Part shown: positions 1-64,000 of the stretch, piece after piece
Layout of the letters: each line of letters opens with the position of its first letter
How positions within the stretch are numbered: the stretch's first letter is position 1
Source: Porphyridium purpureum
Taxonomy: Eukaryota
NCBI GenBank assembly: GCA_008690995.1
Contig: VRMN01000014.1
Span: 186,001 to 250,000 of the forward strand
DNA length: 64,000 nucleotides
Direction: 5' to 3'
The notes under the pieces: model-generated
The model's input: the letters and a program-made list of their open reading frames with translations, nothing else
Databases searched by the model: none
Told to the model about the DNA's origin: nothing
Position numbers and translations under genes: made by a program

Positions 1-104
1 ACAGAAAAAGGCGCGGAGGGCAGCTGCTGTCCGGCTGCGTCCACAGCCCGCGAGCCTCGTGGAACCCGCGCCCAGGTTGACTGTGCCGAGGTCGACACGG
101 TCCG

Positions 105-397
105 TGTTACCAATGATGTGCCTTTTCACTCTCTGTTTTTTCTTCTCCTTTCTCCGAGCAAGACCTGACCGGCGAGTCCGGGCAGGCGCGTCGCCTTTTT
201 TATACCCTTTCTTCCGCCAGGGACAGCAAGGCACCAAGAAAAATAACGATGCAAATCATTGGCATTTCTGCGCACGTCTAGAGCGTTCTGGAACCTCTAG
301 AAGCTTCTACAAACGGTTCAACGGTCTACCGGTTTAACGGCTTACCGGTTTCGGATTAGCCGAACCGTTCTAAGCGACTGGGGTCGAACGGATGACA
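105..397 (-). mobile_element. Solo LTR (293 bp) inserted into the Copia pol
   Basis: TGTTA...TGACA termini; flanks GTCCG (100-104) and GTCCC (398-402) form a 4/5 TSD; minus-strand GTATAAAA near 197-205. Removing it joins an open frame reading ...PRSTRSGRVVRQPGKLSLGV..., the Copia pre-RT R-S-x-R...P motif, into ORF 453. Confidence 0.8.
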
Positions 398-402
398 GTC
401 CC

Positions 403-2010
403 GCCGTGTTGTTCGGCAGCCCGGAAAACTCAGCCTGGGGGTCACCGTCGTCGTGCCCCGCAGCGAGGTATTGGGACAATCGTGCTCCGCGAAGGCGCGC
501 ACCGTCGAATGTGAACGATTGAAAAGGTTCGGCACATGGAACCCGATTCCAATCTCCTTTGAATCAGCGAGGCCGGACCCTTCGGCTACCTTTGTCAACG
601 CACATTTCATTTACGCAATGAAACACGCGGAGTGCGACGTCGACAAGAGGATTGCAAAGGTTCGACTGGTTGCGGCTGGCAACAATTTGCGCGATGTAGG
701 GGGCGCGCTAACTCATCAGGACGTGCCATACGCAGCCCCGGCAAGCCTCGCGTCACTTCGTGTCACCGTGGCGCTTGCGGCTGCTCGCGGGCACAGTGTG
801 GCAAAGCTAGACGTGACATCCGCATACCTACAGGTCCAACTCGGAGGGCCGCCGGTATTCGTTCGACTGCCGAAGGAGCTTCCCGAGTCGCGAGATGGAG
901 TATATAGGCTGGAGAAGGTGCTGTATGGCCTCGAGCGCTCTGGTGCGGACTTCATAGCGGAGACCTCGAAGAAGCTACAAGCCCAGGGATGGCGTGAGGT
1001 TGCTCAGTCGTTGTTCGTACGCGATAGCACCACACTGTTGGCATACGTTGACGACTTTCTTTTGACCGGAGAGCAAGAGAGTGTGCGGCGTGCGGCGTGC
1101 GATTTACAGACATTGTATGAGTTTGACAACGAGCCGGTTTTCTTGGAAGAAGATGCGCCACTCGTTTTCTTGGGAATAACTCTGCGACTGACCGCGGATT
1201 GGGTGCAGCTGGACCACACAGAGTATGCGCGCTACGCGTCACGGAACGCCTCTACGGGGCCCATGCGCAGGAAGGGACCGAGAACGTCCGACGTGGAGGC
1301 GGCCGTGGAGGAGTTCGAGGAGTCATTCGAAGATGACGGGCGAGCTCGCAAGGTCATTGGAGCTCTGCTTTGGCTTTCGCGTACAACTCGGCCGGATATT
1401 GCGCGTGCAACGGCGCGAGTCGCTTGCTCAAAAGACTCGAGGATTACGTGTTGTGTAACCCCAGCAGCGTGATTCGGTACCCCAGGCAACGAGTGATCGA
1501 CGGCAGTTGCCGCGTTATCGCGTTCAGTGACTCAGACTTCGCGGGCGATTCTGCTGCAAAAGCGCGCAGTACAAGCGGGGCTGCATTTTTCTTGGAATTG
1601 GGCGGCGCAAGGTATCTCGTGGACTGGTCGAGCGGGCTCCAGCGAGCTGTGTCCACAAGCTCAGCGGAGGCGGAGCTTGTGGCGTTAGCGTCGGCTTGCA
1701 AGAGAGTGTTCGCTGTCTTGGAATGTCTACCGGAGCAAGAAGGCACCAAGGTCGAGGTGCGTTCGGACAGTGCGGCGGCTTTGGGCGCCGTGCGCCGTGG
1801 ATGGTCTGCAAAACTCGCGCATGTGCGCAGGACGCAAAGGGTCTGTGTCTCGTGGCTTCACGATCTGGAGGAGCAGCAGGGCTTCATTTTCGTGTGGGTT
1901 CCTTCCTGGCGCAACGCCGCGGATATCTTAACCAAGAGCTGCGGTCCACTCGAATTCTTGCGTAAGATTGGGCTCTTTGAGAACGAACGGGTCTTTCGCA
2001 ACAAGCTAAG
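403..2010 (+). pseudogene. Copia RT-RNase H coding region with a frameshift near 1420-1440
   Basis: RT and RNase H motifs fall in two different reading frames (453-1472 and 1370-2266). End coordinate approximate. Confidence 0.85.
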
Positions 2011-2042
2011 GGAAGCGGCGAACCCGGCTTCGATGGAGGCGC

Positions 2043-2348
2043 TGTACAATGGTTGGACCGTTTCGAATTGGCGACATAACGGTCCAGTGCCGCGCGGCCT
2101 ATGCGCGCACATCTGGCGGTTTCGGAGCCGTCCTCGCAACGGTCGGGTCGTGCAGAGTCCGTGGCCGGGTAGAAGGATCCACCTCGTCGCCCTGCGCTGC
2201 AAAGGCGCACGCCAGGCTGGCGGGGTGTATAAAAGTAACCCCACCCGACGGTCGTCGCGTGGTTAGTTTCCTCACCAGAGAAGACGCAAGGAAGAGGAGT
2301 AGGAGATAAGGAGTGAACGGGTCGTCGGGTACAGACGAAGTTTAGACA
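2043..2348 (+). repeat. Putative 3' LTR of the first Copia
   Basis: Purine-rich GATGGAGGCGC precedes TGTACA; GTATAAAA near 2227; ends ...TTAGACA. The partner LTR is not in the window, so boundaries are unconfirmed. Confidence 0.55.
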
Positions 2349-3094
2349 ACTCCCCGATTATTCCTTCACAGTATTCATCGATTATCTCAGTCCCACATTT
2401 TTCCTTGAAGAACTTGAAAGCAGGTCAAGACAAAGGTTGCGAAAGAAAAGCCACAGTTCAGAAATCAAGCAGCCATGCTACTATGGTGCATCTGAATGGC
2501 GCGCAGCTTTGGTCATACCTATCCCGCGGTCGTATCGTGCACATTTGAGTACGAAACGAAAAATAATCAAAGAAGAGCAACTGATTGTTTGAGTTGTGGG
2601 TTGTTTTCGTCAGGATACAGTCCAAAAGGATAAGGAATAGGTTATGTAAAGAGCAGTCAAAGCCGCATTTGACTGAACGGCGCGACATTCTGATTGGCTG
2701 CTTTGTGCTACGTTAACTGTAGGACGGCAATCGTAGAAAGGGCTTACTTTCAGCACAAAACGCCTTCAAATATCGGCACGAAGTGACTGTCGCATGAGCA
2801 AAAACGATTTTTGAAAGCTAATTTGTTTTTTTCTTCCCACGATATTTCTTCTTGATACCTGTCCGAGAGAGAAAACTTGAAACTGGTTTGATCAGCTTCG
2901 AGCTGGTCGTGCTCCTCCGTCGTTGCACACTACACTGCTCCACAAGAGTACGCCAATTTCTCTTAGGATCAGGTTCCAATCGGTCCCACCGTCATGCCAA
3001 TCTGTAACTCATCAACTTAGCTTACGGCGTAAGATGGGAGGTTAACCCATGACCTTGAAATTAGTCCCATGTTCTATCAATAGGTGTCTTTTAA

Positions 3095-3495
3095 AGGGTA
3101 TATACTGTACGGTTATAAGACGTATTCTGCACATTTATAGGGTGATTATGTACATTTACACAGGGTGTAGACATTATAACGGTAGAGTATGTATTACCGA
3201 TAGTACCTTATAAGTGTACAGATTAAGCATTATAAGCGTACAGTATATATTGATTTTCTACGCCTTACATTCGTACAGTACATGTGTGGAAGGAAATGTA
3301 TAAGTGTACAGGATAATTTTGCACACGTGTTTATGTGTACACGCCTGTCGTATATGCGTACAGTATATATGTACATATATGAATTATATCTGTCGATTAT
3401 ATTTGTACAGTGGATACATACACACAAGCCTTGCAACTGTCGCTTTATACTCGTACAATATACATGCACGTAACTACATATGTAGACATACAACA
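3095..3495. repeat. Left subterminal AT-rich degenerate short-period repeats (TTATAAG / GTACA)
   Basis: Abrupt switch to AT-rich sequence with recurring gtaca, ttataag and tatatgtac motifs, mirrored at 14527-15170. Confidence 0.7.
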
Positions 3496-3981
3496 TTGGA
3501 GACTTGTGACGATACGGGCGAACGCCTAGCATTTCGGAAGCGGGCACGAAACGAACACGGAGTCACGGCAAGCACAGAGAAAAGACAACGGCTGTGCGAC
3601 ACGCACCGAACGAAGAAGATGCACGACAAGCACAGCGGAAAAACGACGGTCGTACGACATACGCAGAGAAGAAATGAAGAAGTAGCGCAAGCACAGAGAA
3701 TAGATGACATTCGAGCAGCAAGCACACACGAAACCCACATCAGTCGTACGACAAGTATCGAAGGAAGCCGAAGAATCACGACAAGAACGGAAGTATGATG
3801 AGAAGCGCATGTACATGGGAGTAAAACCAAAAGATTGGAGATGGTCAAGGGTTAGTCAGTCGTCCGTACGGAAATGCTCAAGAACAAGAGGAAGTACAGC
3901 GATGCACATCTGGTGCAAGCCAACATACCAAGCGTGTTACAGTCGCGCTCCCACTTTGTGCGAGGTGCCTCAACTCATCTG

Positions 3982-5964
3982 TCACATTAAAGCGTGCAAG
4001 TCGTCGACCGCCTCAAGACGTTTCTTGAGCTCATTTTCGTCGTCGGGACCGAGCGATACACGCGCACGCGAAGAAATGGTTGAGTCGCTGATTTGACCGC
4101 TCATATCCTCCAGCGTATGCATCAGTTCCATGTTCTTCTGTGCGGTACCGCGTTCGACCACTTGCAGTTTCATTCGCACCTGCTCGAGTTGCATGACGAC
4201 TTTCCCGTCGCTGGTCGGGACTTCACACGTCGTATTCGCGAACGCGGACCACTCGATTGCAGTGTCCCACGGCCATTCGATGGTTCTCTGCATGCCCATT
4301 TGTGCTCCGCGTGCGCGAACATATTCATCTCCATCGCTTTCTACTTGCGCGCTTCGGGACCCGGTATCCAACTGCAAGGTGTGCACCACAGCTCGCAGAA
4401 TTTCCATGCAGATAATCTCGTAGCGCATCAAGCAAACAATGGCTTCGCGTGACAAGCCGTGCGGCGATGCGCCGGAAGCTGTGGTCGCTGAATACGCTTG
4501 CAATGGCGTTGGAACTTGAGCTTGAAACCGTCCATGTGCCGTACGGCTTCGACACCAGAAAGGATTGACTGGCTTAGAGACACAGAGAGCAAGCATGCCG
4601 TGTACGATGACTTGTACAAGCTTCTGTCTCCATCGCATGACAATCTGGTCGCGCGACTCGAACAGGGTACGCACCTTGTGGTTCTCGATTGCCTTTGCAA
4701 TGGCCGGGTACCCGAACACTTCTTTCATGATCTCTGAAGTGCTATTCTGACCGGTGCCGGGATCCGCCTGAAAGGTGTAAAGAAACCTGTCGTACATAGT
4801 GTTTCTTGCGTGTCGCACCATGCCGTGCAGAACAGCTCGCACATTGAAGCGCAATCGTTGGAGTACTCCCTTAGCCGTATCCAGGTCGTTGTGCCTCTCC
4901 ATGAAGTTGTCTACACTTGTGCACAGCGAGGTACCTCCAGCCTTGAGCGCGTGCAGCAAGTCGAAAGACTCAAGATCGCGAATTGCAGTGCTGCGGGTAT
5001 TGGAGTCTGTGCTCCATATCATCCGCACAGTTTCAAAAAAGTATGTACTGGTGCCAGCGCATAAAGGCAAGAGTCCAGTGCGCAGCAGGTTACGCGTTGC
5101 GATGTCGCACGACGAATTACGTGACCGACGCAAGTGGCTCCTACTTTGCTCCATAGCCGTACTGTCGCACGGCTCCGTTTGCGTGTGAGCACCATCCATG
5201 CGCGCACCTGATGTTTCTTGCGACAGGCCGCCCGCCACATTTGGGTTACGACCCGTCCCGCCGCTCCAAAGACCCGTCAGTACGGTGTCGTCTTGTGGGG
5301 TACCCCTCTGAGTTACACAAGGTTGAACCGTCTCGCACTCAAGCTGGCTGTCCTGCGAGTCGCTAGCAAGATGCGGTGCCGCTGTCGCACTTGCACACTC
5401 CCTCTGCGCTTCTGCAGTGATCCTCGGTGCACATTCCGGAGATCCGCTGCCGCCCAACTTTGGCACAACACTTGCGATATCTTGCGGTGCCGCTGTCGCA
5501 TCTGCGCATTCTTCTTGCGCTTCCGCGTTGATCCTCAGAGCACCTTCCGGAGATCCGCAATTGCCAACCTTTGGCACGAGGCCTGTGTTTTCTTGCGGTG
5601 CCGCAACATCATCGGACGCATGGCTATCGTCATCAGTCTGGTTTGATTGTGATGATCTAGTTGTATCCGAGTGCGCGTTTGGTTCCTGTACAGGATTCGA
5701 GGGCAACAAACTTTCCCGAGACTGCAGTCCAACTGGGTCCGCCGTATCGCGCCGCAGCACTAGCATCCGCTGCGGTTTCTCCTTGTACGGCTCACATCGC
5801 TTCTCGACTGAAACCGTGCGGCTGGAAGAACTGCTGAAGTCTCCTCCACGCGTGCGCGCTTTCTTTTTCCGACCCGCCAAGCTCGCGCCAGCTTCTGCTG
5901 CCTTTTTCGACGGCCTGCGCGCACGCGTGCTCGAACCGGCAGCGCCATCGTGCCCCTGTTCCAT
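3982..5964 (-). CDS. Transposon cargo protein of unknown function (disordered basic N-terminus, 2 x ~37-aa repeat, helical C-terminal region with terminal coiled coil)
   Basis: Open frame 3982-6057 with first ATG at 5964. Internal repeat AAPQENTGLVPKVGNCGSPEGALRINAEAQEECADAT / AAPQDIASVVPKLGGSGSPECAPRITAEAQRECASAT. No family recognised; true start uncertain. Confidence 0.65.
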   Translation of the reverse strand: MEQGHDGAAGSSTRARRPSKKAAEAGASLAGRKKKARTRGGDFSSSSSRTVSVEKRCEPYKEKPQRMLVLRRDTADPVGLQSRESLLPSNPVQEPNAHSDTTRSSQSNQTDDDSHASDDVAAPQENTGLVPKVGNCGSPEGALRINAEAQEECADATAAPQDIASVVPKLGGSGSPECAPRITAEAQRECASATAAPHLASDSQDSQLECETVQPCVTQRGTPQDDTVLTGLWSGGTGRNPNVAGGLSQETSGARMDGAHTQTEPCDSTAMEQSRSHLRRSRNSSCDIATRNLLRTGLLPLCAGTSTYFFETVRMIWSTDSNTRSTAIRDLESFDLLHALKAGGTSLCTSVDNFMERHNDLDTAKGVLQRLRFNVRAVLHGMVRHARNTMYDRFLYTFQADPGTGQNSTSEIMKEVFGYPAIAKAIENHKVRTLFESRDQIVMRWRQKLVQVIVHGMLALCVSKPVNPFWCRSRTAHGRFQAQVPTPLQAYSATTASGASPHGLSREAIVCLMRYEIICMEILRAVVHTLQLDTGSRSAQVESDGDEYVRARGAQMGMQRTIEWPWDTAIEWSAFANTTCEVPTSDGKVVMQLEQVRMKLQVVERGTAQKNMELMHTLEDMSGQISDSTISSRARVSLGPDDENELKKRLEAVDDLHALM

Positions 5965-5989
5965 CTTCCTAGAGTGCTCCTTCTGCCAC

Positions 5990-6038
5990 TTCCTGCCCCG
6001 CCTCCTGCCCCGCCTCCTGCCCCGCCTCCTGCCCCGCC
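5990..6038. repeat. 12-bp tandem repeat (CCTCCTGCCCCG) x ~4
   Basis: Directly visible in the sequence. Confidence 0.9.
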
Positions 6039-6439
6039 ACCTTGTCGAACAACCCACACCTCCCGACTTCTGCTTCCTCTTCGCTTTCTTCCTTGATGCC
6101 GTGCGGCATGGATTTATAATTGTCTCTAGCTCTCGTTATGTAGCAAACCATACCTTTTGGAAGCGATTTTATGCAAACCGTGTGTGGGTCCAAAAATGGC
6201 GCGCTCAACAAGAAAAAGGGCGCGCTCGCAGAAAATGGATAGCGTACACTACTAAAAAGAGGGGTGTACACCATTTAAAACTTCTACAGTCTTATATGGT
6301 GAACCTTACGCGTGCCGCCCTGTATCCAAGGCGTACACTACTATTAGATGTGCACTCAGCACGCGTTGCATATAGCGTTTGACCTTGTTCGCATGAAAGG
6401 TGCAAGTGCTTGAGCGGGCAAGTGGAGGAGGCGGAATGA

Positions 6440-7321
6440 ATGAATGCGCCAAAGGCCGGCGACCAGGAGGCGGAAAGCATGGCCGATTTCGTGCTGCACA
6501 GCCTGGCAAACGGTGTAGCTCGCATAGCTACATCGCTGGAGAGGGCCGAAACCATCCTGGACAAATTGTTGCTTCTTGTGCAGGCACCTGACGACAGTGA
6601 TGAAGTCTATGAACGCGACGCGCAAGCACAGGTACCTGCGGTGCCGGCATCTGTGGTTACCGAAGGCAAAAGCGCGAAGCGCAAGCGCACTCCGGCCAAA
6701 GTCAGACGGACAAAGCGCGTACGCGTCGAGGACGAAGGATCTCGGGCTGCATCCGTGACGGATGCGTACGAAAGTCTAGTCAGCGGTACCGCAAAGACTG
6801 TTGGGTTAGAATCTTGTGTCGCGTCTTTGATCGTTTTATGCAAAGCTGAACAGCAGATATGGTGGCCTGCACGGGTGTATCTGGACGCACGTCAAATTCC
6901 TGTCGGCGTGAAGCGGTTGGATGCACGTCAGCATGCACGCGCACGTGGCCGCTTCTCGTTCGTTGCAGTACGGTACTTTCCCACTGACCGCAATGAGTGG
7001 GGGATCGTGCGCGTGACTCCAGAGAACATACTACCTTTGGAGGTTTTCATGGAGTACTCCGATGCGACTCGGCGAAGCAAGGTCATCCAGAAAACTCCCG
7101 TCGCCATGCGTGCGCGTTTTCATGAAGCGTTAGAGATCGCGTGCGCGGAGTTGCGGGTCAGATCTTCTGACGTACGTCAAAGCACGCACAATGAGGCACG
7201 AGCGAAGCGTGAATCGTTTGTTGGCTCTGTGCATATGGATCCGCAGAAGGGGATGGAACATCGTGCACACGAGCGTAAAGTGACTGAAAGTCAGTTTTCG
7301 TCGTCATCAAGTGAGCATTAA
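6440..7321 (+). CDS. PWWP-like domain protein (transposon cargo)
   Basis: IVLCKAEQQIWWPARVY...VAVRYFPTDRNEWGIV...ENILPL...ARFHEALEIACAEL matches the PWWP pattern (WWPA strand, V-x-F/Y-F, aromatic cage W, C-terminal 'F..Al..A' helix). Also an N-terminal coiled coil and a basic NLS (KRKRTPAKVRRTKRVR). Confidence 0.75.
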   Translation: MNAPKAGDQEAESMADFVLHSLANGVARIATSLERAETILDKLLLLVQAPDDSDEVYERDAQAQVPAVPASVVTEGKSAKRKRTPAKVRRTKRVRVEDEGSRAASVTDAYESLVSGTAKTVGLESCVASLIVLCKAEQQIWWPARVYLDARQIPVGVKRLDARQHARARGRFSFVAVRYFPTDRNEWGIVRVTPENILPLEVFMEYSDATRRSKVIQKTPVAMRARFHEALEIACAELRVRSSDVRQSTHNEARAKRESFVGSVHMDPQKGMEHRAHERKVTESQFSSSSSEH

Positions 7322-7377
7322 ACGGGTACCCGTGCGAATCATTTACTCAGTTCATTTTGTCGTACGACTGGTACGCT

Positions 7378-8340
7378 TCATTTACCGTCCGCATTACTCT
7401 GATGTCTGTATTCAGCGCGTACGCGTCGTTCCTCTTGCGTGGTGCTTGACACAGCAGCTTGGACGCGTTCCACTGGCTCATCCACATTGTCCGCGATTGC
7501 TTGCGTACGCAGAGATGGTCGCATACGCCTCGGTACAGGTGCCTGTGGGTGACCATGTGACGAGGTCGCAACGCTGACCTCTTGATGATACCATGCATAT
7601 TCCCCTCCCTCCAAGCGACGTACGGGAACCCGACGCTGATTCACGAACTTGCACTTGACTACGTGGTCAACGCCGCCGTATTTTTGTAGGCACGTATGAG
7701 CCGCGTACGCGTCGAATTCGAAGGCCGGCGGATCATCCCAGCGATACTTTCTTTGGCCGTTCGGCAAAACGATTGCGTCTGTATCCCTCTTGAATAACTT
7801 GCAAGCTGTCCACTGGTGCTGTAACTGGCACCATGCCAACCACATGCGCTCGTCCATTTCGGGTGCCCGCAACGGTCCTTTTTCAGCGTACAACGTGTGC
7901 TCGAAGAGCGTCACCGAAAGGCCGGCGCATTCTCGTGCGAGTTCCCAAAACTCGTAGGCGTACACCAACCTCTTGTACTCAATATCGCTCATATTTATGA
8001 CGCTGTTGTCGCCGAACGGCTTCTCATTGAGCTTTCTGCCGTGATACTGGGGGTACCCCTCGGTGCTGCGATTTGGGGCTTGCAAGCGAGCAATGTCGTA
8101 CCCAGAAATCTTGTCCAATATATCTCTGAAGCGCACTCGCCACATTTGTCGTGCAACGTCTCTATCCTCGTACGAGATCAACTTCTCGTCACTTTCAGTC
8201 AAGCGAAAGAAACCACGCACCGCCGGCATGGAGTAAGCGCGTACGCGAGGCAGAAAGGACCCGACCAAATCTCGGTTCCATGTTCCGTACAGCGCTCGCT
8301 TCAAACCCGCGTCAGAATCGCTCCCACCCTCGCTACACAT
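7378..8340 (-). CDS. Transposon cargo protein of unknown function, paralogue of 8591-10627
   Basis: ~320-aa ORF with first ATG at 8340. Shares ordered motifs with the divergent neighbour (SYE, D..G.D.A, HGR, AY..W.LAR..A, W.AWC.L.H). Confidence 0.7.
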   Translation of the reverse strand: MCSEGGSDSDAGLKRALYGTWNRDLVGSFLPRVRAYSMPAVRGFFRLTESDEKLISYEDRDVARQMWRVRFRDILDKISGYDIARLQAPNRSTEGYPQYHGRKLNEKPFGDNSVINMSDIEYKRLVYAYEFWELARECAGLSVTLFEHTLYAEKGPLRAPEMDERMWLAWCQLQHQWTACKLFKRDTDAIVLPNGQRKYRWDDPPAFEFDAYAAHTCLQKYGGVDHVVKCKFVNQRRVPVRRLEGGEYAWYHQEVSVATSSHGHPQAPVPRRMRPSLRTQAIADNVDEPVERVQAAVSSTTQEERRVRAEYRHQSNADGK

Positions 8341-8590
8341 GACGTTCACCCGCCCTCACGACACCTTCAAGACCGCAGCCTCTATGCTTGCTCACGTACG
8401 TGTCCAGCCAGCCCCTTTTTCCCTGCTCTCGGCGCCGCCCACGAGATTGGCGATGTCATGACCAGCGAAGATTATACAACTCGGGTTCACGTGGACCGCT
8501 TTGCCTACCGACAACGTAAGAAAGAGAGATCGCGAAAGTGTGATCGCTGGAAATTTGCGCGCACGCGGAAGAAGCGGAGCTGTGCTTGAG

Positions 8591-10627
8591 ATGGCGAATC
8601 CGAAGCTGTACAGCGAGCTTGCGCCGAGCCAATCAGTTGAGTTCGCGCGCCGTGAACTTGTGACTGCGCTGATGGGACAGTACGGCGTAGGGAGCAACAA
8701 GGAATTGCAGCGGATGGTGCTGAGCGAATCGTGCTCGTACGAGGAGGAGACAATTTTGCGCTGGGTACCCGCTCTGAAAACCATCTTCAAGAGGTATGAT
8801 ACCATGGACGGAGCGGATCTGGCGTACGCCCGAAAGTTGCAAGTGACTGTCGGCGGTTCGACTCGAGGAAGTGGTCTACGAGTGAATGCAGGTTGGCCGC
8901 ACGGCAGAGAAGTACGACGCGGTGTCCGTCACCGACCGGAAAAGACGTCGGCGTATTGGGTATGGTCACTCGCACGCATCAATGCGCGACGTGCAGTACG
9001 GCAGGATCTGCGCCGCCGCGGTGTTGCAGTGGATGACCTTGGCGCCGCGGCGGCAGCAGAATATGAGTTCGACTTGGCGCCAGGAGAACAAGAAAACGTT
9101 TTGTGGTATGCATGGTGCATGCTCAACCACGCGTACGCGTGCAACAGCGTATTTGATAAGGTCCAGCCAGGTACCTGGGAGCAGCCCGTTAGTGATGCAC
9201 CATTGGGCACCCCATTGCAGTTGAGTGCGGTACCGCTGTCCTATTCGACCATGTGTATGCCACAACTCATTGCGGACCATGCCGTGCGGCCAACGGATCT
9301 GGCATGGACCGTGGTGATCCAGAATCTCTTCGACGAATCGGATGACAGCATGTACATGAAGCACCACCTGCTGTGCGATCCGGACAACGCAAATACACTT
9401 CAGAGGAAGCCGTTGGATCCGGGTGAGAGAGCCGTTCGGCTTGTCCGTGCGTGGCAGCATTTGGAGCTGAACATGGGGCCTCTTCAAGAACAGCAATACG
9501 AAGTACTCCAGTCGCCGTTCGGCCACGTTGTAAGTCTCTTGGAGCCGCGGGGCCACGACTTGGTGATCGGCGTACAGCCCCCACCAGACGGGTGGCCGTC
9601 GTTCAAAACGTTTCTGCCGCACGGCTACTTGGATGTTCCAGGCTTCTACAAGGGACCAGACGACGTGGCCAATGTACGCCGCTTCAGCGATACCGCATAT
9701 CATCCGCACGCCCTGTTTCGCATGCGCCAGCGATTTGAAGACGAAGGGAAAAAAGCGGCGGCAGCGCGTCTCCTGCGTTCGCAGCTCGCGCACGCGACTT
9801 CAGAGGCGGACGAAGATGAGCGCAGACGTGGTGACCGGCGCTCGCGTGAGGATGCGGGTCGGCTCGATCGGGATTTCGGACAGCCGTGGGGCACAGTGCC
9901 ATGGTTGCGGTCCGCACCCACTGCAGAGCACGTTGACATGGCGCGTCGCACGACAAATGGCGAGGGGAGTCCAAGGATACCCCGATACCCGGGAGCGACC
10001 GCGATAGCTCAGCGCGACCGCATGGAGATCAAAAGAAGCCGTACGGCTCCCTACGAAGTGCCTCCAACAGCGTACCCGGTTGGATATGATGCTGTACCAG
10101 CGTCAGTAACGGATCCAAACTACAGATACGAAGGGAGGCGCCGCACGGCAGCTCATACGGAACCCATTCACGCGCACGCACAGCAAGAGCCTATTCGGCG
10201 TGCTTTCGCAGAGGAATATGGATGGCGTCAAGGTGATGAGAGTGGATTTGAGGCACCTCGCTGGGATTCCGGGGCATCTGCGTATGCAGCTGGCGCAAAT
10301 GATTGGTACGTTGGCCAGCCACGTCCTGGGTACGACGTGCCTGCTGTGCAGCCTCCTGGGGTACCCTTTGCATATGCACAAGGTTCGAGGCCTTGCGGCG
10401 CACCCGTCATGCAACCGTACGAGGTATTACCTGCGCAACATGCACAGGTTTATGGGGCACCCCCTGTATACGCACAAACCCCGACGTATTTTCCATCTCA
10501 TGCGCATACTGCAGGTCAGGGATGCCGTGGTCAAGTTTTCGATCATTGGCAGCAGCCCGTTCGTGAGCTGTCTGCACAGACGTACGTCGAAGGAGACGAG
10601 CGAAGGGGCTCTGCACACTTGCGGTAG
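8591..10627 (+). CDS. Transposon cargo protein: N-terminal domain paralogous to 7378-8340, low-complexity Y/P/G/Q-rich C-terminus
   Basis: Open frame from 8501 with first ATG at 8591. The frame stays open after the TAG at 10625-10627 until a TAG at 10871-10873. Confidence 0.75.
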   Translation: MANPKLYSELAPSQSVEFARRELVTALMGQYGVGSNKELQRMVLSESCSYEEETILRWVPALKTIFKRYDTMDGADLAYARKLQVTVGGSTRGSGLRVNAGWPHGREVRRGVRHRPEKTSAYWVWSLARINARRAVRQDLRRRGVAVDDLGAAAAAEYEFDLAPGEQENVLWYAWCMLNHAYACNSVFDKVQPGTWEQPVSDAPLGTPLQLSAVPLSYSTMCMPQLIADHAVRPTDLAWTVVIQNLFDESDDSMYMKHHLLCDPDNANTLQRKPLDPGERAVRLVRAWQHLELNMGPLQEQQYEVLQSPFGHVVSLLEPRGHDLVIGVQPPPDGWPSFKTFLPHGYLDVPGFYKGPDDVANVRRFSDTAYHPHALFRMRQRFEDEGKKAAAARLLRSQLAHATSEADEDERRRGDRRSREDAGRLDRDFGQPWGTVPWLRSAPTAEHVDMARRTTNGEGSPRIPRYPGATAIAQRDRMEIKRSRTAPYEVPPTAYPVGYDAVPASVTDPNYRYEGRRRTAAHTEPIHAHAQQEPIRRAFAEEYGWRQGDESGFEAPRWDSGASAYAAGANDWYVGQPRPGYDVPAVQPPGVPFAYAQGSRPCGAPVMQPYEVLPAQHAQVYGAPPVYAQTPTYFPSHAHTAGQGCRGQVFDHWQQPVRELSAQTYVEGDERRGSAHLR

Positions 10628-10957
10628 TACGTTGGACCTGCATCATCGCTGATACCCGTACGGGGTCCGCCTGGCTATGGACGTATACCTCTACGTCCGT
10701 CCGCGCATGTGCTTGCACCACCTGGGCATACGCCTGTGCAATACGCGCAGTCTGGGCTGGTGCGCGGCGGAGATTATGACGAACAATGGCCCGAGCAGAG
10801 AGATGAACAGACGTACGTCTATCCTCCGAACGAATCCAACGAGTACGATCCCGAGAACTGGCGTATGATCTAGAGTCTGGTTCGATGACACATTTGAATG
10901 TTGACAGCACCTGCCAAAGAGAATTTTAGAAAGATGCACATCAATGTCAACGGCGTT

Positions 10958-13900
10958 TTATGACCACAACTCTATGCCGTCGAATACATCAGGTCGCAGA
11001 ATAAACCACCATCTTGCAGGCACCTGTCCATTCTCACTTTCACGCACGATTCCGCAACGCGTAGCGTATTGTGATGAAGAGGATGATGCTGCGCCGGAGT
11101 CAAGTGCGGTACCGCTGTTATATGTGTCCAAGAACGAAGTGACCTTGCAGCGCAGCTGAGAAGCCATCACAATTTTGACACCAGCTTCTTCACGTACGTG
11201 ATCAAAAATGCTTCTGACGTGCGCACAAACCGTGGACCCACTGTTGATTGGAGGAACTCGCTCAACTTTCAAGTGTCGTACGACGACAATGGCTTGCACA
11301 CATGGCGCCACTAGCTCAGTACCCGGAGACAATTCATCGTTGGACCGCCCTGGATGTACATCAATTGCGATCGTCCCGATCATCAGTAAGCGCGCGTAGC
11401 GAAGACGTTGACGTACGTCGTCCCAATACTGAACGAAGTCGTATCGTTCCTTGCCGTAGTAGTTCCAGAACGCAATAAAGCGCTCACCTTGCGTGGTAGC
11501 ATGCTTTTGCCGCACGGCGATACGAGGTGTAAAGCTCACATTGTACACTTGCTCGTGCGAGTTCTCCACTTCATTTGGCATCCAAGTGCGATGAGATTTC
11601 TGGATGTGACTCGTAAGCGTATCCCAAAGGGCAACAGTCTCTTTCGTCGTTGATGTAAATCCACCTGACGTTGAGCTGGTGTGCACATTTGCGGGAAACG
11701 ATGGCATATCCATCACACGGAAACTCCATTCACCTGTCGATCGCGTGCGCGCGCAGCTCCAAGAGTAAACGGGAGCTTCTGGCCATGTCCCAGTACATAC
11801 AACACGTTCCGGTACCGGCGCTGCCCTGAATGCCAAAGGATGTGTCGGGTCTCCGGTTCTAGAGTCGTACGAATTTGACATAGAGTGTTCCGTCGGGTCG
11901 AGAAGCAGGTTGCTGATATCAGCAATGTCAAATCGCTCATGCTGCTCGAGCATGTACTTATGCGGTGCCGCCAGATTTACGCCAGCCACTTTTCTGTGTA
12001 CCCGTTTGCACACGCGCATAAGCGACTCGCTTGTACAAGTATCATGCAACCGCTTGCGCCCGAACTCCTCCAGATCTTTGCATAAATGCAAGAGCGCGTG
12101 GATTTTTGGGGCATCCCAGGTGATTCCCGTCAGCTGCCTTAGCTGCCCGATCATGTCCATGAGGCTCTTCACCAAATTATTCGCCTCACCTACATGCGCA
12201 TCTGTTGGTCGGGCAAGAGACAGCTTTGCATACACAGATAATGCCTGACAGCACGTGCTCAGATATACTGCATTCCATGCACGGCCCATGGCCCGATAGT
12301 AGCCATCACAGGCGACAGCCACAATAACTTGTACAAGCAGCCCTGGAGAGTATTTGTTCTCCACCATCTTTGACAGCTGGTCGAACGGATTTGGCGTGCG
12401 CCGAATCGGAATATACGCTCCCGTTGACCGTGTCAGGCGCTCTTGATCTTGCACATTACTAATTGCAACCAAGTATTTGCCAAGCGCAGATTTACGAATT
12501 CGTGTGATGTTGTCAGCCGTGCGGCGTCCACCGCTCACCTTTCGGCGTTTCTTCCGTCGCGTACTCTCACCGCCATCACTTTCATTCGTGTCCGAGGAAC
12601 CGAGCTCGCCAAGGTCGCTTTCAATGTCATGGACTATCCCGGATGCGTCGAGCTCCGCCAGCGCATCGCTATCGCGTACGCGCTTTTCATGTGCGTACCG
12701 GTCGACAATGTACAAGGAAATATTCGCCAACTGACGGAGTATTCCAAGCTTGAAACCATGCATCCAATCAACACCAACGAGTGCAAATAGACCGCGCTCA
12801 TCCCAACGATTGAGGTATCTCAATTTAACACCCGGAATATGGCGAATGTTGTATGCTGCACGCTGTCTCGCAGCACTGCCTCCCGACTGTTCAGACAGCG
12901 CAAACATGGGCTCTTCCTCGCGATACTCAAACTTAGCTTGCGCGTTGTATGCGTCGGAACCCGTCACAAGGCACACTTGGCATGGCCGTTCCTGAGTCAT
13001 GCGCGAATTCAGTGTCACACTGACGGTCGCCACCATGGGCATGTCGCAAGCAAACCTGTACAGGACTGGAAGCCATTTGATCATTGATCCATCGTGCCGT
13101 ACGACAAGAGAATGTCTTTCCAAAGCGGCTGGCTCCGACATTATCGCGAACGGATCGAGCAAAAACTGCAGCACCGCGTGCATGACGCAAGGCGTATCTT
13201 CAGATGCCTTGCCGTCATCTGGCGTCTTTGGCGCGTACGCGATAACGCGCGGCTCGAGGGGTCCGTCGTGCATGAACCTGTGAACAAGGTACAAAGAAAT
13301 TGGAGTCAGCGAGTGAATTCCATTTGCTCGCATCTGCGCGCCGTCGATGCAAAGCATAACTGGCACCAGCATGATATCAAGTGGTACCGCGTCACGGATG
13401 CGGCGCATGTGCGCCGCATCCTGCGCGTGGGTCAGAATAGTTTCGCCACGCTCATTTCTTGTACAACCAACTTCAAATGCCCGTTCGCCGTACCGGTGCA
13501 ACACGAGAGCAAGCTCGCGCCCAATCAAAACCATTGGATCGCGGTACCGCAGGTCTACGCGTAAGTGTTTTCCTACACACTTAACCACCAATCGTTTGGT
13601 GTGCACCGGCGTCGTCATTGGTCCGATGTTTTGCAAAACCCTTCCATTCAAAAATCCACTCCTCCCCGGAATTCGGTCACGTACGTGAGGCTGACTCAAC
13701 AGAAACCAATTCTTGAGAGCCGTTCTGCAGCGACCACTCAGCGCGTACGCGCAGATGATGTGCTCAAACACTAACTCGACAAGTGGAGTCCCACTGAATT
13801 GTTTTCGCGAGTGCTCGGATATTAGTGCCTGTATGCTCTCAGTGGCCTCCCATGCTGTGTATCCTGCTGCACCCACAGGTAGAGCAGGCGTCAACGCACG

Positions 13901-14245
13901 CACGTGATGTGTCTCTTCTCCCATACCAGACGTAACCTCTTGCACACAGTCCGAGTTCCCGTCAGACCAATCATCCAGCGCGTACGCGAAGCCGGCAAGG
14001 GAGTCTTGACTCACATTACTCGCACTTGATCGACCGACTGATTCAACGTCCGACCTGGCAGAGTCCGCAGATGCAACGACGGGGTGCCCCATTTGAAAAA
14101 CACCCGACCCATCAGGGCACGTCAGAATTTGTACAGGAACCTTGCAATGGCCCACATGCGCAGCAAGACTCTGGCGGATACTGAATCCGAGCTGCACCAT
14201 TGACTTTCCACAAACCGGGCACTGATCCGCCGAATCTCCAAGCAT
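10958..14245 (-). CDS. Plavaka/CMC-type DDE transposase with N-terminal C2H2-like zinc finger
   Basis: CPVC...HVGHC finger; PVMLCIDG...SLTPISL; FACDMP...RPCQVC; VDWMHGFKLG; PKIHALLHL..FG...TSES; C-terminal RYDFV. Intact 1095 aa. Confidence 0.85.
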   Translation of the reverse strand: MLGDSADQCPVCGKSMVQLGFSIRQSLAAHVGHCKVPVQILTCPDGSGVFQMGHPVVASADSARSDVESVGRSSASNVSQDSLAGFAYALDDWSDGNSDCVQEVTSGMGEETHHVRALTPALPVGAAGYTAWEATESIQALISEHSRKQFSGTPLVELVFEHIICAYALSGRCRTALKNWFLLSQPHVRDRIPGRSGFLNGRVLQNIGPMTTPVHTKRLVVKCVGKHLRVDLRYRDPMVLIGRELALVLHRYGERAFEVGCTRNERGETILTHAQDAAHMRRIRDAVPLDIMLVPVMLCIDGAQMRANGIHSLTPISLYLVHRFMHDGPLEPRVIAYAPKTPDDGKASEDTPCVMHAVLQFLLDPFAIMSEPAALERHSLVVRHDGSMIKWLPVLYRFACDMPMVATVSVTLNSRMTQERPCQVCLVTGSDAYNAQAKFEYREEEPMFALSEQSGGSAARQRAAYNIRHIPGVKLRYLNRWDERGLFALVGVDWMHGFKLGILRQLANISLYIVDRYAHEKRVRDSDALAELDASGIVHDIESDLGELGSSDTNESDGGESTRRKKRRKVSGGRRTADNITRIRKSALGKYLVAISNVQDQERLTRSTGAYIPIRRTPNPFDQLSKMVENKYSPGLLVQVIVAVACDGYYRAMGRAWNAVYLSTCCQALSVYAKLSLARPTDAHVGEANNLVKSLMDMIGQLRQLTGITWDAPKIHALLHLCKDLEEFGRKRLHDTCTSESLMRVCKRVHRKVAGVNLAAPHKYMLEQHERFDIADISNLLLDPTEHSMSNSYDSRTGDPTHPLAFRAAPVPERVVCTGTWPEAPVYSWSCARTRSTGEWSFRVMDMPSFPANVHTSSTSGGFTSTTKETVALWDTLTSHIQKSHRTWMPNEVENSHEQVYNVSFTPRIAVRQKHATTQGERFIAFWNYYGKERYDFVQYWDDVRQRLRYARLLMIGTIAIDVHPGRSNDELSPGTELVAPCVQAIVVVRHLKVERVPPINSGSTVCAHVRSIFDHVREEAGVKIVMASQLRCKVTSFLDTYNSGTALDSGAASSSSSQYATRCGIVRESENGQVPARWWFILRPDVFDGIELWS

Positions 14246-14539
14246 TGCAGTGCTGCTTCAATTGTCGGAGGCGATGCCCGACGTACGTCACTTTTTTCAC
14301 AATTGAAGACGTGCACACGCGCACCAAATCACCGCTGCCCAAGTGACCTCACGGCCTCTGACAAAGTCTGCAGCCACACAACCCGTCACTACGACCGCCC
14401 CCACACGCACAACACATATACATAAATCCTTCTCGTCAGAAACCACCTCCACCATGAGAATCCCCCTCCCCCTTCCCTCTCCCCGATCAAATTTCAAATT
14501 TGCGTCAACATTCTGTAGAATGAGACTTGTATACGTACA

Positions 14540-14940
14540 TTATGCCTTATAAGCGTACATTACAATTGGATAGTGTATATGCGGACCTGTTTATGTTCAT
14601 TCTGCTTTATAAGCGGCAATATAATGCCTTATATACGTGCGTTATGCCTTATCAGCGTACATTACAATTGGATAGTGTATATGCGGACCTGTTTATGTTC
14701 ATTCTGCTTTATAAGCGGCAATATAATGCCTTATATACGTGCGTTATGCCTTATAAGCGTACATTACAATTGGATAGTGTATATGTGGACCTGTTTATGT
14801 TCATTCTGCTTTATAAGCGGCAATATAATGCCTTATATACGTGCGTTATGCCTTATAAGCGTACATTACAATTGGATAGTGTATATGCGGACCTGTTTAT
14901 GTTCATTCTGCTTTATAAGCGGCAATATAATGCCTTATAA
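14540..14940. repeat. 102-bp tandem repeat, ~3.9 nearly identical copies, in the right subterminal region
   Basis: Unit TATGCCTTATAAGCGTACATTACAATTGGATAGTG...ATATACGTGCGT starts at 14541, 14643, 14745 and 14847. Each unit contains GC(C/T)TTATA sub-motifs. Confidence 0.95.
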
Positions 14941-17900
14941 TTGTACATTTGTGCCTTGTATGTTTACACAACGCCTCATATACGTATAAACACCTCATAA
15001 ATATACAAAACACCTTATATCGGTTCGCCTATATGCTGTACGATTACAATGTACACTTATAAGGGGACATTGTACATTTATAAGTTGTGGCACCTTATAA
15101 TGGTACATTTCCGCCTTATAACTGTTTATTCTGCCTTATTAATGTACAATTTCACCTTGTAACCTGCAAAACCCTGAAATCAAAGACACAGACTGATGCC
15201 ATTCTATTCTAGTTTGGTAAGCTGAAGTCCAAGTGCAGACCAGGCTATGAATGGTAGAGATCCAATATTCCCTGAACAATATTTACATTCGTTGCACCGT
15301 TGTTTCTTGCCCAAAGCGTGGCTGAATAATACGAGAAACAAAAGACACGAAACGGGATACACAAAAAAAGATGGTAATAGAGCGAAAGGTCCAACGTCTA
15401 GCGTGAGTACAGAATGTTCTTCCCATCGGCAGCCGCAGGACCTTTATCGTCAGACAGCAAAGTGATGTCACCCTTATTCCGGGCCAGCTGTCATCCATTT
15501 CTGCCCCAGACATCCGATGCCGTAGCTCTCTGGTACACAAGGTCCGGAAATCCCACCCCGCTTTCCAACGACCGCTCTCACACCTTTCTCTGTATTCTTT
15601 CCTTACCTCTGCCAGGCTATCTGGAAAAGTAAGCCTACCTGTCGGCCTACCGCCCCTTTGTAGCCAGCGTCGGCTGGACGAATGCACCTCCTCCGTAAAA
15701 TGGGATGCTATAAACCTCCGCCGACTCTTGGCACTCCATAAAAGATGCTACTGATTTACTAGCTGTCAAAGCCTCCAGCCTCCGAATCAGGACGTCGCCT
15801 TTGTGCGCACTGCTTCCACTTCAGCCCTTACGAAACGATTCGCCTACTTTTTCTCGCCATGCATCCACCACTTACACAACCAACATCACATTCTCCGGGA
15901 CTCTCGGCGCTAGCGAGCTGTAATATTCATGAGCATGCATACAAAAGGTCTCTTGAGGTACATAAAGACTTGAAAAGTATCAACGAGCGTACTCGAGAGA
16001 GTATGAATGACTTCGCATAGCAATGAAACACATATTTCAGCGAAAGAGGGGATCCACACTGGATGAAGAATCTTTTGCATTGTATTGCAATGACTTGTTT
16101 CCAAGTTTATGGAAGAACACTTTATTCTGAGACTGCGAAGCATTACATTGCGATGCGGAACTCCCAAGCACTCATACTTTGAGCTATCCTGCTAGTTTTG
16201 ATCTAGTATGAAGTTGAAAAGCAAGAGGGGGTTCAAATTGCTTCGTTTCATAAGAGACCCTTTAGATTGTGTAGTTACTTTTTCATGGACTGCGGCTGGA
16301 TTTCGTCGGCGCTTGGAGGAAGCAAATGGTTTGGCAGGGAGTGCTTATTCGGAATCAGAATGGATAGATACAGTGAGTAGACTTTCACAGAGTCAATAAT
16401 TGCGAACATCCACAATCCGACTACAAAATTAGGTCGCGCCCGTCAACGGCGCATTGTTTATGCCCGATTGTATGGGCATGTAAAGCGCAGGCGACGTCGA
16501 GAACGTGATTGAAACAGTGAAAGTGCGACACGCGGGTCTTTGACGAATGTGTACGTGAGCGATCTCGTGTGTCGTGGAGTGCTACCTGCTGTAGTGAAAC
16601 CGGTTGTACTTGAGACAGGGGCTCGGCAGTTCTGGGATCGGATGGAAATTCTCGCCGCAGCCGTTGATGACCAGAAACTTTCCGCGCATGGGCTCAACCA
16701 ATTCAATTCATTTGCGCAATGGTATTCTTCTGAAGGTTTCATAGGTCCAAATTTGGCAGTTTTGAGTCGACAGTCAGCGGGCATCCTTCACAGTTTTAGG
16801 AAAGGAGCGGGTAAGCGATTGAGTTCGGAAATTTGGAAGTGCTCGATAATATTTTTATTTCAATTTAGTGGTGTCGACTCGGGTCTTTACAACGTCACGT
16901 GGGGTATCAGGGCTTCTTCTCTGGTAGAACATTTCGTTGTGAGACCATTACTCCACCGTGACATATACAAAAGCATGATTGCGCAGATACTATAGGCAAA
17001 CGTGAAAGTTTCTGGGGTAGATACGGAACTTTCCCAGGAATACAAAGCCTGCTGCGTTCGGATCGAGATTGCGTGGATAACAGTTATCTAATTTGTGTGC
17101 GTGAGCGTGTTGCGGAGGTTCCGCAACACTTTGAGAGGCGTATGTCATGATTATTCTATCGGCCTGGTACGTGATAACGCGCAGAATTTCCCACCTAATA
17201 CAGGCGCGAAGACACATGGGGAGGTGAATGGGCTATGGTCGCATAATCTGATGATATCGGATTCTCGGCCTTCGCGACATTGTAACGCTAGATCAGCAGG
17301 ATTTAGAACATGCGGCGTTCAAAACAGGATCCTTTCACCCGTATCCGGTTGGATATCGAGGGCATGTGTATACTACAGATGTACACAGCGCATAAGGCGT
17401 GCGTGTGAGATCGCGCCGCATAATCCACCAATTTTGTTTGCAATGGGTCAAGGCCAGAAACGTCACTGCAAAAGTCTGAGGGCGGAGGAGATGTCAGCGT
17501 TTCTCTGCGTAAGGGTATCGCGAATGTGGAATCAAGGTCCACAAATCCAAATTTGCTGGATCCTAGCCAGGTGGCGAATGGCGTCAACCACAGCACTGCT
17601 GTCGGTACGTGTGCATGGACAGAGTCCATTTTTTGGGAACTGTACATGCTGAGTGAAGGTTGTGACTCCTCCGGAGGGTTCAAGAGTGTTGGAATTGATT
17701 GACATATCACGTGCATCCTTGAAAAAGAAGCTCGGTCCGATACAGCTCGCGAGCGATTGCTTTGTACAAGCAGTAGACCCGCCAGTCAGACTGCATGTTG
17801 GTGCTCATCGATTGCGCCGAGTGGTCCACTCGTGAGCAGTGGACTGCAAGCTGAGGGTGGGAGATCTTTGAGCCTTCGATGCGCCAAATACAGGTGCTGT

Positions 17901-18923
17901 ACCGGTCTCGCTCGGCTCCGATGCGCGAAATCGTAAGCAAGGGTCTGCTGCAATGAAGTATCTATGACGCAGTGCAGTTCTAGATAATGACTCGTTTCAA
18001 GAAGAGCAATAATGTAAGGCGAGAAGCTCGCTTATGTATTGTGAAAGTATGTATTTGACCAATTGGTGTCTGAACAGGCAGAATTACACAGTAGTTCTAA
18101 TCCTTGCACTCACGTACGACCTCGTTGTAGCGTATGCTTGAGCATATTTCCATTACGTAGCGGCTGGCGTGAGCTGGGTTCTAGAAGACGATCCTTGTCG
18201 TGTTGTAGAACGGAAATTTCTAGGGACACCCACCTTAATCGCTAGGCTTTCTTGGTTGCAAAATAGTGAACACGTACGAGATCATCGCGTCGGGCCACAG
18301 CCGTGTCTGCCAAAACATTTCTTCAACAACATGCGAGCTCCTGCTCCGTCTCTCCCATCTTTTCCGGTCCGGAGCTCCAAACTTCCTTGACATGAACCGC
18401 CGACAGCGGCGGTAGCGGCTTCACGGGTATGAAACACAATTCAATCGCTTTTACGTCTTCGGCTCTATTTATGCTTTACTCTTGGTCGCACCCACTTATT
18501 GCTTCTCTCCTTGCTTGCCCGTCGGCATACACAGCTTCATGTGTCCAAATGTTTGATCTCTCGGGTAAATTTCACGAGGTCTGCATATTTGTAAGACGTA
18601 AACGAACATGCCGGTGATGATGCAGACGGGAGTGAGAAAGGAAAGAGCAAGCAGTCCGTATGTTGAAAGCTCGAGGAGACCTTCGAGGAGACCAGAAAGA
18701 GCTGCACACCCATAGCACATGGGGTATGCACACCAGCCGACAATGAATCAAAAACTCCCGTACTATTTTACACTTACGATTAAATAAGGATACATTTAGA
18801 GCAAAACGATAGATCGACTTTGCGGTGACCGTTGCAAGCGTCCAAATCATAAAAAAACACCACAATCAAACACGTATTCCAGGCTTCAGAGTGCGTGGAT
18901 TGGAACTCGCGGTGCAGGAAAAT

Positions 18924-19950
18924 TGTCGGCAAGGCGCCAAGCCTCAACGAGCGACAGGAGGGCGTGGTTGTTGCTTTGGTTGCTGAGGCTCATTCGCTGT
19001 GAGTGGTCGCGGGCAGCCTGGGAGGATCTCGCTTCGTAATGGTAGTAAGGAACTACCTAAAATGCCCGGAAAAGTACGGCAAACGGGGACTCAATGAAAC
19101 CGCTGGAAAAACGACACCTTACCTGCGCCGAAAGATTAAGAATGTCCTGAAATCAAAGCCATTTTTTTACTGCAAGCCAGGTGCATGGAGGCATCTTGTC
19201 AGCACGTGCCAAGCCAGTCTCCGTGCAAACGGTCCGACTTGTCATTCGAAATGAGCACACATGGAAGAAGCGCAAGAAAGTGCCACATTTGCAGGATCGC
19301 CATCAGCAGGCTCGTGTAAAATCTGTGCTTGATCACCACTGGAAGTGCGAGGAACAGCAAGAGATCGTGTTCACGGACGGGAAAAAGTGGAGTTTAGACA
19401 GTCCTGATGGCTTGAAGATCTACTCGGCGAGTTTGGAGCAAGAGCCAGCTGTATGTTGAAGTCGTGTTTGTGGTGGACAGAGCTTGATGGTCTGGGGAGC
19501 GATAAACGGCGACTGAAAGCTTGCTCTTTTGTTCACAAAAGACTACTATGCGGGCGGCCAGACTGCCACAAAATACGTGGAAATGTTGGACAGGTCTCGA
19601 GTCATTGTGAAGGCTAAAGAAAGGCTTGGATACTTCAAGTTCATGCACGACGGGACTGCCTCCCATAGGGCCCAGGTCACGAAGGACTGGTTGCAACGCA
19701 AGTACGTGGAGGTTCTGGATTGGCCCGCGCTTCCGCCAGACCTGAATCCAATTGAGAATGTATTGGGCCATTTGACACGCCAGGTTTGCGGTGGATGCAA
19801 GCAGTAGTCGAATGTGAAAGGGCTACGAGAGGCAATCGAGGATGCGCGGGAGAAAATGGAGGATTGCCACTTCAGAGATTTGCATGTCGGCATGCCGAAG
19901 CGGATCATTGACGAGGCGTTGGTGCAAGGAAGGAAGTGCCACTTTGAGAA
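18924..19950 (+). pseudogene. Tc1/mariner (Tc3-like, DD34E) transposase remnant
   Basis: Fragments in several frames: VRNYLKCPEKYG (HTH region), IVFTDGKKWSLDSPDG, FMHDGTASH...VLDWPALPPDLNPIENV; stops and frameshifts. TIRs not identified; boundaries approximate. Confidence 0.85.
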
Positions 19951-21059
19951 CCTGATTTGATCTTTCTTGTTTCAGGTAAATGCTCGGAACCTGCGCTGTT
20001 TTGAAGCGTTTGTCACTTCCTTCTCGCGCCAAACAGTCGACCTTCACCAACTGTGGACAAATTTTACCTTTTTTTTTGGATGTGGTTGAAGCCTGTGTGT
20101 AGCCGTGACGTACCTGCTTGCCGAATTGAACCGCGTTTTCTGTGTCTGTATTATCTTTTTTTTGTATCTGGACGAGCTTGCGGCCCCGCGCGACGCTCCG
20201 TATATAGACCTTTTCCGAGACCGTTGCAGGAATGCAACAGAAGTACCGGGCGGTGCGTGTGCACCTCACTGGTCTTCGCGAGACTTGTGAAATCGCGACA
20301 TCGAATGCTCGCGACCGCAAGTCACGAGTGCATCGCCCCCCGAAACCGTGTTTCATAACGCTTCATCGATTCAAACGCCGCTTTTCGCAGGCACGAGGGT
20401 ATCCGGCCCGAGCAGCCGGTCACCACGGTGACTGTCGAAAGTTTTCCTTTTCGAGGCTTGGGAATTGAAGAGTTTGTCGGGTTAACAACCCCCAGGCTCA
20501 CCGCTTTGGGATTGTTGCGGGGGGACGGTTTGGAACCGCGGGTGAATCCACACCAGGCGGTATATCCTTGCCGTTTTAATGGAGCGTTGCGCGTCCAACG
20601 TCAACCTGCTTGAGCCTTTTCGCTGTCAAGCTTTTGTTTTATTGCGACAAACTCTTCTTCGTTCTCTTCTCTTATCTTACGCAGGACGGTGGTCCTCATT
20701 TGTGTGGTTCTACGTTTATATACTGTTCTCTTGCGTCTGACGTCAGGCTGGCAGCGACGGCTCGAGACTGCATTTTCACGATCTCTTCACGACGTGCAAT
20801 TGACGCACGCTTCGAACCGGCGTCTCGACTTGTTCAAGTGTGCGCCAGTGTACCTATGGTACACGGTCAAGGTATTAACAGTGACAGAATCGGTCCGGCG
20901 TCATATCGGCTAAACCCGTCACCTCCCGCATCCCTTTCAACGACTCCATGGTTCGTTCTATCCACGTTCGGAACATTTGAGAAAAAGCGGACGCGTGATT
21001 CTACTTGATTGTCACTTGGGGTACACGGGCCAGATCCGGATCCAGCCAGTTCGAGCGTA

Positions 21060-21329
21060 TGTTATGGTTTCTGTCACTACTGAGATGTTCGTCTGAGAAA
21101 AAACAAACAATTTATACTCGTCAGTGCAAAGTTACGCTTTTCACTCCCTAAATCCGTAGCCCTTCTTCTCCATTACGCCGCCGCCGGGTCGCTCGCCAGA
21201 GCACGCTTTTATACCCGCAAAGCCGCAATCTCGTCACTACCAAATTCCCTGCTCGGGCACAGGAGCGCCTACCGCCGCAGGACGCGTGCATCAGCACCAG
21301 CATCTAGAATGTTCTGCGGTGCTACAACA
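21060..21329 (-). mobile_element. LTR-like remnant related to the solo LTR at 105-397
   Basis: TGTTA...CAACA candidate ends. Shares CTTTTCACTC, CTTCTCC, TTTTATACCC and TCTAGA..GTTCTG in the same order with 105-397. No TSD found. Confidence 0.45.
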
Positions 21330-21603
21330 TGTCGGCAAACCCTAAAACCCACAACAGCGCATGAGAAGAGCATCATGTCGCGCAACGGGCTGCCGTGCGT
21401 GTTTCTGTGCTGTTTCGCAGGCAGCGCGAAACCACTGCGCGGGAAAAACGTGAATTTGAAAGAAATGTCGCGTTTCCGGAGGGAAACGCCGGGCGCGCGT
21501 GCGCGTGCGGGATGGAGATCGAAAGCGCGGACGGCGCGCGCGAGCAGGATGTGAGAAGGGTCTGGTGTGGACGGGTGGCGCGGACGCGCGGGCAGGAGGC
21601 AAG

Positions 21604-24600
21604 ATGGCGGCTGCGTTGAGCATGGCGTGGCACTCAGGTTCGGTGTACTCGGTGGAATATTCGCCCGATGGCAAGCTCCTCGCGTCTGGTAGCCGGGACA
21701 ACACGATGAAGGTGTGGAACGCACAGACTTATGCGTGCGTGCGCACCGTGACGGGGCACGCAGATTGGGTGCGGGCCGTGCACTTCTCGCCCAATGGCAA
21801 GCTCATCGCGTCCGGCAGCCATGACAAGACGCTAAAGCTGTGGGATGCACAGACCGGCGCGTGCGCGCGCACAATGACGGAGCATGCAGATAGAGTGCCG
21901 ACGGTGCATTTTTCGCTCGATGGCCGCTTCATCGCGTCCGGCAGCAGCGACAAGACGGTCAAGGTGTGGGATGTATACACTGGCGCGTGCGTGCGCACCT
22001 TGATAGGGCACGAAGGTGGGGTACAAGCGGTTCACTTTTCGCCCGACGGCCAATTCATCGCGTCCGGCAGCAGTGACAAGACGATCAGAGTATGGGACGC
22101 GAAAACCGGTGCGTGCGTGCGGACAATGACGGATCACTCAGATTGGGTGCAGGCGGTGCGCTTCTCGCCCGATGGCCGGTTTATCGCGTCTGGCAGCAAC
22201 GACAAGACGATCAAGGTGTGGGACACAAAGACCGGCGCCTGCATGCGCAGCTTGACCGAGCACGCAGATGGGGCGCAGGCAGTGCACTTCTCGCCCGACG
22301 GTCGGTTCATTGCGTCCGGCAGTAGCGACAAGACGATCAAAGTATGGGACGCAAAGACTGGTGCGTGCATGCGCACCGTGACGAGGCACGCACATGGAGA
22401 GCAGGCGACGCAGTCTTCGCCGGATGGCCGGTCCGTCGCGTTCGGCAGCGGGGAGAAGACGGTCAAAGGACGGGACGCAAAGACCGGTGGGCGCGTGCGC
22501 ACTGTGACGGAGCGCGCACATGGGGAGCAGGCGCTGCACTCTTCACCCCATGGCCAGTTCATCGTGTCTGGCAGCCGGGATGAGGCGGTGAAGTTGCGGG
22601 ACGAACACACCGGTGGGTGGGTGCGCACGAAGACGGAGCACTCTGCGGGAATGCCGGCGATGCACTTCTCACCCGATGGCCGGTTCATCGGGTCCGGCAG
22701 CGACGGCAACACGGTCAACGTGTGGGACGCAAACACCGGTGCGTGTGTGAGCGCCATGACAGGGCACGCTGATCGTGTGCGGACGCTGCATTTTTCGCCC
22801 GATGGCAAGCTCATCGTGTCTGGCAGTGATGACAAGACGGTCAAGGTGTGGGACGTACAGACCGGCGCTTGCCTGCACACCATGGCAGGACATGCAGGTG
22901 TGGTGCGGGCCTTGCATTTCTCGCCCGATGGCAAGCTTATCGTGTCCGGCAGCCATGATCAGCTGGTCAAGGTGTGGGACGTACAGACCGGCGCGTGCGT
23001 GCACACCATGATCGGACACGCAGATTGGGTGCGGGCGGTGCAATTCTCGCCCAATGGCAAATTCATCGCGTCCGGTAGCGATGACAAGACGGCCAAGCTG
23101 TGGGACACAAAGACAGGCGCGTACGTTCATACCATGACGGGGCATGTACATGGGGTGCGGGCGGTGCAATTCTCGCCCAATGGCCGGTTCATCGGCTCTA
23201 GCAGCAGCGACAAGACGATCAAGTTATGGGATGCACAGACTGGCACGTGCGTGCTCACCATGCTGGAGCACAAAGCTTGGGAGCTGGTAGTACACTTTTC
23301 GCCCGATGGCTGTTTCATCGCATCGGGCAGCGGGGACAACACGGTCAGCGTGTGGGACGCTCGCACCGGCGCGTGCGTGCGTACGATGACAGGGCACACA
23401 GGTGGGGTGCAGGCGGTGCAATTCTCGGCCGACGGCCAGTCCGTCGCGTCCAGCAGCGATGACAAGACGGTCAAGATGTGGGATGCACACACAGGCGAGT
23501 GCGTCCGCACCGTGACGAGGCACGCTCATGGAGTGCATGCGGTGAACTGTTCGCCCGATGGCAAGTTTATTGCGTCCGGCAGCGATGACAAGACGGTCAA
23601 GGTATGGGACGTACAAACCGGCGCGTATGTTCATACCATGACGGGGCACGCAGATTGGGTGCTGGCGGTGCACTTTTCGCTCGATGGCTGTTTCATCGCG
23701 TCCGGCAGCAGGGACAACACGGTCAAGGTGTGGGACGTACAGACCGGCGCATGCGCGCGCACCATGACGGGACACTCAGGTGGTGTATGCGCGGTGCGCT
23801 TTTCGCCCAATGACCAGTTGATTGTGTCTGGGAGCAGTGATAGCTCGGTCAAGGTGTGGGACGTACAGACCGGCGAGTGCATTCGCAGCATGACCGAGCA
23901 TGCAGCAGGTGTGCAGGCGGTATGCTTCTCGCCCAACGGCCAGTTCATCGCGTCCGGCAGCGGCGACAAGACGGTCAAGGTATGGGACGCAAATACCGGC
24001 GCGTGCTTGTGCACCATGGTCGGGCTCTCGGATTGGTCGTTCGTGCGTGCCACTCGATACTTGAGTGGGTCGAACACTGGGCATTCAGATGGGGTGCAGG
24101 CGGTTGACTTCTCGCCCGATGGTCGCTTCATCGCATCCGCCAGCAAAGACAAGACAGTTAAGGTTTGGGACGCACGCACCAGCGCGTGGGTGCTTACGAT
24201 GACGGGGCACTCTGACGTTGTGGGGGCGGTGCACTTTTCGTTCGATGGCCGGTTCATCGCGTCCGGCAGCTGGGACAACACGGTCAAGGTGTGGGACGCA
24301 GTCACCGGCGCGTGCGTGCGCACACTAAACGGCCACTCAGATCAAGTGCGGGCTGTGCACTTCTCGCGCGATGGACGGTTCATCATGTCCGGCAGCCGGG
24401 ACAAGACGGTCAAGGTGTGGGACGCGCACACAGGCGAGTGCGTACGCACTATCGACGGGCTTTCAGGTCAAATGACTGCGGGGACTTATTCTTCAGGCAG
24501 CCATTCAATCGCGTCCGTTGGCGGCGAGATGGTCAAGGCAGGGGCTATTGGCGGTGTGAATGGCGGACCCGAACCTAGCTTTTTCGTTGCTTTCTTCCAG

Positions 24601-25755
24601 TGCTGTGATCAAGACTTCGACGGGTACCAAGCATTGGCTCGGTTATCGCCGCTGGTATCGGACGTGTCAGAGCTGAAAGTTCTGTACACGCTTGCGAGCA
24701 TAGCATTAAAGAATGGAGAGATTCAGGAGTTCCACGTGAAAGATCACATTGGGGGCATACTTCGACGTATCTCAAAGGAGTTCAAGTTTGACCAGGATTC
24801 GGAAGTGATGACGATGTTGAGCAATACTATTCTTCCAAAGCTCGAGCAAGACGGAGTGATCGACGCGCGTGAGCGGGTCCGGCTCGTGCATGAATTTACA
24901 AAAGGTAATGTGTTTGCAGACTTTCGTTATCTTACGCTGGAGGAGACGGTGACTGTCCAATCGAACCAGATTTCACAGTTGAAGGAGGCTTTGGTAGGTT
25001 TGAATCGGAGCATACGCAGTGTTGCCGATTACGCTGCCCAGGTGGACGAGCGGCTGCGATCCTTTAAGGGACTCTACCGCACGCATTTGAAGAGACGGGC
25101 GGCAATTTCAATGGCTTCGACTCTCATCTCTTTCATCCCGTTTGCTGGCGCTGGTGGGAGCAAGGTTCTTGACTGCGTGGTAGATTTTTCGTCAGTCGCG
25201 GACATTGTGTCGACTGCTTCTGAGCTAATTGAAGTCGAGGATATTGTCTTCAACATGATTGATGGGGCTGAGAAAAAGTGGATTGACCAGCAGCTCAAAG
25301 CGGCTGTACGTGATCACCATCTTGCTAGACCGCAAGTCGCTGTGATGGGAATGATACAGCTACTCAAGGCAATGGATAAGGGCCACGCTATGCGCGAGTT
25401 GGAGGGTCTGAAGGGGAAATACGCGAAGGTCGTGCAAAGCTCATCTACGCCCAGCTTAGTAGGACCTCCGGTCGCGTCGTTTAAGAACATCAGCAAATCT
25501 CGTGTTGAACTCCAGTCTCGCGATAGCCCAGCTGCCGTTGAAGGAGCAGAATGGAAACATGCATTTCTCGACATGTGCGCTTCCATGGAGGTGGACAAAC
25601 TTGACTATGACGCGGCGGCTGGTGTCGCTGCAGATTTGCTCGACGACCGGGTGGACTTTGGGCGGATCAAGACCGTGATGGAGTCGAAAGACCGCAACGG
25701 GAGCAATTCCATCAGCCTTTCAGAGTTTGTGTTAGCGATGAAGGCGCTCACATGA
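21604..25755 (+). CDS. WD40-repeat protein (22 highly similar 42-aa repeats plus 1 degenerate) with C-terminal helical/coiled-coil region and EF-hand
   Basis: Repeats of GH..WV.AV.FSPDG.FIASGS.DKTVKVWD at a 126-bp period; C-terminal EF loop DRNGSNSISLSEF. First ATG at 21604. Confidence 0.93.
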   Translation: MAAALSMAWHSGSVYSVEYSPDGKLLASGSRDNTMKVWNAQTYACVRTVTGHADWVRAVHFSPNGKLIASGSHDKTLKLWDAQTGACARTMTEHADRVPTVHFSLDGRFIASGSSDKTVKVWDVYTGACVRTLIGHEGGVQAVHFSPDGQFIASGSSDKTIRVWDAKTGACVRTMTDHSDWVQAVRFSPDGRFIASGSNDKTIKVWDTKTGACMRSLTEHADGAQAVHFSPDGRFIASGSSDKTIKVWDAKTGACMRTVTRHAHGEQATQSSPDGRSVAFGSGEKTVKGRDAKTGGRVRTVTERAHGEQALHSSPHGQFIVSGSRDEAVKLRDEHTGGWVRTKTEHSAGMPAMHFSPDGRFIGSGSDGNTVNVWDANTGACVSAMTGHADRVRTLHFSPDGKLIVSGSDDKTVKVWDVQTGACLHTMAGHAGVVRALHFSPDGKLIVSGSHDQLVKVWDVQTGACVHTMIGHADWVRAVQFSPNGKFIASGSDDKTAKLWDTKTGAYVHTMTGHVHGVRAVQFSPNGRFIGSSSSDKTIKLWDAQTGTCVLTMLEHKAWELVVHFSPDGCFIASGSGDNTVSVWDARTGACVRTMTGHTGGVQAVQFSADGQSVASSSDDKTVKMWDAHTGECVRTVTRHAHGVHAVNCSPDGKFIASGSDDKTVKVWDVQTGAYVHTMTGHADWVLAVHFSLDGCFIASGSRDNTVKVWDVQTGACARTMTGHSGGVCAVRFSPNDQLIVSGSSDSSVKVWDVQTGECIRSMTEHAAGVQAVCFSPNGQFIASGSGDKTVKVWDANTGACLCTMVGLSDWSFVRATRYLSGSNTGHSDGVQAVDFSPDGRFIASASKDKTVKVWDARTSAWVLTMTGHSDVVGAVHFSFDGRFIASGSWDNTVKVWDAVTGACVRTLNGHSDQVRAVHFSRDGRFIMSGSRDKTVKVWDAHTGECVRTIDGLSGQMTAGTYSSGSHSIASVGGEMVKAGAIGGVNGGPEPSFFVAFFQCCDQDFDGYQALARLSPLVSDVSELKVLYTLASIALKNGEIQEFHVKDHIGGILRRISKEFKFDQDSEVMTMLSNTILPKLEQDGVIDARERVRLVHEFTKGNVFADFRYLTLEETVTVQSNQISQLKEALVGLNRSIRSVADYAAQVDERLRSFKGLYRTHLKRRAAISMASTLISFIPFAGAGGSKVLDCVVDFSSVADIVSTASELIEVEDIVFNMIDGAEKKWIDQQLKAAVRDHHLARPQVAVMGMIQLLKAMDKGHAMRELEGLKGKYAKVVQSSSTPSLVGPPVASFKNISKSRVELQSRDSPAAVEGAEWKHAFLDMCASMEVDKLDYDAAAGVAADLLDDRVDFGRIKTVMESKDRNGSNSISLSEFVLAMKALT

Positions 25756-26226
25756 TTTCCATGTGTGCGCGGGCCAGTCTGATCAGTCTGGCGTTTCGGT
25801 ACGGTTTTTTGAATGAACCTCTCATGAGCATACTACATCACGTGTGCTTCGGGGCACGACCTGTCTACCAAGTCGGCTTGACAAGGCCAAAAGCACCGTG
25901 CAGCGGCCGCGCGTGCGCCACTCCCAGAAATATCCCAATCGTCCACGCCAGAGACTACCACGGCCGGCGCGGCTTCAGAAGCCGCCGGAGCACATCCACA
26001 TCGCCAGAGTTCGCCAACGCTGCGTGCAGGCATCCTGTCCAGCAGCAGCCGCGCGTCCATGCGCGCTGCGCAACCCGGCGCCGCGCAGACCGGCCTGTGT
26101 ACAGCTCTGTGTACAGTCCGTCGCTGACTTGTGTATGTAAATGGGGGCGTTTTAGTATGACGCGCCGAGCGGGGCGCGCGAGCGGGCGCGGGCGGTCGCG
26201 GGCGCGCGCGGAGCAACAGAGAGCCG

Positions 26227-26248
26227 GAGAGAGAGAGAGAGAGAGAGA
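26227..26248. repeat. (GA)n microsatellite upstream of LysRS
   Basis: Directly visible in the sequence. Confidence 0.9.
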
Positions 26249-26298
26249 GGAGTGACGTAGGACTGGAGAGTGGGTGGATCATCGGAGGGACGCGCGCC

Positions 26299-28128
26299 AT
26301 GTCGGATTCCGCGCAGGATGTGCCTGCAAATGGGGCGGCTGAGGCTGCGGCCGGCGCGGCGACGGACGGCGGGATGAGCAAGAATGCGCTGAAGAAGATG
26401 CTCAAGGCCGAAAAGGTCGCTGCCGCCAGGGCCGAGAAGGCGTCGTCCAGGGCGCTGGGAGCCGTCATGAGCGCGGGCGGTGACGCGCAGCAGCAGGGGG
26501 ACGCCGCGCCGGCGCAGGAAGAGCCCGCAGAAGACGAGCTGGATCCGAATCAGTACTTTGCCATGCGCGTCACGCGCCTCGCCAAGCTCGTGGAAGACGG
26601 TGTTAACCCGTACCCGCACAAGTTTCAGCCGACCCACACCCTCGCGCTGTTCATTCAGCAGTTCGCGGGCTTGGAAGATGGCGCGCGCGCTGACGACGTC
26701 GAAGTCGCCGTCGCCGGCAGGATCACGAACAAGCGCGCGAGCGGCCCCAAACTCGTCTTTTTTGACCTCAAGGCAGACGGGCTCAAGGTGCAGATCATGG
26801 CGCAGCACAACGTGTACAAGGACCAGGACCAGTTCGCGCACGACACTGAGCTGCTGCGGCGCGGTGATGTCGTGGGCATTGTCGGCGTGCCGGGCAAGAG
26901 TAAGAAGGGGGAGCTGTCGGTCTTCCCAAAGAAGCTCACATTGTTGAGCAGCTGTTTGCGCATGCTGCCAAAGTCCGCCGCAAAGGATCCAGAGGTGCGC
27001 TTTCGCCAGCGCTACCTCGACCTCTTGCTGAAGCCCGAGGTGCGCGACACTTTTTATCTGCGCTCGCGCGTTATCAAATACCTGCGCAACTTTCTTGACG
27101 AGCGTGGGTTTCTAGAGGTCGAGACGCCCATGATGAACGTGCAGGCGGGCGGCGCGACGGCCAAGCCTTTCATCACGCATCACAACGAGCTCAACTTGGA
27201 CATGTACATGCGCATTGCGCCCGAGTTGTACCTGAAGCAGCTTGTGGTGGGCGGCTTGGACCGCGTGTACGAAATCGGGCGCAACTTTCGCAACGAAGGC
27301 ATTGATCAGACGCACAACCCTGAGTTTACAGCCTGCGAGTTTTACGCTGCGTACTGGGACTACAATGATTTGATGGAGTTCACGGAGCAGCTCTTGTCAT
27401 CCATGGTTCTGGATTTGAAAGGCTCGTACAAGCTTACGTACCACCCGGACGGACCAGAAGGCCGTGAGCTCGAGCTCGACTTTACGCCACCCTTCCGACG
27501 GATCAGCATGGTCTCGGCCCTTGAAGAAAAGATTGGCATGAAAGTGCCCAGGGACCTGGACTCTGATTCGGCAAACGCAGCGCTGCGAGAAATCTGCGCC
27601 AAGCTCAAGGTAGAGTGTTCTCCGCCGCTGACCACGGCGCGCATGTTAGACAAGCTTGTTGGCGAGTACCTCGAAATAGAGTGCGTCAATCCGACATTTA
27701 TTTGTGACCACCCGGAAATCATGAGCCCGCTGGCGAAAAACCATCGCGATCTTGTCGGCATGACGGAGCGCTTCGAGCTGTTTGTGAACATGAAGGAAAT
27801 CTGCAACGCGTACACCGAGTTGAATAATCCGATTGTGCAGCGCGAGCGCTTCACGCGCTCTGCGCAAGACGCCGAGGAGGACGATGAAGCGATGGTGACC
27901 GACGAAGATTTCTGCACCTCGCTCGAGTACGGACTCCCACCCACAGGCGGCTGGGGCATTGGTCTCGATCGGCTGGTGATGCTCATGACCGACCAGAGCT
28001 CCATCCGCGAGGTCCTGCTTTTCCCAGCCATGAAGCCGCAGCAGTCTGTGCAGCGTGCAGGCGATCTGGTGCGCAAGGAAACGCTGGGCGCTCTGAGGAA
28101 GAGTTTAATTGGCCTCAACACGCAGTAA
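26299..28128 (+). CDS. KARS: Cytosolic lysyl-tRNA synthetase (class II)
   Basis: SKNALKK basic N-terminal extension, [45 protein letters not shown]. Confidence 0.97.
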
Positions 28129-28587
28129 AAGTAAAGCGTCGCCCGTGTGTCGTGCGCCGCGTATAGCAAAACAACCGAGCGGGTGTTTATCTCGTGGTGC
28201 ATCTACTGACTCACGCGAACGAGCGCATCCGCCACATGAAGTCGCATTCCCGGCGCGGCGTGGAGAGCGGATGTTTCCTGTAAACGTGTTTGGCACACGC
28301 ATTGCACCAGCTGTGATCCCGCGTCAGACGTGTGACATGCGACCGGATGTGCTCCGACTTGCACCGTCGTGTGACACACGGACTTTTGCGGTTGAGTCCA
28401 CCGACCGGCGTTTACGTGGCGAGTCGGTGTGCGCAAGCGCGCTCCAGTCCCCTCCATCCGAGTGGATTCGCTGCGCTCCCCAGCGTGCGAAGCGTGACCA
28501 CATCGAGCGAGGCTCGCAGAAATCCGCGCGATCACAGTTACGGACAAAGAAGACTACTGGTTCTGCCTGGTAAGGACTGTGCGTGTC

Positions 28588-31500
28588 ATGCCGCAGCTCG
28601 ACCAAGGTCAGCGGCTAGATGAAGATCAAGGCCAGCAGTGCTCGAAAACGCCCGCGAATGCGAGGCTGAAGGCCGTTCTAGACACATTGGCCGAGTCGCC
28701 GCGTCCTTATCAAGTGAGTTTAATTGAACAAGCGGTTGAGAACAACGCGATCATCACGCTTCCCACGGGAGCTGGGAAGACGCTCGTTGCGGTTGGCGTC
28801 ATTCTCTATAGACACGAGACGCTCGGGCAGGCGAGAGATGTTCTTCAGCATGGAACAAAGCATGGAATTTGTGTGGAACGGACGGCGTCCACTCCACAAC
28901 AAGAGCAGCTCAGCAGCTGGCACAAGTCTAGTACGGTAGACTCCAAGCATGAGCGCGTTAGTCATGGAAGTCGACAAGATGTCACGGTGCTCGCGACTGC
29001 GCGTACGGTCTCTGTCCATTCACATGATTCGGATCAGCTTGGCATGCAGGAGACACCATCTTGTGCTGAAGTCGAAGCGGAGCAGACAGTTATACAAGAG
29101 AATACTGGCCGCGCTGTCAGTCGGAGCCATGAAACCTCCCCTGCATCCGCAAGCGAAAAGCGCAAGCATGATGAGAGCGGGCAAGTGTCTACTCCGGATT
29201 CCAAGCGGATGCACATGGATTACAATAGCGTTGCAGCGAACAAGGTTTCCTCGGACGCAGTCCATTTGGTTGAAGCAGAAAGATCTCCAAGGGCATATGC
29301 AGGAACTTCGAACATGTCGAATCGCATGCGGCAAATATACGATTCGCCACCGCCACAGCCGCCAGCTCCCGCGAGAAGAATCGCGGCCATGGTGGTCCCT
29401 CGCAAGCCTCTCGTGAGCCAGCAAGCAAAGTATATTCGCAGACTCAGTGGTTTACGGGTGTCCGAGTTCCACGGCGACTTGTCCGGGACTGAGCATTTCC
29501 GTGGTCGACGGGTGAGCATGTCTTCGTCTTCCACGAGGTCTCAGTACGTTGTCGACGTGCAGCAATGGAGTCCCGAGCGGTGGAAGCTCGTCCTTCAGGA
29601 AAGCGATGTCATTGTACTAACACCTCAATTGCTTTTGGATTGCTTGCGCCACAGTATGCTTTGTTTTGAAGAGATCCACACACTTGTTCTTGACGAGGCG
29701 CACCACGCGACCAAGAATAATCCGTACCGATGTCTCATGGTCGAATTCTACGCACTGTTCAAGAGGAACGTCGAAGTCTACAACTGGTCGGCAGACATTC
29801 TGCCTCGGGTGGTTGGCCTATCAGCAACTCCCGTAAAGAACATGAAGTGCAAGGACGACCCAGAGGCTAACGCTTTGGAAGAGTTACAGAAGCTCGAAGA
29901 TTGTTTGGACGCCAAGATACCAAACCTTCGAAAGAGCCACCGAGAATTTATCGAGAATGGATTGCACAAGCCGCTTGAACTGGTGGTTTCGTACCAGCCA
30001 TCTCTTCAACGAGCAATTGATTTGACCATGTTTGATCCAGAGAGCGCTCGGCACGACGCGGCATCTCTTGTCCTCGGCGAGATGGACGCCATGGTAATGG
30101 AGCTGTGTCAACTCGACTTTGAAGACGCAGAACAGGAGGCCGCGGCGCTGGTGACGGGCCAATACTCTCCAACCAGAAGCCTCCTTGCCATGTTTGAGCA
30201 CATCTCGCAAAATATTGGTCACGATGCTGCGCGTGCATTTTGGAACGCGTTCGCTTGGGAGATTTTGGGCACAGACGATGCGGCCGAGATTTATAGTTCG
30301 CACTTGCAGCACTTGGAAGGTACACGTGCATCGCTCTCGTGCAAAACAATCGAGCTTCTCCGTATTCTGTCACTTGAAGTGTCGCGCACGCAGTCAACTG
30401 GAGCCTATCCGTGTTGTCTCGTGTTCGTGTCGATGCGATGCACCGCCTGGGCGCTTCACCACGTGCTCGAAGAGCGCATCCGTGCTGCAGCTGCGGCGTC
30501 AAACGATGCTGCGCGGCTGCGCCCAAGCTTTGTCACCGGTCAGGGAAAATTTCTGAGGAAGCTCAAGCGCCAAGATGGTGATGCACGGCTTTTCTATTTG
30601 AGCAAACAGATTGAGAACATACGCCTTGGTCAGCAGGGCTTCTCGCTCCTGCGGCAGAAGAAGGAGCTCCAGCGCTTTCGAATGGGAGACGTGAATGTAC
30701 TCGTTTCCACCAGCGTACTTGAAGAAGGACTCGATATTGCGGACTGTAATACGGTGATCATGGCAGATGGCATCCGGAACTCTTTGCAGTACATTCAATG
30801 TCGTGGGCGCGCACGCGCGCCCGAGAGCACTTTTATTGTGCTGGTACCGGAGGGCGACCCGGATATAATGCGTCGCATGAATGAAAGCAAGATTAATGAC
30901 GGCATTTTGAGCAAGATTCTGCACGGGGACCTCACCAATGAAAAGAATTCAAGCATTGTTAAGTGGAATGGCCTTTGGGGATTGTTTGAAGGCCCAGGAG
31001 GATACCTTGAATCTGCAACGACACGGGCGCGTGTACCTGCCCAAGCGCTTACTGCTCTATTGCATCGCTACATGAACACGCATCGCGTATTTGATTCGGG
31101 ACGGGCCGGATCGGAGTTTGGATTCACGACACTCCTACGTGAACAGAGGCCTTCGAATGACGACGCAGAGAATGGTCTCGTGCGTTCAACAGTCAACGGT
31201 GGTGTGCATGTCGAGTATGTGCCGAATAATCCCCATCTCGACCCGGATGCTCAGCCAGTGCTGAATCCAAAGATTGAAATTCGAGAGATTAGGGATGACT
31301 GCCAGCGCTTGTGGAACGTTGCCGGCATTCCAACAAGGCTAGGGTGGCTTGAGGTGTGTCTGTCAAGCACACAGGAAGGAATACTTCGGAAGAGAGACAT
31401 CAACAATGTGTTGCACCTGCGCCTGGCAAGACGGCTGGTAGAGCTCGATGAGCTCGACGAATATCTTCTCCCTGCGGATCGCGCGTTGCAGGATAGGACC

Positions 31501-33777
31501 GGGGCAGCGCTGGACGTCGGCGCACGCGCAAGGCACGGAAGCGGTTCAGAAGCCTTGATGACAGTGAAGCAAGACGCTGGTGTGTGCAAAGAATTTGAAT
31601 TGTACATCCCAACCAATCCGCATCTTTCGGTAACACTCTGGTGCTATGAAATCCTGGACAACACCGTGCAGGACTCGGGCATTTTTCATGCTGGCAGATG
31701 GGCTTTAGACGAGCGTTTCGGGCTCGCGTTCGGAACGTGCATGGAGCATGTACTAGCATGTATGCGCGCCTACGGTGCCGGCGGGAGGCAGCTCGTATTT
31801 TCGGACGACAGCGATGAGAGCACCGAAAGTGCCGCTGAGATTGAGCTCAAAGCGGCATCGACCGCATTCAAAGCGGACGTGAATGCCACGGAGATGGAAG
31901 CCTTGCGCAAGTACTCGCTTCGTGCCCGAGCGATCGCGTCTAGCCGCATATCGGAGGTCGTTGTGAGAGAGACCAAGCGAACCGATTTGGAAGAGGCGTT
32001 TGAGGAGTTTGGCATAGAGGTCGTGAATGAGCAAGACGTGGGTGGGAAAGAGAGCGATGAGTATGAGTCAGCGCAGGTAAGACAAGGTATTCAGACCTTG
32101 GCGAGTGAAGGTATCATGGCGAACCTCGGTTACTTTTTCATTCCATTGCAGACACGTGGTTCGGCGGGCATCGACTGGGACAAGGTTGACGAGCTCAACA
32201 GATTTGATATGGACAACGAGGAGTATCAACGCCAAATCTACCACAGGCGGATAGATGACGATATTCTACCACAAGCTCCAACTGAGTACGAGTACAAGGT
32301 GGTGATGTCCTGGAGCTCGCGGAGGTCCGAGTTTGTTGTTTATTACTCCACCTCGTTAATACCAGGAAGCAAAAGTGGGCGCCGTGTGTCTTGCTGGCGA
32401 AGCTGTCCCTTGGATGCGCCTCCTTTGCTTCGGGTGAATTTCAACCAGGCGCGCAGGCTGATGGATCCCGGTGTGACGAGCTCGAAAGAGACTGTTGCGC
32501 TGAGAAAACAGCTTCGTGTGCACACGCTGTTCTGCACGCTGCCCTGCGCTTCCTTACTCGTTTTGCCGCTCGCTGTTTCAGCGTGCCGCTTGCTCAAGGC
32601 CCTTCCGGGATGGGAAAGAAACGTTGCAGTGCTGTCTTTGAAGCTGTCGTTGCCGAGCCCGTACATTCATAGGCTTCCGAATAGCCTGTTTCAGTGCTGC
32701 TTGACCACCAAGAAGGGCCAGGAGTACATCCATACATCGTATGAAAGGCACGAATTTCTTGGCGATCTCGTGCTCAAGACCATTGCCACACGCTACTGCT
32801 TTTTCAAAGATGCTAGGTATACGCCTGCGGACATTCAAGAACACCGCAAGAAAATCATCCGGAATGATTCGCTCAAGGACAGGGCGCTCGCCTGGAAAAT
32901 GGGCGCATGCGTGAACTTGTTGAACAGTGGGCTAGACAAGCTGAAAACGTGTCCGTACGTGTTCGGAGTGGCAACAGGCCTGACGTTCTCGATCTCGCTC
33001 AAAGTATTAGCGGACGTCGTGGAGGCCGTGGTTGGTGCGGTGCTCAGTGAGAACCAGTACGACGCCTTGTCTGCGCTTGACGTCCTTCAGTCGCTCGACG
33101 TTTTACCTCCGGATGGTCGCGACGTGATTCTTCATAACCAGGTGCAGTGCCCAAGTGCGGATGAGCTCATGCAGCGGTTTGATATGCCGCACCTGAGAGG
33201 CGCAAGGCAGCTTCGCGAGGTTATCAACACGGCGTTCCTAAAAGCCGAGTCGATTCTTGGCTATGCATTTTCAGAACGTGTGCTGCTCTTGCAGGCCATC
33301 ATCAGTCCGGTAACAGGGCTCGGATTTGACTATGAGCGCCTGGAGTCGCTGGGCGACGCGATTATGGGGCACATTATCGGTTGCTTTTTGTTCTACCATT
33401 TTCCGGATTTTGGTCCCGACCAGCTCACGGAACATTTCCAGGAACTTGTGTCCAACCGCAATCTGCGCGAAATCGTGCACGCGTCAGGCCTTGATGAGGT
33501 ACTCATCACGACGCAAAGTACCGAGAATATCGGCGACGCCATCGTGCACTCGAAAATGTATGCGGACGTGCTCGAGTCGCTGTTGGGCGCCATTTACGTG
33601 GACCTGAAATGCGTCGATCCGCTGGATCCGACCCTGCGGAACATTGTGCTGCGCCTGTTCAGGCCTGGCCTGGATGAGGTGGCCAAAAAGAACAGCAAAG
33701 TGTTAGACTGGAGCGCGTTGCTGCCCTGTCCAACGCCGTTTTCTGTGGAAACAGAAGCAGGAGACGAGAGGCTGTGA
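28588..33777 (+). CDS. DCL: Dicer-like protein (DExH helicase + 2 RNase III domains)
   Basis: LPTGAGKT, DEAHH, LSAT, STSVLEEGLDI, QCRGRAR; RNase III signatures ERHEFLGD...LADVVEA and ERLESLGD...YADVLES. Confidence 0.93.
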   Translation: MPQLDQGQRLDEDQGQQCSKTPANARLKAVLDTLAESPRPYQVSLIEQAVENNAIITLPTGAGKTLVAVGVILYRHETLGQARDVLQHGTKHGICVERTASTPQQEQLSSWHKSSTVDSKHERVSHGSRQDVTVLATARTVSVHSHDSDQLGMQETPSCAEVEAEQTVIQENTGRAVSRSHETSPASASEKRKHDESGQVSTPDSKRMHMDYNSVAANKVSSDAVHLVEAERSPRAYAGTSNMSNRMRQIYDSPPPQPPAPARRIAAMVVPRKPLVSQQAKYIRRLSGLRVSEFHGDLSGTEHFRGRRVSMSSSSTRSQYVVDVQQWSPERWKLVLQESDVIVLTPQLLLDCLRHSMLCFEEIHTLVLDEAHHATKNNPYRCLMVEFYALFKRNVEVYNWSADILPRVVGLSATPVKNMKCKDDPEANALEELQKLEDCLDAKIPNLRKSHREFIENGLHKPLELVVSYQPSLQRAIDLTMFDPESARHDAASLVLGEMDAMVMELCQLDFEDAEQEAAALVTGQYSPTRSLLAMFEHISQNIGHDAARAFWNAFAWEILGTDDAAEIYSSHLQHLEGTRASLSCKTIELLRILSLEVSRTQSTGAYPCCLVFVSMRCTAWALHHVLEERIRAAAAASNDAARLRPSFVTGQGKFLRKLKRQDGDARLFYLSKQIENIRLGQQGFSLLRQKKELQRFRMGDVNVLVSTSVLEEGLDIADCNTVIMADGIRNSLQYIQCRGRARAPESTFIVLVPEGDPDIMRRMNESKINDGILSKILHGDLTNEKNSSIVKWNGLWGLFEGPGGYLESATTRARVPAQALTALLHRYMNTHRVFDSGRAGSEFGFTTLLREQRPSNDDAENGLVRSTVNGGVHVEYVPNNPHLDPDAQPVLNPKIEIREIRDDCQRLWNVAGIPTRLGWLEVCLSSTQEGILRKRDINNVLHLRLARRLVELDELDEYLLPADRALQDRTGAALDVGARARHGSGSEALMTVKQDAGVCKEFELYIPTNPHLSVTLWCYEILDNTVQDSGIFHAGRWALDERFGLAFGTCMEHVLACMRAYGAGGRQLVFSDDSDESTESAAEIELKAASTAFKADVNATEMEALRKYSLRARAIASSRISEVVVRETKRTDLEEAFEEFGIEVVNEQDVGGKESDEYESAQVRQGIQTLASEGIMANLGYFFIPLQTRGSAGIDWDKVDELNRFDMDNEEYQRQIYHRRIDDDILPQAPTEYEYKVVMSWSSRRSEFVVYYSTSLIPGSKSGRRVSCWRSCPLDAPPLLRVNFNQARRLMDPGVTSSKETVALRKQLRVHTLFCTLPCASLLVLPLAVSACRLLKALPGWERNVAVLSLKLSLPSPYIHRLPNSLFQCCLTTKKGQEYIHTSYERHEFLGDLVLKTIATRYCFFKDARYTPADIQEHRKKIIRNDSLKDRALAWKMGACVNLLNSGLDKLKTCPYVFGVATGLTFSISLKVLADVVEAVVGAVLSENQYDALSALDVLQSLDVLPPDGRDVILHNQVQCPSADELMQRFDMPHLRGARQLREVINTAFLKAESILGYAFSERVLLLQAIISPVTGLGFDYERLESLGDAIMGHIIGCFLFYHFPDFGPDQLTEHFQELVSNRNLREIVHASGLDEVLITTQSTENIGDAIVHSKMYADVLESLLGAIYVDLKCVDPLDPTLRNIVLRLFRPGLDEVAKKNSKVLDWSALLPCPTPFSVETEAGDERL

Positions 33778-33986
33778 TATCCGACCCAAGTGATTTACTT
33801 TGAATTGGTTGGACCCATACGACTTTCTCGAACAGAATGGTACTGTCCGGGAGCTACAACACCTAGATGAGCACTCCTGAAGAGACACAGATATGCGCAC
33901 ACAGAGCAGCGGGGCCACGACATGCTGGCGCGCACCATTCGCGCAGAACGTGTCTGCCAAGTCGCTCTGTGGTACACACACCTCGG

Positions 33987-34379
33987 CTACTCTATAAACT
34001 CGCGCGGACCATTTCGAATGGGAGCCGCCTTGCCAGACGTCTCGCGCACTTTGGAAGTCCTTTTGACGCACAATCAAACACACCACGAAGATCACCCATG
34101 CCGAGCGCAAGAGACGCCGCACGCAAGAAAAGAAACCGCACTTGGTTAGAACCCGGTCAAACCCCCCAACAACCGCACACGCCAGTCCAAGAACCGCACA
34201 CAGGCGCACGCGACCAGCATGAATCACAGGCGCGCCGCACAAAACATGCCACGCCACAATACGGAGACGTCGCTACTCCTGACACCCCGCAGACAAACGC
34301 GGCACCCCCAAACTTACTTTCCTGCGCCAGCGCCCGTCAGGTACGACTGGTAGTACGGCGAGCGCACATCATAGATCAT
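33987..34379 (-). CDS. Spliced 44-aa wound-inducible basic protein (Wound_ind family) homologue; exons 34379-34318 and 34059-33987
   Basis: Exon 1 encodes MIYDVRSPYYQSYLTGAGAG, resembling the plant N-terminus MIYDVNSPLFRSFL (recalled). GTAAGT donor at 34317, CTAAC branch point near 34149, pyrimidine tract, AAG acceptor at 34060. Joined product: MIYDVRSPYYQSYLTGAGAGKTSKVRETSGKAAPIRNGPREFIE. Confidence 0.75.
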
Positions 34380-34960
34380 GTTGAGGCCTTTGAGACGCGC
34401 GCTGCTCGCGATGACCACCGTCCACGCGTCGCACACAACCCAGCAACAAACACACAACAACAACACCGACACACCCGCACGCACTCGCCACCCGCATCCC
34501 GCCGCGCCGCCAAACTTTTTTCCCGGCGCCGCCGCGAACTCGAGCGGAGGTACAGCTAGGGTTTCTGTGTGTACAGTGAGCGCTGGAAGGTACAGTTTGT
34601 GTTCAAACGTTGCACAGTTTGTTGCGAGTCAAGCTGCTTGTGCGCGCTTCGCCTCCGGGGCGAATGGTGTGCCAAGTGAAGAATCACGGAGGCCGACAGG
34701 TCGGTGCGAAAGAGCGGAGGCGATGCGCCGAATTGTGCGCTCGAGCGGAGCTGGAAGAATCATGGAGGTTTGTGGGTGACGTGGTTTTACGAGCAGGGTG
34801 TCAATGGAGTCTGCACAGGCCGGATGGACGGGTGAATGCGAAGAGCCGCGCAAACGTAGAGCGCGTAGCATCATAAGTTTGCACTCTGGAGTGTCGAGTA
34901 GAAGCTCGAGTGTTGTTTAATCACACCCTTCTTTGAGTGACAAGTTCTTAACACTTTTTC

Positions 34961-35233
34961 CGTGATTTGCGGGTCAAGCTGTACCCCAGTATCGAGCGCC
35001 GGTGGCTACGAGGTTGTCGATTGCAGTCGGCGGCGGCGCCGCGCGAGTACTTAAACAGCGCCCATGCGCTTCATCGTAGATACTCCCATAAGGCTTCGAG
35101 TCAGAGGAGATCGTGGTACCGACTGAAGTAGGTGGTCTTTGTTATTTGTTTTAGTCTAATCTTCTCGGCAGCGAACTTCGCTTCGCTGTTCCTACATCAC
35201 TAGTACTAAGCCTACCACTAGTAAGGCTTCTTG
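34961..35233 (+). repeat. 5' LTR of the inner element
   Basis: Colinear with 40115-40387 and the same length (273 bp); differences are mostly transitions. Confidence 0.92.
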
Positions 35234-35244
35234 GGTTATGAGCC
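35234..35244 (+). promoter_or_regulatory. Primer-binding site complementary to the anticodon arm of tRNA-iMet (half-tRNA priming, as in copia/Ty5)
   Basis: GGTTATGAGCC lies directly after the LTR; the Drosophila copia PBS begins GGTTATGGGCC. Confidence 0.8.
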
Positions 35245-38200
35245 TATTTGCTATCCTCGCGACTGTGGTCCTCTCTCTCACCATCCTCCTTTATTTACTA
35301 TCCGCGGATTTGGCTCTGCCTGCACAGCAAGAGCAACTCGGGCAAGCGCGACATGTAAGACTGCTCACGGAGCAGGCGTGCGCAGAGCAGCGACTGGAAG
35401 TTCTAGAGGAACCCGTTGCCAACTATCGGCCATACACGAGCGCGGCTCGTAAAGGCGATCGCGCAATCCGGCGAAGAATCGCCGAAACTGAGAGCGAGGA
35501 GCAGCAAATGCTGTAGCAAAACGACTCGTGCACAAACGCACAGAGCAACGGGATCTCCACAATGGAATCAAGTCAGAAGACCCCCACCAGGCTCGAGCAG
35601 GAGCGCAACGGCGCAAACCCGCGAGCCGAAGCAGTGTCGCAAGTCAAAGCCGCGCCAATGGCGACAAATCTTGGGGACAGGGATGCACTCGCGGTCGGCG
35701 CGTGGTGTGATACCGCTAGCGAGCGGATCTCCATCCAGGTCCAAGAGGAGTATCGCGCCGGCTCTCATCCGTGGGATGATGATGCTGAACAGAAGTGTGT
35801 GCGTATCGCCGCCTCCTTCTTTCATGGGGCGTCTAGGCTTTGGTGGTCAGTGCTTGACCCAAAGCCTGTCCGGTTTGATGACTTCTTGCAGGCGTTCAGG
35901 CGGGAATTCGAACCCATCGCCTCGGACCAGGTCGCGCGTGACAGGCTTGCCGCTTGTGCGCAGCGCAACCGCAGCGTCCACGACTACGCAAACGATTTCG
36001 GAAACTGTCTGCTCAGGCTCCCGTCGGTCGGTGATTCCGAGCGGCTCGATCGTTTTGTGCGCGGTCTGCAGAGCAAGATTCAAATTCAGGTGATGTCAAC
36101 GCAGCCTGCATCATACCACGAGGCGCTTCGCGCCGCATTGGCAGTCGACGCCGTATTTCGACAGAGCGTACACGCGTCAGCATTTACTGAAAAATACGCA
36201 GCGCCAATGGACCTTGGATCGGCTGGGGCTCCGCGCCGGCAGACACGAGCACCGAACAGAAAAAGCAAGAAACGCCCGAAGAACCAGCAGCGCACCGTGC
36301 CGAGGAGCGCATCGCATGCACCGTCGACCCTCCGCGCTGGAGCGGATACGTGTCAAAATTGTGGACGTCGCGGCCACTGGGCCGCCAAATGCACCCACAA
36401 ATTGGTTGCCGCGGAGTTTGAGATTGGCGCGGCCGCATTCGTGAAGTCAGACTTGATCCGATTGCCCGTTTTCATCAATGGCCACGCATCGATACCGGCG
36501 CATCCGCGACATTTGTGTCTGAGGCGGTGTGCAACAAGCTCAGAGTCCCTTTCACGAAAAGCGGGTCGAACGGGCCACGAATTCGTCTGGCCGATGGACG
36601 CACCAAGCCAATCACGGGCAAAGCGTCGTTCTTGCTTACGGTGCCAGGCATCGTCGAAGAACGCACAGAGGCATGGGTGCACAGCGGGCACCATGCAATG
36701 ATCCTTGGTCTCGACTGGCTCAACGAGCACCAGGCCAAGCTGCAGGTCGGCGGCAAGATCTTGCTGGATGTCTCTACTCCAAGACAATACACAAGGAACG
36801 CCGCTAACGCAAGGACACCGGATACTTTGGAATGTGCCGCGACCAATGAGCAAAATGAAAGCAGCGGGGGCACGGTCGGCATTGAGCACGAGGTGCTCCA
36901 CATGCCTGCACGCGCTGATTGCGATGCCTGTCAGGCATCCAAGCTTCAGACCATGCGCGCACCACGCCGCACGCAAACGCCCCAGTTCGCTGGGTTCAAC
37001 GATATCGTTTCCGTCGACCTAGTCGATCCGACTACGTACGGTATCTGCGGCGCGAGATTGCTCCTGACGCACAGGGATGCGGCTACCGGGTGGCTTGTTG
37101 AGGTACCTTTGGCGAACAAGACCGCGGAAAGCGCGTTGACCGCTTTCCTTGATATACAAAGCGGTCGCGGATGGCCGCGGCTCGTCAGGAGTAACGAGGG
37201 CCGCGAGTTCCAGGGCGCGTTCGAGGTTGCACTGCAGGCCAATCTCGCAGTCCACGAATCCGGGCCAGCGCACCGACCAAATACGCACGCAACGCACGAA
37301 CGCGTGCACTGGGACCTCAATGCAGGAGTACGCGCGCTGCTGCTAACCGCCGGGCTCGAGCCGGAATGGCTCACGTTTGCCGCAAAGTATTGGGCCAACG
37401 CACGTAATGCCGCCTGGAAGAGCAAGGATGGCATCGCGCCGTATCAGGCTCGCTACGGACGCAAGTGGGAGCGCGACATCCCGCCTTTCGGCAGTAAAGT
37501 TTATATCATGGCGGCAGAACGCGCCAAATTTCACCCCACGGGCACGCTGTCCCGTGTCATGGGCATCCGATTCCCATCGCCGACCACCAACCGCACCCCG
37601 CTCAACGTTCTTGCAATTCGGCTCGACGAGCTGCACCCCTCAGTCGCCAAGTGGGTGGGAGAGTGGAGCTTGTCAACACGCGTGTTCCCTAGCGAAGAAC
37701 AACACTATAATGAGAGCGCAGTGGATCGGATAATGCCTGAGTGGCATGCAGTGCTCGATTCCGATGGGGATCGGACGCCGGAGTGTGCTCGATCAAAGGA
37801 ACACGGCGAGGAAAACGCGCAAATCCAGCAAGAGCACGACATCGACGTTCCGACCACGACGGCATCAAAGGAGAAGTGTGAGCGACGCTCATGGAGCACA
37901 GAGCTGGATGACGCATTGCGTGCTGGGTGCGTAGCTTATGGACCGAAATGGAAGACCATTTGTGATACAGGTGGCGAGGCGCTGAGCGGAGTCGGGAGCC
38001 TGGCGTTTCGCTCGCACGCGAGCGCAATTGGTCTGCTCGAAGAAAAGGGTACGGGGCTGGGCAAGCACCGACGCGGCCGGACGGCATGGAATATTCGCGC
38101 CCGTCAAGCCGTCCTCAATGTGGCGCAGCAAATGCAATCAGAGAGCGAACGCGCCGCAAGGCGAGAGGGTGCTGCACCGGGCAGCAATAGCTTGCACCTT

Positions 38201-40114
38201 GGTGTGGCCGAAGTAGTATCGTTCGCCACGCATTTACGGACGCACGCGAGATGCCTGGCGTTCACAATAGAAATGGATACGCTCATCAGTAGCGGTGCGC
38301 TACCATTCCAGAAAGCGCTAGGCCAATACGAAGCCGCACGCGTGTAAAACGCGCGGTTCGTTTAGTTGAAGCCGATTCTCGCCATCAAGAACAGCGAGAT
38401 GCCGCCGGGACACCGAATGCTTAAATGCCGCATCGTGGCGCAGGGTTGCCACATCACGGATGTGGATGGCAAACGCGCACCGCCTGGAACACCATAATCT
38501 GACCACCCGCCTGGTCTTTCCAGCATGTGCGCAGCTGTGTCCGTCGCACTGCGTGTGCACGGCGCTGCAGCTGATGCATTCTTTTTTGATATCAATGCCG
38601 TGTATGTTCACGCGCCATTGAGAGGCAACCCCACGTTCGCGTATTTCAAATCTCTGGTGCCGTTTTTGGAGGGAATCGTGACACGTCACGTTCTGCAGAA
38701 GATCGCAAATTCGAAGGACCCTGTGGTCCCGTTGCCGTTGGCACTATACGGTCTGCTGCGTGCAGGTTTTGATTATTCCGCAAGCGTTCGCCAGAAACTG
38801 TGCGCCGCCCATTGGCGCGAGTCTGCGGCAGACAAGAACCTTTACCGGCGTCGGCGCGGCGGAGTGCTAAAAGTGCTGGTGCTTTACGTCGATGAAGAAG
38901 CCAGTTTGCGCACCACTGCCTCGGTAACCGAGGCCATGCACGAGCTGGTGCGCATGTTCAGGATCACAAAGAGCGCGCAGCTTTTGCCGGAGGGCGCGCG
39001 CGCACGGCCCATACGTTATCTCGGTGTCAACGTGTACCGCCAGGCTGAAGCCTAGATCTTTAATGGTGGGCGAGTACGCCAGATACATCGCCGCGGCCCA
39101 CAAAGGGGGGCACGCGAGGGCGACACCGTTGTCTACACGAATCGAAACGAGCAAGAAATTGAATGCCTGCCCACCGGAAGCGCGCGCTTGCCTGGGCAAG
39201 TTGATGTGGCCATCGCGTACGACACGACCGGATTTGGCATATGCGGTGGCCATGATCGCCAGACACACCGATCCATGGTCAGTAGACGTGCAGCGCGCCA
39301 TGGATGAGTTATTGGTGTATCTCGCGAGGCACGCATATATTACCTTACAATAGGCGGTGCCAAGCACAGGCAACAAGGAGATCAACATTGTCTGCTTTAC
39401 TGATTCAGATCTGGATCCCGGCCGCTCCACGAGTGGCGTCGCTATCTTTCTTGCGTCCGGCGGCAATCGTCAACTTGTCGAGTGGTCGAGCCGCCGCCAG
39501 ATGCGCGTCACTGCGTCAACCGCGGAGGCATCATTGGTGGAAATGCACAGTGCGGTGCAGAACGCGACGTTTCCAATCGCAACATTCCTAGATGATGCAT
39601 TGGCAAAGTGGCCGCGGACAACCGTGCGACGCGATAATGAGAACTCGCTCGGTGCGGTGTCGAAGTGCTTCAGCCCGGTGCAAGTGCATGCAAACAAGAC
39701 CCAGCGCATAAGCCTCGCATGGCTGCACGACATGCAAAGCGAGCATCTCATCGCCTTTGAACACGTGCCCACAAGGGCCAACGTGGCCGACCCATTCACG
39801 AAGCCTGTAAGTGCCGACGTCTTTTGCGGACACGCACGCGCGCGAAGACTGTCATCGTTCCTCCTGTCCCCGTCCACTGGTGATTCGCTTGAAGTAGAGA
39901 TGGCGATGATCTCGCTCCTGCTTTTTAGCGAGCCACGGTCTCATATTGTCCACCCGCTCCGTTGTGAAATTCATGGTATGGCCGTCGCCGGCTGTCCGCC
40001 CCCAGAACGGGGGCGATTCAATATGCGTCCGAGGAACCCATTTGTGGAGGAACCTCATTTTGATATGATAGTGCTTTAGATACGCACACGATATGGGATA
40101 AGCATGAGAGGGCG

Positions 40115-40387
40115 TGTAATTTGGGGGTCAAGCTGTACCCCAGTATCGAGTACCGGTGGCTACGAGGTTGTCGATTGCAGTCAGCAGCGGCGCCGTACAA
40201 GTACTTAAGTAGCGCCCATGCGCTTTATCGTAGATGCTCCCAAAAGGCTTCGCGTTAGAGGAGATCGTGGTGCCGACTAAAGCAGGTAGTCTTTGTTATT
40301 TGTTTTGGACTAGTCTTCTCGGCAGTGAACTTCGCTTCGCTGTTCCTACATCACTAGTACTAAGCCTAACCCTAGTAAGGCTTCTTG
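40115..40387 (+). repeat. 3' LTR of the inner element
   Basis: Starts TGTAAT after the PPT and ends CTTCTTG, like the 5' copy. Confidence 0.92.
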
Positions 40388-40659
40388 CTTACGAAAGTAC
40401 ACTTCTTTACGAAAGACCAAAGGTGTAACGTTTACTTCCCTCTTTCTCAGCCCCTACCTAAGACTAATTTACGAAAGAACGGTCTCTCTGGAAGGTGGAC
40501 GGCTTAAATAATCGGAGGGATGTGAATCGAGGAGCAAGAGGCCGCGATCCCCTGTAGCAGTTTCGACCTCGCTACTCTCGCCGAGCTCCAGGACTCCGGT
40601 GTGCACAGGACTGGACTGTACCTGCTCGCCCTCGTTATTCCTCGACACACCCCCCGGCT

Positions 40660-43600
40660 GTGCTGCTGTCGGAGCATTACCTTCGTGGAAAGGTTGGTAG
40701 CCGAGAAGTTGGTCTCCGAGCCTTCTGAATTGGCTTCCTTGAAGCGGTTTGGTTAGAATGTCACTAACCATGTACTGTGTTCCGCAGTGCTCGACCTGTA
40801 GCTCGCTTCTTTGTATGAGGTCGTGCACGAAAAAGTGCCGAATGTGCATGTGCCGTGCCCGCGCGGAATGAGGCCTACCCCTGCGCATCATTGCTATCGC
40901 TGACTGGTTGTCTTGCAGCAGAACCGGTGCATCACATTGGTGCCCTTGTTCTCGCAGAAAATTAGTCAGCCACAGGGCGGCTCCAATGGCGTCGCTGACT
41001 GCAAGGATTTCGGCCTCCGTTGAGTTTTTTACAAGGGCTTTTTGCTTGGAGCTCTTTGCGGTGATGGTGCCGCTGCGTAAGGATACCGCTGCACCTGTGT
41101 GTGACGCCATTTTGGGTGTACCGCAAATGCTGCGTCAATGGATGCAATAGGCCTGTGTCCGACTTCCAGATTCAGGCCCAGGTCACGGGTCAAGTTCAAA
41201 TATTCCAGAACTCGTAACAACTTGGTTGCATCTTCGACTGTTGGGCTCTCCACGCGTGTGATGAGGAAGGCCACTGGCAAGAAGATATCAGGCCTGGCTC
41301 TCTTAGCAAGATATAAGAGCCTGCACGCCATCGAGTGGTACGCATTCTTTTTCTCACCATGGAGCAAGTCGGCGTCTTTGGTGACGACAAAAATGTTGGC
41401 ATCGGCTGGGGTTGGCCTGCTGGTCGTCACTCTCGCGTCTTCTAAGATACTGTCGATGCATCCGGGCATCCGTATCTTCAAGACGCCGCGCGTTGCAAAG
41501 TCCAGAATCATGCCCAGGTAGTTGAGCTTCCTGCCGCGGTGACTCTCAACATTGTCGAAATCGTGTGATACGTCCTGCAAGAACTTGTCTATATCATTCT
41601 CAGAAGCCGCAGTGATCAGGACGTCATCGACGTGAAGAGCTATTGTCATTTGTCCGGATCTCCGTTACATGTTCCATATGCAGGGATCATAAGCGTTGGG
41701 CTTGAATCCCATCCTTTTCAGCATTGCGGTGAGTTTGTCATACCAGAGTTTCGCCGCAAGAATTGTTCCGTAGAGAGCTCGCCTGAGGGACAGTATCATC
41801 TCTCCTTTCTGATTCCTGTATTTTGCAGCTTCGGGTACCAGCGCGACAAAGACACCAGAGAGGAAACGGTTGAGCCGAATGTATGTAGGTGGGTCGCCTG
41901 GCATTTCGGCGTGCAGGAATGCACCGGGAAAGTCTGCTGTGGCAACGGAGCGGCCCTCATGAGCTGCTATCGTGGCGACAGCGAGAACTGCGTCCGTGTG
42001 TGCCGTAGGTGAAGCAGGGTCGGGGTAGAGTTCCTTATCTTGCATGTTGCCGCCTGCTACCAGTCGCGCCTTAATCTATTTCAGTGTGCCGTCAGGCCAT
42101 GTCTGTTTTTTCAGCAGCAGATGAGATGGTATGATAAGCTTCCTTTGATTGGAGGAGAGCGATGCCAGGTGCGCGGGTTCCATGACATTCTTGTCGTGTT
42201 TTGTCGTTTGGAACATCTCAGACACAATGGCCTTGAGGGCAGCACTCCCGTATTCGCGGACGGCTGCGCGTAGACGGAGGTTCAGGGCCTTCGCACGTTT
42301 GATTGCCTCGCGGTCGGCGAATTCAGCGGCGCGTTTATGCGTGCGACGTGCTTCTTCGATCCGTCTCTTCGTGACCACCGGAGGCTCATCGTTTGAATCA
42401 TCTTCTGGGGCTGGTCGCTTGCTGGGTCGCTTCATGTGGATTGCTTCTTTGTCGTCGTGCTCTTTCAAGAGCTCCTCCTCACGACGAGCAAGGAGGTCTA
42501 GTCTTCTGTCTATCTCTGCAATCTTCGATCTCGTTAGTTCACGCTTCAGTGCTTATTCTCTATTGTTGAGTTCTTGCAAGCGTGTGTCGATATCTCTCAT
42601 GCGCCGTGACGGGGACGGTTCTTCGTTCGAGTTAATCGCCGGTGGAGCCGGAGAATTCTTATGAGCATCCGCCACCTGAATGGTAGGGCGGAGCGGAGAC
42701 AAGTCATCGTCAGGCTGCTGTACCCGCTGGGTATTATTTTCACTGACTGCACGGGCTGCACCCTCTTCGACTATACCCTCGGAACTGCTTATGCCCGTAT
42801 CTCCTACACGGAGCCGATTCAGCGATTTTGGCGGCGGAGAGCAATCTATTTGCTAATCGTTTCGATCGTTGTCGGGAGTTTTGTCGAGAGCTTCCCAATG
42901 GGGTACTGCATGCACCATTATGTCTTCCACCGTGTCCAGTGGTACACTGGAAATAGTGGGCATAGTGTAGGGCTGTACAGACGGATTCTCGTCTAAAACA
43001 ATGTCATTCTCGTAATTCACAGCTTCGCATATAAGTGGAGCGATGCCGCTCTCAGGCGGTGGACCGTGATCACTTGTGAATGAAGCGGGGTTGTCGTCTT
43101 GTAGACCTGGCGCGCCTTCGTAAGGCGCTTGGTCGGCGTATGTGCACGTGTCCAGTTCATTGTCTTGCAGCGCGTCGGGCAGTGTTAGGTCCGGGTCAGT
43201 CCAGTTGTCATCCTCGTTTGGGGTCTCCTCATGGCGAGTGGCCGCAACCGAGTTCATGTGCTCAACGACCTCCAGTGGAATGGGCAGCAAGGTCCAGCGT
43301 TGGTGGACTGTTGTCCCACCGGTCGCGAGCACGTAGAATTTCCAACTTCCGGCGACGCTTTCGGTTCCGTGGAGGGATTTCCAACTTCCGGCGACGCTTT
43401 CGGTTCCGTGGAGGGATATGCACCTGACTGTTCTCGGTTCCATGGTGTTTGATGTTTTTGCACGGTGAACTTGTGCGTAGGCGCCAAACTCAAGGCGAAG
43501 GTCCCGCTCGGCGTCTGGCTTACGTCCCGTAACGATCTCCTGAGCACTGCACGCGGTATCGTTGGAAACTGTGCTACTCAACATATTTAGACCTTGCCGA

Positions 43601-45797
43601 CAGAATTCAACGGCTGCGGGCACGAGCGTGTCAGGGAGCCGAAATGGCAGGGAGCCGAAATGGCAGGGAATGCGTAGCGCATCGGACGCGTTCCTTCAGT
43701 GTGCGGATCGCTCGTTCTGCGCTCGGGACGGCTTCTGTCGCAGCTGTGAACTCAGGGATAATACCTTCGTTCATCAATTGAGTGACGATGGCCACAATGC
43801 CAGCCTCTCGATCAGATCGCAATTCTTCAATCTTGGTGCGATGAGTGTACGCGTGGGCAAGCTGCTTGCGCAGCGCATTCCCAATCTCGGCAGCCGACCT
43901 GTTGCTGATGGGCGATGCGTAGATGTACTGCGCAGGTTTCATGACAGAAACTACGAAAACCCGGCTTCCCAAAAACATCAAATCTGTGTGCAGCACTTGA
44001 ACACTCCCTGGTGGTGTTGCTGCAGACTCTGGCAGCGCGGGACTCCTATGACCAGTGCTCTTGCCCTTTATGATGGCCAGGTCCGGTCCCCACAAGTGCA
44101 TGGCGTTCTCAACGTCGCGAGCGGTAACACCGGCGTTTAAGAGTGCGCCGCTACGAATGTCCTTTAACAAGTGTCTTGACGAAGGGAATGCAAGCCTTCG
44201 TGCAAGTTGCTGTACATTTGCGGCCCGCTTTACTTCGCGTTGAGTAAGTTTGCTTTGCCAGTGTTCAGTGAGCTCGGGATCTGTGGAGGTGGTAGCAATG
44301 AATGCTTGCCGCGGAGTGTGTGGGAAGTTATCAAGGTCACGATGATAGTAACGAAAGACAGCTTTGTTCAAGACTATGCAGGTGTAGATTTCGTCTGTAC
44401 GTCGCTTGAATGTCAGCGTGTGCCCTCCGGCTGCTACTTTGAATTCGTCTTCCGCCTCGTCGTAGTGGGCGCTGTATCCATCTGCGCGCGGCTTCCCCAT
44501 TGATAACACGTTAGCAGTTACATCCTTACAGATGTATGCTAACCCAAACACAGTCTCACCGGCTAGACTTACAATCTTTGGCACTGCGGTCGCCTGGATC
44601 CCTGATATTTCCATGGGCTGAGTGGCACTCACATGCTGGGCCAGCTCGTCATCGCGTAGGATATGCTCGGTCGCGAGCGTGTCCAGGCCCACCTCCAGCT
44701 TTTGGAACTCAAATGAGTCCATCAATGTGCTGTTAAGTGTACGTCGCCCGGAGCCTGTGGCAGACTTCGGGCCGCCCCGTCATGCTTGGTCGATACTGGT
44801 CTTTTTGGCCTTCGTCTTCTCGTCCAACAGTGCACGAGCCTCTGTATGAAGTTCACGTAGCAATCGAGCATCGTCCATTGCATTGGCACCTGAAACCCTG
44901 CCCCTGCGTGGGCGGACGCGACGCGACGAGACGAAGGGCATACTCGCATACTTAGCCTGCTCGTGGTCTTCATCCACTGAACCGGCAACGTTCGTGTGGG
45001 AAACGCGCGCATGCACAGGTCGAGGAGCGCGGTAGTTGAACTCGACAAGGAATTCGTACGCGGCGTCTGCCGAACCGAGGCTCATGTCGCCGTTGCGATA
45101 GTGGGCCACCGCCTCGGCGCAATATCCGATGCTCATCTTCTCGATGAAGATGAGCGCGAGGCGCTCGCTCGACGGGACGGGCTCCCCAACATCTTGCATC
45201 ACAACCAGGGATGCATCGAATCGGGTCTTGAACTCTTGCAACGGCTCACCGACGAGGTACCTCAGCTCTTGCATTTGCTGCAGAGCGTGGTACTTGCGCT
45301 CGTCCTCGGTCTTGCCACGCGTCAAGTGCGTGACGATTACCTCTTTCAATAGGGCGAGCGGGTCGTCGCTTGCCTCCTGCAGCTTAACCCGCGTCGCTCG
45401 AAGTAAATGCGGTCTTAGACGCCGCGGATAGCTGCCCCATCACTAGGCCAAATACTTTTACCTTGGCGACTTTAAAGTCGCTCTGCCATTTGGACTGTTC
45501 CTGAAGACCGAGGCGCATTGCCTCCTTCATGGCGTAGTCTTTCAACTTTTCGTCCACCTCTGCCAGAACGGCAGGCAAGGAAAGTGCGGGGGGCTGGGGA
45601 TAGTGAGGGGCACTGCTACCAAGCTTAAAAATGCTGGCAATCTCGCCGAACTCGCGGCGGGCGTGCTGCCCGAGGGCTTCCATCCACTTGGCGACATCAT
45701 CGCCGAACTGCGCCTTTCGCTCGTGGTAGTGCAGGAGGGGAAGCGAGTCAATCAATCCCTTCTCTCGCGGAGCGCGCACCATCTTCACCTGTGCCAT
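40660..45797 (-). pseudogene. gag-pol of the middle Copia, broken by stops and frameshifts
   Basis: Consecutive ORF fragments 45384-45797, 44780-45349, 43631-44725, 42853-43623, 42076-42468, 41665-42045, 41029-41649 and 40469-41110. Confidence 0.88.
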
Positions 45798-45820
45798 TGG
45801 AAGTTTCTAAATAACACCTT

Positions 45821-46095
45821 TGTGAAAAAACCTTCCACTCTTACGAAAGTACACTTCTTCACGAAAGGTCAAAGGTGCAACTTTCACTCCCCTCTTTCTC
45901 AGCCCCTAAAACTGATGTACGAAAAGACGGTCTCTCTGGAAGGTGGATGGCTTAAGTACTCGGAGGGATGTGAATCGAGGAGCCAGACGCCGTGATCTTC
46001 GGTAGCAGCTTTGGCCTCGCTACTCTTGCCGAACTCCAGGACTCCGTTGTGCACAGTCCTGGACTGTACCTGCTCGCCCTCGTTATTCCTCGACA
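45821..46095 (-). repeat. 5' LTR of the middle Copia (275 bp, TGTCG...TCACA)
   Basis: Aligns with 40388-40647 plus 34936-34960. Confidence 0.85.
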
Positions 46096-46592
46096 GTTTG
46101 TTGCCGCCCAGAAGCCCCGATGCTTCTATCCAGAGCCCAGGCCAAACAGCTTGGCGGCTAAGCTGTCCACCTTGGACTCCTTCTCTCCCCTTTCAACAGG
46201 ACTGAAGATTACTCACCGACTAGTTTCAACGAATATGTGCTGTTACTCTCGCAATACTACCTCTGAAATTTTTCCAAACGTTAGTGGCCAGCTGGCTCGC
46301 ATTCATTTTATACCTTTCGGCTAGCCGGAGTCCGCCATCTTCCACTGTCTCGCATTTCCGCCACGTCGCCACTCCAGTCGCCACTCACACCGCCGTCACC
46401 AGTCCGCACCCTCTTCGTCACGGCGCGCTGCAAGTCCGCATCCGCTTGCCGCTTCAGCAGCGCGTTTCGAAGCGCCAGCAACAAGTTTAGGGTGATGGGT
46501 GTACAGTTGGCACTGAGGTGGGTACAGTTTATGCACGGAGTGGGGAAGCGGGAGAGGTGGACAGAAGCAGAGGCAAAGGAGCGCGCGGCTAT

Positions 46593-49346
46593 TTAATAAA
46601 TACCGTTGGTCCAGTTCTGGAACTTGTCGTACTGCTTGGATCTCCAGTTGTTGCAGCTCTCGTCGATGAGCGCGAGCACGCTTCGGATGCACTCGTGCTC
46701 CGTGCACGAGACCAGGAAGCGGCTGCGCAGCTGGTCCAGCAGCACCGAGCCGCCCTGCATGCACGGCATCACCGAGTTGCTCTCCAGCAGGATCTCGACC
46801 AGCGCGACGACCTTTTCAGAGTGTTTTCGCGCCGCAAGGAAGCCCAGCACAACCAGCTCCTTGAAGTACAGGTAGCTCGGCGACCGCTCGCCGCCCATCA
46901 CCTCGAGCAGCTCGTCCGTCAGCTTGAACGGCGCCGTCTCAAACTTGATGGCACCGGGCGAGTTGCTCAGCATGAAGCCAAAGTCAATATGTACGAGGTG
47001 CCCGTCCGTGTCCAGCATCAAGTTGCCGTTATGTCGGTCCTTGATCTGCAGAAAGTAGCAGATCAGCGAGTACGCCGCCATGCTCGAAACAAAGTTGCGC
47101 AACGCCACGCGAAACGACTTGGTCGATGGCGCACCGTACGTCCGCTCAAAGTAGTTCCGCAGGCTTGTAAAGTGAGGCGTCTTCTTCTTCACGTTGTGCA
47201 GCGACGCCGAGTTGGGCACCAGCTCAACTAGCCCGGCGTCCGCGTTCACGCACATGATGCTGAACGGCCGCACAAAGACGTCTACGTTCTCCTCTTTGAA
47301 AATCCACTCAAACTGCCGGATGAGCTGAATCGCAAGCTGCTCCTGGCGCAGGTCGTCGCCTGCCTTGACGATAAACGCGCTGAGGTGCACGTTCGGAAGT
47401 TTTCCAAACGGCGAACTGGCCAGAACACGCCGCTCCCGATCTTCCCAAAGCTCGCCATACACCACGAACTGCATAGCGTGTCGCTTCGCCAAAAACGCGT
47501 CTGCGTCCTCGTCGTCGGGCATCTCGTCCACTCGCGCAAGCACGCTCTCGCCCGTTTTCCTTCCGTACACAGATTTTTTGACGTGCTCACGCACCAGAAT
47601 GGCAGGGTCCGCAAGTTTCTGGAACGAAGCAGGAGTGGTAGCTGACGCCTGGTGAGCCGCCGAGTCTGACCTGGAGCTCTCGCCGAGACTTTTGGTGCTC
47701 TCTGCAAGACCTGTGGTGCTCATGTCAGATTCCTCCACGCCTGACGGCTGCTTTTCAATCAGGGACGACGCGTGCACGGCTTCCTCCTCTTCGCTCGCAT
47801 CGTCTGGCCCTGCAACATCGCTTGTTTCATTCGAACACCCACAACCGTCTTCGGCGGCAAACAAGTGCTCGCAGAAGATGTGCTTGTCGTGGCACGGCAT
47901 TTGAGACTTGTAAACTTCGGCAAACACCATGTATGGTGCCTTGGTCTTGGTGCTCAAAACTATCGTTTCCTTTTCCGCAATCCGGAGAATACGCAGCGCA
48001 GGGTCGTTGGCGCGTGCAAGCGGAAGGTGCAGCGCGCGCTTGGCTGCTGATTCGCCCATGGCCGCAACGGCATCAGCGTCCGGCGGCGGGTGGTCTTGAT
48101 CAAAAGGCGAAACGGCGCTCGTGCTCATTCCTGCCATCCGTCGGAGAAGAAGCATATTGCACTCGGCAAGACCCACATGGCAGGCCGCTTCACGCTCAGC
48201 GCTCGGAACGTCTCTAAGGCGCAACGAAAGTTTCACAAACGCCTTGATAAGGGACAAGATGTCATTGAAGTAGTCGAACCGCTCCTGCTTGATGGCCAAA
48301 AGAATTTCCGGTCCGTTACTTTCACTCGCAGTGTACGCCACGGGGGATGCGGGACACGGTGGCGCCGTTCCATCACCTTGTAGCGGAATGGGCGCATGAG
48401 CGTTCTGATCATGACTGTCTGCATCTCCGTTCAGCACCGCTGGTCCCTGCTCCACTGCAAAAGTATCAGAGGCTTCACCTGAGCTGCTATGGTCCACGGT
48501 CTCCGAAAGCTCAAGGCAATCTATCCGCGCGACCGCCGATGAGACGAGCGCTGACGAGGCCTCTTCTGAACTGGGCAGGGCAATGACATGCTGCTCCTCT
48601 GCGTGGACGTGTACACTCACGCTAGCGGACTCTGACGTCCGAAGGGAGCGCTGAACAAGTTTTTCATAGATGGCCGCATCATCGCCGTTCACTGCGGCAA
48701 CTTCACACATAGTGCGTAATCTGCGGCGCGAAATCTCGCTCGCTGTGTTTTTCGCGGCAATGGCGTCATCAGTTGCTGACTGGAGAAACCAGTAGACCTG
48801 TAGCGCAATTTGCATGGACTTTGAGCACCGATCAAACAGGAACATCTCGAGCGTCTTTGGGAACTCCACGTGGTGCAGGAGCAGCGAGCACAGCTGCGGC
48901 AAGTAATCCTCCATGTCAGCGTCGCGTAGGCCGTACAATTCATTGCACAGAAAGTCCTGGACGCCCGGGTTTGTGCGGTAGCGGTACAGGTACGTGACTG
49001 CCATGTAGGCGTCAAAGAACTCTGAGCGAAACAGACGCAGCAGCCCGCCCATCGACAATGAGCGGAGCCTCCGTTCCTCCTTTCGCGGCGTTGGCGCCGC
49101 GCGCGGACTCTCCTGCACACTGAGCGCATCACCGTCTGAGACGGTCACATTCAGCGTCGCGGACGTGCCGTACTCGGCGTCCAAGTTGCGCACCTGCAAC
49201 ACAAAGGTGTGCTCGGCATTGCTGTCGCTGCCACCGGGCGCCGCGACGGCATGTGCGTGCGCATGCAACGAGGCCGCATGCTGGTGCGCCGAGCCAGACG
49301 AGCTGCTGGCGCCCGTCGCGCTTTTCCAGAGCCGATACATCGGCAT
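46593..49346 (-). CDS. PI4KB: Phosphatidylinositol 4-kinase, type III beta-like
   Basis: LLRLFRSEFFD / YLPQL helical domain; IVKAGDDLRQE, QIKDRHNGN, HIDFGF, FETAPFKLT, YDKFQNWTNGIY. First ATG at 49346 (frame open to 49412). Confidence 0.95.
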   Translation of the reverse strand: MPMYRLWKSATGASSSSGSAHQHAASLHAHAHAVAAPGGSDSNAEHTFVLQVRNLDAEYGTSATLNVTVSDGDALSVQESPRAAPTPRKEERRLRSLSMGGLLRLFRSEFFDAYMAVTYLYRYRTNPGVQDFLCNELYGLRDADMEDYLPQLCSLLLHHVEFPKTLEMFLFDRCSKSMQIALQVYWFLQSATDDAIAAKNTASEISRRRLRTMCEVAAVNGDDAAIYEKLVQRSLRTSESASVSVHVHAEEQHVIALPSSEEASSALVSSAVARIDCLELSETVDHSSSGEASDTFAVEQGPAVLNGDADSHDQNAHAPIPLQGDGTAPPCPASPVAYTASESNGPEILLAIKQERFDYFNDILSLIKAFVKLSLRLRDVPSAEREAACHVGLAECNMLLLRRMAGMSTSAVSPFDQDHPPPDADAVAAMGESAAKRALHLPLARANDPALRILRIAEKETIVLSTKTKAPYMVFAEVYKSQMPCHDKHIFCEHLFAAEDGCGCSNETSDVAGPDDASEEEEAVHASSLIEKQPSGVEESDMSTTGLAESTKSLGESSRSDSAAHQASATTPASFQKLADPAILVREHVKKSVYGRKTGESVLARVDEMPDDEDADAFLAKRHAMQFVVYGELWEDRERRVLASSPFGKLPNVHLSAFIVKAGDDLRQEQLAIQLIRQFEWIFKEENVDVFVRPFSIMCVNADAGLVELVPNSASLHNVKKKTPHFTSLRNYFERTYGAPSTKSFRVALRNFVSSMAAYSLICYFLQIKDRHNGNLMLDTDGHLVHIDFGFMLSNSPGAIKFETAPFKLTDELLEVMGGERSPSYLYFKELVVLGFLAARKHSEKVVALVEILLESNSVMPCMQGGSVLLDQLRSRFLVSCTEHECIRSVLALIDESCNNWRSKQYDKFQNWTNGIY

Positions 49347-49501
49347 TGAATTCCCGCTAGGCCGGCCTTCGTCGTCCAACCCGCACGCCCGCCCTCTCGT
49401 GTCGCGCACCACGACGTGTAACCGCCAGCGCGAAACCGCTTAAACCATTAAGCCGTTAAGTCGCTTAGCCATTTAGCTGGTAAACCGTTTGCTTTGGATT
49501 T

Positions 49502-50953
49502 TTATGAGGAGAGTTTGACTGCCCACTGGAAGATCTCGAGCTTGCGCGTCGAGTATGGCGCGTATCGGAGGGCGAGGTCTGGCCACCAAGCACGCCGCAT
49601 GACGGCCTTGTTGTGGCTGAACGTGTTGAAGCCGTGCTGTCCCGTGTAGCAGCCCATGCCGCTCGCGCCCACGCCGCCAAACGGCAGCTCAGGCACCGAC
49701 ATGAAGAACATGGTGTCGTTGATGCACATGCTGCCGCAGCTCACCTGCTGCTCGAAGCGCGTCTCGACCGCCGCGTCCTTGGTGAATAGGTAGGCCGCCA
49801 GCGGCTTGTCGCGTGCGCGGATGAACCGCATTGCTGATTCGAGGTCCTCCATTCGCATCACCGGCAGCACCGGCCCGAAAATTTCTTCCTGCATTGCTGC
49901 ACAGTCGGCGCTCACGTCCGTCAGCACAGTCGGCGCTATGTACCGCGAGTCTGCATTCGCGTGTCCTCCGACCGCCACATTCACACGATCGTCTTGGATC
50001 AGTGCAAGCACCCGCTCAAAGTGGCGCGCATTCACAATGCGCCCAAAGCTCTCTGACTGTTCGGGCTCCTCGCCAAACATTTCTGTGATGGTCCTCTGCA
50101 GCGCCGCCACCAGCTGCTTCTCGAGACTTGCGCTACCGACCAAAATCACATAGTCGGGCGCAATGCATGTTTGTCCGGCGTTCATAAACTTGCCCCATGC
50201 AATGCGGCGCGCCGCGACGCTCAGGTCCGCGTCCGCCATCACGACGCACGGGCTCTTTCCACCCAGTTCCAGCGTAACGGGCGTAAGGTGTTTGGCGGCG
50301 GCTGCCAGCACGATGCGTCCTATGGCGCCGCCGCCCGTGTACAAGATATGATCCCACGGCATCTCGAGCAAACACGTGGTTTCGTGCACAGCACCCGTCA
50401 CCACCTTGACACATTCTGGGTCCAAGTACTCGGCAACCAGACGCGCGAGCAGCGCAGAGGATGCTGGCGCAAGCTCGGAGGGCTTGATCACTGCGCAGTT
50501 GCCCGCAGCCAGCACAGCGGCGAGGCCGGCAAGCGGCAGCTGCAACGGATAGTTCCACGGCGAGATGATCAGCACAAGACCGAGCGGCTCGGCGAGCGTC
50601 CACGAACGCGCCGGAAGGCCCAGCAGCGGCGTGCTGACGCGGCGCCTGGCGGCCCACTTCCGCAGGTTCCTCCGCAAGTACTTTGCCTCCTGCATGACCA
50701 TGCCAATCTCTCCAAACCACGCCTCCATGCGGGGCTTGCCGAGGTCGGCCATGAGCGCGTCCGCCAGCTCATTCTCACGCTCCGCCATCATGCGCTCGAG
50801 CGCCAGCAGCTGCCGCTCGCGCCACGCGACATCTGCGGTGCGGCCGGTCTCGAACACGCCGCGCAGTCCCTGCTGCAGCGCTGCAAACTCCATCATGCCC
50901 GCGCGCTCCACATCCCACCCGCCTCCGTGCCGCCTGCGCCCTCCAACCGCCAT
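49502..50953 (-). CDS. ALDH3: Aldehyde dehydrogenase, family 3-like
   Basis: EPLGLVLIISPWNYP, KPSE, LELGGKSP, NAGQTCIAPDY, EEIFGP, LPFGGVGASG. Confidence 0.95.
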   Translation of the reverse strand: MAVGGRRRHGGGWDVERAGMMEFAALQQGLRGVFETGRTADVAWRERQLLALERMMAERENELADALMADLGKPRMEAWFGEIGMVMQEAKYLRRNLRKWAARRRVSTPLLGLPARSWTLAEPLGLVLIISPWNYPLQLPLAGLAAVLAAGNCAVIKPSELAPASSALLARLVAEYLDPECVKVVTGAVHETTCLLEMPWDHILYTGGGAIGRIVLAAAAKHLTPVTLELGGKSPCVVMADADLSVAARRIAWGKFMNAGQTCIAPDYVILVGSASLEKQLVAALQRTITEMFGEEPEQSESFGRIVNARHFERVLALIQDDRVNVAVGGHANADSRYIAPTVLTDVSADCAAMQEEIFGPVLPVMRMEDLESAMRFIRARDKPLAAYLFTKDAAVETRFEQQVSCGSMCINDTMFFMSVPELPFGGVGASGMGCYTGQHGFNTFSHNKAVMRRAWWPDLALRYAPYSTRKLEIFQWAVKLSS

Positions 50954-51999
50954 CCCCTCGTCTAGGGTTCCTCCACAGCCCTGGAAACCCTAGCCCGTTT
51001 GCACGGCACACCACGCGCGAGCGCTCGGCGGGAGGCCCGCTAGCCGACGTGCGCAGGACGCGTATCTGTGCGCGGACACCTTCACTTGTCCAGCCGCACT
51101 CAGCGCAGCTCGTCCCACTCGTCCACTCCTTCCGTAAAAACCGGTGGCGCGCTCCGCCCAGTCTGGCGACTGGCTCCGCGAGGTTTCGGTGCGAATTGTA
51201 ACGAGCCTGCAGAGCTCGGTTGGCGATGAACAGAGTCGACGCTGCAGCTGGCGTTCCCGAACTGCAAGGCCATGCCACTAACGTGCTGCAAGCTGACTCT
51301 GGAAACCCGCGTAGGCACTCGTTTTAACGTGCAATTTCTTCTTCCTCGTGACTGACTCAAACGTAAGCGACTCGAAGCCGGACAAGAGTAAAGTGAGGTT
51401 CCTGCTTTAATTCCTGGCTGCTTCTGACGACGTGGCGACCGCGATGGCCCGTCTGTCCCGTTCTCAACTGCGATTGCGATGGAAGTTTGAGAGCGATAAG
51501 ATTCAGAGTAGAACTTTTTTACCTTGTCAATTTCACAACTTTGTTTTGTTCTGCTCTGCCCTTTTCTGCTCTGCTCTCTTCTGCCGCTTCTGCGTTGCAC
51601 TCAGCCGCTCGAGGCATGCCGCCTGTCATGTTCACGCGTGCGGCACGTGGTGCGCGTCTGGCGCCCGTGCCGACGTCCCAGCACGCACTATCCATTTATT
51701 CACGCGCACTACATTAAATAATAAAAATTAAATAATAAACATTAAATAATGCCAGCGCGCGCGGAAGCCGGCCGGTGGCGCGCCTGCAGCGCAGAAAGCG
51801 CGGCGTGTGAGTGCGAAGGACAGACGAGCGGGACTGTGCGGCGCGGCGTGGAGCGGAGCGGCGCGTGCGGGCAGCGCCATTGGTTTCGCGGCACCTGGCA
51901 TTTACCACGGCTCGTGCGCGGGGTCCGGCTGCGGTAGAATTGGGCGTGCGTGGAAGTGTTGTTGGGCGTTGCAGAGCGGCTCGAGCGTGCGTTGTGGCC

Positions 52000-53814
52000 A
52001 TGGCGTTTGTGTCGTTGACTGTGGGCGTCGCTGATGCTGGTGCACGAGGACGAGGACGAGGAGGAGCAGGTCTGGTGCGTGATGTGGGCTTGTGCGATGG
52101 CGGCAGAGTGGGTCGTGTAATTGCCGTGCGGCGGCGAGAGGCCGTGCAGACGCGGATGTGCACTGAAGGTGCCACAATCGCAGAGGAAATTCCGGCGGCT
52201 GTTGAGGAGCTGCGGGGGAGTTTGCCTGCTGCACCGCATGAAGCGGTGGATGAGGCTTTCTTCTCGGCGCATTTGAACGGCTTTGGTGCACTTGGCATTG
52301 GACAGCCATTGTGTGATGCGCTCGCGCAGGGCGGCGTCTCGCGTCCGTCTGTCATTCAGGCGCGCGGCATTGTGCCCGCGCTCGCGGGCGCCTCGGTCAT
52401 AATTGGTGCCGCAACGGGCTCGGGCAAGACGCTCGCGTACCTGTTGCCCATCATTCAGCGCATCAAAAACAGTGAAGCCCTGCAAGTCCTCCCGAATGAC
52501 GGCATGGACGCAGAAGACGACTTGGACTCCTTCATGGACGGCTCTGCCGAGCCGGCCACTCGCGCGCGTGCACAGCGCGCACCTCGCCGACCGCGCGCGA
52601 TCATCATGCTGCCTACGCGCGAGCTCGGCCAGCAGGTGTTCGAGGTGGCCAAGCAACTCAGCCATTTTGAAAAGTGTCGCGTGGTCTCGCTCCTCGGCGG
52701 CGCATCAGGCCTTAAGGCTCAGACAGACGCGCTCGCGCGAGCTCCTGTAGACATAGTCGTGACGACGTCGGGTCGGCTGCTCCAGCACCTGGAGAAAAAC
52801 ACCATCGACTTGGTTGAAACAGAGGTGATTGTGCTTGACGAGGTGGACACTATGTTTGACGAGGGCTTTGGACCGGAACTGGAGCGTGTGTTTGGTCGCC
52901 TGCGCAGGCGACTCCGCTCTGGTACGCAAGCAAAGGAGATGAGCACGGATGTCCAGTTCATTGCGGTGGGCGCCACACACCCAAAGGCCGCGGAGGAGCT
53001 TTATCAGGTTCACTTTCCGAACGCGAAGCGCATCAACGTTGACCTCCACCGGACGCCCAAGGGCCTCACGCAGCGCTTCATCAATGTGAAGCCGAACGAG
53101 AAGACCGCCGAGCTGCTGTCATTCTTGGGTAACTCGGCGTCGAAAGCCGCGCTTCGGGGTGGACGCATGATCATGTTTACCAACAGCATTGAAAGCTGTC
53201 GCTTCGTCGACCATTTCCTGAGCGAGCACGGTTTCTCTACGTCGTGCATGCACGGAAAAATCCCCGCAGAAACGCGTGCCGCCAACTTTCAACAGTTCAA
53301 GAGTGGCGTAACACAGATTCTGGTCTGCACGGACATCGCAGCGAGAGGGCTGGACAATCTTGCGGTCGATCACGTGGTCATGTTTGACTTTCCGACTACG
53401 GCTGTGGATTACATTCACCGCGCCGGGCGCACAGCCAGGGCTGGGCGCGCAGGGCTCGTGACGTCGTTGGTGACGAAGAAGGATGAGAGGCTGGCCAAGG
53501 TTCTGGAGCTGAACTCGCGCGTCCGGGAAGACGCGTTGGAAAAGGAGCTCGAAAAGCGAAACGAGTGGATACGCGCTAAACAGGCGTCCGAGGTGGCGCT
53601 CAAGAAGCAGCTAAAGTCGACTCCGGAAACCTCGGCATCGACGGTGGTGGCAACAGAGAACAGCAGAAATCCGCGCTCTGCCGGGCGACCCCAGAGGGCG
53701 GCGGTTCCGGGCAGAAGCACAGGCAGTGCGCGTTTCAACAAGGCACGCGGCACCAGTAAGAGTGGAGGTGCCTCGTCTCGTTTCGGCGGTAATCGAGGAG
53801 GCCGCAGCAGGTAG
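52000..53814 (+). CDS. DEAD-box RNA helicase, probably plastid-targeted (RH39/RH50-like)
   Basis: ATGSGKT, PTREL, DEVD, ARGLD, HRAGRTAR; N-terminus MAFVSL... resembles a red-algal transit peptide; Arg/Gly-rich tail. Confidence 0.92.
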   Translation: MAFVSLTVGVADAGARGRGRGGAGLVRDVGLCDGGRVGRVIAVRRREAVQTRMCTEGATIAEEIPAAVEELRGSLPAAPHEAVDEAFFSAHLNGFGALGIGQPLCDALAQGGVSRPSVIQARGIVPALAGASVIIGAATGSGKTLAYLLPIIQRIKNSEALQVLPNDGMDAEDDLDSFMDGSAEPATRARAQRAPRRPRAIIMLPTRELGQQVFEVAKQLSHFEKCRVVSLLGGASGLKAQTDALARAPVDIVVTTSGRLLQHLEKNTIDLVETEVIVLDEVDTMFDEGFGPELERVFGRLRRRLRSGTQAKEMSTDVQFIAVGATHPKAAEELYQVHFPNAKRINVDLHRTPKGLTQRFINVKPNEKTAELLSFLGNSASKAALRGGRMIMFTNSIESCRFVDHFLSEHGFSTSCMHGKIPAETRAANFQQFKSGVTQILVCTDIAARGLDNLAVDHVVMFDFPTTAVDYIHRAGRTARAGRAGLVTSLVTKKDERLAKVLELNSRVREDALEKELEKRNEWIRAKQASEVALKKQLKSTPETSASTVVATENSRNPRSAGRPQRAAVPGRSTGSARFNKARGTSKSGGASSRFGGNRGGRSR

Positions 53815-54013
53815 AGCCATGATTTCGTTTCTAGTCGGCGGTTCTTCTGCATGCGTATATGTTGATTTCCATTCCCCTGAGAGTAGGCGAAATAAAGGAG
53901 GAATGTGCGCGTCCATGTTCGAGACTGGCCACGCAGTTTCATGACAAGTGGAGGTACTACTCTTTATGTCACAAACACAAACATGTGGATAACACACATC
54001 CCCACGCAACACC

Positions 54014-54883
54014 TTATCGCTCCATCACTGTGGTGAGGACAAAGCAGCTCTGATAGTCCACCTGCTTCTTATCGCTGCGCACCATTGCGCGGACGATGGA
54101 CACGTTGGACGATGAATGCGCGATACGGTAACCGATGTCCACGTGCTTTTGCAGGAGATGGCTGACAGCAACGCGGAACGCGCTGTGCAGACTTTCGAGC
54201 TCAAAAGATGAAAACCAGCCTTCAGATTCGATCGAGCTCTGCTTGCCATTGATCACATAGTAACCCGCAATGGGCTTGTCGTTAGCCATAATCACAACAC
54301 GTTCGAACACAAGTACCACGTACCTGGAGTACCGCGTCTGCTCGGCGGGCGAAGCTGTCACGGTGAGGCTCTGGCCGTGTGTTTCAACGGACGGCGGTAG
54401 TGGTTGCGCGGTTCCTTCCATGGATCCACCGACCTGCGGAGCGACAGGAGCAAGCGCTTGTACATCCATAGAGCGTGGAGCATTGGAGCTCTCGCCGGCC
54501 TTACTGCTCAGCAGCAGCGTTTCTAACTCGGGTAGCCTAAAGTACCGTGCTTCCGCCAGCAGCCGCTTTCGCGTGCGTTCGTCCTGTGGCGGCACAAACT
54601 CAGTGGCGGGCGCCTCTGTGCGGAGAAACTCGAGCACAAGCTTGAAAACATCTGGGTCACGGTCAAAGAACCACGTTTTTCTCCTCCCGCGCCTGCGCAC
54701 CAGCTCGGAATCTGGCGCTTCGGCGGACGACATGTGATCTGTCATGGGCCCGGCGTCCATCTCCACCTCCGCGTTCCAATCGCACTGCGCCAGCCGCGAG
54801 CTCTCATAGCGACACAGGCTCTTGGTGGAGCTCACGAACTCCACGCCGCCCACGTTCACGCGCACCGCGTCCTGCATGTCCAT
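54014..54883 (-). CDS. BTB/POZ (KCTD/T1-type) domain protein
   Basis: VRVNVGGVEF, FFDRDPDVFKLVLEFLR, LLAEARYFRL. Confidence 0.9.
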   Translation of the reverse strand: MDMQDAVRVNVGGVEFVSSTKSLCRYESSRLAQCDWNAEVEMDAGPMTDHMSSAEAPDSELVRRRGRRKTWFFDRDPDVFKLVLEFLRTEAPATEFVPPQDERTRKRLLAEARYFRLPELETLLLSSKAGESSNAPRSMDVQALAPVAPQVGGSMEGTAQPLPPSVETHGQSLTVTASPAEQTRYSRYVVLVFERVVIMANDKPIAGYYVINGKQSSIESEGWFSSFELESLHSAFRVAVSHLLQKHVDIGYRIAHSSSNVSIVRAMVRSDKKQVDYQSCFVLTTVMER

Positions 54884-55027
54884 CCTGGATTGTCTCGCCT
54901 GGCGCTAGCCGCACACGCTTTGCCGTCTTTGCACACGAGCAGCAGAAACGCGCTTCGACAAGGCGCGACGCATCGAACGGACACGCGGACGAGCTGTGTT
55001 GTGCTGCACAGACAGACGGCGGCGACA

Positions 55028-56041
55028 ATGTGGCGGCGCGCGCGCTCGAGCTTGCTTTCGCGAGGCAGCAACGCCTTGAGGGCTCGGTTCGTGCACGCGG
55101 ATGGCGCGCGCACAAGGTCTGCGGTGGATTCGGATGCCGCACGGGCAGCAAGTGTGCGGTCGGGCCCGTCTGCAACGTCGAGTCCAGCCCCGCAGGCGCA
55201 AAAGTCTGGCGCAGGCGCAGGCACTGCGCAGCAAAAGACCAGCCAGACCGAGCAGAGGCTGTCGGACATCGCACTCGAAGCGCGCAGCCTGGCCAAGGAG
55301 GTCGAAGTTGAGGCGCATTCTCGTGCGGCAGCCGTGTCGCAGGGGCAACATGGGTTTGAAGGCGGCAGTGGTTCAGGTGTAGGCGGGCCAAGTGTCGGTG
55401 TCGGTTCCGCTTTCGGCGCAGGAGCAGGTTCGAGCTCCGGCCCGCTTGCCGCCAATACACCCGGAGCGTCGATGGGCGTTTCTCACGGGCTGAGTCCAAC
55501 ACTTGGTGGCAGCTTCCCTTTTGATACGTACAGAGTGGTGACGCGCTTGCGCCAGGCCGGTTTTTCAGAGCAGCAGGCTGACACAGTATCAGGCATCCTG
55601 GTCGCGCTCGCACGGGACTGCCTGCGCGCTAATTCGGACACATTGGCCACAAAGTCGGACTTTGCGCACTTGCGCTCTGAGTTACAAATCCTTGAGAAGG
55701 CCGACTTTTCCGTGCTCAAGTCTGACCTCCATTTAGCAGAGCGTAAGCAAGCCGAGTCCATCGCAAACGTCTACACTGAAATGGAGCGAATCGAAAACCG
55801 CGTCATCAAGTGGGTGATCGGTGCCACTGGCACGGCCATCGCGCTCGTGCTGGGTTTCATCCGCTTGCTGGCACCGCCTTCGAGCAGCACGCCTCCGCAA
55901 CATGAAAAGCAACAACAACGACGGCGGCAGCAGCAGCAGCAGCAAAATTCATCGCACCACGCGATAGGCGGCGAGTCAGCTGCCAACCATAATAACTCCA
56001 AGAATCCGTCAACCGAAAGCCTTGCTGGGGATCCTATTTGA
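55028..56041 (+). CDS. DUF1640 (CCDC90/MCUR1/FMP32-like) mitochondrial coiled-coil protein
   Basis: Arg/Ser-rich presequence MWRRARSSLL; FDTYRVVTRLRQAGFSEQQA; ATKSD; IKWVIG followed by a TM segment. Confidence 0.88.
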   Translation: MWRRARSSLLSRGSNALRARFVHADGARTRSAVDSDAARAASVRSGPSATSSPAPQAQKSGAGAGTAQQKTSQTEQRLSDIALEARSLAKEVEVEAHSRAAAVSQGQHGFEGGSGSGVGGPSVGVGSAFGAGAGSSSGPLAANTPGASMGVSHGLSPTLGGSFPFDTYRVVTRLRQAGFSEQQADTVSGILVALARDCLRANSDTLATKSDFAHLRSELQILEKADFSVLKSDLHLAERKQAESIANVYTEMERIENRVIKWVIGATGTAIALVLGFIRLLAPPSSSTPPQHEKQQQRRRQQQQQQNSSHHAIGGESAANHNNSKNPSTESLAGDPI

Positions 56042-56235
56042 GTGCAGCCGAACCAAAGCAGCTCAGCTTGACCATGGCACGACCAAGCTGGACAAGAGAA
56101 GCTTGCGAGTGCGAAAAGGAGAGTTGCACGCTTGTGGCAGCAGTGGTCGCTGCTTTATGTGCTGTTGATCAGAATAACCACCTACAGAAAGACAGCCGTG
56201 TCTTTCTTTCTGCGCGTGTGTCGCTTTCTGTTCCT

Positions 56236-59200
56236 TTACTTACGACCTGACAGAAACGGGTGCTCAAGCAGCTTTTGGACATCCGGGCGCAAGCTTTGGT
56301 TCCGTGTCAGACAGTCCGAGATGAAGGCGCGCGCGTCTGCGCTCACGGCAGGCTTTGAGGGGAACAGCACCTCGGCGTGCAATACCGACGGGTCACGGTA
56401 GATGCGCTCCTGGGAAAGCTCGTTGGCAAATGGCTTCTTGCCAAAGAGCATTTGATATAAAATGACGCCCACGGACCAAACATCCACTTTGCTACTGATC
56501 CGCGCCGGCTGCGCGCCACGCTCAAAGCACTCTGGCGGCAAGTACCAGTATGTGCCGCATCCTTGCGAGGTGAGCTCCATGCCGTCATGCGTATTGTCAT
56601 CCTCGTTCATGATCTTGCTCAGCCCAAAGTCGGTTATGCGCGCCTGACCCTGTGAGATGAGAATGTTACCCGGTTTCAGGTCGTAGTGGATAATGCGCTT
56701 CTTCTGCTGGTTCAAATAGGCCAGTCCCATGCAGATCTGCGACACGATGGAACGAGCCTCTTTTTCGGAAAGCATCTTGTTGACTTGCAAGTGCAGTTCG
56801 AGGTCCGTGCCGGCGCAAAATTCGAGCACCGTGCAGAACGAGTCCGAATCGATCTCAAAAACATCCAGCAATCGGATGACGCGCGGATGCACCAGCGACT
56901 TGTGAATGTTGTACTCGCGTGTGGCGTGACGAAGATAGTTTTGCTTCTTCTCCTCGCGCCAGTACGAGTGAAGTTGATGGATCTTGCAGGCAACCCACGT
57001 TAGCGTCACCAGGTCAAATGCCTTGAACACCTCACTGAAGCCACCACGCCCAAGCATCTTCGTGAGAAGGTACCTCTCGTGCAAAACTTTGAAGTCGCTG
57101 AAGCGAGATGCCTTTTCGTCTGTTTGTCGCTTCAATTCGCGAATGAGCAGCGAGCGCTGCATTTCTAATCGATTCTTCTCCTCAATCAGCACACTCTCTT
57201 CGCGCTTGACTTCCGCCAGCTGCAAGCGGATGATTTCTTCCTGCTCGCTGATGAAGACGGGTGACTCAAGCAACGCTTGCAAATCGCCCGCGCTTGCAGC
57301 CACAACGGTGTAGTATGCAGCGCGACTTGGAGGAGGCGGCATCTGCATTTTCGCCTTGTCTGGAACGCCTCCATGCTCGCTTTCAGCAAGAGCACGAACA
57401 GATGCAGTGCGAAACTTTCTCGCAAGGTCTTTGCGCTCGCGCTCGAGCCGCTCGCGCCGTTCTGCAAGCTCGACACTCCGCGTCTGCAAGTCTCGGAAGG
57501 CTGGTCCATCTTCCCACACCTCGTTCAGGGAGGTTCCAGATCGCTGCACCGCCACGCGGCCAAGGCGCTGGCACTGCGCATTCACGTCGCGAGCTGCATG
57601 CTCACGCTCTTGCTTGGCGGCGTGCTTGAGCGAGTCGCGCAGCAAGTCCGTCAATGCACGGGCGCGCTCGTCAGTTTCGGCGTGCTTCTTTGTCAGGACT
57701 TCAAGCTCGGCCTGCGTGTTTTCCATCTGTATCCGAAAAGAGTCAACTTCACGTGCATGCTTTTGTTTTGCCTGTGCGCAATATGAGCTGCTGCATTCCC
57801 TCAGCGGGGGCCCGGCAAGCATTTCTGTCCGTGCTTGCTTGCCAATGAGAGGCGCTGCTGATTTGGGCGCCTCCGAAACCTCCATGTCACCTTCCAAGTC
57901 GATGATTTCAAAGTCAGCAGAAGCAGACGCCAACGGAATTGCGGCGGATGTGGATCCCTCGACATCCACTTCATGACTTTCTGGCAGGTCCCTGGAGGTC
58001 ATGTTGCCAGGTGCAAGCTCAGCCGCTCTCTTGGATTCAGGGCTCGAAATCTTGTCACCCGCGGGCAGACTCGTTGGCTTTGCCTTTTTGGACGGCGTCA
58101 CCTCGTCTGTTTGGTGTTCACCAGAGACGCGTTTCCTTGCGCTATCCTTTTCGGCTGCAGCCAAAGTGCTCCATTTCAATCTTTCGAACAAATCTGTCTG
58201 CCTCTTGCCGCCGCCTGTGCTTGTTCCGGGCACTTCTTCTTGTTGTTCTTGTTGTTGCTGCAGTTGCTGCTGATGCTGCTGCTGTTGCTGTGCGTCGAAT
58301 TCCGCCTTTAACCAGTTGAGGCTCGATGTGCTGGTTGATGAGAAAGATCGCACCGAGTCATTGTGTTGCGAAGAATCCTTGCTGGACGATTCGCGAGCCT
58401 GCTTGGACCCCGGTTGTCGGTCGCGGCCGAAAGCTTCGTGAATCGATGTTTGTTTCAATGAACTCGGCACTAATACTGTTCCCATGTCGCCGACTTTGGT
58501 TGGCGACGTCTTTTTGCGGCTCAGCGCATGAGCCGCAGTCTGTGTTTGAGGCTGTGGCTCTGACGCCACAGGTGCCATGGCCGCAGTGTCGTGCTCAGAT
58601 TCACTGCTCGTCTTGGCGGTCTTGGGGACCTTTGCCTTGGAAAGGCTATTACTCGACCCGCCGCCAGCACTCGATGCCGCCAATGCGCCTTTTGAGACGC
58701 TCTGCTTCCCTCTGGACGACCCTGACGACAGCCTTTGCGCGCGTTGGGGCCGCAGTGGTGCGAGTGGCGCGACACCTGGATCCATGTCGGCCGCGCGATT
58801 TGAGCGCGCGCGCGGGGAAACGGACGCGGATGGAGAAACATGAGCAGCCTTCGTGAGGCGTGCCTGCCTATTTTTGGCGTCCGCCTCGCTTTCATCGTGA
58901 CTATCCTCATCCGCGCCCAGAAATCGCGAGTCCATAAGCGCGGAGCCCGCCCATCCAATCAGCTTTGTGGACGCCGGCGTCCGCGCACCAACCACAACAT
59001 GACCGCTGTCCTCCATGGAGCCAGATCGCGGGCCCGCGGCGCCAAACCTCTCCTTCTCGCGCTGCTCGCAGTCCGCAACGCCCGCCTCTGGCACAACCGC
59101 GGCGACGGCCACAGCGACTGGCGCGCCAAACCTCAACTCGAAGCGGCGCTTGCGCTCTACAGGCAATTCCGCGGCCGCCGCGCTCACCTGCCGAGGCTGC

Positions 59201-59247
59201 AGCACCGTGCCCTCGCTCTCGCCGTCGTCGAGCCGACGCGCGTCCAT
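56236..59247 (-). CDS. TLK: Tousled-like serine/threonine kinase
   Basis: EVWEDG coiled-coil region, GRGGFSEV, VACKIHQL, HATREYNIHK, IHYDLKPGN, DFG, GTYWYLPPE, ISSKVDVWS. Confidence 0.95.
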   Translation of the reverse strand: MDARRLDDGESEGTVLQPRQVSAAAAELPVERKRRFELRFGAPVAVAVAAVVPEAGVADCEQREKERFGAAGPRSGSMEDSGHVVVGARTPASTKLIGWAGSALMDSRFLGADEDSHDESEADAKNRQARLTKAAHVSPSASVSPRARSNRAADMDPGVAPLAPLRPQRAQRLSSGSSRGKQSVSKGALAASSAGGGSSNSLSKAKVPKTAKTSSESEHDTAAMAPVASEPQPQTQTAAHALSRKKTSPTKVGDMGTVLVPSSLKQTSIHEAFGRDRQPGSKQARESSSKDSSQHNDSVRSFSSTSTSSLNWLKAEFDAQQQQQHQQQLQQQQEQQEEVPGTSTGGGKRQTDLFERLKWSTLAAAEKDSARKRVSGEHQTDEVTPSKKAKPTSLPAGDKISSPESKRAAELAPGNMTSRDLPESHEVDVEGSTSAAIPLASASADFEIIDLEGDMEVSEAPKSAAPLIGKQARTEMLAGPPLRECSSSYCAQAKQKHAREVDSFRIQMENTQAELEVLTKKHAETDERARALTDLLRDSLKHAAKQEREHAARDVNAQCQRLGRVAVQRSGTSLNEVWEDGPAFRDLQTRSVELAERRERLERERKDLARKFRTASVRALAESEHGGVPDKAKMQMPPPPSRAAYYTVVAASAGDLQALLESPVFISEQEEIIRLQLAEVKREESVLIEEKNRLEMQRSLLIRELKRQTDEKASRFSDFKVLHERYLLTKMLGRGGFSEVFKAFDLVTLTWVACKIHQLHSYWREEKKQNYLRHATREYNIHKSLVHPRVIRLLDVFEIDSDSFCTVLEFCAGTDLELHLQVNKMLSEKEARSIVSQICMGLAYLNQQKKRIIHYDLKPGNILISQGQARITDFGLSKIMNEDDNTHDGMELTSQGCGTYWYLPPECFERGAQPARISSKVDVWSVGVILYQMLFGKKPFANELSQERIYRDPSVLHAEVLFPSKPAVSADARAFISDCLTRNQSLRPDVQKLLEHPFLSGRK

Positions 59248-59269
59248 CCTGCCTTACGCTCTCCACCTC

Positions 59270-59328
59270 CACACACACACACACACACAAGCGCTCACAG
59301 ACATCTCGCTCCCTCTCTCTCTCTCTCT
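59270..59328. repeat. (CA)n and (CT)n microsatellites upstream of TLK
   Basis: Directly visible in the sequence. Confidence 0.85.
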
Positions 59329-59607
59329 CGCGCGCTCCGCTCCAATTCCGCGCTTTCGTGCCAAAAACCAAAAAACCCGAAAAAACATTCCGGTTTATCG
59401 ACTAAATATTTAAACCGCATTCTTTTGACATCAATTGATTTTCAGGATGAAACATTTGTCATCTTTGGATAATTTATAGATGATAAAACAATGCGACATG
59501 TTTTAAAGATGACAATATGGCATCTTTAAGATTAAAGGATGACTAAAGTATCATCATTGAGGCAAGGGATTGCGCAGACAGCGTGCGAGGTTGCGGCACG
59601 GTGGTGA

Positions 59608-59665
59608 GAAGCAGAAGCAGAAGCAGAAGCAGAAGCAGAAGCAGAAGCAGAAGCAGAAGCAGAAG
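59608..59665. repeat. (GCAGAA)n hexanucleotide microsatellite, ~9 copies
   Basis: Directly visible in the sequence. Confidence 0.95.
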
Positions 59666-59729
59666 AGTTGCGCTGGGGTAGAGCGGCATGCGTATTGCGT
59701 TCCGCCGTGGTTTATAGATTGGTCAGTTG

Positions 59730-61424
59730 TTAATTGTGAGTGGGGTTGTCCGAGCAATGATGTTTTGGTCGCTTTGGATCGTCGCGGTCAGAGTAGGTAA
59801 ACAGCTCTTCCTGGCTGTGATGTTCGTGGCTGGCGTGAGGGAGTGTGGAGCCGGCCGCCAAGATCTTGCTGCGCGGATGGACGGCAGCGGTTGTTTGAAT
59901 GGTTCTTTCGTCGACAGAGCTGAGGGTGTGAGCAATCTGGCTCTGAAAAAATGCTGCACTCGGCTGGCGCTCGTCACGAGGTGAGCGAGCCGTTTTGTCG
60001 CCTTCTTCGCTATGGCGTTCTTCTCCCATGTCGATTTCAGCATCGATGTCATTCTCGTCATATTCATCCCAGCATGTGGCAAACGTTCCTTCACCGTTTG
60101 ACGCCACATTGGTAACGAAACCATCCGCTTCATCCACTGCACCAAAAGCGCCAATCATGTCTTCATTTTCATGCTCCGCATCTATACCAGAGCATTCAAA
60201 CGTCGTGTCCTCATCCGCATCGGGCACCACGCGCAGCCCTCCAGCCTCGATCACAAACATGCACGCGCGCTCGGCGCGCTCTGAAAAACAGGTCTTTTGG
60301 AGCTGTATTGTGCGAGTACTTGTACTCCGCACGCGGTGCAGAACAATGCGAATATCGACAAAATGCGCCCATGAAGCGCCAAGTGCCGGAACCATGCTGC
60401 CGCGTCGCAAAATGGCGGATCGCCGCGCGTGTATCTCGTTTCTCAATTTTGATCCTGCGCCGTCGTTGCGCTCGCTGAACCCGCCAAGTTCTGTCGGAAC
60501 GTGGACGACCTGATTCACAACCACGAGCACGGCGCGCGCATGCATGGCGCACTGCTTTAGAGCGTGAGCGACCGCTGCACGAAGCTCCCATCTCTCGCGT
60601 TCGTGACGCTTGCTTGTCGTACGGTCAGCGCCCGCGGGCGCCGACGTCTCCGGCCGCCAGTCAACGAACAGGGACGCAATATCGTCAACAAGAATAACGC
60701 GCACGTTCATGGCGCGGAGTTGCTGCCAGTAGGACGGCCGCGATATCTTGTCGATGAGCTCGTGCACGTGCGCTACGACCTCGACCCACACAGTGCGTGG
60801 ATCAACGCTCACGTCGGGCGTCGAACAAGCGGCTAATTGAGCAAGCCGAGCGCTCGGAAAACTCTTGCGCGAATACAAGATCAGCGCCATTCCCTTTGAC
60901 GCGCTCGCAGAGGCTGAATGAAGCGCCAAACACATGCCTAGCTGCGTCTTCCCCGCGCCTGCCTCACCGCACACCTCTACGAGCGAGCCGTGCGTCCAGT
61001 GCCAGCTCTCCAGCTGCAGGTACGCATCCAGCTCTGCACTACCTGTGCCCAACACGCAAGGATGAACAGCGATCGTGTCATGATGATCCGACACCCCAAA
61101 TTGGGCCAGCCACTCGTCCATCTTCCATCTAAATGGAGTCTGATGCTCATACACTGCGTTCGCGAGGTGTTGCTGCACGCATTCCGCGTCACGCTGAGAG
61201 ACCAGTCCGACATCGGGACTGGCGCTCTGGCCAATCAGCTGCGTCACTGCCGCGCGACTCTCGAGCGCAGACCGCATGAGCAGATCCACACATTTCTCTT
61301 TGCTCAATTGGCGTGACGGTGGTTGCGGCGCCTCCATGCGCGAGAGAATGGCGAGCGCCATAGCGCGTGAGTCCGCAGGCGCAGCAGCAGCAGCGCGCGC
61401 GCGCGCCGCCGGCAGCTCCATCAC
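59730..61424 (-). CDS. RAD51 paralogue (XRCC3/RAD51B/C-like) with acidic C-terminal tail
   Basis: GSLVEVCGEAGAGKTQL Walker A, VILVDDIASLF Walker B, VVVNQV, PALGASWAH. Confidence 0.85.
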   Translation of the reverse strand: MMELPAARARAAAAAPADSRAMALAILSRMEAPQPPSRQLSKEKCVDLLMRSALESRAAVTQLIGQSASPDVGLVSQRDAECVQQHLANAVYEHQTPFRWKMDEWLAQFGVSDHHDTIAVHPCVLGTGSAELDAYLQLESWHWTHGSLVEVCGEAGAGKTQLGMCLALHSASASASKGMALILYSRKSFPSARLAQLAACSTPDVSVDPRTVWVEVVAHVHELIDKISRPSYWQQLRAMNVRVILVDDIASLFVDWRPETSAPAGADRTTSKRHERERWELRAAVAHALKQCAMHARAVLVVVNQVVHVPTELGGFSERNDGAGSKLRNEIHARRSAILRRGSMVPALGASWAHFVDIRIVLHRVRSTSTRTIQLQKTCFSERAERACMFVIEAGGLRVVPDADEDTTFECSGIDAEHENEDMIGAFGAVDEADGFVTNVASNGEGTFATCWDEYDENDIDAEIDMGEERHSEEGDKTARSPRDERQPSAAFFQSQIAHTLSSVDERTIQTTAAVHPRSKILAAGSTLPHASHEHHSQEELFTYSDRDDPKRPKHHCSDNPTHN

Positions 61425-61498
61425 GCGCGCGGTCGAGAACGCACAAGAACGTGCGATGCGAGCAGGTCAAGTCATCCGCGCCTATACTTAATTAATGC

Positions 61499-64000
61499 TG
61501 TTGTTTAATCTCTTTAATAACTTGGTAGCGTGCGCTAATATAAGAGAAAACGCTACCGGATTACAATCGATAAACCGATACGTGCTCTCAGCTTTTGGAC
61601 ACACTTGCGTGTGCGGACACTGGAGAATTCCTCAAACAAGTGTTTAGCTCTCTCGCCAACCATGTCCTTCTTACCAAAATTACCTCTATTCCGGCGTCGC
61701 CGCCCCAAGCGGGCGCGCATTTTATACCTCGAGATCGGCGTCCGCCAAAGACGAAAACTTCCTCGCGTCCGCGATCTCTGCTCATCCGCCGCGCAAACGC
61801 GGCTCATCAGTTTGCCTCCATAGCGGCCACCATCTTCAACTTCTGCAGGTTCCTGCCATTTTCCACTCCTCTCCACCTGCGTCTCCGTGCACGTCAGGTG
61901 AGCGCGATGCTGCACAGCCCTTCGCAGGCTGTACTCATGCGAGTGTACCCCGTGTGCACTTTCTAAGCTCCTCCCGAGCGTCAGTGCAGCCGGAGTCGTA
62001 CGATATCTCAGGCTCATCCAGCATGACGACCGCCTCCCTGAATTTTTGTGGCCCGAGCGGCTTGGTAAAGATGCCTGCCGGGTTTTCCTTCCCGGCGACA
62101 AACCGCAGCTCACATCTTCCAAAGAGCTGTGCAGCAAAGACCTCATACAATGAGACGACCGCCACTCCTTGACTCTTGCGCAGGTGCTCAACCTTTGCAG
62201 AGTATCCATTGCACACCCACACGATCGCGACTTCAATATCACAATGCATAACCCCATGCTTTCCTCCTTGCAACCGTTCGGTTCCTACGAGCTCTTCCAC
62301 CAGGCTCATCGCTGGTAGAAACCCTCCAAACGTAGCCTCGTGGAGGCTGATTAGCTCGGCCTGTCCAGTAGAAGTGTCCACTACTTTCTGCTTGCGACTG
62401 CTCCAGTCGACAAGCGTCCACAATCGTTCGCTTCTAACGTACACAGCGTATCCTGTGGTGGACCTGCGCGTGGGCGGATATCCTGCATGGTCTACATCCC
62501 AAAAAACATGCACGTCAACGGGAGCCCGTCTTTCCTCCTCATTCACGAGGCGTCCAAACGAAATCTGGCTGAATGGGTGCGCACGCAAGTATCTCAATAG
62601 TTGTGCGAGTCCTTTCTCCGCGGCCTCGTTCCATGCATCCACAAACCGTGCCAGGTAGGCCACGGTGAACGCTATGCTCGGGCGCGACGTTCGTGCAACC
62701 CACATCAGCTTCCCAATGACCTCTCGAACGCATTCGCATCTCCCGGGCTCATCAAACAATGAGGCCTCCGGGTAGTCCATTGGTCTGCTGGCATCCATCG
62801 CGCTCGCGCTCTCCTCATGTTCTTTCACCAGCGTGCGCACGTAACCACTTCCATCCAGGGTGATCACCGTGTTCTCACGCGTGACGATCATTCCGAGATG
62901 CGGGATCTGCTCACCGTCATCTAGAAACAGCGTTCGTTTATCAGTCACAAAGTCTTCGTAATGCTCCTTGACGACCGTCCTTACATGCGCATCCCGACCG
63001 GCTATCAAGCCGTCGTCGACGTACAACACCGGCGAGGTCTCGCATCCGTCTGTCGTATGAATGTCGGTCAATCCTGCGCCACGGTTTACCATCCGCGCGT
63101 CTCCAGCTTTTTCCTGGCGAACGCCGCAAAATCCGAGCCCGATCGTGGCAACCCGTTGATTGCCTTCTTCAGAGGCACAACGCTCCCGCGCTCGCGGCTC
63201 GCCTCGGGCGGCAGCCACATAAACATTGGCGGGCCCACGAGCGGCGCCTGTAGATATGCGCTCGTAATGTCGACGAACGCCATCTAATCGCCTTTCGCTG
63301 CGTGCAATGCCAGCACGCTCCGGAGCGACCGTAACCCAGCCGGGGATTCATACGGCACGATAGAGTGTACCGCCTTTCCTTCAGCATCGGACAGGCGATC
63401 GCCTCCTGCCACCAACCGGCACTTCCACTTCTGGTGCTCAGCTCCGAGTTGTACGTTCTTCTTTGCAAAGATGCAGGGCGACCGCACAAACACAGCGTTC
63501 TTAACCTTTCGAGCCTCCTCGACCGATTTCGGGGATCCCCACACTTCACACTGTCCCATGGCCGAGATCTCTTTCGTCAATGCCTCCTGCGCCGCTGTCT
63601 CTTTCATTACCACATGCGGTCGCACAAGTTACTCTAGGGTTACTCTAGGGTCACCCCGCACTTAACCTCGGCTTTCATTCCGGCCGGCAACATTTCCTGG
63701 CTCTCCTCCATCATTCGTAGCGTTCGCTCCGCTACTCTTTCGTCCCTGCGGACCATCTTCTCCATCTTGGCGCTCGCCCTTTGCGCCTTCTGAGCCCATT
63801 CAAGCTACGAGAACGAACCTTCCACGGCCGTGTAGTCCTGCGTCTTTCCGACGCCAGGGCCCGTTCGGTTCCTCACCCACTCTCTGGGCACTACGTCCAT
63901 CGACCGCGGGGTTATCACCTTGCCCGGGGAGAATTACATCCATCCCGCGCGGCCCGAATTCCAGCATCCGCAGATGCATCCGCAGCGTTCCGTAAACCAC
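61499..64000 (-). mobile_element. Copia retrotransposon 3' part (RT, RNase H, 3' LTR ~61499-61916), decayed; runs off the window
   Basis: KCRLVAGG, VDITSAYLQA, YVDD, RRSTTG, STGQAE and IFTKPL are spread over broken frames. GCGAAGGGC PPT-like tract before TGTGCA; GTATAAAA; LTR end GATTAAACAACA. Confidence 0.9.

What the first reader, a model, noticed from the sequence alone, without database searches (positions are those of the whole stretch)
3084..15189. A 12-kb five-gene Plavaka-type transposon with what may be its own chromatin-interaction kit
Seen: five long, essentially intact ORFs in strictly alternating orientation (-,+,-,+,-). This makes two divergent promoter gaps (~5965-6439 and 8341-8590) and two convergent ends, all enclosed by matching AT-rich subterminal repeat fields. 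One ORF is a Plavaka/CMC-like transposase and one is PWWP-like. Two are paralogues of an unrecognised domain and one is an orphan. Known: Plavaka transposases are described mainly from fungi; CMC elements usually carry one or two genes; VANDAL elements encode the anti-silencing factor VANC, which binds tandem repeats. Inference: this is a multi-gene cut-and-paste element in an alga whose accessory genes may handle target-site choice or escape from silencing. Its ORFs are nearly intact while every retroelement nearby is decayed.
Basis: partly seen in the sequence, partly recalled or inferred. Interest (0 to 1): 0.9.

Follow-up and report, generated by a model that had tools for sequence, protein, structure and literature searches.

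The report
Palindrome-studded five-gene algal transposon
A 12-kb, five-gene jumping gene of a single-celled red alga, present at this site in some samples and absent in others, has about a hundred evenly spaced ten-base palindromes written even through its own genes, which likely act as docking marks for its accessory proteins and may help it escape silencing.

Summary
Confirmed and extended. The block is a real, mobile CMCT-clade (Plavaka-like) DNA transposon of Porphyridium purpureum. PWWP, C, D and transposase genes recur in the same order beside a 71%-identical transposase on two other contigs, so the cargo travels with the element. Multi-gene Plavaka elements are already known from red seaweeds, with other cargo. 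They are evenly spaced (0 of 20,000 shuffles as even), override codon choice and channel amino-acid changes between subfamilies. Free but self-complementary arms point to recognition of a paired structure, likely a DNA mini-hairpin. Best reading: a self-marking lattice read by the element's own C/D proteins, probably against silencing. No binding protein or function is shown; the C/D and A folds remain unknown.

The parts
3078..15195 (.). Whole transposon, 12,118 bp, termini 5'-CA..TG-3'
   Evidence: Empty allele joins 3077 to 15198 in runs X4 and X12 (2 mismatches in 30 letters, next best place 12)
3076..3077 (+). Left copy of 2-bp target-site duplication (AT)
15196..15197 (+). Right copy of 2-bp target-site duplication (AT)
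3078..3091 (+). Left imperfect terminal inverted repeat (11 of 14 letters match the right one)
   Evidence: read from the sequences printed
15182..15195 (-). Right imperfect terminal inverted repeat
3092..3470 (.). Left AT-rich subterminal field with TATAAG(C/T)GTACA-type units in both orientations; likely transposase-binding sites (inferred)
14526..15181 (.). Right AT-rich subterminal field, with a 102-bp x 4.1 tandem array at 14526-14939 and the same units
3982..5964 (-). ORF A, 660 aa, no known family; low-complexity N-half with a 37-aa duplication; 96% sister FVE85_9542 on another contig; likely absent from subfamily 2
   Evidence: subfamily-2 inference
6440..7321 (+). ORF B, 293 aa, PWWP-domain protein; 41% relatives FVE85_0046 and FVE85_2720 beside the subfamily-2 transposases
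7378..8340 (-). ORF C, 320 aa, novel domain shared with D (gene model FVE85_7760); relatives 0047, 2721, 9653
8591..10627 (+). ORF D, 678 aa (gene model FVE85_7761), N-terminal C/D domain, P/Y/G-rich tail; premature stop at 10625-10627, sister copy reads to 10873; relatives 0048, 2722, 9655
10958..14245 (-). ORF E, 1095 aa DDE transposase: D301, D401, C422-x2-C425, H716-x3-H720, E740; RAG1/Transib-like core, BAH-like C-terminal domain predicted
3368..14319 (.). Lattice of 107 ten-base palindromes SNN-G(TA|CA|TG)C-N'N'S', 30 different arms, median spacing 87.5 bp, in all five ORFs (all three frames) and all intergenic gaps

Best explanation
This is a mobile five-gene Plavaka-like DNA transposon whose interior is covered by an evenly spaced, selected lattice of variable-arm palindromes that likely fold as short DNA hairpins and are likely read by the element's own C/D proteins as a 'self' mark that would keep the element active against host silencing. 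Step 1 (shown): DDE transposase, CA..TG ends, 2-bp duplication, empty allele. Step 2 (shown): B, C and D travel with the transposase. Step 3 (shown statistically): the lattice is confined to the element, evenly spaced, added on top of background, and strong enough to dictate codons and amino acids. Step 4 (inferred, about 0.7): what is recognised is pairing of the two arms around a G-Y-A-C loop on one DNA strand, not a fixed sequence. Step 6 (inferred, about 0.4): the purpose is VANC-like protection from silencing along the whole length, helped by the PWWP and BAH-like domains.
For: Transposon: invariant D301, D401, C422, C425, H716, H720 in 9 of 9 aligned transposases (E740 read); Atlas top hits are Plavaka-bearing clusters, score 0.98; Foldseek top hit RAG1 E 1.4e-4; VIA RAG1 Z 13.8, rmsd 4.5, 370 aligned, Transib Z 10.5. 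Empty allele in 2 of 4 runs. Synteny by consecutive locus tags on one contig each: 0046/0047/0048/0050 and 2720/2721/2722/2725. Lattice: 54 of 105 GTAC and 52 of 198 GTGC/GCAC cores in 3501-14525 have perfect 3-bp arms against 4 of 171 and 18 of 734 outside; permuting arms gives 7.8 against 106; 87 sites in ORFs against 6.2 under free synonymous choice; spacing CV 0.515 against 0.93, 0 of 20,000; 1 gap under 30 bp against 21.8; non-motif cores stay near host density. Among sites with both arms from the six commonest, 53 are matched and 5 mixed, against independent half-site reading. 13 of 27 changed peptides in subfamily 2 stay motif-compatible against 50 of 3399 elsewhere, 4 of them only with other arms. 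Two-of-three and G-T pairings are not enriched; sites on both strands and in intergenic gaps favour DNA. G-Y-A-C with a frequent C-G closing pair fits the stable d(cGNABg) DNA tetraloop class (PMC2275088, passage).
Against: No binding protein, chromatin state or silencing effect was measured. C folds at pLDDT 35 and has no family hit, so its role is a guess from co-occurrence. Five sites folded alone give only 0 to -3 kcal/mol, no better than shuffles; 3-bp arms will not extrude from duplex DNA unaided (own knowledge). Subfamily-2 evidence for the lattice is from protein sequence only, and 3 of 10 host or retro control proteins also scored z 3.3-4.0 in that test. 14 of 51 aligned sites are lost in subfamily 2. 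The PWWP domain has Q where such domains usually have the first aromatic cage residue (recalled consensus, not tested), and found no solved relative. The BAH-like call rests on a model of mean pLDDT 46.6 with Z 8-9. Only GYAC, not the whole GNAB class, is enriched, and GCAC sites favour the sense strand (33 of 93 against 11 of 75, p 0.003), which an RNA model also predicts. This copy's D is truncated.
Confidence: 0.45

Rival explanations
1. The lattice is read by element proteins, but to coat, compact or protect the excised 12-kb DNA or to bring its ends together during transposition, not to fight silencing.
For: Even spacing over the whole interior, ending at the subterminal fields; the subterminal units share the GTAC core; dispersed variable-stem, fixed-loop signals are how some viruses package genomes (recalled).
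Against: Excised cut-and-paste DNA is double-stranded (own knowledge), where 3-bp arms do not pair; three other transposase families of the same genome show no protein-level trace; PWWP cargo points to chromatin.
Confidence: 0.2
2. The lattice recruits a host factor (a DNA-modifying enzyme, a single-strand DNA binder or a chromatin protein) that marks the element as active; the C/D proteins do something else.
For: No evidence ties C/D to DNA; G-Y-A-C could be a modification target.
Against: Host genes and other mobile elements in the window lack it (22 sites in about 52 kb); a host signal would be expected in host genes and other families.
Confidence: 0.13
3. The sites work as small RNA hairpins in the element's transcripts (stability, export, escape from RNA silencing or RNA packaging).
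For: GCAC sites favour the sense strand 33 of 93 against 11 of 75; a run guessed to be RNA holds identical contigs over parts of A and E.
Against: Antisense-orientation sites are still far above background (11 of 75 against 5 of 252 for GCAC/GTGC in host ORFs); G-T pairs are not favoured; sites occur in the divergent promoter gaps.
Confidence: 0.12
4. The palindromes are a mutational by-product (template switching or snap-back repair at GYAC) with no function.
For: All-or-none arm complementarity and a fixed 3-base arm look like a copying process.
Against: Copying would not space sites evenly (0 of 20,000), would convert existing cores rather than add to them, and would not keep positions across a 71%-identical subfamily while changing amino acids; neighbouring retroelements are free of it.
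Confidence: 0.08
5. The cargo ORFs are host genes caught between transposon ends by chance.
For: ORF A's only listed relative sits on another contig and is not shown to be beside a transposase.
Against: B, C and D recur in order beside the transposase on two other contigs; the empty allele lacks all five; A carries the lattice at 10.6 per kb like the rest.
Confidence: 0.02

Closest known systems
Giant Plavaka elements of Bostrychia moritziana and other florideophyte red algae with accessory genes PAG1-3 (10.1101/2025.02.11.637652; passages read; figures and supplements not seen)
   Same: Large multi-gene Plavaka-type DDE transposon in a red alga; accessory genes with proposed chromatin roles; inverted repeats proposed as sites for an accessory protein (PAG3).
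   Different: Cargo here is PWWP + C + D (+ A), with no SET or N6-methylase Pfam hit; 12 kb against 17-19 kb; palindromes are dispersed through coding sequence with free arms, not tandem arrays next to one gene; host is a unicellular Porphyridium, whereas that paper finds Plavaka only in Bangiophyceae and Florideophyceae (whether its set held Porphyridium I could not see).
Fungal PlavakaA/PlavakaB and the CMCT clade (Kojima 2025, PMC12730594; first part of text, passages and a supplement search read)
   Same: DDE with C(2)C and H(3-4)H, 5'-CA..TG-3' ends, 2-bp duplication.
   Different: Ends are CAATAG/CAGTCT, neither TGT..ACA (PlavakaA) nor CATCA..TGATG (PlavakaB); no PF18759 hit; no TET/JBP cargo.
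VANDAL/VANC anti-silencing system of Arabidopsis (PMC5735166; passages read)
   Same: A transposon enriched for a short motif at high density that is nearly absent elsewhere, and carrying accessory genes; family-specific.
   Different: VANC motifs are fixed sequences in tandem repeats of non-coding regions; here arms are free, sites are dispersed, evenly spaced and mostly inside ORFs. VANDAL is MuDR. No VANC homology seen; anti-silencing is untested here.
Dispersed coding-region signals: cyanobacterial HIP1, DNA-uptake sequences, viral packaging stem-loops (recalled, no call)
   Same: Many short signals overriding codon choice; packaging signals also have variable stems and a fixed loop.
   Different: HIP1 and uptake sequences are fixed and genome-wide; packaging signals are RNA. 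None is, to my recall, known from a eukaryotic DNA transposon.

Membership tests
[quoted passage not shown] | DDE triad with C(2)C and H(3-4)H between second D and E | tested here: met
   D301, D401, C422/C425, H716/H720 invariant in 9 of 9 rows, E740 in alignment; which acids are catalytic is inferred from order
CMCT clade | RAG1/Transib-like catalytic fold | tested here: met
   Foldseek RAG1 E 1.4e-4; VIA RAG1 Z 13.8, Transib Z 10.5; model pLDDT 46.6
CMCT clade | 5'-CA..TG-3' termini and 2-5 bp duplication | tested here: met
   CA..TG with AT duplication from the empty allele; one insertion only
Plavaka lineage | Pfam PF18759 Plavaka domain | tested here: not met
   No hit at E<=1 for ORF E or 11 relatives and fragments
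Plavaka lineage | Nearest named protein clusters are Plavaka | tested here: met
   Atlas ranks 1-3 score 0.97-0.98, PF18759 on 29-35% of members; a 100% PF18759 cluster at 0.95; Transposase_21 at 0.94
Plavaka lineage | Falls inside the Plavaka clade in a CMCT tree | not testable with these tools
   No reference Plavaka or EnSpm proteins were retrieved; the tree holds only the 14 relatives found
PlavakaA / PlavakaB | TGT..ACA or CATCA..TGATG termini | tested here: not met
   Ends read CAATAG and CAGTCT; definitions from PMC12730594
PAG-carrying red-algal Plavaka | PAG2 with N6-methylase and SET domains | tested here: not met
   No such Pfam hit in A-D at E<=1
PAG-carrying red-algal Plavaka | PAG1 and PAG3 (ParB-like + 2OG oxygenase) homologues | tested here: inconclusive
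   These have no Pfam signature in the paper; the C/D search returned 5 Porphyridium proteins among 8000 candidates scored; C fold unusable; A not searched widely
VANC-like anti-silencing system | Family-specific dense motif | tested here: met
   107 sites in the element, 22 in the rest of the window; genome-wide check not possible
VANC-like anti-silencing system | Fixed motif in non-coding tandem repeats | tested here: not met
   30 arms, 89 of 107 sites inside ORFs
VANC-like anti-silencing system | Element protein binds motif and removes silencing marks | not testable with these tools
   needs binding and chromatin assays
PWWP methyl-lysine reader | PWWP domain with complete aromatic cage | tested here: inconclusive
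   Pfam PWWP met; no solved relative to map the cage; QQIWWPA in both subfamilies lacks the usual aromatic before the motif (recalled)

The most novel reading that the evidence does not exclude
A eukaryotic transposon that marks its whole body as 'self' with a structure-based code: a mini-hairpin with free arms and a G-Y-A-C loop about every 90 bp, written through its own genes and read by a new element-encoded DNA-binding fold (C/D) to shield a 12-kb domain from silencing. Free arms would let the mark sit inside coding sequence and give host small RNAs or DNA-binding repressors no repeated sequence to target.
Probability: 0.3. Interest if true: 0.93.

Novelty: new variant of a known kind. Interest (0 to 1): 0.82.

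Why it matters
The element kind (multi-gene red-algal Plavaka) is known, but its accessory genes have no tested function, and how transposons resist silencing is worked out only for VANDAL. Here the likely cis-target is visible in the sequence, is exact, and can be broken and repaired by paired synonymous changes, in an alga that can be cultured; that makes the question directly testable. A lattice whose arms are free but paired, evenly spaced and strong enough to steer protein evolution would be a new way for a protein to recognise a long DNA domain. The element also extends Plavaka-like transposons to a unicellular red-algal class and is polymorphic among samples.

Tried and rejected
No own genome is held, so copy number, other TSDs and subfamily-2 DNA could not be read; synteny rests on locus tags and contig lengths. 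First terminus guess GTGTC..GACAC with AG duplication: rejected by the empty allele. A guess that a loose end at 3097 was a subfamily-2 terminus: rejected, it mirrors 3252-3281. A sixth ORF at about 3500-4096(+): no Pfam hit, frames broken by 58-61-bp repeats; left open. Metagenome scans and viral scans found no related locus, so the cargo of the metagenomic transposases is unknown. C: AlphaFold pLDDT 35, not fold-searched; Atlas best 0.78, below the lead level; PDB sequence searches for A, C/D, E, PWWP gave nothing useful; PHROGs, NCBIfam and Rfam gave nothing; viral fold library nothing under E 0.001. Whether C and D bind each other got no verdict. Helical or nucleosome periodicity of the lattice: none clear. 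Other loop lengths 0-8 and other 4-base cores: no comparable enrichment. 7 were laid: X1, X3, X4, X6, X10, X12, X21; 14 were not) are no evidence. Earlier scan findings: searches returned nothing; two searches returned four unrelated notes. Not found in print: searches (Porphyridium transposons; listings only; Plavaka; PWWP with DNA transposon; dispersed palindromes or mini-hairpins in transposon ORFs); the library lacks most subscription journals and Repbase Reports, and the Bostrychia supplements were closed.
Full report
1. Observation. The five ORFs, their alternating orientation and the two divergent gaps (475 and 250 bp) are as described. The ends are AT-rich (GC 0.36 against 0.50-0.63 inside) and share TATAAG(C/T)GTACA-type units; TTATAAG occurs 4 times at the left end, 15 times at the right end and 0 times in the interior or in 15196-64000. 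B is a PWWP protein. C and D share an N-terminal domain of about 200 residues: BLASTP E 2e-4, and a profile of two C proteins ranks D and its two relatives above all 2000 shuffles of D. ORF D ends at a TAG that its sister FVE85_9655 reads through for about 80 more residues; that sister in turn lacks the N-terminal part in its gene model.

2. Host. Returned proteins name Porphyridium purpureum; two gene models of the window itself are FVE85_7760 (C) and FVE85_7761 (D). No whole genome was available.

3. It is a mobile element, and its ends are 3078 and 15195. Of four runs laid on 2400-3560, X4 and X12 (two samples, one study) have a contig that follows the left flank to 3077 and goes on with letters that match 15198-15227 (2 mismatches in 30; next best place 12). 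X1 (possibly the source) and X3 carry the filled junction; X6 is uninformative. The filled allele reads AT|CAATAGGTGTCTTT...AAAGACACAGACTG|AT, so the element has 5'-CA..TG-3' ends and a 2-bp AT duplication. X4 and X12 also hold near-identical pieces of the element's left end, so either these samples are mixed at this site or the element sits elsewhere in them. A second left end, 84% alike, stands at another flank in X1, X4 and X12; its alignment runs to 3069, nine letters beyond the inferred end, and those letters were not shown, so that point is unresolved.

4. Class. A profile of ORF E and two relatives found 13 proteins among 1.84 billion: P. purpureum families and unnamed metagenomic proteins. 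None of 12 scanned matches Pfam Plavaka. Yet D301, D401, C422, C425, H716 and H720 are invariant in 9 of 9 rows, with E740 following, the CMCT signature given in PMC12730594 (passages). The Atlas puts it nearest Plavaka-bearing clusters (0.98). The model (pLDDT 46.6) matches RAG1, and residues about 810-1080 match several BAH domains at Z 8-9 (ORC1 Z 9.2, rmsd 5.0, 126 aligned). I file it as CMCT, Plavaka-like; the ends fit neither PlavakaA nor PlavakaB, and clade membership was not tested.

5. The cargo travels. A second subfamily (transposase 71% identical) has two copies, 97-99% identical to each other, with consecutive locus tags on one contig each: PWWP, C, D, transposase = FVE85_0046, 0047, 0048, 0050 and 2720, 2721, 2722, 2725. 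The subfamily-2 C models begin with sequence that matches the reverse strand of D's start, so the head-to-head layout is kept. Close sisters of C and D (9653, 9655) and of A (9542) lie on two further contigs. A 7.8-kb X1 contig joins subterminal-type sequence at its letters 2225-2325 to the PWWP start, leaving too little room for A; A is therefore probably optional, but I ran only an exact-cluster look-up for A. A run guessed to be RNA has contigs identical to parts of A and E; transcription is not shown.

6. CGCGTACGCG occurs 9 times inside and never outside. A scan of all loops of 0-8 bases with 3-base arms showed the general rule: in 3501-14525, 54 of 105 GTAC, 28 of 95 GTGC and 24 of 103 GCAC cores have perfectly complementary 3-base arms, against 4 of 171, 14 of 388 and 4 of 346 in the rest of the window (p 1e-64, 5e-26, 7e-20; next core 1e-3). 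There are 107 sites in the element and 22 outside; 30 different arms; the outer base is G or C in 103 of 107; only 10 of 54 GTAC sites extend to a fourth pair. Sites occur in all five ORFs (8.5-11.3 per kb), in all frames and in every intergenic gap, and stop at the subterminal fields. Controls: arm permutation 7.8 against 106; free synonymous codon choice 6.2 against 87; spacing CV 0.515 against 0.93 with 0 of 20,000 draws as low, and 1 gap under 30 bp against 21.8. Non-motif cores are at about host density (13.2 against 13.5 per kb; 5.0 against 3.3), so the sites are added, not converted. Of 68 sites in B-E, 51 align to subfamily 2: 24 keep the peptide; of the 27 changed, 13 still allow a motif at the same offset (null 50 of 3399), 6 by a swap of the core, 4 only with other arms, and 14 do not. 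A protein-level trace is seen in 4 of 4 subfamily-2 proteins (z 3.9-8.5), in 0 of 3 other P. purpureum transposase families, and at most weakly in 5 long metagenomic ones (z -1.9 to 2.2); 2 of 4 short fragments scored 5.2, and 3 of 10 host or retro controls reached 3.3-4.0, so values near 4 are not decisive. The DNA is not an assembly artefact: X1 and X3 contigs match over kilobases with 0-1 differences.

7. Mechanism. Shown: mobility, co-travelling cargo, a selected lattice. Inferred: matched arms (53 matched, 5 mixed among the six commonest) cannot come from two independently read half-sites; they imply pairing. Near-misses and G-T pairs are not enriched, weak variants keep G and A of the loop (GAAC 9 of 85, GTAT 8 of 78), and the base before the loop is C in half the sites. 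This fits a d(cGNABg)-type DNA mini-hairpin (PMC2275088, passage), though the hairpins are marginal alone and would need single-stranded DNA or a protein to form. The sense-strand bias of GCAC suits the displaced strand during transcription, or RNA. Even spacing suggests that each bound site serves about 50 bp on either side. The best candidate reader is the C/D domain, by co-occurrence only. PWWP and the BAH-like domain suggest a chromatin context, hence a VANC-like purpose; coating of the excised element, a host reader, an RNA role and a mutational origin are the rivals.

8. Comparison and novelty. Multi-gene Plavaka elements with chromatin-type cargo are described in red seaweeds (10.1101/2025.02.11.637652, passages; its text does not name Porphyridium or PWWP), and chromatin readers fused to transposons are common (10.1101/2021.11.30.470311, passages). 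The element is thus a new variant of a known kind: other cargo, other ends, a unicellular host. The lattice differs from VANC targets (fixed, tandem, non-coding; PMC5735166, passages), and I found no description of it in searches. Verdict: real, mobile, stranger than reported; function open.

Noticed in passing
P0024-P0026, P0031-P0033 (FVE85_1203, 8538, 2435; 3459, 2563, 2976; 4214): At least three further families of the same transposase kind in P. purpureum, with copies 96-99.7% identical, so recently active; their cargo is unknown and they show no protein-level trace of the lattice.
   Followed up: partly
P0002 (FVE85_0050): First catalytic aspartate is replaced by glutamate in this copy.
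   Followed up: no
window 3500-4096 (+): A-rich strand with three 58-61-bp repeats and a 130-aa frame holding Cys/His residues; covered by contigs of a run guessed to be RNA and conserved in patches in a diverged copy; may be a broken sixth gene or the 3' UTR of A. Holds 6 lattice sites in 3501-3981.
   Followed up: partly
window 28498-33777 (+): Intronless Dicer-like gene (helicase + two RNase III) 13 kb from the element; shows that the host has RNA-silencing machinery.
   Followed up: no
window 21460-25755 (+): 1431-aa protein with about 20 near-identical WD40 repeats (126-bp period) and a helical/EF-hand-like tail, resembling rapidly evolving WD40 arrays.
   Followed up: no
window 300-2375: Copia-type retroelement with an LTR end near 2372-2375; other copies carry 19 letters at 1411-1428 that this copy lacks.
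   Followed up: no
window 19151-19459: Decayed Tc1/mariner-like fragment (Pfam HTH_Tnp_Tc3_2, E 0.008) in the right flank.
   Followed up: no
window 35400-45500 and 61900-63350: Nested, fragmented retroelements, one with gag, protease and a weak Myb-like hit in the pol frame.
   Followed up: no
P0017-P0020, P0030: Full-length relatives of the transposase on unnamed metagenomic contigs of 4-10 kb; hosts and cargo unknown, the locus scans did not retrieve them.
   Followed up: partly
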